From Candidatus Pacearchaeota archaeon (GTDB lineage: Archaea; Nanobdellota; Nanobdellia; Pacearchaeales; GW2011-AR1), in contig JAIFVW010000002.1 of the NCBI GenBank assembly GCA_019662115.1, positions 1 to 32,000 on the forward strand: DNA of 32,000 bases, read 5' to 3'. Every line of letters begins with the position of its first letter. The stretch's first letter is position 1. Made by a program: the position numbers and the translations under genes. Under the pieces are notes generated by a model that saw nothing but the letters and a program-made list of their open reading frames with translations, was not told where the DNA came from and did not search any database. Positions 1 through 32,000 of this stretch are shown here, piece by piece.

Positions 1-35
1 AAACCTTATAAACGCTATTTCTTCCCTATTCATGA

Positions 36-108
36 AGCCCCTTAGTCTAGTGGTCAAGGACGATGGCCTTTGGCGCCGTAAACCCCGGTTCGAATCCGGG
101 AGGGGCTA
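36..108 (+). tRNA. tRNA-Gln (anticodon TTG)
   Basis: Cloverleaf folded by hand. Acceptor AGCCCCT/AGGGGCT (A1:U72, typical of archaeal tRNA-Gln). D-arm GTCT/GGAC. Anticodon stem ATGGC/GCCGT with loop CT-TTG-GC. T-arm CCCGG-TTCGAAT-CCGGG. Discriminator A; no encoded CCA. Confidence 0.9.
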
Positions 109-142
109 TATAATTATAAAGAATAAAAGAGATTTTGTTCTA

Positions 143-700
143 CTAGGCTTCAATCTTTTTAACTTCAGGAACAACTGCAAATATCCTTATCTCGCAAAGG
201 GCGAGAGGATAAATCTTCTTGAGCTTTAAGGAAAGCTCTTTCTGGATCTTATTTGTCATGATTTCCGTGAACAATTCCTGCATTGTTCTTGTCTTGAAAT
301 ATCCCTCAAGGTGTTGCTTTGTGGCAACTCTCAATGAATTCCTAACAGCTCTTGAAACCTTGTTTCTTGTAAGCATGAACGGCTTTACTCTTGCCTTTCC
401 ATCTCTGCATTCAGCATCAAAAGAATCCTCAACATAATCAGTTCCTCTTCTCATCATTCTTCGGATGTAGGAACCCATAAGCTCAAGGCTCATTGGCTCG
501 GCAGTCAATATCTCTCCATCAGCCTTAATCCTAAATTTCATCTCAATGCTCTTTCCTCTCAAGCTTCGAGTAAGGTCAAGCTTCACAGTCTTTCCGTTAA
601 GCTCTGCAGGCTCTGAGCCATAAAGAACAATCTTTGCAGATGTAAGAGGCGCCTTTACCTCATAGAATGATTTTTTTCCGCCTTTCTTTAGTTTTACCAT
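143..700 (-). CDS. rps3ae: 30S ribosomal protein S3Ae (eS1)
   Basis: 185 aa. N-terminus MVKLKKGGKKSFYEVKAP..., overall basic composition and length match the archaeal S3Ae family. Abuts the L44e gene. Confidence 0.88.
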   Translation of the reverse strand: MVKLKKGGKKSFYEVKAPLTSAKIVLYGSEPAELNGKTVKLDLTRSLRGKSIEMKFRIKADGEILTAEPMSLELMGSYIRRMMRRGTDYVEDSFDAECRDGKARVKPFMLTRNKVSRAVRNSLRVATKQHLEGYFKTRTMQELFTEIMTNKIQKELSLKLKKIYPLALCEIRIFAVVPEVKKIEA

Positions 701-701
701 T

Positions 702-1031
702 TTACTTTGAAATCTTATCTCCTATTTCAATTCTTGATGATCTTATTGCCTTTTTAATTCCTTTTGTCTTTCCACATGTCTTGCAAGTGTAGACAATAGC
801 GATTCTCTTTGTAACCTTAGTCTTTCTCTTCCAGTTCTTAGGAGCTTTTCTAGAATATCTTCCCTGGTTTCCATATCCAACTCTGAATCCTCGAGACATG
901 ATTCGCACGTCAGAACCTCTAGATAAAGGATGCACAGAAGATCTTGATTTTTGTTTCTGAGTCCCGACTGTTTGTAAGGTGTGTTTCTTGCAATAAGGAC
1001 AGTATCGTTTTGTCTGTTTCGGTATTTTCAT
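702..1031 (-). CDS. rpl44e: 50S ribosomal protein L44e (eL42)
   Basis: 109 aa, very basic. MKIPKQTKRYCPYCKKHT ... CKTCGK gives the two CxxC pairs of the L44e zinc ribbon. Confidence 0.85.
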   Translation of the reverse strand: MKIPKQTKRYCPYCKKHTLQTVGTQKQKSRSSVHPLSRGSDVRIMSRGFRVGYGNQGRYSRKAPKNWKRKTKVTKRIAIVYTCKTCGKTKGIKKAIRSSRIEIGDKISK

Positions 1032-1157
1032 TAATTCCAGGTCATTATGCTAGCCTCCCATTGACCAGTTAACGAGAGGGTATGCCTCGTGAAAAATCAC
1101 GTAAACTCTTAGAGAACTAACGCTTTTTAAACCTTTAGATAAGAAAATATGACCGCA

Positions 1158-1169
1158 AGCTTTTTAAGC
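1158..1169 (+). promoter_or_regulatory. TATA box/BRE for the S15-RecJ transcription unit
   Basis: gcTTTTTAAGcc is centred about 25 nt upstream of the ATG at 1190, so the mRNA is leaderless or short-leadered. Confidence 0.5.
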
Positions 1170-1189
1170 CACTAAGTCACACACTCATT

Positions 1190-1516
1190 ATGGCAGAAGA
1201 AAAAGCAACATGGGTAAAAATGAAACCCGCTGAATTAGAGAAGATAGTTGTAGAGCTTACAAAGAAAGGGGAGTCACCTGCAAAAATAGGGCTAATACTA
1301 AGGGACCAGCATGGAATTCCTAAGGCAAAACTAGTTGGCAAGAAAATAGGCAAAATAATCACCAGCCATGGACTGTCATTGAAAGCAGAAAAAGAGATTG
1401 TTCTTGAAAAAATTGAGAAAATAAAATCGCACACATCAAGAAATAAGCATGATCACGCCGCAAGCAGAGCAATTACAAAACAGCTCTGGGCTCTGCATCG
1501 GCTAGACAAGAAGTAA
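1190..1516 (+). CDS. rps15: 30S ribosomal protein S15 (uS15/S13e), shortened form
   Basis: 108 aa. The motif SPAKIGLILRDQHGIPKAKLVGKKIGKII matches the S13e-N/S15 junction region. An in-frame stop at 1139-1141 rules out a longer N-terminus. Confidence 0.85.
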   Translation: MAEEKATWVKMKPAELEKIVVELTKKGESPAKIGLILRDQHGIPKAKLVGKKIGKIITSHGLSLKAEKEIVLEKIEKIKSHTSRNKHDHAASRAITKQLWALHRLDKK

Positions 1517-1549
1517 AGAATATTTAAACTGGAACTTCTAAAAAAGAGT

Positions 1550-2857
1550 ATGATTGCCAAATTAAAAAAAGCGATAGAAAAAATTGAAGCGTCTAAAAAG
1601 CCAATTAAGATAATAAGCCACTTTGATACAGACGGTATAACTTCTGCTGCAATATTCAGCCGTGCAATGCAAAGATGGAATAAAAAATTCTCTTTGCAGA
1701 TCGTGAAAGGCCTTGAGGAGGAATTTATAAAGTCGTTGCCTGAAAGCCATCTTCTTATCTTCCTTGATCTTGCATCAGGAAGCCTTGACTATCTTAGAGA
1801 AAAGAAAACTGATGTTATAATTCTAGACCATCATGAGATAATGCAGGAAATTCCTGATAATGTCCTTATGATAAATCCTTTAGTAGAAGGCCATGAGCCT
1901 ATCTCGGGAGCGGCACTATGCTACCTTTTTGCAAAGACCCTTTCAGATCAAAATAAAGACCTTGCTAGTCTTGCAGTGATTGGAATGGTAGGAGATTCAT
2001 TTGAAAAAGACATAGGAAAAACTTACGATGAAATAATAAAAGACTCTGATACTACTGTAAAAAAAGGTCTTCTTCTCTATCCCTCTACAAGGTCTCTAGA
2101 TAGAGCATTGGAATGGTCATCCAACCCTTACATACCTGGAGTGACCGGTTCATACAAAGGAGTAATGGAGCTTCTTCGTGATGCAAACATACAGAAGAAA
2201 GACGGAAAATTCAAGGCTCTCTATGAACTTACTGAGGAAGAAATGAGTAACCTGATTACAGCAATAATGCTCAGAGCGGCAAACAGCAATATATCAGACA
2301 TGATAGGCAATCTATATTTGATTAAATTTTTCAACAAGCTTGAGGACGCCAGGGAGCTGTCGGCCCTGATAAATGCATGCAGCAGGATGGACTCCCCTTC
2401 AATTTGCCTTGGATTCTGCCTTGGAAACAAGAAAGCGAGAGAAGAGGCACAGAAAGTTTACATTGAATACAAGCAGCATCTAGTATCTGCGCTAAAATAT
2501 GTCTCAGAAACAGAAAAGATTGCAGGCAAGAATTATACTATAATAAATGCAAAAGACCAGATAAAAGACACAATAATAGGAACAGTAGCCTCGATCATTT
2601 CTCACTCTCCTGTATACACTCAAGGCACGATAATCGTGGCCCTTGCCTACAACGAAGACAAGATAAAGGTCTCTGCAAGAATAGCAGGCAAAGAAGGAAG
2701 AAATGTACGAGAGGTGCTTACAAAAGTGGTTGTTCCTATGGGTGGAGAGGTAGGAGGGCATCCTAATGCGGCAGGATGCTTGATATCTAAAGAGCAAGAA
2801 CATCAGTTCATAGAAGAATTAAGAAAAGTGCTTGATATTGAGCTTGTAAAAGTTTAA
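1550..2857 (+). CDS. DHH/DHHA1 phosphoesterase, archaeal RecJ/GAN (Cdc45-like) family
   Basis: 435 aa. DHH motifs present: HFDTDG, LDLAS, ILDHH, GMVGD. DHHA1 motif GGHPNAAG present. Position next to rps15 is conserved in archaea. Confidence 0.8.
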   Translation: MIAKLKKAIEKIEASKKPIKIISHFDTDGITSAAIFSRAMQRWNKKFSLQIVKGLEEEFIKSLPESHLLIFLDLASGSLDYLREKKTDVIILDHHEIMQEIPDNVLMINPLVEGHEPISGAALCYLFAKTLSDQNKDLASLAVIGMVGDSFEKDIGKTYDEIIKDSDTTVKKGLLLYPSTRSLDRALEWSSNPYIPGVTGSYKGVMELLRDANIQKKDGKFKALYELTEEEMSNLITAIMLRAANSNISDMIGNLYLIKFFNKLEDARELSALINACSRMDSPSICLGFCLGNKKAREEAQKVYIEYKQHLVSALKYVSETEKIAGKNYTIINAKDQIKDTIIGTVASIISHSPVYTQGTIIVALAYNEDKIKVSARIAGKEGRNVREVLTKVVVPMGGEVGGHPNAAGCLISKEQEHQFIEELRKVLDIELVKV

Positions 2858-2881
2858 AAGACAGGCTTAACACTAATTTTT

Positions 2882-3049
2882 ATGGCAAAAACAAAATTCC
2901 TTAAGATTGCATGTCCTAGATGCGGAAAGAAACAGATAGTGTATGGAAAGTCATCAAGCCGAGTTAAATGCACTAATTGCAACAAGCTTCTTATTCAACC
3001 CACCGGAGGAAAAACAAAAATAAGAGCAGAGGTGAAGGAAGTACTATGA
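2882..3049 (+). CDS. rps27e: 30S ribosomal protein S27e (eS27)
   Basis: 55-aa ORF missing from the track: MAKTKFLKIACPRCGKKQIVYGKSSSRVKCTNCNKLLIQPTGGKTKIRAEVKEVL. C4 zinc ribbon (CPRC...CTNC). Its TGA overlaps the next ATG (ATGA). Confidence 0.85.
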   Translation: MAKTKFLKIACPRCGKKQIVYGKSSSRVKCTNCNKLLIQPTGGKTKIRAEVKEVL

Positions 3050-3744
3050 AACTTAAAGAAGATGATGTAGTTATGTGCACCGTCCGAGCTATTGAAGGGA
3101 CAACAGTATTTCTAGACATAGAGGGGAATGGAAAGGGAAGCATGGTAATGTCAGAAGTGGCTGCAGGAAGGATAAGAAACCTAAGAGAATATGTCTCCCC
3201 AAACAAAAAGATAGTATGTAAGATACTAAAAATATCCCCTAGCCAGGTTGAATTAAGCTTGCGTAGAGTTACTGGAAAAGAAAGGGAAGAGGTTATCAAC
3301 AAGTTCAAGAAAGAGCAGACTTTTGCCGGAATGTTAAAGCCGGTTGTAAGTGAACCTGCTAAAATCATTGAAAAAATAAAGGAAAGTCATGATCTAGGAG
3401 AGTTCATGGACGAAGCAAGAGAAAATCCTAAAATACTTATTGCATTCATGAAGAAAGAGGAGGCTGACAAGCTTTCAAAAATCCTATCGGAGAAGAAGGA
3501 GAAAGCAAAAGAGGCAAGAAATATAATAACCATAAAGACAGATTCTGAATCTGGAATCAATGATATAAAGCACGTTCTTGCAGTGCCTGAAGTTGAGATA
3601 AAATATCTTGGCTCCTCACAATTTCTTGTAACTACCTCTGCAAAAGACTTCAAGGAAGCAAATACAAAAATAAGCAATGCCCTTGAAGAGATAGAAAAAA
3701 GGGCAAAGGAAAAGAAAGTCTTATTTGAACTCAAGGAAAAATGA
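3046..3744 (+). CDS. Translation initiation factor aIF2 alpha subunit
   Basis: S1/OB N-terminal domain (MKLKEDDVVMCTVRAIEGTTVFLDIEG...SMVMSEVAAGRIRNLREYV). The start is moved to the ATG at 3046, overlapping the S27e stop; the track start at 2977 runs through the S27e gene. S27e-aIF2a-Nop10 order is canonical in archaea. Confidence 0.8.
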   Translation: MKLKEDDVVMCTVRAIEGTTVFLDIEGNGKGSMVMSEVAAGRIRNLREYVSPNKKIVCKILKISPSQVELSLRRVTGKEREEVINKFKKEQTFAGMLKPVVSEPAKIIEKIKESHDLGEFMDEARENPKILIAFMKKEEADKLSKILSEKKEKAKEARNIITIKTDSESGINDIKHVLAVPEVEIKYLGSSQFLVTTSAKDFKEANTKISNALEEIEKRAKEKKVLFELKEK

Positions 3745-3869
3745 AGCTAAGATATTACATTAAGAACAATAAGAAAGCGTACACATTAAAAGAAGAAGTA
3801 GAAAAGGAAAAGACGAAAGATGCGCATTATAAGTTCATCAAATTAAGAGATGCTCCAAAGTCAAAATAA
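3741..3869 (+). CDS. Nop10-like H/ACA RNP protein (divergent, cysteine-free)
   Basis: 42-aa ORF missing from the track: MKLRYYIKNNKKAYTLKEEVEKEKTKDAHYKFIKLRDAPKSK. ATGA overlap with the aIF2a stop. The position after aIF2a and the K.AYTLK...AH..F pattern resemble Nop10. Confidence 0.5.
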   Translation: MKLRYYIKNNKKAYTLKEEVEKEKTKDAHYKFIKLRDAPKSK

Positions 3870-4436
3870 AGTCTTCTGAGAAACTTCCTTCTTGACAATC
3901 TCCATGTCTTTTTCCCATAAAGTCACAAGAGAACGATTATAGATTATAGCTGCAGGATGAAAAAGAGGGATAAGTTTTATCTTTAAGCCCTCAAAATCAA
4001 TTACCTTTGGTTTTCCATGCACCTGTGTAATTCCAGGCTGGGAATCCATCTGATCGACATTCCCTCCTGCAAGGAAGAATTTTGTGGCATAATTTCCTAA
4101 GGAACAAACAACTTTAGGCTTCATCCCCCTTATTTGCTTTCTAAGCCAGGGAGTATGTGCTCTTATCTCTTCAGGGCTTGGATTCCTATTTTCAGGGGGC
4201 CTACATTTTAATATATTGGTGATGTATATATCATTAAGGCTAAGTCCAACCTCTGCCAATAGTTTATCTAGATTCTTTCCAGCAGCACCTACAAAAGGCA
4301 ATCCCTGCTCATCTTCATTTCTTCCCGGAGCCTCCCCTACAAAAAGTATTCCTGCATTTTCATTTCCCTTCCCAACTACAATATTCTTGCATTGCCTGCA
4401 TATGTCTGTGTTTTTGGCAAGCTCAATCTCATCCAT
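3861..4436 (-). CDS. Uracil-DNA glycosylase, family 4-like
   Basis: 191 aa. Matching motifs: CRQC, GILFVGEAPGRNEDEQGLPFVGAAGKNL, ITNILKCRPPENRNP, LFHPAA. Confidence 0.8.
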   Translation of the reverse strand: MDEIELAKNTDICRQCKNIVVGKGNENAGILFVGEAPGRNEDEQGLPFVGAAGKNLDKLLAEVGLSLNDIYITNILKCRPPENRNPSPEEIRAHTPWLRKQIRGMKPKVVCSLGNYATKFFLAGGNVDQMDSQPGITQVHGKPKVIDFEGLKIKLIPLFHPAAIIYNRSLVTLWEKDMEIVKKEVSQKTLF

Positions 4437-4485
4437 TATAAATATACAATCAAAGAATTAATAAATCCCTGCTCCCTCTAACAAT

Positions 4486-4878
4486 ATGGACAAAGTAATG
4501 CATTTTGAGATCCCGGCAGATGATGTTGAAAGAGCAAGGAAATTTTATTCCTCTATTTTTGGATGGAAAATGAATTTTGTACCCAATATGGAATATACAA
4601 TACTTCATACAGGCCCTACAGACAAAAAGGGAATGGTGGAGGAAAAAGCATTCATCAACGGTGGCATGCTTAAGCGTCAAGGCTGTATACAGTCTCCTGT
4701 AATTACAATTGTAGTTGATAACATAAAAGAAGCCATGGAAAAAGTAAAGAAAGGACATGGCCATATCCTTAAAGAACCAGAAAAAGTCGGAGATATGGGT
4801 CTTTCAGCGTACTTCAAAGATACTGAGGGTAATGTTCTTGGGCTGTGGCAGCCTTTAATGAATCCTGGGCAACAATAA
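4486..4878 (+). CDS. VOC (glyoxalase/bleomycin-resistance) family protein
   Basis: 130 aa. HFEIPADDVERARKFYSSIFGW ... FKDTEGNVLGLWQP is typical of small VOC proteins. Confidence 0.7.
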   Translation: MDKVMHFEIPADDVERARKFYSSIFGWKMNFVPNMEYTILHTGPTDKKGMVEEKAFINGGMLKRQGCIQSPVITIVVDNIKEAMEKVKKGHGHILKEPEKVGDMGLSAYFKDTEGNVLGLWQPLMNPGQQ

Positions 4879-4909
4879 TCTTTAAAACCAGTCATTTCCA
4901 GATTCCTCT

Positions 4910-5479
4910 ATGCAAGAAAGAACTCTAATTTTAATCAAACCTGATGGAGTAGTTCGAGGATTGATAGGAAGAATAATCGGCAGATTTGAGGAGACAGGTC
5001 TTAAGATTGTAGGAATGAAAATGGCCTGGGCAGATGAAAAGCTAGCAAAAAGCCATTACTATCTTGATGAGAACTGGGCAAAGAATGTATTCGAAAAAAC
5101 AAAGTCTACCCATGAAAAGGAAGGAAGGCAGTTCAATTTCAAGGATCATATGGAATACGGTGGAATGATACAGAAGTGGAATATGAACTTCCTTAGAGAG
5201 GGCCCTGTTATAGCAGCAGTCATTGAAGGTCCTCATGCCATCGAGATTGTAAGAAAAATGATAGGCAACACTGAGCCCAAACAGGCATCTCCAGGAACAA
5301 TAAGAGGAGATTTTGCTATGAGAGAGTCGTATGAAGTTGCAAATACAAAACAGAGGGTGCTTAGAAATCTGGCTCATGCCTCAGATTCTCCAGAGACTGC
5401 AAATAGGGAAATTTCTCTCTGGTTCAAGCCTGAAGAGCTTCATTCTTATAAAACACTACACGATTCACTGGCGGAATGA
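4910..5479 (+). CDS. ndk: Nucleoside diphosphate kinase with an internal insertion
   Basis: ERTLILIKPDGV, GPVIAAVIEGPHAIEIVRKMIGNT, PGTIRGDF and N..HASDS are present. At 189 aa it is longer than the usual ~150 aa. Confidence 0.88.
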   Translation: MQERTLILIKPDGVVRGLIGRIIGRFEETGLKIVGMKMAWADEKLAKSHYYLDENWAKNVFEKTKSTHEKEGRQFNFKDHMEYGGMIQKWNMNFLREGPVIAAVIEGPHAIEIVRKMIGNTEPKQASPGTIRGDFAMRESYEVANTKQRVLRNLAHASDSPETANREISLWFKPEELHSYKTLHDSLAE

Positions 5480-5850
5480 GCAAGAAAAACAAAAAATCAG
5501 CACATCTTCAACCTTCTGATATTTCAAGACGAGTAGAAGATCTATTCAGAGCAATGGAAATAAACCATGAAGATCGTGTATTTACTTATCAAGCTCATAC
5601 TCATGCAGGTGCAAACGAAAGGCTTGACACACTAACGATGTTAGTAAAAAGCATGTCCTTCGCCTATGTAAGAACCAAAAAAGATTATGAATGTGAATCA
5701 ATGTATAATAGCCACCTAAGAGAAAAAAATCAATCACAGTACAAAAAACTAGTTCAATATGAATTGGATCTTCAAACGAAAAACGCACAAGAAGCAAGGT
5801 TTCTCCAAACAATAAGCGAGCTAAGAAAAAAACAAAAAGTCAATAATTAA
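5476..5850 (+). CDS. Hypothetical protein (basic, helical C-terminus)
   Basis: 124-aa ORF whose ATG overlaps the ndk stop (ATGA). I recognise no family. Confidence 0.5.
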   Translation: MSKKNKKSAHLQPSDISRRVEDLFRAMEINHEDRVFTYQAHTHAGANERLDTLTMLVKSMSFAYVRTKKDYECESMYNSHLREKNQSQYKKLVQYELDLQTKNAQEARFLQTISELRKKQKVNN

Positions 5851-5882
5851 CTCTAAAAAGCCTCTCAATCTTTAATTTCTAA

Positions 5883-5954
5883 GCCCCTATAGTTTAATGG
5901 ATAGAATGCGGCCTTGCGGAGGCTGCGATCGAGGTTCAATTCCTCGTAGGGGCG
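5883..5954 (+). tRNA. tRNA-Arg (anticodon GCG)
   Basis: Hand-folded. Acceptor GCCCCTA/TAGGGGC. Anticodon stem CGGCC/GGCTG with loop TT-GCG-GA. T-arm CGAGG-TTCAATT-CCTCG. Discriminator G; no CCA. Confidence 0.88.
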
Positions 5955-6344
5955 TTATCTTTTGTAAGCCCTATCAAAAGGTATAACTTCACCTTGGACA
6001 GCCATAAGCTCGGGACTAACATATTTGAATAGATACTCTTCATTGTATAAAAATCTGTAAATAAGGCAATTGTCATTAGTAGGTTCATCCATGGCAATAA
6101 ATTCTATTCCATCAAGATAGAGATCCATAAATTGCTCATATGATACCTCTACACACTCGTCAAATTCTAGAACTCCATTTTTGACTTTTCTGTCTATCTT
6201 GTTTAAGAGAGACCTATTCCTACTTTTTCTTTCCCTGCTTTCCTGCCTAAGATCAAGAATATATAATTCATGCCTACGCCTTTCAGCATTATCATTTATC
6301 AAATCTCCTATAAATTTTCTCCATTCTTCAAGCCCATCTGACAT
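5955..6344 (-). CDS. Hypothetical protein
   Basis: 129-aa ORF whose stop codon abuts the tRNA-Arg 3' end. I recognise no motif. Confidence 0.45.
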   Translation of the reverse strand: MSDGLEEWRKFIGDLINDNAERRRHELYILDLRQESRERKSRNRSLLNKIDRKVKNGVLEFDECVEVSYEQFMDLYLDGIEFIAMDEPTNDNCLIYRFLYNEEYLFKYVSPELMAVQGEVIPFDRAYKR

Positions 6345-6513
6345 AAGATAAGCATCCCAGACTTATTTTTAAGGATTATTATACTTAAAAAGACGTTATA
6401 TGCCGCGTAAAAACATATAAAATATAGTCCTGGAAATCGAAACCCCTGTAGTGTAGTGATTAAAAAGAAGTAACAAAAGAAAGGTTTATAAATGAAATAT
6501 TCGACCACACGGC

Positions 6514-7539
6514 ATGAAGAGATCGTACTTAAGCGCACTGATTATAGGTATTATTCTAGTTGTAATCTTGCTCGGATTGTATGGAGCAAACAATAAATTC
6601 AGGATTACTGCAAATGCAATTTTAGGATTTGGGTCTCCAGTTGAAAGCAACGCAACCCAAAACTCAACCAATTTAAGCTCACAATTGCCTCCTGCTGAAA
6701 ATAAGACAAAATCAAACAGCTTTGTTGAAACTTCAGCAAGCACTGCTAGTTCTGGAGGATCCTCAAGCTCTTCTTCAGACACTCAAATCAATGTTCAAGA
6801 AACAATTCCACTTCAATCTCCTCTTAATTTAGTTGCTACAGCAACTGGCAGTAGAATAATTAGTTTAGCATGGGAGAACAATGATACTGCTTATAACATT
6901 ATAATTGAAAGAAGCTCAGGTTCTCAAGTTGAACAGATTGCAGTCACTGATGGTTCATCTTCAACATACAATGACTCTAATCTTGCTCCTGAAACAAGCT
7001 ATACTTACAAAGTTATTGCAATCCGTGGAGGAGAAAACGCTGGCTCAAATCACGCAGAGGCAACAACCTGGATGCTTGGAGACCTGAACAATGATGGCTC
7101 TGTCACAATATCTGACTTTATCGACTTGTGTGCTCTTTACATGAAAATAAATACAACTGAAGGCTTCAATCCGAATGCAGACATGAATAATGATGGAATC
7201 ATCAACATGACTGACTTTAACATGATGAATTCAGCTTTCAATGGAATAGATCCTCTTTTGACCGAACTTGGAGATATTAATGGAGACCATTCAGTTTCAA
7301 TCTCCGATTTCATTGACCTAGCAGCAAGCATTGGAACACATCAAGAGGATACCCCAACAGATGAGGATGTGAAAAACGGCTATGTATATAGAGCAGAAGC
7401 AGACTTAAACTCGGACCGAGTAATAGATATTATAGACTTTGCAATGTTCAAGTATATTTTTGAGCACAAAACAATGCCTCCTAGTCCTATACCTACAACA
7501 CCTCACCACCCTCCACGCCCAGACCCTCTTATCCCATAA
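6514..7539 (+). CDS. Secreted/anchored protein: signal-anchor, Ser-rich linker, FN3 domain, two dockerin type I modules, Pro-rich tail
   Basis: N-terminal TM segment LSALIIGIILVVILLGL. FN3-like segment PLNLVATATGSRIISLAWEN...TSYTYKVIAI. Four Ca-loop repeats: GDLNNDGSVTISDFIDL, ADMNNDGIINMTDFNMM, GDINGDHSVSISDFIDL, ADLNSDRVIDIIDFAMF. TATA box (ggTTTATAAAtg) about 25 nt upstream. Confidence 0.75.
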   Translation: MKRSYLSALIIGIILVVILLGLYGANNKFRITANAILGFGSPVESNATQNSTNLSSQLPPAENKTKSNSFVETSASTASSGGSSSSSSDTQINVQETIPLQSPLNLVATATGSRIISLAWENNDTAYNIIIERSSGSQVEQIAVTDGSSSTYNDSNLAPETSYTYKVIAIRGGENAGSNHAEATTWMLGDLNNDGSVTISDFIDLCALYMKINTTEGFNPNADMNNDGIINMTDFNMMNSAFNGIDPLLTELGDINGDHSVSISDFIDLAASIGTHQEDTPTDEDVKNGYVYRAEADLNSDRVIDIIDFAMFKYIFEHKTMPPSPIPTTPHHPPRPDPLIP

Positions 7540-7545
7540 GTATTC

Positions 7546-8091
7546 TTAGAACCCTTCTAGTATTATATAAGAATTATTTCCTGCTCTATGATTGATATAC
7601 TGGATAAATGAATTCATGTCTTTTCTCTTATCCACCAAACAAAAACTATTGTCCTCAGGAGCAAAGACCAAAGGTTCATCACTTCCTGTATAGACCTTAT
7701 TCCCTCCCCACGCAGAATCCCAAGGGGGAGAGATTACATAGAAAAACTCTATTTTTTTCCCGCTAAGTTCGGAGTCATGAATTAATGTATAATCTCTATG
7801 TCCGTATCCTCGTATGTTAAACTGCATCTTAACTGTCTTTCCTATAATTGCAGAAATTAATTCACTAAGTTGTTTAGATAAATCTTTAACAATTTTAATC
7901 TGATTATATTGGCGGAAAGAGAATCTATCAGGGACCTTTTCTCCCTTTCCTTCTTGTTTCTTTATATCTTCCAGAAGTTTGTTATGCACGTCTCTAGTTA
8001 AAAAGTTAGGAAGCTTAATCATTCCATTTTCCCTGAAGCTCTGCTTCATCTGCTCTTTCACTTCACTATTCAAATAAATCGGATTGATCAT
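7546..8091 (-). CDS. 2OG-Fe(II) oxygenase fold protein, paralog of the upstream gene (OGFOD1/Tpa1 C-terminal-domain position)
   Basis: Start moved to the ATG at 8091, which overlaps the upstream TAA (TAATG); the track's 8103 start is a GTG. Matching motifs: LIHDSELSGKKIEFFYVISPPWDSAWGG and a distal INHR. Confidence 0.65.
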   Translation of the reverse strand: MINPIYLNSEVKEQMKQSFRENGMIKLPNFLTRDVHNKLLEDIKKQEGKGEKVPDRFSFRQYNQIKIVKDLSKQLSELISAIIGKTVKMQFNIRGYGHRDYTLIHDSELSGKKIEFFYVISPPWDSAWGGNKVYTGSDEPLVFAPEDNSFCLVDKRKDMNSFIQYINHRAGNNSYIILEGF

Positions 8092-8699
8092 TAGTGGAAC
8101 CACCCTCCAAGAGCATACCTGTCTTTATTGCTTATGTTTTCCTCAACTTCATGATATGAGATAGGAGAAACCTCGAAAAGCATCAAGGAATTCCACAAAG
8201 GAGGATACTTTTTTGCAATACTAGTTGGTTTCTTATCTTTAGAATTAAAAAATACAAGACTCCCGCCCTCTCTTTCTTTAAAATCTTCTGATAAATAAAG
8301 TATATAAGCTATTTTCCTTCCGCTTAACTGATCGTCATGGCACAATAAATAATTAGTATCTTTATACAAACTTCCAGCCATATCAATCTTAGTTGCCTTT
8401 ATTCCAGTTATTTCTTTAATAATTTCCAAGAATTCAGAAGAGGAAAATAATGAATAAACCTCTTTCAATACTTTATTATTAGTGCTCTCCAAATCCTTTG
8501 TCTGGTAAAGATGGAACAAGTCAGCTTCCTTTTCCTCAAATTTTTCCTTCTTCAAGGCCTGAACAATCTTTCTTGCCCTTGGCTCATTTAAAAAATCTTT
8601 AACGAGAACATGCCTAAAAGGTTTAGATATATCAAATTGCTTCTTCAGGCTTTCCTTGGAGTCAATAACTGAACGATTAACAAAAATATCTGTTTTCAT
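8091..8699 (-). CDS. OGFOD1/Tpa1-like 2OG-Fe(II) prolyl hydroxylase (catalytic-domain homolog)
   Basis: LLCHDDQLSGRKIAYILYL...GGSLVFF...LMLFEVSPISYHEV...ALGGWFH closely mirrors the OGFOD1 N-terminal domain, with HxD...H iron ligands intact. Confidence 0.7.
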   Translation of the reverse strand: MKTDIFVNRSVIDSKESLKKQFDISKPFRHVLVKDFLNEPRARKIVQALKKEKFEEKEADLFHLYQTKDLESTNNKVLKEVYSLFSSSEFLEIIKEITGIKATKIDMAGSLYKDTNYLLCHDDQLSGRKIAYILYLSEDFKEREGGSLVFFNSKDKKPTSIAKKYPPLWNSLMLFEVSPISYHEVEENISNKDRYALGGWFH

Positions 8700-8729
8700 A
8701 TAGAACTACTAAAAATAAGATATAAAAAA

Positions 8730-9710
8730 CTATTCTTCGTCTTTGACGCCTGCTTCACTTACAAAAAACTGTGCCTCGTTGTCAGGAAGATTTGGAGAGT
8801 CGATAAGCTTAGCTACCCTGCTTCCCTGCTTTCCTCTTCTGAAATACATCCTATAAGTGGAAGCGTGTCCTACTATGTTTCCGCCGATAGCAGTTGTAGG
8901 ATCTCCAAACATCATTGCAGGATTAGCCATGACCTGATTCGTGACATAAACAGCAAGATTATGTTGCTCTGCCATTCTAATTAAATTATGCAAGTATCTG
9001 TTTAATTTCTGCTGCCTGTCAGCCAGCTGTCCTCTTCCTGCAAACTCGGCTCTAAAGTGAGCTGTAAGAGAGTCTATGATGACAAGCTTGATAGGCTCAC
9101 CATCCTTTATCATCTCATTTATCTTATCAATAAGGAGAATCTGATGGTCTGAGTTGAATGCCCTAGCCACTAAGATATTCTTTAGCACTTTGTCAGCACT
9201 TGCACCCATAGCTTCTGCAATTTGCCTTATTCTTGCGGGCCTGAATGTCCCCTCTGTATCAATATATACTGCTTTCCCATTTACTCCTCCCTGTTCTTTT
9301 GGAAGCTGCGCATTCACAGCAAGAGTTAAAGCCAGCTGTGTCTTCCCGCTTCCAAATGCTCCATAAGCCTCAGTCATAGACCGAGTCTCTACACCTTTTC
9401 CTCCCAGAAGATTATTCAAATTATTAGATCCTGTAGAAATATATCCAACATCCTCTCTTTTCTTGGCAAATTCCATGCCATCCATAAATCCAAGGTTAAG
9501 AAGGCCTCTTGCTGCCTGGATTGCTTTCCTGGCAACTGCTTCGCCGATGCCTGCAAGTTCGGATAATGAAGGAGGACTCATAACGGCAAGCCCCATTAAG
9601 TCATATACTCCTGCTGCCTCTAGCTTTGCTGCGATTCCTGGACCGATGCCTGGAATATCCGTAAGAGTTGCCTCTCCCTTTTCTTGAGTTTCACTTTTTG
9701 TCATAGTCAC
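8730..9710 (-). CDS. radA: DNA repair and recombination protein RadA
   Basis: 326 aa. N-terminal HhH (LTDIPGIGPGIAAKLEAAGV). Walker A GAFGSGKTQ. Walker B LVIIDS. Clear RadA/Rad51 family pattern. Confidence 0.92.
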   Translation of the reverse strand: MTMTKSETQEKGEATLTDIPGIGPGIAAKLEAAGVYDLMGLAVMSPPSLSELAGIGEAVARKAIQAARGLLNLGFMDGMEFAKKREDVGYISTGSNNLNNLLGGKGVETRSMTEAYGAFGSGKTQLALTLAVNAQLPKEQGGVNGKAVYIDTEGTFRPARIRQIAEAMGASADKVLKNILVARAFNSDHQILLIDKINEMIKDGEPIKLVIIDSLTAHFRAEFAGRGQLADRQQKLNRYLHNLIRMAEQHNLAVYVTNQVMANPAMMFGDPTTAIGGNIVGHASTYRMYFRRGKQGSRVAKLIDSPNLPDNEAQFFVSEAGVKDEE

Positions 9711-9822
9711 TGAAAAAGACTGTTATTTATAAACATTGTAGTAATGAATAATACACATTAGAATAGTGTGTACTATAAAGATCATTGAACTCTATTAATA
9801 AACTTTGTGTTGGCGACGATAT

Positions 9823-10272
9823 TTATATGAAAAACAGTATGAAGAGAGCTATGTCTACAACACAGAAGAGCAGAAAAATACTGTCTTCAACCCTTCCTCC
9901 AGTTCTTACATGCCCTGCAACTTTGCTCTTGAAAGGCCAGAATGGCTGTATTCCATCAACAGTGAAGCTATCAGCCAGAAGATGAAATGAGTATCCTAGA
10001 AAAAAAGGCAATGCAGCTATTGGATAGTATAATGATAACGCTAAAGCAACTATTGTGCAAAATGTAAAGCTATGGATGAATCCTCTATGCTTGACGAAGA
10101 ACTGGATAGGCCTGAACAAAGGTCGTTTTCCCATGTATGAAAACCCAGAATCTATGTCTGGAAGAAGAGAGGCAAACAATATGACTGGAAGAAATATCCA
10201 TACGTGCTCAACATGAGGTAAAAAAAACAATAAGACTGCAATTCCAAGAGCAAGATGGGTTCTCATTATCAT
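9823..10272 (-). CDS. Membrane-bound metal-dependent hydrolase (DUF457/YdjM-like)
   Basis: 149 aa, multi-TM. Matching motifs: THLALG, LPDIDS, HRGFIHS, HLLADS. Confidence 0.65.
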   Translation of the reverse strand: MIMRTHLALGIAVLLFFLPHVEHVWIFLPVILFASLLPDIDSGFSYMGKRPLFRPIQFFVKHRGFIHSFTFCTIVALALSLYYPIAALPFFLGYSFHLLADSFTVDGIQPFWPFKSKVAGHVRTGGRVEDSIFLLFCVVDIALFILFFI

Positions 10273-10319
10273 CTCACTTATAAAAATATGAAAATTATAA
10301 ACCTATTGCTTATCATGCA

Positions 10320-11255
10320 TTATGCTTTTTGTTCGAGCTCATGTATCAATAGATCAACATTAACATCTTCAATGTTATCGACTGTAAATTCAATTGTATT
10401 GAACAACGCATTGTTTCTCACATTCCCTACAAAGAACCTTTCCTCTCCAAGCAAGGAACTCTTTTTTTCAGCAAATCTTTCAAGGGAGAAAACTTCCTCT
10501 GGAGTTAGGCCAAGCTTGTAGATGTGCTCTCCGAATATTACTGCCCTTAGCGCCTCAGTGCCATCATCTAGAATAAGATTCAGTAATGCTCTCTGTGCAG
10601 GCTTGACTTTCCCATGATTAATGCACTGGTCCTCAGCAACCTTCTTTCCGCACTGAGGGCATACTTCAAAATATCTTGGATCAAAGGCCTGAACAATCAA
10701 TGCTCTTGTTTTAAGATTCTCTCCTGGCTTTACATCCTTCAGCTTCTTGCTTAGAGTTGGCTTCTTTGTAACAACAACGCTAATGCTTTCCTTACTTTTC
10801 TTTAAGTCTGAGAATGAAGACAAATGAAGCTCTCCATTCCTTACGCTTGCATTAGAAACCTCGATCACATCCCCCTCCTTCAGCTCTCCCTGCTCAACCA
10901 AAGATATATGATGTGTGTCCCATAATACTACTTTAGTGTTTGAGCTTTCATCGGCGACAGTCATCCTTGAGACTTTGCCCTCCTTGCCATTTTTATTGAA
11001 TGAGATTACAGGAAGAACTTCGATAACTTTTCCAACAATATTTGCCCTCTTCATCCCTTGCACAAGCTCAGAAATTTTCATCCTTTCCTTGTCAAAATTA
11101 ATTCCAAGCTCTGCAGCGACAATCTGTGCCGCTCCCTCTTTGGATACTAATCCAGAAAGCTTTGCTCTTTTGGCTTCTACCTTCCTCTCAATTTCATCTG
11201 CAGTTAGATGAGAGGCGCTAGCAATTCTTTCGACAAGTTGTAAATAGTTATCCAT
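10320..11255 (-). CDS. Replication protein A-like ssDNA-binding protein (OB folds + zinc finger)
   Basis: 311 aa. N-terminal helical domain (LSGLVSKEGAAQIVAAELGI). OB segments (ANIVGKVIEV...VADESS...VVLWD). CPQCGKKV..C.NHG zinc motif. Confidence 0.75.
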   Translation of the reverse strand: MDNYLQLVERIASASHLTADEIERKVEAKRAKLSGLVSKEGAAQIVAAELGINFDKERMKISELVQGMKRANIVGKVIEVLPVISFNKNGKEGKVSRMTVADESSNTKVVLWDTHHISLVEQGELKEGDVIEVSNASVRNGELHLSSFSDLKKSKESISVVVTKKPTLSKKLKDVKPGENLKTRALIVQAFDPRYFEVCPQCGKKVAEDQCINHGKVKPAQRALLNLILDDGTEALRAVIFGEHIYKLGLTPEEVFSLERFAEKKSSLLGEERFFVGNVRNNALFNTIEFTVDNIEDVNVDLLIHELEQKA

Positions 11256-11352
11256 TATTCCTCTTTGATATAGAACTCCCGAATGTATTTATAAACATTT
11301 ATATAGTGTTTTTCCCTTTAAAAACTACCTTCATGAAAGGAGGTTTACATAT

Positions 11353-11712
11353 ATGGCAAACGTACAAAAGACCTTCGCTCTCGTGTTAGGTATTGTATTG
11401 CTTCTCGTTGGAATTCTTGGTTTCTTCAGCAATGGAATTGTTAGTGAAACAGGATACTTTACAGTAAATACAACGCAAAGCGTACTTCACCTTATCGCAG
11501 GACTATTTGGTCTTTACGTAGGCACCAAAGGACGGGGACCAGGATACAATGCAACACTCGGTTGGATTGGAATAATTCTTGGAGTTCTTGGATTTATTCC
11601 AGGAGCTAGCGACTTACTCCTTAGCTGGCTTAACATTACCACACCTATCAGTGTATTACACATTGTAATTGGTATAGTAGCTCTTGGCGTCTATTACGGA
11701 ACAAGAAAGTAA
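11353..11712 (+). CDS. DUF4383-like small membrane protein
   Basis: 119 aa, 4 TM. GILGFFSN...VLHLIAGLFGLY pattern. GGAGGT lies 8 nt upstream of the ATG. Confidence 0.6.
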   Translation: MANVQKTFALVLGIVLLLVGILGFFSNGIVSETGYFTVNTTQSVLHLIAGLFGLYVGTKGRGPGYNATLGWIGIILGVLGFIPGASDLLLSWLNITTPISVLHIVIGIVALGVYYGTRK

Positions 11713-11723
11713 GACTGCATAAG

Positions 11724-11751
11724 TTTTAATTTTATTTTTTAATTCCTTTTT
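11724..11751 (+). terminator. Oligo-T archaeal terminator region
   Basis: ttttaattttattttttaattccttttt lies immediately after the stop at 11712. Confidence 0.4.
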
Positions 11752-11791
11752 CTATATCAAAGTTTATATACCCTCAGTTTCAAGAAAGAGG

Positions 11792-12064
11792 ATGGCAACA
11801 GTAACTCTTATCATAAAAATCATGCCGGATTCGCCTGAGGCAGATCTCCAGGCTATAAAGACTCACGCGCAGCATGCAATGGATAAAGAAGGAGCAAAGC
11901 ATATTCACTTTGAAGAGAAGCCTATTGCCTTTGGATTGAAGGCAGTAATGATGAAGTTTGACCTTCCAGAGGAAAAAGGGACAGAAACAGTAGAGCAGCA
12001 TCTTTCAGCAATACATCATGTTTCTTCTGTGACTATAGAAGACTATCGAAGAGCTTTCGGATAA
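11792..12064 (+). CDS. Elongation factor aEF-1 beta
   Basis: 90 aa. VTLIIKIMPDSPE...IAFGLKAV...VSSVTIEDYRRAFG matches the aEF-1beta family. TATA box (gTTTATATAcc) about 25 nt upstream. Confidence 0.85.
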   Translation: MATVTLIIKIMPDSPEADLQAIKTHAQHAMDKEGAKHIHFEEKPIAFGLKAVMMKFDLPEEKGTETVEQHLSAIHHVSSVTIEDYRRAFG

Positions 12065-12098
12065 AAACTTCTATAAACCTAATTCTCTTAAAAAACTC

Positions 12099-12719
12099 AT
12101 GGCTCTCACCCCTGAACAGATCAAGGAACTTAAAGGCCAGCTTCTGAAGCAAATTCAGCATCTGCCTCAAGATCAAAAGCGTGAGTTTGAGCATAAGATT
12201 GACGAAATGAGTCCTGAAGCACTAGAGCTGATGCTAAACCAGCAAAAGCAGGGTAAACAAGACAAGACTATTTTTAGAATGATTGTTGACAAAGACGTAC
12301 CTTCAACGATTATTGAAGAAAATGGGCAGGCTCTAGCAGTCCTAGATATCAATCCTATATCTCAAGGACACACGCTCATAATACCTAAAAATCATGCCAA
12401 GAAACCCGAGGATATCTCCTCGCCTGTTTTCACTCTCGCAAAAAAACTTGCAAAGAAAATTTCCCTTGAGCTTAAGCCAAAATCAGTTGACATTCTACCA
12501 GAAACAAAATTTGGGGAGACTGTAATAAACCTTCTTCCAATATATAATGTTCAAGTTTCTCTCCAGTCTGAGAGAAAAAAGTCCTCTACAGAAGAGCTTG
12601 AAAAAATAGCTCAAAAATTAAGGGCAAGAAAGAAAAAAGATAAAGCGGAAGTAATTAAGATAAGAAAGATAACATCCACTGAAAATCCAGTCGTGAAGTT
12701 GCCCAGAAGAATACCATAA
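12099..12719 (+). CDS. HIT-fold protein lacking the histidine triad, with charged N- and C-terminal extensions
   Basis: The core ALAVLDINPISQGHTLIIPKNH is HIT-like. The HxHxH position reads TVINLLPIYN. Confidence 0.6.
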   Translation: MALTPEQIKELKGQLLKQIQHLPQDQKREFEHKIDEMSPEALELMLNQQKQGKQDKTIFRMIVDKDVPSTIIEENGQALAVLDINPISQGHTLIIPKNHAKKPEDISSPVFTLAKKLAKKISLELKPKSVDILPETKFGETVINLLPIYNVQVSLQSERKKSSTEELEKIAQKLRARKKKDKAEVIKIRKITSTENPVVKLPRRIP

Positions 12720-13503
12720 TTACGAATGCAAAAAGGAATGCAGGGACAAATGGTATTCCCTCTCTGACAAGCGCAGGTTTTCTGAATTTTCTCAGCAACT
12801 TTATGTCTTTCCAAATCAGTCCATGAACGCTTTTCTTTATTACTTTCCCTCCAACCCTGATATCACTATGTAGCCAATCGCCTTCAGTGAGATTTTTAGC
12901 TGGAATTTTCTTGATCATGCAGACTTCAAGTGATTTTAGATAGAAATAAAGCAATGGAAACAAGAAAAATAAGAAGAGGCTAGATACAAACAATTCAGTT
13001 GAATGCGAGAATATCTTTACTAAAGACGAGGCAATTACGGAAAAAACAAACAAGAAGGCATATTTCTTGAATTGCGATTCAAATTCTTTCTTGAATATCT
13101 TATAGTTCCTATTAACTATAAATATACTATAAAGAAGGCTGTACAAGGCTCCTAAAAAGAAAAGAAGGAAAATAAATGCAAGAGCTATGAAGGATAATTC
13201 AATTGAAGATCCAAAGGGCAATACTGCGCCCAGCCCCATAAGGAGTTTTGCATCTCCCCCTGCAAATGCCTTTGCATAATAAAATGCATATGCAAGGCAA
13301 AAGAATGCTCCAAATCCAATAATTCCCCACATGAAAAAGCTAAAGTCATTTGTGAAGACCGAGTAAAAAGCTCTATACGCAAGAGCAAAGGCAACAAGAG
13401 AAAAGTTAAGCCAGTTTGAAACCTCTCTTGTCCTAAGATCTTGTACAGTCGCCCATGCTATCCAGACAAAAGCCAGCCCAAATAGAAAATAATATTCCTG
13501 CAT
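12655..13503 (-). CDS. A24-family prepilin/preflagellin peptidase (archaeal type, no methyltransferase domain)
   Basis: 282 aa, polytopic. First catalytic Asp in TVQDLRTREVSN; second in FAGGDAKLLMGLG (GxGD). C-terminal IPFVPAF. Soluble insert between TM helices, as in the archaeal A24 C-terminal domain. Confidence 0.8.
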   Translation of the reverse strand: MQEYYFLFGLAFVWIAWATVQDLRTREVSNWLNFSLVAFALAYRAFYSVFTNDFSFFMWGIIGFGAFFCLAYAFYYAKAFAGGDAKLLMGLGAVLPFGSSIELSFIALAFIFLLFFLGALYSLLYSIFIVNRNYKIFKKEFESQFKKYAFLFVFSVIASSLVKIFSHSTELFVSSLFLFFLFPLLYFYLKSLEVCMIKKIPAKNLTEGDWLHSDIRVGGKVIKKSVHGLIWKDIKLLRKFRKPALVREGIPFVPAFLFAFVIMVFFWATSRLDFQWMLSFLS

Positions 13504-13540
13504 TCCCAGAAAAACACGATAACCTTTATTAAACTTTATA

Positions 13541-13660
13541 CTATGACCTTAAAGGGATATTGGCAGCTCTATTTTTACCGCCCTTCTTATACTTGTTATA
13601 CCTTCCTTTAGCTCTTTTGTCATTCCTGCTCTTTCTCTTTTCTGAAAATCCGTAATCCAT
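13541..13660 (-). CDS. Small highly basic ORF (39 aa), unknown function
   Basis: MDYGFSEKRKSRNDKRAKGRYNKYKKGGKNRAANIPLRS. Missing from the track. Own TATA-like box (cTTATAAAtg, about 13683-13692) roughly 25 nt upstream. Confidence 0.35.
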   Translation of the reverse strand: MDYGFSEKRKSRNDKRAKGRYNKYKKGGKNRAANIPLRS

Positions 13661-13698
13661 ATTAGTAAGAATTAATTAACATTTATAAGATTATCTAG

Positions 13699-14136
13699 TT
13701 AAGCAAATAAACTTGTACAGTTAGAATTACTTGCAACAAGCTGATTATTGACTTTTGATTTTCCATTATAGCTTGAGTCTGCAATAAGTTCCTGGCATTT
13801 AACTACACGTGGATCGGTTGCTCCCTTAGGGCATACTATTTTGGTAGAACCGATGCTTCCCTGTAACCTAGGATCCATGCAGTTGACATATTCTGTAACT
13901 CCATCTATCTTAGTCTTTTTCACCTGACAAAAATCTAACTGAAGATTAGCCTCGTTGCTTACTTTACAAGACTGGGCAAGAGTCTCAAGACTCTGTCCTG
14001 GAGCTAATCCTATCTTTCCAAAAATGTAATCCCATCCCATGTAGAACCCTAGAATAATGAACACAAGTACGACAATACCTAGAATGATAAGGATAAGTGT
14101 CGTAATAGACAGATCCTGCCCTCTTTTATCTTGCAT
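13699..14136 (-). CDS. Class III signal peptide (type IV pilin-like) protein, 145 aa, 6 Cys
   Basis: N-terminus MQDKRG-QDLSITTLILIILGIVVLVFIILGF. Own TATA box about 25 nt upstream. Confidence 0.7.
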   Translation of the reverse strand: MQDKRGQDLSITTLILIILGIVVLVFIILGFYMGWDYIFGKIGLAPGQSLETLAQSCKVSNEANLQLDFCQVKKTKIDGVTEYVNCMDPRLQGSIGSTKIVCPKGATDPRVVKCQELIADSSYNGKSKVNNQLVASNSNCTSLFA

Positions 14137-14155
14137 TGTTTAGAGAACATTTAGT

Positions 14156-14166
14156 TATTTATAAAT
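14156..14166 (-). promoter_or_regulatory. Internal TATA box for the last pilin-like gene
   Basis: Reads ATTTATAAATA on the minus strand, centred about 25 nt upstream of the ATG at 14136. Confidence 0.5.
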
Positions 14167-14167
14167 C

Positions 14168-14632
14168 TTATTGATAGGAAGTTCTCTTCCCATCCCTGTC
14201 AAATGTTATGTGTATGTCGAATCTTCGTATGGCTGTTTCCTGTTTATTCTGGGCCTGGACAAACAATCCTGGAATAGAAAGATCATAAGAACTGCCTAAA
14301 GATGAAAATTGAAATAATCTATTTCCTACTATTACAAATAAATTTCCGGCTCCATCAATCTGTGGAGTCTCAAGCAGATGCTGCATAAATCTGCTCTTTA
14401 ATTCCTCATTGCTGCACTGCTTGCACTCCTGAATAGCAAGGCTCCCAGCATTCTCAACAGAAGAAAGGACGTAATTGTAATTAAATTCCATCTCGCTTAT
14501 CATCATATGCCTTGCCTGTGATTCGTTGCTTGTCTGATTGTCATGGCTGTTGAATACAAGAAGAGCGATAATAGATACCCCTAAAGCTATAAGAGGAAGC
14601 ATTAGCATGGGAAGATCTCCTTTTTTATCCAT
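14168..14632 (-). CDS. Class III signal peptide (pilin-like) protein
   Basis: Start moved to the internal ATG, giving MDKKG-DLPMLMLPLIALGVSIIALLVF. This cuts the overlap with the upstream gene from 68 to 8 nt. Confidence 0.6.
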   Translation of the reverse strand: MDKKGDLPMLMLPLIALGVSIIALLVFNSHDNQTSNESQARHMMISEMEFNYNYVLSSVENAGSLAIQECKQCSNEELKSRFMQHLLETPQIDGAGNLFVIVGNRLFQFSSLGSSYDLSIPGLFVQAQNKQETAIRRFDIHITFDRDGKRTSYQ

Positions 14633-15236
14633 TAATCCTCTTTTTACAGTCGAAAATCTCCTTGTCAGATTCTTTTTTCTTGCAAACATCATAATAATAC
14701 TGGATTTTCTGGCTCTGTCCAGATATGCTAAAAGTATAAGTCTTTAGATTAGGATCTTCTCCTATAAACTTGCAATTGTCAGGATTATAATATGATGCAG
14801 GCAAGGAGTCTACAATATTAAGATTTCCATGAGTCCCTGTCAAGAACAATCTAAATGCGCTATCAGCCCTATTTACCTTTATACTGTTCAAGTCAGTCCA
14901 CAAGCATATATTTCCATCTCCCTTATTCAAAGAATCAAACTTCTGCAAGGATTGTATCATCTCCTTATACAATTCTCTCATTCGATCATCTTTTGACTTC
15001 TCAGACTCCTGTTTGATAAAAATAAGTGCGCTGAATACACTTTGCTGCTTTCCTTGAAATTCAATATTTTGCAAAGGCAAGTCGCTAGCTCCTTGCAAAG
15101 AAACTTCAGGATGAAAAGGAACTCCATGTGCGGACCTCAACCCTACAGACATGAAAATAAAAACAGCCATAATCAATCCAACGCTTAATATTACGGGAAA
15201 GCCTGATATAATTTTGGCAATCTGTCCTCTCTTCAT
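14625..15236 (-). CDS. Class III signal peptide (pilin-like) protein, 203 aa
   Basis: MKRG-QIAKIISGFPVILSVGLIMAVFIFM. ATGA overlap with the upstream gene. 4 Cys. Confidence 0.65.
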   Translation of the reverse strand: MKRGQIAKIISGFPVILSVGLIMAVFIFMSVGLRSAHGVPFHPEVSLQGASDLPLQNIEFQGKQQSVFSALIFIKQESEKSKDDRMRELYKEMIQSLQKFDSLNKGDGNICLWTDLNSIKVNRADSAFRLFLTGTHGNLNIVDSLPASYYNPDNCKFIGEDPNLKTYTFSISGQSQKIQYYYDVCKKKESDKEIFDCKKRING

Positions 15237-15679
15237 AAGCCCCTCCTGACATCTTGGCTGCTCACGGTTATGATAGTATACTTCTTGGAACTAATTAAAA
15301 TCTGAGAAGTGGAGCAACTTGGATAATTGGAATTCTTATTTATTCCTGTAATCCCACAAATCTCAAAATCTCCCTCTGTTGAAAATATCCCTTTAGATCC
15401 TATACACTCGACTGTATCGCAAATCTTAATCCTATAATACTTTTTGATTATACTTTCATTAATACCGCAGGTTGCATAAAAGTCAGAAGATATTTTAGAA
15501 ATGTCATGTAATGATAGGCACTTTTGAACCTGCGCATTAAGTATTGCTGCGTCTAAAGGCTTATAGTTAAAATCATCTCCAAGAGCAATAGTGTTTCCAG
15601 CTACAACCCCTCCAATAATTAACAGGCACACAAATATGAATATAAATCCTGCAAGCTGGCTATCAACCTGCCCCCTCAT
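15233..15679 (-). CDS. Class III signal peptide (pilin-like) protein, 148 aa, Cys-rich
   Basis: MRG-QVDSQLAGFIFIFVCLLIIGGVVAG. ATGA overlap with the upstream gene. Confidence 0.65.
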   Translation of the reverse strand: MRGQVDSQLAGFIFIFVCLLIIGGVVAGNTIALGDDFNYKPLDAAILNAQVQKCLSLHDISKISSDFYATCGINESIIKKYYRIKICDTVECIGSKGIFSTEGDFEICGITGINKNSNYPSCSTSQILISSKKYTIITVSSQDVRRGL

Positions 15680-16089
15680 CTGGTCCTCACGTTGATAGTT
15701 AAGAGATTTCCAGGGACTCCAAGATCCAATTTGACTTCAGGAACTACATTGTTGAAATAAGATAAACAGTTTTTCCCAGAAGTACTAAGAGAAATGCATA
15801 ATTCATTAGATGCGGGAATGACTGAAAAGATGGATTCAAATGGCACTCCATTTCTTTTTGCAATGCGGGTTGCCCTACCTACATCTATAGTTATAGAATC
15901 TCCAACCTGTGCCTGGTTGACAATACTTACAATCTCCTGTGCATAGAAGCTTCCCCATATACCTGCACCATTATTCTGCACATACAAGTAAGATCCTATC
16001 ATGAGAACAACTAAAGCTGTAATGATAAGATAAACTACATTATCCTTTATGATCTCACCTACCGATCCTTTTTTATTTAGAAGCTCCAA
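15676..16089 (-). CDS. Class III signal peptide (pilin-like) protein
   Basis: A probable TTG start at 16089 gives (M)ELLNKKG-SVGEIIKDNVVYLIITALVVLMIG. The track start at 16158 would overlap the upstream gene by 86 nt. Confidence 0.55.
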   Translation of the reverse strand: MELLNKKGSVGEIIKDNVVYLIITALVVLMIGSYLYVQNNGAGIWGSFYAQEIVSIVNQAQVGDSITIDVGRATRIAKRNGVPFESIFSVIPASNELCISLSTSGKNCLSYFNNVVPEVKLDLGVPGNLLTINVRTR

Positions 16090-16597
16090 TATAAATTCCT
16101 CCGTCAGTCTTTGACACTCTAAGTTCAACCAAGTTCTTTGGGAATTGTATATATTCAACCCCTGTATATAGTGGGAGATCTAATCCCTTGGGACTTAATC
16201 CATCAGAAACACTAGATTTAACAGTCAGTGTGCCTGCATCGAAAGTTCGACAAAGCCCCGAGCTTGTATCCTGGCAACTCTTTACAATCCTTTCCTTGCA
16301 GACGCAAAGGCAGCTTTTCAATGAGCATCTTCCTGGAGCATCAGGATTATCCTTGTTCCATCCAAGGAGATACCAATCTGCAGGTCCTTGTACTATAAAC
16401 CTTCCAGTCTCTCCATCCTTAAGCACTCCTATTTTTCCCTCAAGACTGTCAAGTACTGCTTTTGCCTTTTCAGTGTCTTGATTAGAAGTGAAAGAGTAAT
16501 ATCCGATTACAAGAGCTCCTAGTAATATTCCGATTCCTATTGCCACAACTGTAATTCCAACAACATTCTCGCTTATTTTCTCTCCTAGCCTGTTCAT
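16073..16597 (-). CDS. Class III signal peptide-like protein, 174 aa, with a CxxxCxCxC cluster
   Basis: MNRLG-EKISENVVGITVVAIGIGILLGALVIG (Glu at +5). CSLKSCLCVCKERIVKSCQDTSSGLC. ATGA overlap with the upstream gene. Confidence 0.6.
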   Translation of the reverse strand: MNRLGEKISENVVGITVVAIGIGILLGALVIGYYSFTSNQDTEKAKAVLDSLEGKIGVLKDGETGRFIVQGPADWYLLGWNKDNPDAPGRCSLKSCLCVCKERIVKSCQDTSSGLCRTFDAGTLTVKSSVSDGLSPKGLDLPLYTGVEYIQFPKNLVELRVSKTDGGIYIGASK

Positions 16598-17613
16598 GGT
16601 GTTCCTTCAATGCTGCTGCAAAGTTGATTTATGTTCTGGAAGCTGTAAGGCACTGCCTGCACAAGAGAGCATCCTTTTTCATCGCCCTGATCCGTTTTAG
16701 TATTAAACGCTCCGCAATATCCTGCTGCAAGAGTCTGGCTTTGTTTTGAATTAATATACATATATCCTGCCGTGCCTCCGGCAACTGCTAAAGCGGAAAT
16801 AGCTCCTGCAGGAGTGAATGCAACAACTCTTGCAATGGCTGCGCTTGTTTTAGGAGCAATGATGAAAGATGTTCCGGCAACCGTTCCCGCTTGTTTTGCA
16901 AGATCAAGGAAAGAATCTGAGAAACTCTTGACCTTTATCTGCATGAAGACAAAAGCAATCTGTCTTCCCTGGCCTGTACTCAAGCTTTTAGCAGAATCAG
17001 AATATTGGTTTAATATATTTTCATCAACATTTGCATATGATGAGAAATCTCTATCAGTAAACGCCTCTAAATAAGTCAAATCTCTTCCAGGAACCTGGTT
17101 GTCTCTCATATATTTTCTAACATCAACCTTCTGCAACACTGCTGGATCAACATCGCTGTCAACAGCAACTCTTGAGCATATGACACATTTTGGCTCTGCC
17201 CTGACGAAATTCATGGAAGAAGAATATCTGCTGAACAAATCCAACTTGCCCTGGCCCATCATGCTCCAGCATGAATAAAGAGAGTCTGCAATAGTGCTTT
17301 CTATTATTCTAACGGCTTTATCCTGGTCGCTGGGCAATGTAACCTCTACAGAATCCTCTCCTGCGAATGACTCAGCACATGTTCCCCTGGAAGACCTTAA
17401 GCATATCTTTTGTGTAGTGCACTTTAAAGGGATAAGTGCTGAAGCTGAATCAGGCGCAGTTGCCCTGCTTAGTACAGATAGCCTGCAAAGATCTTCTTGG
17501 GAAGCCTGATTAAATCCAACTTTGTAAAGGAAAAACAGCAAAAGAAAAAGAGCGACAGCCGCAAAGAATACTCCTAAAAGAACTTCCGGCGAAAATCCCT
17601 CTCCCTTTTTCAT
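16594..17613 (-). CDS. Large class III signal peptide-like protein, 10 Cys
   Basis: The ATG at 17613 gives MKKG-EGFSPEVLLGVFFAAVALFLLLFFL; the track start at 17622 is a GTG. TATA box at 17633-17642. Confidence 0.6.
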   Translation of the reverse strand: MKKGEGFSPEVLLGVFFAAVALFLLLFFLYKVGFNQASQEDLCRLSVLSRATAPDSASALIPLKCTTQKICLRSSRGTCAESFAGEDSVEVTLPSDQDKAVRIIESTIADSLYSCWSMMGQGKLDLFSRYSSSMNFVRAEPKCVICSRVAVDSDVDPAVLQKVDVRKYMRDNQVPGRDLTYLEAFTDRDFSSYANVDENILNQYSDSAKSLSTGQGRQIAFVFMQIKVKSFSDSFLDLAKQAGTVAGTSFIIAPKTSAAIARVVAFTPAGAISALAVAGGTAGYMYINSKQSQTLAAGYCGAFNTKTDQGDEKGCSLVQAVPYSFQNINQLCSSIEGTP

Positions 17614-17632
17614 TAGAAACACACGAGAACAC

Positions 17633-17642
17633 TATTTATAAC
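17633..17642 (-). promoter_or_regulatory. Internal TATA box inside the pilin cluster
   Basis: Reads gTTATAAATA on the minus strand, about 24 nt upstream of the ATG at 17613. Confidence 0.45.
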
Positions 17643-17644
17643 TA

Positions 17645-17755
17645 TTACGTCAGCTTATTGAAAAGATAGACAATGGCCGCAAATAAAGCAGCAAAGAAGA
17701 AAAACCACAATATCCAGCTGACAATTTCTTCAGGCCCAACCATCGCTTTTTTCAT
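17645..17755 (-). CDS. 36-aa mini membrane ORF with a pilin-like N-terminus
   Basis: MKKAMVG-PEEIVSWILWFFFFAALFAAIVYLFNKLT. Missing from the track. Lies between two pilin-like genes on the same strand. Confidence 0.35.
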   Translation of the reverse strand: MKKAMVGPEEIVSWILWFFFFAALFAAIVYLFNKLT

Positions 17756-17785
17756 ACCTCCCTATAAAAAATCAAATTATTAAAT

Positions 17786-18580
17786 CTATGCGCATACGGT
17801 GTTAGAAGAGACTGGCTTTGACAAATCAACTAATATAAAGTTGGCTCCAATCTTTCTGCTGCAGAAATACATGCCATTCTCTGATTTATCTGTGCTCTTG
17901 CCATTTTCATCAACAATCTGATTGTATCGAATATTCACAGGCACTGCAAAAACATCATCTCTCCACTTTTTTACGCTATCACCATATTGTCTTAATACAA
18001 TAGGAGAACTTACCTCTTCAAGCCTGGAGCTTTCAGAATTCCATGAATACAAGGTTCCTTCCAAGGAAAGGTAATATAAATTGCTTGCAGTCTGATAAAA
18101 GTAAACATATCCTCTGTTTAGATTCATAGTTTTATCCGGATCGCGTCCAAAAGCTCTTATTTCAAGAGGAGGATTTGAAATCAAATTGCTTCTTATGCCT
18201 CTAGAATCATATATTGCCTGATAAGCTGGCGAATAAGAAACTCCTTTCCAGGTATAATAATAGTTCTTGAAATCTTTCACCAGCTCGGCAGAATAAACAT
18301 GCTTATCCGCTAAAATGACATTCCAATTTGGAGTCTTGCTGAAATCAATCCAGTCATTTCCATCATAATATTGTGTGATTTCATCCGCGATATTGTATCT
18401 TATAAGCTGAATTCCCTCAACTTTTGACTGGTTTTCGCCGAAGCTAGGGAATATATTTTGAACTTTGTTAATAAGGTCGAACTTCACTACACCTATTGCT
18501 AATGTTCCTATGACAACTGCAGCAATTACTGCCCCTATTATATATTCCATAGGCATTCCCTGAACTCCTTTTCTCTTCAT
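17786..18580 (-). CDS. Class III signal peptide protein with a Flp/Tad-like G/XXXXEY motif, 264 aa
   Basis: MKRKGVQG-MPMEYIIGAVIAAVVIGTLAIGVV. ATGA overlap with the upstream mini-pilin. Confidence 0.65.
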   Translation of the reverse strand: MKRKGVQGMPMEYIIGAVIAAVVIGTLAIGVVKFDLINKVQNIFPSFGENQSKVEGIQLIRYNIADEITQYYDGNDWIDFSKTPNWNVILADKHVYSAELVKDFKNYYYTWKGVSYSPAYQAIYDSRGIRSNLISNPPLEIRAFGRDPDKTMNLNRGYVYFYQTASNLYYLSLEGTLYSWNSESSRLEEVSSPIVLRQYGDSVKKWRDDVFAVPVNIRYNQIVDENGKSTDKSENGMYFCSRKIGANFILVDLSKPVSSNTVCA

Positions 18581-18729
18581 TTTCCAAACCTAAACAAATT
18601 TCTAAGATAGTCTAAAGCGTTTGTTGCCTTGTCAGTAAGGATGAGATATATCAAAAAAAGAAGGACTGCTGCCCCAATGGCAATAATCCATGGAACAAGA
18701 GCATCCCATACAATTTGTCCTCTTTTCAT
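18577..18729 (-). CDS. 50-aa mini-pilin (class III signal peptide), first gene of the minus-strand pilin operon
   Basis: MKRG-QIVWDALVPWIIAIGAAVLLFLIYLILTDKATNALDYLRNLFRFGK. Missing from the track. Its TGA overlaps the next ATG. TATA box about 24 nt upstream. Confidence 0.55.
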   Translation of the reverse strand: MKRGQIVWDALVPWIIAIGAAVLLFLIYLILTDKATNALDYLRNLFRFGK

Positions 18730-18745
18730 GTTTCAAGCAGATATC

Positions 18746-18782
18746 CAATATTATTAAATTTACCTACCGTATAATTTATAAC
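18746..18782. promoter_or_regulatory. Back-to-back divergent TATA boxes (pilin operon / platform gene)
   Basis: aatattattaaattt (18746-18760) serves the minus ATG at 18729. ataatttataac (18771-18782) serves the plus ATG at 18807. Confidence 0.5.
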
Positions 18783-18806
18783 ATACCATCCCTTGGGAAA
18801 ATAAAG

Positions 18807-20939
18807 ATGGTGACGACAAAAGAGATTCTTGATAAGTATAGCAGAAAGCTCGAATCACAGATATCGCAGGAACCCGAATCCGGAGATTATTTGCAGTTCA
18901 AGCAGGACATGCTTCCCGAAATATCCCGTTATGAAAAATGGGCTCAATCACTAGGAAACTTAATTAGGCTTAGAGTTGCTGATAAAGACAGGATCAGAGT
19001 GCAAAAGCAGCTTGATGCAGCCCATGTCACAGTTGATGCAAGCCAGGCTCTTACTCTTGCAACAATCTCAATGCTTTTAATTTTTCTGGCAACAGTTCTA
19101 GCAGCAGTCTCAATATTCCTAATTAATGGCTCAGTGCAGATTCTTTTTGTATTTCTTGGCCTTATAACCAGCATGTTCGTATTCTACTATACTTTCAGCA
19201 TGCCTCAAAGGCTTGCAAACGCATGGAGACTTAAAGCCTCTTCAGAAATGGTTCCCGCAATTCTCTATATAGTGGTGTATATGAAGCACACATCTAATCT
19301 TGAGAGAGCAGTGGAGTTTGCAGCCCAGCATCTTGAAGGCCCTCTTGCTCTTGATTTCAAGAAAGTATTCTACGACGTTGAAATAGGAAAATTTTCAAGT
19401 ATAAAATTATCTCTCGATAGCTATCTTGAAAGCTGGCAGGAATATGCTCCTGAATTTGTAGAATCATTCCATCTTATAGAGTCATCTCTTTTCGAGCCAT
19501 CTGAGACAAGAAGAGTGCAGATACTTGAGAAATCCCTTCAGATCATTCTAGATGGAGTGTATGAGAAAATGTTGAAATATTCAAGAGAGATAAGAAGCCC
19601 TCTGACAAACATATACATGCTTGGGATAATTCTTCCTACTCTTGGTTTGGCATTGCTCCCTCTTGCATCAACTCTTTTAGGGGGAGTTGTGCACTGGCAG
19701 CATGTTTTTATCATCTTCAATGTAATAATTCCATTCTTTGTTTTTTATCTTGTCTCTGAAGTTCTTCTTAAAAGGCCTGGAGGATATGGAGAATCTTCCA
19801 TTTTAGAGCTTAATCCAGATTATCCTAAATATAAGTCAAAAGCCCCATTCGCGAAGGCTGCCCTGATAGCCATACCTCTTTTTCTTATAGGAATCTCCCC
19901 GTTTATTTTTCAGATTTCAGCAATCACTTCTACGCTTGGAATAAAAAATGACTATACTCTTGGAGAGCTTGGAATTCCTTTCTTCCAGGCTATGAAGTTA
20001 TTTGACTTCAAGCAGGTAGGAGATAATACTGTAGGCCCGTTTAGCCCTTTGGGAGTTATTCTTAGTTTCTTCATTCCTCTTTCAATCGGATTCTTCTTTT
20101 CATCTGCATATAAAGCAAAAACCAAGGACTTGATAAAAGCAAGGGAAAACACAAAAACTCTTGAGCAGGAATTTACAAATTCCCTGTTTCAGCTTGGTAA
20201 CAGGCTTGGCGATGGAATCCCTGCAGAAATAGCATTCTCAAAGGTAGCTGAGTCAACTCAAGGGCAAGCAACACATTCATTCTTTCTTTTGACAAGCCAG
20301 AATATCCAGCAAGGAGGAATGTCTTTAGAGGAATCCATATTTGACAAGAAAAGAGGTTCAATAACATATTACCCATCATCACTTATTGCAACATCTATGC
20401 GCATCTTAGTTGAATCAGTTAGAAAAGGTTTGCAAGTTGCTGCCCGTTCTTTGATGTCAATATCAGACTATGTAAAAAATATTGATAAGATCAATCAAAG
20501 GCTGAAAGATCTTCTTGCAGAAGTTGTCTCGGATATGAAGTCTAATATGACTTTCCTTGCTCCTCTTCTTGCAGGAATAGTTGTAGGGCTTTCGGTGATG
20601 ATCACGACAATCCTCAATCAGCTTGGAACAATACAAGGAGCCGTGGCTGGAGCTTCAGGTCTGGGAGGATTCGGAAATCTTCTAGATCTCTTTAAGGTAA
20701 GCGAGATGATTCCTCCTTATTTCCTCCAGGGAATAATAGGACTTTACATTGTAGAAATAGTATTTATTCTTACAGCGGCTCTCGTCACAGTTGATGCAGG
20801 AAAAGACACTCTCAAGGAAAAATATGAGATTTCAAGAAACCTCAAAACAGGAATATCACTCTATATCATTACAGCTTTACTTGCAACTCTTGCATTGACA
20901 ACTCTAGCAACTATAGTCCTTCCAAGCCTGACAGGATAA
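18807..20939 (+). CDS. Polytopic membrane platform protein of a type IV filament system (FlaJ/TadC/PilC-like)
   Basis: About 710 aa. Cytoplasmic N-terminal region followed by many TM segments in two blocks. Convergent with the ATPase gene. Start moved to the ATG at 18807, because the track's N-terminal 39 aa overlap the mini-pilin gene and its promoter. Confidence 0.6.
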   Translation: MVTTKEILDKYSRKLESQISQEPESGDYLQFKQDMLPEISRYEKWAQSLGNLIRLRVADKDRIRVQKQLDAAHVTVDASQALTLATISMLLIFLATVLAAVSIFLINGSVQILFVFLGLITSMFVFYYTFSMPQRLANAWRLKASSEMVPAILYIVVYMKHTSNLERAVEFAAQHLEGPLALDFKKVFYDVEIGKFSSIKLSLDSYLESWQEYAPEFVESFHLIESSLFEPSETRRVQILEKSLQIILDGVYEKMLKYSREIRSPLTNIYMLGIILPTLGLALLPLASTLLGGVVHWQHVFIIFNVIIPFFVFYLVSEVLLKRPGGYGESSILELNPDYPKYKSKAPFAKAALIAIPLFLIGISPFIFQISAITSTLGIKNDYTLGELGIPFFQAMKLFDFKQVGDNTVGPFSPLGVILSFFIPLSIGFFFSSAYKAKTKDLIKARENTKTLEQEFTNSLFQLGNRLGDGIPAEIAFSKVAESTQGQATHSFFLLTSQNIQQGGMSLEESIFDKKRGSITYYPSSLIATSMRILVESVRKGLQVAARSLMSISDYVKNIDKINQRLKDLLAEVVSDMKSNMTFLAPLLAGIVVGLSVMITTILNQLGTIQGAVAGASGLGGFGNLLDLFKVSEMIPPYFLQGIIGLYIVEIVFILTAALVTVDAGKDTLKEKYEISRNLKTGISLYIITALLATLALTTLATIVLPSLTG

Positions 20940-20950
20940 TTTATGAATGA

Positions 20951-23224
20951 TTAAAAGTTGGCGGCAGAATGATAAAGCCACTTCTTCCATTCGGGAAAGA
21001 CAAGGTCGCTAACAGGAAGACCTACATTCTGAACAACCTCATCGCTTATTTTATGAAATACCGCGTTTGACAATGCATTGAATTTGGCCTCTAGTATTTC
21101 GGGTTTACCAATTCTTGCAGCCGCATCAACGATCTCCTGCTTCATCTTGCCTCTAAGAAGGATGTTATCATATACGGCATCCCAGTTTCCAGCCCAACCC
21201 TTGACTCTGGAAGCAATGCTTTTTATGATTTCAGACTCTCCATTTATTAATTCCTGTGTAGGCTCTAATTCATCTTTCTCAACATTATATCTTAGAAGGT
21301 CCACAAAACCAACTTCCTCTATTGGGTCCTTGCTCCAGTGTTTTCTCACTTCAGTTACACTTACAACTCTTTTTACCGAATGTAATCCATCAGGGGTCTT
21401 TACAGGGTTTGCAACAATGATCAAGTCAGTTGCCTTGAAGCTTGTCGCTGGCACATCTAAGTCATTTACAACTCTATCGAAAACTCCATATGGAGAATCT
21501 CCATGAATAGTCCCTGCAACCACATTTGCCAAAGCTCCAACTCTCATCGCCTCATATAATGCCTTTGCCTCAGAACTTCTAACCTCTCCTACGATAAGCG
21601 CAGAATCTCCAAGTCTTAAGCTTGCTCTTATGCCTTCACTAGCTTCAATTTCAGTAGTGCCAGCGACTAGAGCGCTACGCACTTTCAAGCGAAGTATGTC
21701 ATATCCTATAGCTCTTAGAGAGTCCACAGGAAGTTCTAAAGTGTCTTCAACTACAATGACTCTATACTTTGGCATTATCTCAAGTAGCAGGCTCCCAAGC
21801 AAAGAGGTTTTTCCAGCGCTTCTTGTTCCTGCAACCAACAAAGTTCTTGAGCCGTCAATGAGAAAACTTAGCAATCCTGCAGCGAAAGAATTAATCATTT
21901 TATTTTTAATGAACAAAGGTAAAGTCCAAGGCTGATCCCTGTGTCTTCTGAATGCATATGCTAATCCTGAAGGAGAAAGGGGTTCTTTTATAGCTGCGAC
22001 TCTAGCTCTTGAACTGCCAAAAACAAGGTCTGTATCTAAAACTGGGTTCGCCTCATCAAGCGGCCTTCCTGACTGCAATCTCAATTTAGCAGCCCAGCTT
22101 TCAGCATCTTCGTAACTAGGAAGGATGTTAGTGACGCATTCATCATATTTTTCATGTCTCACGAATACTGTATTCTGTGAAATAGGCGCATTAAGAACAA
22201 CATCTTGTAATTGCTCATCAGCTAGAAGCACCTCTATTAATCCGAATCCAATAGTATGCCTTACAAGAATCTCAGACAAGTCAGTTAGCTCCCTATAAGT
22301 TAAGTTTATCCCTTTAGATCTAGATAGTTCAGTCAATAAATCTCGGGCAACATTAAAGAATACCTGTCTTGTTCTTTCCGGATTGGTGAACTCTTCCGCC
22401 TTAGGCCTATGTTCTGTCAATACATTCCTGGCCAAGTTTAAAAGAACATGATGCTCCTCCTTCAATGCATACTCCGGAGGCATTATATGATAAAAATACT
22501 TTGAGTCATTTGGTCTTTTTAGTATTGTAACAACAATATCTCCCTGTTTTCCATCTATAGAATACTGATCAATAAGCTCTCCATCACTAGGAAGTTGCGC
22601 AATCAATCTTGTAAAAGTAAAATTAGGAAGAACATCAGGTCTGAATATAGGCTGATAAATTTCCCTGCTTCCAAGAGTGTAATCCCCTAGATTGCTTATG
22701 ACAGAGCGTATGAGTTTAGTGCTCTCTAGCAATCCAAGAAACCTTTCTAGAAATCTAATATAACTTGCAAGCGCGGGCTTTTTTGCTACGTTTCCTGAAA
22801 CAAGCTGTTCACGTAGTCCCTTTATTCTTGATCCCATTTCTACATAACATCTTACAGGATCCTGCTTTAATAGCACAAGTAAATAACTCAAGTCCTCGTA
22901 AACCTGCGAAGTCTCTCCAAAAATGCTTAGTTTCTCAGGAGACAATATTGCCTCCTGCTTAGTCATATAATTGTAAAGCCTTGCAAGCTCAGACAAAAGC
23001 AAGACTTGCTCTGATGGATAGTTGTAATTCCTTTGCTGTACAAAAACAACCCGAGAGACCTCCGGGTTTTCACCTAGGCTTTCAATTGTTCTTTCCATAA
23101 CACTAGGATTGTCAGAAAGAGAAGGAACAAAGGGCGCAGTGAGATAATTGACATACATTACATCTTCTCCCTGCTTTCTTTCAACTTCAATTGCATATAC
23201 CGGACTTCCCTCTTTAAACATCAT
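20951..23224 (-). CDS. Type II/IV secretion-family ATPase (FlaI/PilB/TadA-like) with a long N-terminal region
   Basis: 757 aa. Walker A GTRSAGKTS (about residues 466-474). Asp box VIVVEDTLEL. Walker B LIVGEVRSSEA. His box AGTIHGDS. Confidence 0.85.
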   Translation of the reverse strand: MMFKEGSPVYAIEVERKQGEDVMYVNYLTAPFVPSLSDNPSVMERTIESLGENPEVSRVVFVQQRNYNYPSEQVLLLSELARLYNYMTKQEAILSPEKLSIFGETSQVYEDLSYLLVLLKQDPVRCYVEMGSRIKGLREQLVSGNVAKKPALASYIRFLERFLGLLESTKLIRSVISNLGDYTLGSREIYQPIFRPDVLPNFTFTRLIAQLPSDGELIDQYSIDGKQGDIVVTILKRPNDSKYFYHIMPPEYALKEEHHVLLNLARNVLTEHRPKAEEFTNPERTRQVFFNVARDLLTELSRSKGINLTYRELTDLSEILVRHTIGFGLIEVLLADEQLQDVVLNAPISQNTVFVRHEKYDECVTNILPSYEDAESWAAKLRLQSGRPLDEANPVLDTDLVFGSSRARVAAIKEPLSPSGLAYAFRRHRDQPWTLPLFIKNKMINSFAAGLLSFLIDGSRTLLVAGTRSAGKTSLLGSLLLEIMPKYRVIVVEDTLELPVDSLRAIGYDILRLKVRSALVAGTTEIEASEGIRASLRLGDSALIVGEVRSSEAKALYEAMRVGALANVVAGTIHGDSPYGVFDRVVNDLDVPATSFKATDLIIVANPVKTPDGLHSVKRVVSVTEVRKHWSKDPIEEVGFVDLLRYNVEKDELEPTQELINGESEIIKSIASRVKGWAGNWDAVYDNILLRGKMKQEIVDAAARIGKPEILEAKFNALSNAVFHKISDEVVQNVGLPVSDLVFPEWKKWLYHSAANF

Positions 23225-23244
23225 TCTCTTTCATGAAACAAGAA

Positions 23245-23287
23245 GATTATATAGATTTCTATGGAAGAACAATAGAATTTTAAACCC
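23245..23287. promoter_or_regulatory. Divergent TATA boxes (ATPase / coiled-coil genes)
   Basis: gattatatagattt (23245-23258) lies about 27 nt from the ATPase ATG. gaattttaaacc (about 23274-23287) lies about 26 nt from the ATG at 23306. Confidence 0.45.
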
Positions 23288-23305
23288 TTTACTCCTTGTG
23301 AAGCC

Positions 23306-23599
23306 ATGGAAGAGGGATATCAGTCATATGGAGGGGATGTGCAGACTAGATTGCGCGATATAGAGGAAAAACAAAGACTTCTTAGAGACAGGATATTATT
23401 ATTGGGACAAACACTAGTAGAAGAAAGGGAAAAAAGTTTTAAGGAAGTGCAAGAAATGAAAAAAATAACACTGAAGCTCAAAGAGGAAAATGACAGGATG
23501 AAGGAATTCTTGCAGAGAGTCACAGAACAGCTTGGAAGTACCGCAAGAAAGGAAGAGCTCATGATGCTTCAGAGGCAGTTTGACTTATTCAGGAGATAA
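23306..23599 (+). CDS. Small coiled-coil protein, unknown function
   Basis: 97 aa, heptad-rich (RLRDIEEKQRLLRDRILLLGQTLVEEREKSFKEVQEMKK...). Confidence 0.55.
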   Translation: MEEGYQSYGGDVQTRLRDIEEKQRLLRDRILLLGQTLVEEREKSFKEVQEMKKITLKLKEENDRMKEFLQRVTEQLGSTARKEELMMLQRQFDLFRR

Positions 23600-23600
23600 A

Positions 23601-24263
23601 ATGGGAGTAATAGAAGATATACAAAGAATGCAGAATGAAGGAAGTACTGATCAGGATATAATTTATTCCCTTCAGGAAAGGGGTATCCCAAGCACACAAA
23701 TAACCGATGCTTTATCCCAGGCAAAAATAAAGAAGGCAGTGACTGAAAACGACTACGAGTCTACAGTTTCACCTGGAAATATCCCATCTCCTCAGGAATT
23801 AGGCAATCTCGGACAGAAATTTGAGGGCATGCAGCCTTCAATGATGAATGTGGCTCCCTCTCAGGCGCAAGAACAGCCTGAATATGCAGCTCAGCCTCAA
23901 TATCAAGCCTATCAGCAAAATTACGCTCAAGAGGCTCCCGGACAGCAATATGACTATAGCTATCAGCCAAGTGTAAGCCCTGATACTATTGCAGAAATAT
24001 CGGAGCAGATAGTGTCTGAAAAGATATTTGCGATAAAAAAAGAGTTTGAAAAGACAATGGACATGAAGACAATATTTGAGTCAAAGATAGAATTTATTGA
24101 TGAGCGCTTGAAGAGAATAGAGAAAATAATTGATCGCCTTCAATTGTCCATATTGCAGAAAGTAGGAGAGTACACTACAAATGTCGAAGATATAAAAAAG
24201 GAGTTAGTGGAAACACAAAAATCATTCAAGTCTCTTTCTGAAAAAAGACATCATCATAGATAG
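23601..24263 (+). CDS. Protein with a UBA-like N-terminal hairpin, Q/Y/P-rich linker and C-terminal coiled coil
   Basis: The ATG at 23601 sits 1 nt after the upstream stop with GGAG upstream. MGVIEDIQRMQNEGSTDQDIIYSLQERGIPSTQITDALSQA. PEYAAQPQYQAYQQNYAQEAPGQQYDYSYQP. C-terminal IEFIDERLKRIEKIIDRLQ. Confidence 0.55.
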   Translation: MGVIEDIQRMQNEGSTDQDIIYSLQERGIPSTQITDALSQAKIKKAVTENDYESTVSPGNIPSPQELGNLGQKFEGMQPSMMNVAPSQAQEQPEYAAQPQYQAYQQNYAQEAPGQQYDYSYQPSVSPDTIAEISEQIVSEKIFAIKKEFEKTMDMKTIFESKIEFIDERLKRIEKIIDRLQLSILQKVGEYTTNVEDIKKELVETQKSFKSLSEKRHHHR

Positions 24264-24761
24264 TTATTTGCTTCTTACTAATACCCAGCTTACTAAAGCT
24301 CCAACCACAATAAGAAGAAATGCACCAGTAATTCTTGGAGAGTATGCCCATTCCGAAAAATTGCTTGGCCCACCAGGAAGATAAGCCTCGAAATAAGATG
24401 AGAATACCATTATTGCAGAGACAATAAATATCACAATAAGGAATATAGCGAACCCTCTTCCTACCATAGGGCTCCAACTCTTTGCAAAATCTCCGCCTAT
24501 AAATCCTATAAGTGCAAGCATCAAGAACAGGCTTACAATAAGAACTGCAAACCATGGAATTATGCTTAATACATAATTTCTAGGTCCAATGGCTGATACA
24601 AATACAGTTGCTAATATAAATGAAGCAAGAAGTTCGATGAACTTATTCTCGATTACCTTTGTCTTGTTTAATACAACAAATACGACAATGAAGACAAATA
24701 AGAAACTCAATAAAGGAAGAAAAATTACAATGCCTGAAAGATCAATCTGGCTTACCATCAT
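24264..24761 (-). CDS. 4-TM membrane protein, paralog C
   Basis: 165 aa. FLPLLSFLFVFIVVFVVLNKTKVIENK. 4-nt overlap with paralog B. Confidence 0.6.
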   Translation of the reverse strand: MMVSQIDLSGIVIFLPLLSFLFVFIVVFVVLNKTKVIENKFIELLASFILATVFVSAIGPRNYVLSIIPWFAVLIVSLFLMLALIGFIGGDFAKSWSPMVGRGFAIFLIVIFIVSAIMVFSSYFEAYLPGGPSNFSEWAYSPRITGAFLLIVVGALVSWVLVRSK

Positions 24762-25294
24762 TCCCTGTGCGACTGTAAAGTAGCTTTACCGCCCTTGCCA
24801 TCACTGCTGCCCTTGGAGTTTCCCGCAGCAACTGCTATAATAAGACCAACAAGCAAGACTCCGCCTATAATGTAAGAAACATTATCATTTGTTGAGAAAG
24901 AAGAATACCATCCGAAGTTACTAAACGAGTTGTTTATGACTACAAGAGTGATAATGAAAGCAATAGCTCCAAGTCCCCAATAGTAATATTTTTTATGCTC
25001 TTCATAAATAAACAGCCCGAACAATATCAATACCGACAAAAGTACTGCTATTCCAACCCCTAATCTAGGGAATAATTCCTTCAGAAAATCTCCAAAATAA
25101 TTAAACTGTAAAGCCATGAGGGCAATTACAACAGCAATAATTGCGTGCACTCCTCTATTAGTTCCTATGATGTTAGTCGCAGAAAGAATGCCAAAAATAA
25201 CAGCAAACAAAAGCAAGAATGGAAGTACATAATCAAAAACTCCGAGAGTCTGCCACTGGTTTAGAATCGTTCCGATAGTAACGGTGAATATCAT
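24758..25294 (-). CDS. 4-TM membrane protein, paralog B
   Basis: 178 aa. VLPFLLLFAVIFGILSATNIIG. Gly/Ser/Lys tail. TATA-like box about 25 nt upstream. Confidence 0.6.
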   Translation of the reverse strand: MIFTVTIGTILNQWQTLGVFDYVLPFLLLFAVIFGILSATNIIGTNRGVHAIIAVVIALMALQFNYFGDFLKELFPRLGVGIAVLLSVLILFGLFIYEEHKKYYYWGLGAIAFIITLVVINNSFSNFGWYSSFSTNDNVSYIIGGVLLVGLIIAVAAGNSKGSSDGKGGKATLQSHRE

Positions 25295-25341
25295 AGCGGT
25301 CTAATCAAAGATTAATTTATATATGTTTCGTTAGGGTAACT

Positions 25342-25848
25342 TCAGCTTGACTTCTTTCCGCCGAATCCAATTACGATACCTACTGCTATAATGACAATAA
25401 GAATTAAAGTGACATTTGTGGCAATAGCTGAATTTCCTCCAACAAAAAGATCTCTGATATAGTTCCATCCACCGCTGAAAACAAGTACTGCAATTACAAC
25501 AGCGATTACAGCGATAATTCCTACAGTCATCTTAACTCTTTCATGTATCTTAAAGGTTCCAGGCTCGTAAAACATCCCCCACATTAAAAGAAATACCAAT
25601 CCCACCGTAAGTGCGACCGCTAAAAATGGAATAAGCTGCACTACAAGACCTACAGCCCATGCAAATGAGACAAAAATAAGTCCTACGACAAGAGAGACAA
25701 TAGCATCAAGCTGTCTTTTTCCATCCCCTAATATCTTAGACTTCTGAAGAACTGCAAAAACAAGCGTAAAGACAAGCAAGAATGGAAGTATAAGTTCAAC
25801 AAACAATGGCGACTGAAGAATAGTAGCGCCGCCATAATTAAATGCCAT
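25342..25848 (-). CDS. 4-TM membrane protein, paralog A
   Basis: 168 aa. ILPFLLVFTLVFAVLQKSKILGDGKR. TATA-like box (atttaaatatt) about 25 nt upstream. Confidence 0.6.
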   Translation of the reverse strand: MAFNYGGATILQSPLFVELILPFLLVFTLVFAVLQKSKILGDGKRQLDAIVSLVVGLIFVSFAWAVGLVVQLIPFLAVALTVGLVFLLMWGMFYEPGTFKIHERVKMTVGIIAVIAVVIAVLVFSGGWNYIRDLFVGGNSAIATNVTLILIVIIAVGIVIGFGGKKSS

Positions 25849-25882
25849 AACTAAAGTTTATTTCTAGAATATTTAAATCTTC

Positions 25883-26182
25883 TTACAACTGCTCTTCAGC
25901 ACTAGGAGAAATATCAACAGGAGCCATAGCGCCGTCTTCGCGCATAGGTAATGATCCCTTGTTTATGACAAAAACATCACCAATTGCTTTCACGAACTGG
26001 TGTGGAATAATAACACCTCGAGCTCCCCCGAACATTGCGACTGCTCCGCTTCCTACCTTGATTCTCCATCCCTCAACTTTATTATCGATCAAATTAACTT
26101 CTTCAACCTGTCCGAAATAATCTCCCTCAGATGTATAAACGTGTTTCCCTATTACTTCGCTGACCCTTTTTATTCTAAGCAT
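25883..26182 (-). CDS. PRC-barrel domain protein
   Basis: The ATG at 26182 gives MLRIKRVSEVIGKHVYTSEGDYFGQVEEVNLIDNKVEGWRIKVG. The track's GTG start at 26203 lies 1 nt downstream of the TATAAATA box (26207-26214). Confidence 0.65.
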   Translation of the reverse strand: MLRIKRVSEVIGKHVYTSEGDYFGQVEEVNLIDNKVEGWRIKVGSGAVAMFGGARGVIIPHQFVKAIGDVFVINKGSLPMREDGAMAPVDISPSAEEQL

Positions 26183-26297
26183 GATAAACGTTGCAAATAA
26201 CACTATTTATACTTTATGTTTTTCCATTATATACATAGCAAATATAGTTCTAGCTCAACGCCATAATGTTTATATAAATAAGATCTTCAAAAGAGTC

Positions 26298-26939
26298 ATG
26301 AAAGACTCTGAATTTGCACATATTATTGCTGCAGTTATTGTTCTTACGCTGGTAATAAGCCTTTCCTCCATCATTCACTCAGATTTTGCTTCAGTTCCTG
26401 AGTTCTTTTTGTTTGCAGTCATTATAATAGCAGTTTCTATTCTTGCAAAAAAAATAATGGCCTATACATTAGATTCAGACGTCGAGCATAGAGTATGGAT
26501 GATGGATAGATATGGGTGGAAACCCCATCAGCATTTTAAGAAAGAAGTTCCTTCAGGGATAATAGTTCCATTATTTCTTAGCATAATCACACTGGGCACA
26601 ATAAAATTCATGGGAATACTTACATATGAGGCAAGAGCCTTGAAAGTTAGGGCTGCAAAACGGTTCGGACCTTACAGTTACACTGAAATGACTGACTGGC
26701 ATAATGGATTGATAGGAGCAGCTGGAATTGTAGGCATTCTTTTGCTTGCGCTTATAACCTATCTTGTTCCCACAAATCTAGAGATGCTTGCAAAAATGGC
26801 CGTGTTTTATGCTCTTTCAAGTATGATTCCATTCTCGAAGCTTGACGGGACACAAATATTCTTCGGCTCAAGAGTACTCTGGACTGCTCTTGTAGTAATA
26901 ACCCTTATATTTACCACTTACGCCTTCCTTCTTGGATAA
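26298..26939 (+). CDS. M50/site-2-protease-like membrane protein with a degenerate HExxH
   Basis: Start at the ATG at 26298, with TTTATATAAA about 25 nt upstream. SEFAH occupies the place of HExxH. The C-terminal MIPFSKLDGTQIFFG matches the S2P NxxPxxxLDG motif. Confidence 0.45.
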   Translation: MKDSEFAHIIAAVIVLTLVISLSSIIHSDFASVPEFFLFAVIIIAVSILAKKIMAYTLDSDVEHRVWMMDRYGWKPHQHFKKEVPSGIIVPLFLSIITLGTIKFMGILTYEARALKVRAAKRFGPYSYTEMTDWHNGLIGAAGIVGILLLALITYLVPTNLEMLAKMAVFYALSSMIPFSKLDGTQIFFGSRVLWTALVVITLIFTTYAFLLG

Positions 26940-26973
26940 AAAGTAAAATAAACCCGTAAGGAGTACTATCTTC

Positions 26974-28494
26974 ATGTTGGATCCTAGAGACTATCAAAAA
27001 GCGATTCTAGAAACTGCGAAAGAAAGCAATACTCTAGTTGTACTTCCCACAGGACTGGGAAAAACACTTATTGCACTTATGCTTTCTATCGAGAGCATAA
27101 AGAGGCATCCAGGAAGCAAGGTTCTTTTTTTAGCGCCGACGAGGCCTTTAGTAGAGCAGCATTATAATTATTTCATAAAGAACCTTCCAGAGCTTTTTGC
27201 AGACATGCAGCTGTTTACAGGCTCCGTAAATGCAGACAAGAGAAAAAAGATATTTTTGACAGCAGAAATAATTTTCTCAACTCCTCAGTGCATAGCTAAT
27301 GATTTGCGTCACAGCCTATATGACATGAAAGAAGCCTGCCTTCTCATAATAGATGAAGCTCACCGATGTCTGAAGAACTACGATTACACCACGGTTGTTG
27401 ATTATTATAAAAGACAGGCACAACATCAAAGGATTCTAGGGCTTACAGCCTCTCCTGGATCTGACTCTGATAAAGTAAAGGAGATTTGCGCCCACTTGAA
27501 TATAGAGGAGATAGAAGTCAGGACCCGTGATTCAGAGGATGTAAAAGATTATCTGCAGGAAAGAGAGTTCCAAAAGGTAGAAGTTCCGTTCCCCCAAGAG
27601 TTCATAGAAATCCGTGTGCTACTAAAGAGAATATTCGATTCCAGAGTTGAACAGCTGAAATCAAGGAGTCTGCTGTTCGGCCCTGCAAACAAGATCACTC
27701 TTCTAAAACTTCAGCAGGCCCTGGCAAGAAGAATGTCTTCAGGTAATTATAATGCAATGATAGGAATGTCTTTGACTGCACAGGCAATAAAAGTATCACA
27801 TGCCATGGAATTGTTAGAAACTCAAACTCTTTCAGGACTTCATGATTACATGCGGAACCTAATAAAACAGGCAGAGGAAGGAAAGACTAAGGCTGTGAAG
27901 AATCTTGTGAAACTCCCCGAATTCAATGCCGCGCTTATATCTCTTACAGATCTTCTAACTAAAAAGATTGAGCATCCTAAGATAGAAGAAGCGTCAGTTC
28001 TAGTGGAAAATGAAATGAAAGAGAATGAGAAGGCAAAAATAATGATATTTACGCAATTTAGGGAAACTGCATCAACGCTTGTTAAGAGGCTTTCTCAGAT
28101 TCCTGGAACTAGGCCTGCAATGTTCATAGGTCAGGCAAAAAAAGCTGGAGTCGGCCTTTCACAAAAAGAGCAGAAGCAGGTTATTGAACAGTTTAAAGAG
28201 GGAGAGATAAATGTGCTGGTTGCAACATCAATAGGAGAGGAAGGACTTGATATTCCGGAAGTAAATGAAGTTATTTTCTACGAGCCAATCCCTTCAGCAA
28301 TAAGAAAAATTCAGAGAGCTGGAAGGACTGCTAGACTGGCTCCTGGAAAACTCATTATACTAATAACTAAGGATACCCGAGACGAGATACATCACAATGC
28401 CTCAACAGCAAGAGAGAAAAAGATGTATAGGACAATAGAGACAGTAAAAAGAGAAATTAAAAATAGGCCTAAAACACTTAAAGACTTCACATGA
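26974..28494 (+). CDS. Hef/FANCM-type SF2 helicase (helicase half only)
   Basis: RDYQ, LPTGLGKT, IIDEAHR, GLTASPG and QRAGRTAR are present, plus an inserted helical domain between the RecA lobes. Confidence 0.8.
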   Translation: MLDPRDYQKAILETAKESNTLVVLPTGLGKTLIALMLSIESIKRHPGSKVLFLAPTRPLVEQHYNYFIKNLPELFADMQLFTGSVNADKRKKIFLTAEIIFSTPQCIANDLRHSLYDMKEACLLIIDEAHRCLKNYDYTTVVDYYKRQAQHQRILGLTASPGSDSDKVKEICAHLNIEEIEVRTRDSEDVKDYLQEREFQKVEVPFPQEFIEIRVLLKRIFDSRVEQLKSRSLLFGPANKITLLKLQQALARRMSSGNYNAMIGMSLTAQAIKVSHAMELLETQTLSGLHDYMRNLIKQAEEGKTKAVKNLVKLPEFNAALISLTDLLTKKIEHPKIEEASVLVENEMKENEKAKIMIFTQFRETASTLVKRLSQIPGTRPAMFIGQAKKAGVGLSQKEQKQVIEQFKEGEINVLVATSIGEEGLDIPEVNEVIFYEPIPSAIRKIQRAGRTARLAPGKLIILITKDTRDEIHHNASTAREKKMYRTIETVKREIKNRPKTLKDFT

Positions 28495-29186
28495 CCTTCT
28501 TCGATATATTCTCTAACAAGAAACTAAAAGTATCTAAGAAAGCAGATATACTGGTGGACTATAGGGAGAAGAATTCTCTAGTGCCTTCCCATCTGGTCTC
28601 CCAGGGAATAAATGTGATTTTTCAGCAGCTTAATGTTGCAGACTATCTCTTTGGAAATATAGCTATAGAGAGAAAAACGATAAGTGACTTGAAATCTTCA
28701 ATAATCAGCAAGCGAATAAACTCTCAGCTTCTAGAGCTGAAGCAATATCCAAAGCCCCTGCTTCTTGTGGAGGGAATAGGCAACGAAGATCTTTACGAGG
28801 GGATAATAAATGAGAATGCATTAAGAGGATTTCTTTTGTCTGTAGCCCTGGAATATCAAGTTCCCATAATATTCACTCAAAGCGAGGAAGATTCAGCAAG
28901 ATATATCGCCATACTTGCTAAGAAGAAAGAGAACAAGCATCCTTCACTAAGAGCATCAAAGATCGCGCTTACAGAAGAGCAAAGGCTACAGTATATTCTA
29001 GAAGGATTTCCTAGAATTGGTCCAGTAGCTGCAAAAAAGCTTCTTGGAAAATTCAAGACAATAAAAAACGTCATGAATGCTTCTGAAGAGGAATTAAGAA
29101 AGATCCTCGGAAAGAATGAAGAAATCTTTTCCTATCTTCTCAATCATGAATTCTCATCTGAAGAAAATTCCTCTAGCACAGAATAA
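28491..29186 (+). CDS. ERCC4/XPF-type nuclease with C-terminal (HhH)2 (nuclease half of Hef)
   Basis: ILVDYREKNS, VADYLFGNIAIERKTISDL and LEGFPRIGPVAAKKLL are present. ATGA overlap with the helicase gene. Confidence 0.8.
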   Translation: MTFFDIFSNKKLKVSKKADILVDYREKNSLVPSHLVSQGINVIFQQLNVADYLFGNIAIERKTISDLKSSIISKRINSQLLELKQYPKPLLLVEGIGNEDLYEGIINENALRGFLLSVALEYQVPIIFTQSEEDSARYIAILAKKKENKHPSLRASKIALTEEQRLQYILEGFPRIGPVAAKKLLGKFKTIKNVMNASEEELRKILGKNEEIFSYLLNHEFSSEENSSSTE

Positions 29187-29689
29187 ACCGGTCCTAGGGG
29201 CTTCAAATCAGATCTCATGAGCTTGAATGATTTGCATTTGAATTCTAGCGGCTTAATATGGATGGAAGAAATAGAATCAGAAAATCCTTTTTTGTCCATT
29301 ACATATTTTATTCTTGCAATAGTAAGATGGCCCATGAATCTCTCTTCCTCAGGAAATATCCCTTTTAGCGCAATATCAATCTTTTTCTGTAATTCATACA
29401 ATGCTTTTCCCTGCACTTTTACCCAGACTATTCTTGGATTTCTATTGTAATTGAACAGCCCTATATCTCCAAGTTTCAATTGCATTTCATTAAATTTAAT
29501 TTCTCTTAATAATCCTCTAACTTTCTCAATCTTCTTCTCGTCTATTTCACCCAGAAACTTTAAAGTTAAATGTAGATTTTCCAATTCAGTTATCTTGCCG
29601 GTAAACTTCCTTTTCCCCAGAAGCTCTTGTGCAAGAGCTATTTCTTTTATAACTTCATCAGGAAAATCTATCGCAATAAAAACTCTCAT
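29144..29689 (-). CDS. thpR: RNA 2',3'-cyclic phosphodiesterase (2H family, ThpR/LigT)
   Basis: 181 aa. MRVFIAI plus two HxT motifs (HLTLKFLGE, GHLTIARIK). Confidence 0.8.
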   Translation of the reverse strand: MRVFIAIDFPDEVIKEIALAQELLGKRKFTGKITELENLHLTLKFLGEIDEKKIEKVRGLLREIKFNEMQLKLGDIGLFNYNRNPRIVWVKVQGKALYELQKKIDIALKGIFPEEERFMGHLTIARIKYVMDKKGFSDSISSIHIKPLEFKCKSFKLMRSDLKPLGPVYSVLEEFSSDENS

Positions 29690-29694
29690 CTAAT

Positions 29695-30126
29695 TTAGTT
29701 TTTAATACAATAATAGAAAGTAGCAGTTTTAGGAGATCCCTGATAATTAAGGTATCCTGGTGCAACAGCAACTACTATTCTATTGCTGCCATGACATTTT
29801 AAAAGCTTATTATTAGTCCCATCATCGCATGATGCCTCTCCCCATAGATACTTAGGATCATCCCTACTGCCTATACCTAGAGGCCCATCAGTTGCCGAAT
29901 CAACGCAAGGCAAAGCGCTACTCTTTTGATCAAGGCTTAGTGCATCTCCGAACGCCATCCCTCCACCAACAACAGTGCCCTGGACTTCATCCGCACTGTG
30001 GCCTAGCTTCGAAGGATTAGCAGGATTGGAATTAAAAGCATATACAGCAAAAACTCCCCCAAAAACTAAGAGCAACCCAATGATAAGAAGAGCATATCTC
30101 TTTTCAATCTTTACCTCAATCTTCAT
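29695..30126 (-). CDS. Signal-anchored secreted hypothetical protein
   Basis: 143 aa. N-terminal TM segment YALLIIGLLLVFGGVFAVYA. 4 Cys in the exported part. Confidence 0.5.
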   Translation of the reverse strand: MKIEVKIEKRYALLIIGLLLVFGGVFAVYAFNSNPANPSKLGHSADEVQGTVVGGGMAFGDALSLDQKSSALPCVDSATDGPLGIGSRDDPKYLWGEASCDDGTNNKLLKCHGSNRIVVAVAPGYLNYQGSPKTATFYYCIKN

Positions 30127-30160
30127 ACTCTTTGATAGTATTATTATTTATAAGCCTTTC

Positions 30161-31357
30161 CTAGTCCGGAACAATCGCAGCAGTACTGAAGCTCTTTATT
30201 TGTGAAACTCTCTTAACATCCTCAAGAGTCACTTTTTTTATTTTTTCCTCGTGAGTATAATAATCCTCGGCATTTCCTCTAAGTTCAGAGAATAATAGTT
30301 CATTCATCACCATTGAGCTTTCCTCACTTGATATCTTCCTTAAGCCTATCAACCTTTCCTTCGCCTCCTGAAGATTTTTCTGATTCATGGTCTTCCTTAC
30401 ATCGTTAAATTCTTCAATTATTATCTTCTTTACCTCAGATACTGCCTCCTTTGTTGTTCCAACATATATGCTGTAGTAAGAGTAGTTTTTTTCAGCATTG
30501 ATTGAGCTCTTTACAGCATAAGCCAGTCCCTTTTCCTCGCGTATTTTCAAAAACAGGCGTGATGACATGCCATTTGCAAGATATGCATCCAAGACTTCTA
30601 AAGCAGTGTGATCTTCAGAATTCGGCAATGGTGCATGGATGGCAAAGACAAAATGAGCCTGATCTATTCCAGGTCTTTTTTCCATGCTCTCGCCATTCTT
30701 AAGTTTTATAGGCTGTTGGGAGATCTTCTTTCCTCCCTTCTTGAAATTCTTTTCAAAGTACGAGCATATGGCCTCAAAATCAGCATTTCCTACAACCGTA
30801 ACAATATAATTCTCAGGCATGTATACTTTCTTAAAATAATCTGCGACAAAATCCCTGTCTAGGGCCTTTATAGTTTTCTCAGATCCGATTATTCCCTCTC
30901 CAAGAGGTTTGTCATAAAGATTCTGCTCAATCTTCTCGAAGACATAATGCTGTGGTGTATCATGATACATTTTTATTTCCTCAAGAATGACCTTCTTCTC
31001 TTTCTCAAATTTATCAGGTCTGAATTGTGAATTGATAAGCATGTCAGAGATTATATCAAGCCCTGCAAAAACATGCTCGCTTGGCATCTTGAACCAGAAC
31101 GAAGTCACTTCATTTGACGTGAATGCATTCAATATTCCGCCTTTCTTTTCAATTTCCCTAGATATGTCCTCGTGTGTTCTTGTTTTGGTGCCTGTGAAAA
31201 CCAGATGTTCGACAAAATGCGCAATTCCTTTGATAGGAGAAGTTTCGTAAGCTGCTCCAAACTTATTGCTAACGCTCAATGCAACAACAGGAAGATCTCT
31301 CTTTTCCATTATAACAGTTACTCCATTTGACAGTGTTTTCTTGAAGAACTTCATCAA
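30161..31357 (-). CDS. M16 (pitrilysin/insulinase) family zinc peptidase
   Basis: 398 aa. Inverted zinc motif HFVEH (HxxEH) near the N-terminus. Confidence 0.8.
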   Translation of the reverse strand: MMKFFKKTLSNGVTVIMEKRDLPVVALSVSNKFGAAYETSPIKGIAHFVEHLVFTGTKTRTHEDISREIEKKGGILNAFTSNEVTSFWFKMPSEHVFAGLDIISDMLINSQFRPDKFEKEKKVILEEIKMYHDTPQHYVFEKIEQNLYDKPLGEGIIGSEKTIKALDRDFVADYFKKVYMPENYIVTVVGNADFEAICSYFEKNFKKGGKKISQQPIKLKNGESMEKRPGIDQAHFVFAIHAPLPNSEDHTALEVLDAYLANGMSSRLFLKIREEKGLAYAVKSSINAEKNYSYYSIYVGTTKEAVSEVKKIIIEEFNDVRKTMNQKNLQEAKERLIGLRKISSEESSMVMNELLFSELRGNAEDYYTHEEKIKKVTLEDVKRVSQIKSFSTAAIVPD

Positions 31358-31402
31358 TGCTAAAAAAGGAAACTATTAATAAATGTTGTTATAGAGAATT
31401 GT

Positions 31403-32000
31403 ATGCCAATCAACGCAGGATATGAATATGTTGCCGCAGAGAAGAAGTATCTTCAGGCGCAGACACTAGAAGAGAAAATAACATGCCTGGAAGAAATGAT
31501 CAGGTCAGCTCCTAAGCACAAGGGAAGCGAAAATCTTCTTTCAGAGCTCAAGACTAGGTTAAAAAAATTCAGAGAGAAGCAGGAAAAGAACAAGAAGACT
31601 GGAAAGACGACAAAAAAAGGAGTAAAGAAGGAAGGATATCAGATTGCCCTTGTCGGCTTAACAAAATCAGGAAAGAGCTCTCTGCTTTCTAAGTTAACAA
31701 ACGCAAAACCTCTTATCACGCCTCATCCATTTACAACTAAAAGTCCTGAGATAGGAACGTTATATTACGAAGGAGTGAAAGTGCAGGTTGTTGATCTTCC
31801 TAGTATAGGATCAGAATACTTCGATCAGGGAGTCGTAAATACTGCAGATCTCCTTATTCTTGTCGTAGGAAACCTTGAAGAGTTAGAAAAAATAAAGCCC
31901 TATGTATCAAGAGCAGCAGGAAAAAATATAACTGCTGTAAATAAGGTGGATACCCTTAATCCAGAACAAAGAAGGAAGCTTGAGGCAACTTTGCGCAGTA
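31403..32000 (+). CDS. DRG/Obg-family GTPase (partial; runs off the window end)
   Basis: Open frame from the ATG at 31403 to the window end. ...IALVGLTKSGKSSLLSKLTNAKP...PFTTKSPEIGTL...VQVVDLPS...NKVD give G1-G4 motifs in DRG order. Confidence 0.7.
   Translation, partial: MPINAGYEYVAAEKKYLQAQTLEEKITCLEEMIRSAPKHKGSENLLSELKTRLKKFREKQEKNKKTGKTTKKGVKKEGYQIALVGLTKSGKSSLLSKLTNAKPLITPHPFTTKSPEIGTLYYEGVKVQVVDLPSIGSEYFDQGVVNTADLLILVVGNLEELEKIKPYVSRAAGKNITAVNKVDTLNPEQRRKLEATLRS

What the first reader, a model, noticed from the sequence alone, without database searches (positions are those of the whole stretch)
12655..23224. Complete, compact type IV filament (Epd/Tad-like) locus with ten consecutive prepilin-like genes
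An A24 prepilin peptidase (12655-13503) is followed on the same strand by ten ORFs (13699-18729). Every one of them begins with a short basic stretch ending in Gly, then a 20-25 residue hydrophobic helix:
- KRG-QIVWD
- VQG-MPMEY
- MVG-PEEIV
- KKG-EGFSP
- RLG-EKISE
- KKG-SVGEI
- MRG-QVDSQ
- KRG-QIAKI
- KKG-DLPML
- KRG-QDLSI

Most of these genes are chained by ATGA overlaps. The operon shares a back-to-back TATA region with a roughly 710-aa FlaJ/TadC-like platform gene. That gene is convergent with a 757-aa FlaI/PilB-family ATPase whose Walker A sits unusually far in, around residue 470.

There are no archaellins and no FlaF/G/H, so this is a pilus or pseudopilus rather than an archaellum. Ten distinct filament or tip subunits is a large complement for what looks like a reduced-genome archaeon. 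It suggests a specialised surface appendage, for example for host-cell attachment or DNA or substrate uptake. The extracellular domains resemble nothing I recognise.
Basis: partly seen in the sequence, partly recalled or inferred. Interest (0 to 1): 0.78.

Follow-up and report, generated by a model that had tools for sequence, protein, structure and literature searches.

The report
DPANN archaeal type IV filament locus
This stretch of a tiny-genome Pacearchaeota (DPANN) archaeon encodes a complete pilus-type machine: motor ATPase, membrane platform, leader peptidase and ten different pilin-like subunits. The machine is conserved in hundreds of related species, has never been studied experimentally, and is probably how these presumed symbionts stick to surfaces or host cells.

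Summary
On the minus strand, ten consecutive genes (18729→13699) each encode a short basic leader ending in Gly/Ala, then a ~20-residue hydrophobic helix. A catalytically intact A24 peptidase lies downstream. A 710-aa polytopic membrane protein (weak T2SSF match) diverges from the operon and converges on a 757-aa T2SSE ATPase with all motifs intact.

All ten families recur once per locus in about 47 related Pacearchaeota/Woesearchaeota loci. They share the leader consensus M-N-K-[KR]-[GA]: 88% of members carry it, against 7% of control N-terminal-TM ORFs. In one subclade, leaderless versions of the two tiny subunits start exactly at the predicted +1 residue.

None of the ten matches any Pfam or NCBIfam family. 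AlphaFold models of two of them (pLDDT 76 and 86) have no PDB match.

The ATPase carries a ~295-aa N-terminal domain found only in this ATPase family. Two cytoplasmic coiled-coil genes next to it are conserved even in distant relatives with a different genomic context, so they belong to the system.

The best reading is a DPANN-specific variant of the archaeal type IV filament machinery, nearer to Epd/Tad than to the archaellum but a member of neither. Such loci were noted before (Makarova 2019; Hamm 2024). Filament formation and function are inferred.

The parts
23601..24263 (+). cc227. Cytoplasmic accessory protein with a ~50-aa N-terminal domain, a Q/P-rich linker and a C-terminal coiled coil. 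The likely ATG is at 23601; the mechanical ORF starts at TTG 23580.
   Evidence: It has no TM helix and no Pfam hit. It is present next to the ATPase in 68 of 82 related loci. A family HMM also finds it divergently upstream of distant ATPase relatives in different genomic contexts: L085 at E 1.9e-18 and L086 at E 7.7e-15. This fits the coiled-coil-protein genes of the DPANN loci in Hamm et al. 2024, but homology to those proteins was not tested.
23306..23599 (+). cc97. A small 97-aa cytoplasmic coiled-coil protein, the first gene of the pair that diverges from the ATPase.
   Evidence: It is found in 69 of 82 loci. Its HMM finds the equivalent gene in the distant loci L085 (E 5e-7) and L086 (E 6e-7).
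20951..23224 (-). Assembly ATPase, 757 aa. It has a clade-specific N-terminal domain (residues 1 to ~295) followed by a FlaI/CpaF/GspE2-type N2 domain and catalytic domain.
   Evidence: T2SSE scores 44 bits. In NCBIfam the TadA family scores 137 bits and FlaI 122 bits, both far below their cut-offs. In the PDB, 2OAP scores 94.7 bits, CpaF 82.5 and FlaI 63.4. Walker A, Asp box, Walker B and His box are all intact. The N-terminal domain finds only 307 representatives among 1.84 billion proteins, and always at the N-terminus.
18807..20939 (+). Probable platform protein, 710 aa, with about 9 TM helices and two ~150-aa cytoplasmic domains.
   Evidence: T2SSF scores 18 bits, below the gathering score of 25.2. 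Only 5 of 28 orthologues match at E<0.1, best 1e-4. Neither the single sequence nor a profile finds a PDB match. The gene is always adjacent to the ATPase, including in the distant loci, with phmmer E 1e-54 to 1e-72.
18730..18806 (.). A 77-bp AT-rich divergent intergenic spacer with two TATA-like runs, at 18746-18760 and 18770-18781.
   Evidence: Read directly from the sequence. The runs lie about 17-37 nt upstream of the two start codons. Promoter function is inferred, not tested.
18577..18729 (-). P1. A 50-aa pilin-like protein, MKRG|QIVWDALVPW..., that is essentially one helix with no globular domain. It is a candidate Flp/Epd-type major subunit.
   Evidence: The leader, the TM helix and a conserved C-terminal [FL]RFG[KR] motif appear. 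Median identity to orthologues is 45%. Leaderless orthologues start at the predicted +1 residue.
17786..18580 (-). P2. A 264-aa pilin-like protein. The likely cleavage site is MKRKG|VQGMPMEY.
   Evidence: Family consensus M-N-K-[KR]-[GA]. No Pfam or NCBIfam hit.
17645..17755 (-). P3. A 36-aa single-helix protein. The likely site is MKKA|MVGPEEIV.
   Evidence: It is found in 43 loci. 31 of 44 members carry a [KR][GA] leader. The other 13 are leaderless and begin in register with the predicted +1 residue.
16594..17613 (-). P4. The largest pilin-like protein, 339 aa, MKKG|EGFSPE, with 8-10 conserved cysteines.
   Evidence: It occurs once per locus in 47 loci. A database search found 140 hits, all 'hypothetical' and without Pfam domains. 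The AlphaFold model has pLDDT 76.5 and pTM 0.74. It shows an N-terminal helix (residues 9-31), an alpha/beta domain and a low-confidence hydrophobic Ala/Gly-rich insert at 245-292. There is no PDB or BFVD match.
16073..16597 (-). P5. A 174-aa pilin-like protein, MNRLG|EKISE. Leu at position -2 is atypical; the family consensus is K[KR][GA].
   Evidence: It is found in 48 loci. Glu is frequent at +5/+6. Six cysteine columns are conserved.
15676..16089 (-). P6. A 137-aa pilin-like protein with a TTG start, (M)ELLNKKG|SVGEI.
   Evidence: Start codon. Found in 47 loci. 44 of 47 members carry [KR][GA].
15233..15679 (-). P7. A 148-aa pilin-like protein, MRG|QVDSQ.
   Evidence: Found in 47 loci. Four cysteine columns are conserved.
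14625..15236 (-). P8. A 203-aa pilin-like protein, MKRG|QIAKI.
   Evidence: Found in 46 loci. Gln occupies +1 in 29 of 44 members.
14168..14632 (-). P9. A 154-aa pilin-like protein, MDKKG|DLPML.
   Evidence: Found in 46 loci. 44 of 46 members carry [KR][GA].
13699..14136 (-). P10. A 145-aa pilin-like protein, MQDKRG|QDLSI, with a small Cys-rich domain. It is the only family that is often duplicated.
   Evidence: 77 members in 47 loci. 153 database hits, all hypothetical. The AlphaFold model has pLDDT 86. It shows a long helix (residues 11-42) and a small, mostly helical domain. There is no PDB match.
13541..13660 (-). A conserved 39-aa, very basic ORF between the last pilin-like gene and the peptidase. 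Whether it belongs to the system is uncertain.
   Evidence: It sits at the same position in at least 24 loci at phmmer E<=2.3e-4. It has no TM helix.
12655..13503 (-). A24 (FlaK/PibD/EppA-type) prepilin peptidase, 282 aa. It is a long form with a ~55-aa soluble insert before the last TM helix.
   Evidence: Peptidase_A24 scores 55 bits. FlaK structure 3S0X matches at E 8.6e-9. D22 is invariant and GGD lies at 81-83. TM pattern. The gene is only loosely linked: it is displaced in L002 and L083.

Best explanation
This is a lineage-specific type IV filament (TFF) machine of Pacearchaeota/Woesearchaeota-type DPANN archaea.

Proposed mechanism:
1. Ten pre-proteins insert into the membrane with the short basic leader (consensus MNK[KR]G) facing the cytoplasm and the Cys-rich domain outside.
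2. The A24 aspartyl peptidase removes the leader after the Gly/Ala.
3. The hexameric T2SSE-family ATPase, docked on the 710-aa polytopic platform and probably organised by the two cytoplasmic coiled-coil proteins, uses ATP to lift the processed subunits out of the membrane.
4. The subunits pack through their N-terminal hydrophobic helices into a surface fibre.
5. One subunit forms the shaft. Candidates are the 46-residue Flp/Epd-like P1 and the frequently duplicated P10.
6. The other single-copy subunits, which keep a fixed gene order, form a priming or tip complex that carries the binding surfaces.

Because there is no second (retraction) ATPase in the locus, the most likely role is adhesion to surfaces or to host cells.

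Shown here: the gene content, the catalytic motifs, the conserved leader, and conservation across hundreds of genomes. Inferred: cleavage, filament assembly, subunit roles and biological function.
For: - Core enzymes are identified and have intact motifs.
- The ten families are each single-copy and syntenic in about 47 loci, although only 27-45% identical. The ATPase and platform are 67% and 64% identical, the usual pattern of fast-evolving pilins around a slow-evolving motor.
- All ten unrelated families share the leader M-N-K-[KR]-[GA], 88% of members against 7% of controls. The modal leader length is 5. E, Q or D occupies +1 in 48% of members, and an acidic residue lies within +1..+6 in 78%.
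- Leaderless P1-like and P3 variants start exactly at the predicted +1 residue.
- Cysteines are conserved and lie almost entirely C-terminal to the TM helix in P4, P5, P7 and P10, which fits extracellular disulfide-bonded domains.
- Both AlphaFold models begin with a long N-terminal helix.
- Distant ATPase relatives in unrelated genomic contexts keep the arrangement coiled-coil pair, ATPase, platform. Two of the three longer distant loci (L085, L087) also keep runs of [KR][GA]|Q-type small proteins.
- The literature reports type-IV-pilus-like loci with coiled-coil genes across cluster-2 DPANN, with proteomic expression in Ca. Nanohaloarchaeum antarcticus (PMC11291902).
Against: - No pilin, flagellin or class-III-signal Pfam/NCBIfam model matches any of 133 family members.
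- The two modelled globular domains do not resemble any solved pilin.
- Only 57% of predicted sites satisfy the FlaFind core rule.
- A polar or charged stretch of 5-10 residues separates the Gly from the hydrophobic core, which is unusual for archaeal pilins.
- The platform fails Pfam's T2SSF threshold and shows no detectable internal repeat.
- The peptidase is only loosely linked to the operon.
- No filament, cleavage or expression data exist for this lineage.
Confidence: 0.75

Rival explanations
1. The machine does not build a long pilus. It builds a short pseudopilus or a surface-anchored complex, like a T2SS piston or the Sulfolobus bindosome. Its job would be to export or display the Cys-rich domains, or to breach or bridge the host envelope, rather than to make an adhesive fibre.
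For: - Ten different single-copy subunits in fixed order look more like a defined complex than a set of interchangeable pilins.
- The globular domains are not pilin-like.
- P4 carries a hydrophobic Ala/Gly-rich insert.
- There is only one ATPase.
- NCBIfam also gives a weak BasE (bindosome ATPase) match of 54 bits.
Against: - No substrate-binding-protein or enzyme domain is present in any of the ten.
- P1 and P3 are bare helices, like the Flp/Epd shaft subunits.
- The BasE score is far below the TadA-family and FlaI scores.
Confidence: 0.15
2. The fibre is a competence (DNA-uptake) pilus. It would serve nucleotide and DNA scavenging by an organism that lacks biosynthetic pathways.
For: This is a general analogy with the Com and type IV competence pili of reduced-genome CPR bacteria (literature cited). 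The window offers no direct evidence.
Against: No ComEC, ComEA or DprA-like gene lies in the window or in the related loci examined. There is no retraction ATPase in the locus.
Confidence: 0.07
3. The ten proteins are ordinary signal-anchored or Sec-exported surface proteins. They merely neighbour an unrelated secretion ATPase and are never processed by the A24 peptidase.
For: There is no pilin-family match. 43% of sites fail the FlaFind core rule. The peptidase is separable from the operon in some genomes.
Against: - The conserved [KR][GA] sits at a fixed distance from the TM helix in ten unrelated families, 88% against 7% in controls.
- Leaderless variants begin at +1.
- The hydrophobic segment is TM-length and has no AxA-type site.
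- Linkage to the ATPase and platform persists in distant genomes.
Confidence: 0.03

Closest known systems
Type-IV-pilus-like loci with coiled-coil protein genes in cluster-2 DPANN (Hamm et al. 2024, Nat Commun, PMC11291902), and DPANN 'dark-matter' pilin islands (Makarova, Wolf and Koonin 2019, PMC6393860)
   Same: - A CpaF/FlaI-type ATPase and a TadC-type platform sit next to coiled-coil genes.
- They are accompanied by unannotatable signal-peptide proteins presumed to be pilins.
- Pacearchaeota and Woesearchaeota are explicitly listed among the lineages.
   Different: - Those papers do not describe the ten-family subunit set, its shared MNK[KR]G leader, the leaderless variants, the dedicated peptidase or the clade-specific ATPase N-domain.
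- I could not test whether cc97 and cc227 are homologous to their coiled-coil proteins, because no sequences were available.
Epd pilus of Methanococcus maripaludis (archaeal TFF 'System 1'; Makarova 2016, PMC4858521; Sivabalasarma and Albers 2026 preprint)
   Same: - A large operon with many pilin-like genes and a dedicated, long-form prepilin peptidase.
- A very short subunit that lacks a globular domain.
- Gln is frequent at +1 and an acidic residue lies near +5.
- The ATPase is nearer to Tad/CpaF-type enzymes than to FlaI.
   Different: - There is one 710-aa platform gene instead of two.
- There is no Class_IIIsignal/DUF361 match.
- All subunit families are unrelated to known arCOG pilins.
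- The ATPase has an extra ~295-aa N-domain.
- Two coiled-coil partners are present.
- Phylogenetic placement of the ATPase could not be done here.
Bacterial Tad/Flp pilus (CpaF/TadA, TadB/TadC, TadV, Flp, TadE/TadF)
   Same: - The best-scoring ATPase relatives are here: TIGR03819 at 137 bits and CpaF structures at 82 bits.
- A tiny helix-only subunit is encoded first in the operon.
- The peptidase lacks a methyltransferase domain.
- Pseudopilin-like extra subunits are present.
   Different: - There is no TadZ, no secretin, and no pair of platform proteins.
- There is no Flp (G|xxxxEY) or TadE Pfam match.
- The genomic context is archaeal.
Archaellum (ArlI/ArlJ/ArlB plus ArlF, G, H and C/D/E or X)
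   Same: An ATPase and platform pair of the same superfamily, and an A24 peptidase.
   Different: No archaellin, ArlF/G, ArlH or ArlCDE/X genes are present. The FlaI model scores 122 bits against a cut-off of 550.
Minor-pilin/pseudopilin sets of bacterial T4aP and T2SS (FimU-PilVWXE plus PilY1; GspH-I-J-K)
   Same: Several non-interchangeable, single-copy pilin-like subunits are encoded in fixed order. In those systems they are thought to prime assembly and form the tip.
   Different: There is no sequence or fold similarity, and the set here is about twice as large.

Membership tests
Type IV filament (TFF) superfamily | Secretion ATPase of the T2SSE/FlaI/PilB family with Walker A, Asp box, Walker B and His box | tested here: met
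   PF00437 scores 44 bits against a cut-off of 24.9. All four motifs are present. PDB relatives are afGspE2, CpaF and FlaI.
Type IV filament (TFF) superfamily | Polytopic platform protein of the T2SSF/FlaJ/TadC family | tested here: inconclusive
   T2SSF scores 18 bits, below the cut-off of 25.2. Only 5 of 28 orthologues match at E<0.1. There is no PDB hit and no detectable internal repeat. Support comes only from topology and invariant adjacency to the ATPase.
Type IV filament (TFF) superfamily | A24 prepilin peptidase with two catalytic aspartates | tested here: met
   PF01478 scores 55 bits. FlaK structure 3S0X matches at E 8.6e-9. D22 is invariant and the GGD motif is present.
Type IV filament (TFF) superfamily | Substrates with a class III signal peptide: a short basic leader, Gly/Ala at -1, then a hydrophobic helix | tested here: met
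   The consensus M-N-K-[KR]-[GA] is shared by ten families, 429 of 487 members against 17 of 251 controls. Leaderless variants start at +1. Actual cleavage cannot be tested with these tools.
Type IV filament (TFF) superfamily | Subunits adopt the pilin fold (a long alpha-1 helix packed on a beta-sheet) or are helix-only | tested here: inconclusive
   P1 and P3 are helix-only by length. The P4 and P10 models have the N-terminal helix, but their globular parts match no solved pilin.
Archaellum | Archaellins plus ArlF/ArlG and ArlH, with ArlCDE or ArlX | tested here: not met
   No Arch_flagellin or other archaellum family is found among the locus proteins, their neighbours, or 133 family members. 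The FlaI equivalog scores 122 bits against a cut-off of 550.
Epd pilus / archaeal TFF System 1 | Two separate platform genes (TadB/TadC-like) | tested here: not met
   A single 710-aa platform gene is present here and in all related loci. The feature is as stated in the Sivabalasarma and Albers preprint.
Epd pilus / archaeal TFF System 1 | Pilins of the DUF361/Class_IIIsignal type (Q at +1, QxSxE) | tested here: not met
   No PF04021 hit in 133 members. Gln at +1 is frequent in P8 and P10, and Gln is joint-commonest at +1 overall (73 of 429); an acidic residue near +5 is also frequent. That is a resemblance only.
Epd pilus / archaeal TFF System 1 | ATPase belongs to the Epd clade in a phylogeny | not testable with these tools
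   No Epd reference sequences were available. Only indirect score ranking could be used, with TadA family and CpaF above FlaI.
Bacterial Tad/Flp pilus | Flp pilin motif, TadZ, a TadB plus TadC pair, and TadE/TadF pseudopilins | tested here: not met
   There are no Flp_Fap or TadE matches, no ParA-like gene, and only one platform gene.
Cluster-2 DPANN coiled-coil/CpaF/TadC locus (Hamm et al. 2024) | Coiled-coil protein genes adjacent to the ATPase and platform, conserved across DPANN lineages | tested here: met
   cc97 and cc227 are found in 68-69 of 82 loci, and in the distant loci L085 and L086 with different flanks. Sequence homology to the Nanohaloarchaeum coiled-coil proteins was not tested.

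The most novel reading that the evidence does not exclude
This is a distinct, DPANN-specific subsystem of the type IV filament superfamily, not covered by the current arCOG-based classification. A motor made of an ATPase with a private N-terminal domain, two coiled-coil partners and a one-piece, highly divergent platform would assemble a heteromeric organelle. That organelle would be built from ten non-homologous subunits of new fold and would be the host-contact device of Pacearchaeota/Woesearchaeota episymbionts. That would also contradict the published view that pili on ultra-small groundwater cells mark them as CPR bacteria because DPANN lack type IV pilus genes (He et al. 2020 preprint).
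Probability: 0.35. Interest if true: 0.7.

Novelty: new variant of a known kind. Interest (0 to 1): 0.5.

Why it matters
Pacearchaeota and Woesearchaeota are abundant and uncultured. Their genomes are about 0.5-1 Mb, and their lifestyle (free-living or symbiotic) is unresolved.

A 12-kb, roughly 16-gene surface machine kept intact across hundreds of species is a large investment for such genomes. It is a prime candidate for how they contact hosts or surfaces.

The conserved MNK[KR]G leader gives a simple rule for finding further substrates of the peptidase in these genomes. The ten subunit families and the ATPase N-domain are concrete targets for structure work, for antibodies or FISH-EM to identify these cells in samples, and for heterologous cleavage and assembly assays.

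The finding also warns against using 'has pili' to tell CPR bacteria from DPANN archaea in cryo-EM images.

Tried and rejected
The alignments had to be rebuilt from database hits.
- The sigma-70 promoter and terminator scan is not above shuffled expectation and does not apply to an archaeon.
- hhalign found no relation between the globular or mature parts of the ten families: none above 50% (globular) or 80% (full mature) probability. They are therefore not recent paralogues.
- hhalign of the two halves of the platform found no internal repeat, but the alignment diversity was low (Neff 2.2).
- Platform searches against the PDB, with a single sequence and with a profile, found nothing.
- Foldseek of P4 against viral structures, prompted by the 'viral attachment protein' idea in Hamm et al., found nothing.
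- Three paralogous 4-5-TM membrane proteins (24264-25848) were considered as extra parts. They were dropped because they are absent from the distant loci, so their adjacency may reflect general synteny only.
- Rigorous placement of the ATPase among the Epd, Aap, Ups, Tad and archaellum clades could not be done for lack of reference sequences.

Full report
**Source and context**

The window comes from a Candidatus Pacearchaeota (DPANN) contig. The 757-aa ATPase is 100% identical to an NCBI protein of that name on a 47.9-kb contig. The flanks carry archaeal housekeeping genes: RadA, ribosomal proteins, aIF2-alpha, Hef helicase/nuclease, an RPA-like OB protein and EF-1-beta. G+C is about 38% throughout, with no compositional break at the locus.

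**Checking the observation**

They lie on the minus strand, so the transcription order is as follows:

| Gene | Coordinates (5'→3' on minus strand) | Length |
|---|---|---|
| P1 | 18729-18577 | 50 aa |
| P2 | 18580-17786 | 264 aa |
| P3 | 17755-17645 | 36 aa |
| P4 | 17613-16594 | 339 aa |
| P5 | 16597-16073 | 174 aa |
| P6 | 16089-15676 (TTG start) | 137 aa |
| P7 | 15679-15233 | 148 aa |
| P8 | 15236-14625 | 203 aa |
| P9 | 14632-14168 | 154 aa |
| P10 | 14136-13699 | 145 aa |
| basic ORF | 13660-13541 | 39 aa |
| A24 peptidase | 13503-12655 | 282 aa |

Of the nine junctions between the ten genes, four are ATGA overlaps, two overlap by 8 and 17 nt, and three are ~30-nt gaps.

- The peptidase hits Peptidase_A24 at 55 bits and the FlaK structure 3S0X at E 8.6e-9. 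It keeps the first catalytic Asp (D22, invariant in 20 orthologues) and a GGD motif.
- The platform most likely starts at 18807, giving 710 aa. A 77-bp AT-rich spacer with two TATA-like runs separates it from P1. It converges on the ATPase across an 11-nt gap.

**Are the ten proteins prepilin-like?**

None matches any Pfam or NCBIfam model. A scan of 133 orthologues from 13 related loci and the window also found no pilin, flagellin, Flp, TadE or Class_IIIsignal family. The case therefore rests on comparative data.

The best 80 are 63-76% identical, all from Pacearchaeota, Woesearchaeota or Nanoarchaeota MAGs.
- In these loci the ATPase and platform are 67% and 64% identical to the window, whereas the small proteins are 27-45% identical.
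- Iterated HMMs recover each of P3-P9 once per locus in 43-48 loci. The profiles of P1, P2 and P10 cross-hit through a shared N-terminus. Gene order is largely fixed.
- In every family the N-terminus has the consensus M-N-K-[KR]-[GA]. A family-specific polar start follows (for example P4 ELTSTQI, P8 QIGK, P9 DIP, P10 QE[LM]S), and then the hydrophobic helix.
- [KR][GA] just before the first TM helix occurs in 429 of 487 members, against 17 of 251 control N-terminal-TM ORFs from the same loci. [KR][KR][GA] occurs in 370 of 487 against 8 of 251.
- The modal leader is five residues. E, Q or D occupies +1 in 48% of members, and 78% have an acidic residue within +1..+6. Only 57% satisfy the FlaFind core pattern.
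- In one subclade the P1-like and P3 proteins have no leader at all. They begin (M)ELTI... and MNLDEVIK..., in exact register with the predicted +1 residue of their leader-bearing orthologues. This independently marks the Gly/Ala as the processing point.
- Conserved cysteines lie almost wholly after the TM helix, with 8 conserved columns in P4, 6 in P5, 4 in P7 and 5 in P10. This fits extracellular disulfide-bonded domains.

**Structures**

- P4, with an alignment of 110 homologues that are all 'hypothetical', gave pLDDT 76.5 and pTM 0.74. The model has an N-terminal helix, an alpha/beta domain, and a low-confidence hydrophobic Ala/Gly-rich insert at 245-292.
- P10, with 94 homologues, gave pLDDT 86. 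It has a 32-residue N-terminal helix and a small, mainly helical Cys-rich domain.
- Neither has a significant Foldseek match in the PDB (best E 0.36 and about 1). P4 has none among viral models.
- The ten families are not detectably related to each other beyond the leader and helix.

Equally, a canonical pilin fold is not demonstrated.

**The motor**

- NCBIfam ranks the ATPase nearest the TadA family (137 bits over residues 302-585). FlaI follows at 122 bits and BasE at 54 bits, all far below the equivalog cut-offs.
- PDB ranking is afGspE2 (94.7 bits), then CpaF (82.5), then FlaI (63.4), aligning from about residue 293 onward.
- Residues 1-295 were searched exhaustively against 1.84 billion representatives. 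Only 307 proteins were found (50 at E<=1e-30), and the match was always at the N-terminus. The full-length hits were 720-800 aa; the others were intein-expanded proteins of 1260-1780 aa or shorter proteins, probably fragments. The 'late' Walker A is therefore due to a clade-specific N-terminal domain. Variable N-domains are described as typical of archaeal TFF ATPases.
- The platform is very divergent. T2SSF scores 18 bits, below the cut-off of 25.2, and only 5 of 28 orthologues match at E<0.1. There is no PDB hit and no detectable internal repeat. Its identity rests on topology, about 9 TM helices with two ~150-aa cytoplasmic domains, and on invariant pairing with the ATPase.

**Extra parts**

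Two cytoplasmic coiled-coil genes, cc97 (23306-23599) and cc227 (about 23601-24263), diverge from the ATPase in 68-69 of 82 loci.

Overall synteny is conserved among close relatives, so I looked at distant ATPase relatives whose N-domains are 28-32% identical. In L085 and L086 the flanking genes are entirely different, yet cc97-like and cc227-like genes again sit divergently upstream (HMM E 5e-7, 6e-7, 1.9e-18 and 7.7e-15) and the platform follows. L085 and L087 also carry runs of small proteins with RKG|Q, RKA|Q and KG|Q starts.

The conserved core is therefore coiled-coil pair, ATPase and platform, with a class-III subunit operon. This matches Hamm et al. 2024, who reported two conserved type-IV-pilus-like loci (CpaF, TadC and coiled-coil proteins) across cluster-2 DPANN, including Pacearchaeota, with proteomic expression in Ca. 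Nanohaloarchaeum antarcticus.

**Comparison with known systems**

- **Archaellum.** It is not one: there are no archaellins and no ArlF/G/H/CDE/X.
- **Epd (System 1) and Tad.** It resembles them in the tiny helix-only subunit, the many pilin-like genes, the dedicated peptidase, Gln at +1 with an acidic residue near +5, and ATPase affinity. It fails their defining features: two platform genes, DUF361 or Flp motifs, and TadZ.
- **Earlier notices.** Makarova et al. 2019 already remarked that DPANN islands with FlaI, TadC and signal-peptide 'dark matter' are probably diverse pilins. The 2026 MacSyFinder census mentions only 'a few DPANN' in Systems 1 and 4A.
- **A contrary statement.** He et al. 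2020 stated that type IV pilus components are missing in DPANN and used pili to identify cells as CPR bacteria. This locus argues against that shortcut.

**Verdict**

This is a real, complete and widely conserved type IV filament-type locus, and a DPANN-specific variant of a known kind. The ten-family subunit set, the common leader, the leaderless variants and the private ATPase N-domain appear to be undescribed. Cleavage, fibre formation, subunit roles and function (most likely adhesion to surfaces or hosts) are inferences.

Noticed in passing
window 13541-13660 (-): A conserved 39-aa, highly basic microprotein (MDYGFSEKRKSRNDKRAKGRYNKYKKGG...) sits between the last pilin-like gene and the peptidase. 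It holds the same position in at least 24 related loci at phmmer E<=2.3e-4. It has no TM helix and its function is unknown.
   Followed up: partly
window 24264-25848 (-): Three tandem paralogous 4-5-TM membrane proteins of 165, 178 and 168 aa. The hhalign probability between two of the families is 100%. They are conserved beside the locus in 55-60 of 82 close relatives but were not found in the distant loci. No Pfam match.
   Followed up: partly
window 6514-7539 (+): A 341-aa surface protein with an N-terminal TM or signal segment (MKRS-YLSALIIG...), an Fn3-like domain and dockerin type I repeats (Pfam Dockerin_1, E 5e-14). Dockerin repeats are an unusual feature in a DPANN archaeon.
   Followed up: no
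P0033, P0084; P0361, P0365, P0375, P0376 etc.: Some orthologous ATPases are 1260-1780 aa long. P0033 and P0084 carry intein/LAGLIDADG Pfam domains (PF14528, PF14890), so this ATPase gene is an intein target in some lineages.
   Followed up: no
L053, L066, L069, L072, L076, L078, L081, L082, L015: In one subclade the P1-like and P3 proteins lack the leader. They start directly with M(A)ELTI... and MNLDEVIK..., which suggests subunits that bypass the peptidase.
   Followed up: partly
window 18577-18729 (-), C-terminus of P1: P1 orthologues end in a conserved [FL][RK]FG[KRG] motif after an amphipathic helix. Its meaning is unknown.
   Followed up: no
L083 4622-5768: In one relative a MazE/PIN toxin-antitoxin pair and another small gene are inserted between the ATPase and the platform. 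An acetyltransferase gene lies between the platform and the subunit operon. The locus therefore tolerates insertions.
   Followed up: no
L057, L058, L060, L061, L064, L066, L069, L072, L082 and others: In one subclade the platform gene is co-directional with the ATPase instead of convergent, as it also is in the distant loci L084-L087.
   Followed up: no
window 7546-8699 (-): Two adjacent 2OG-Fe(II) oxygenase/Ofd1-like genes, resembling ribosomal prolyl hydroxylases, lie next to radA.
   Followed up: no
window 16594-17613 (-), P4 residues ~245-292: P4 has a hydrophobic Ala/Gly-rich segment (…AGTSFIIAPKTSAAIARVVAFTPAGAISALAVAGGTAGYMYI…). It is modelled as low-confidence helices and scores as TM-like. 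It could be a membrane-active or flexible loop in the largest subunit.
   Followed up: no
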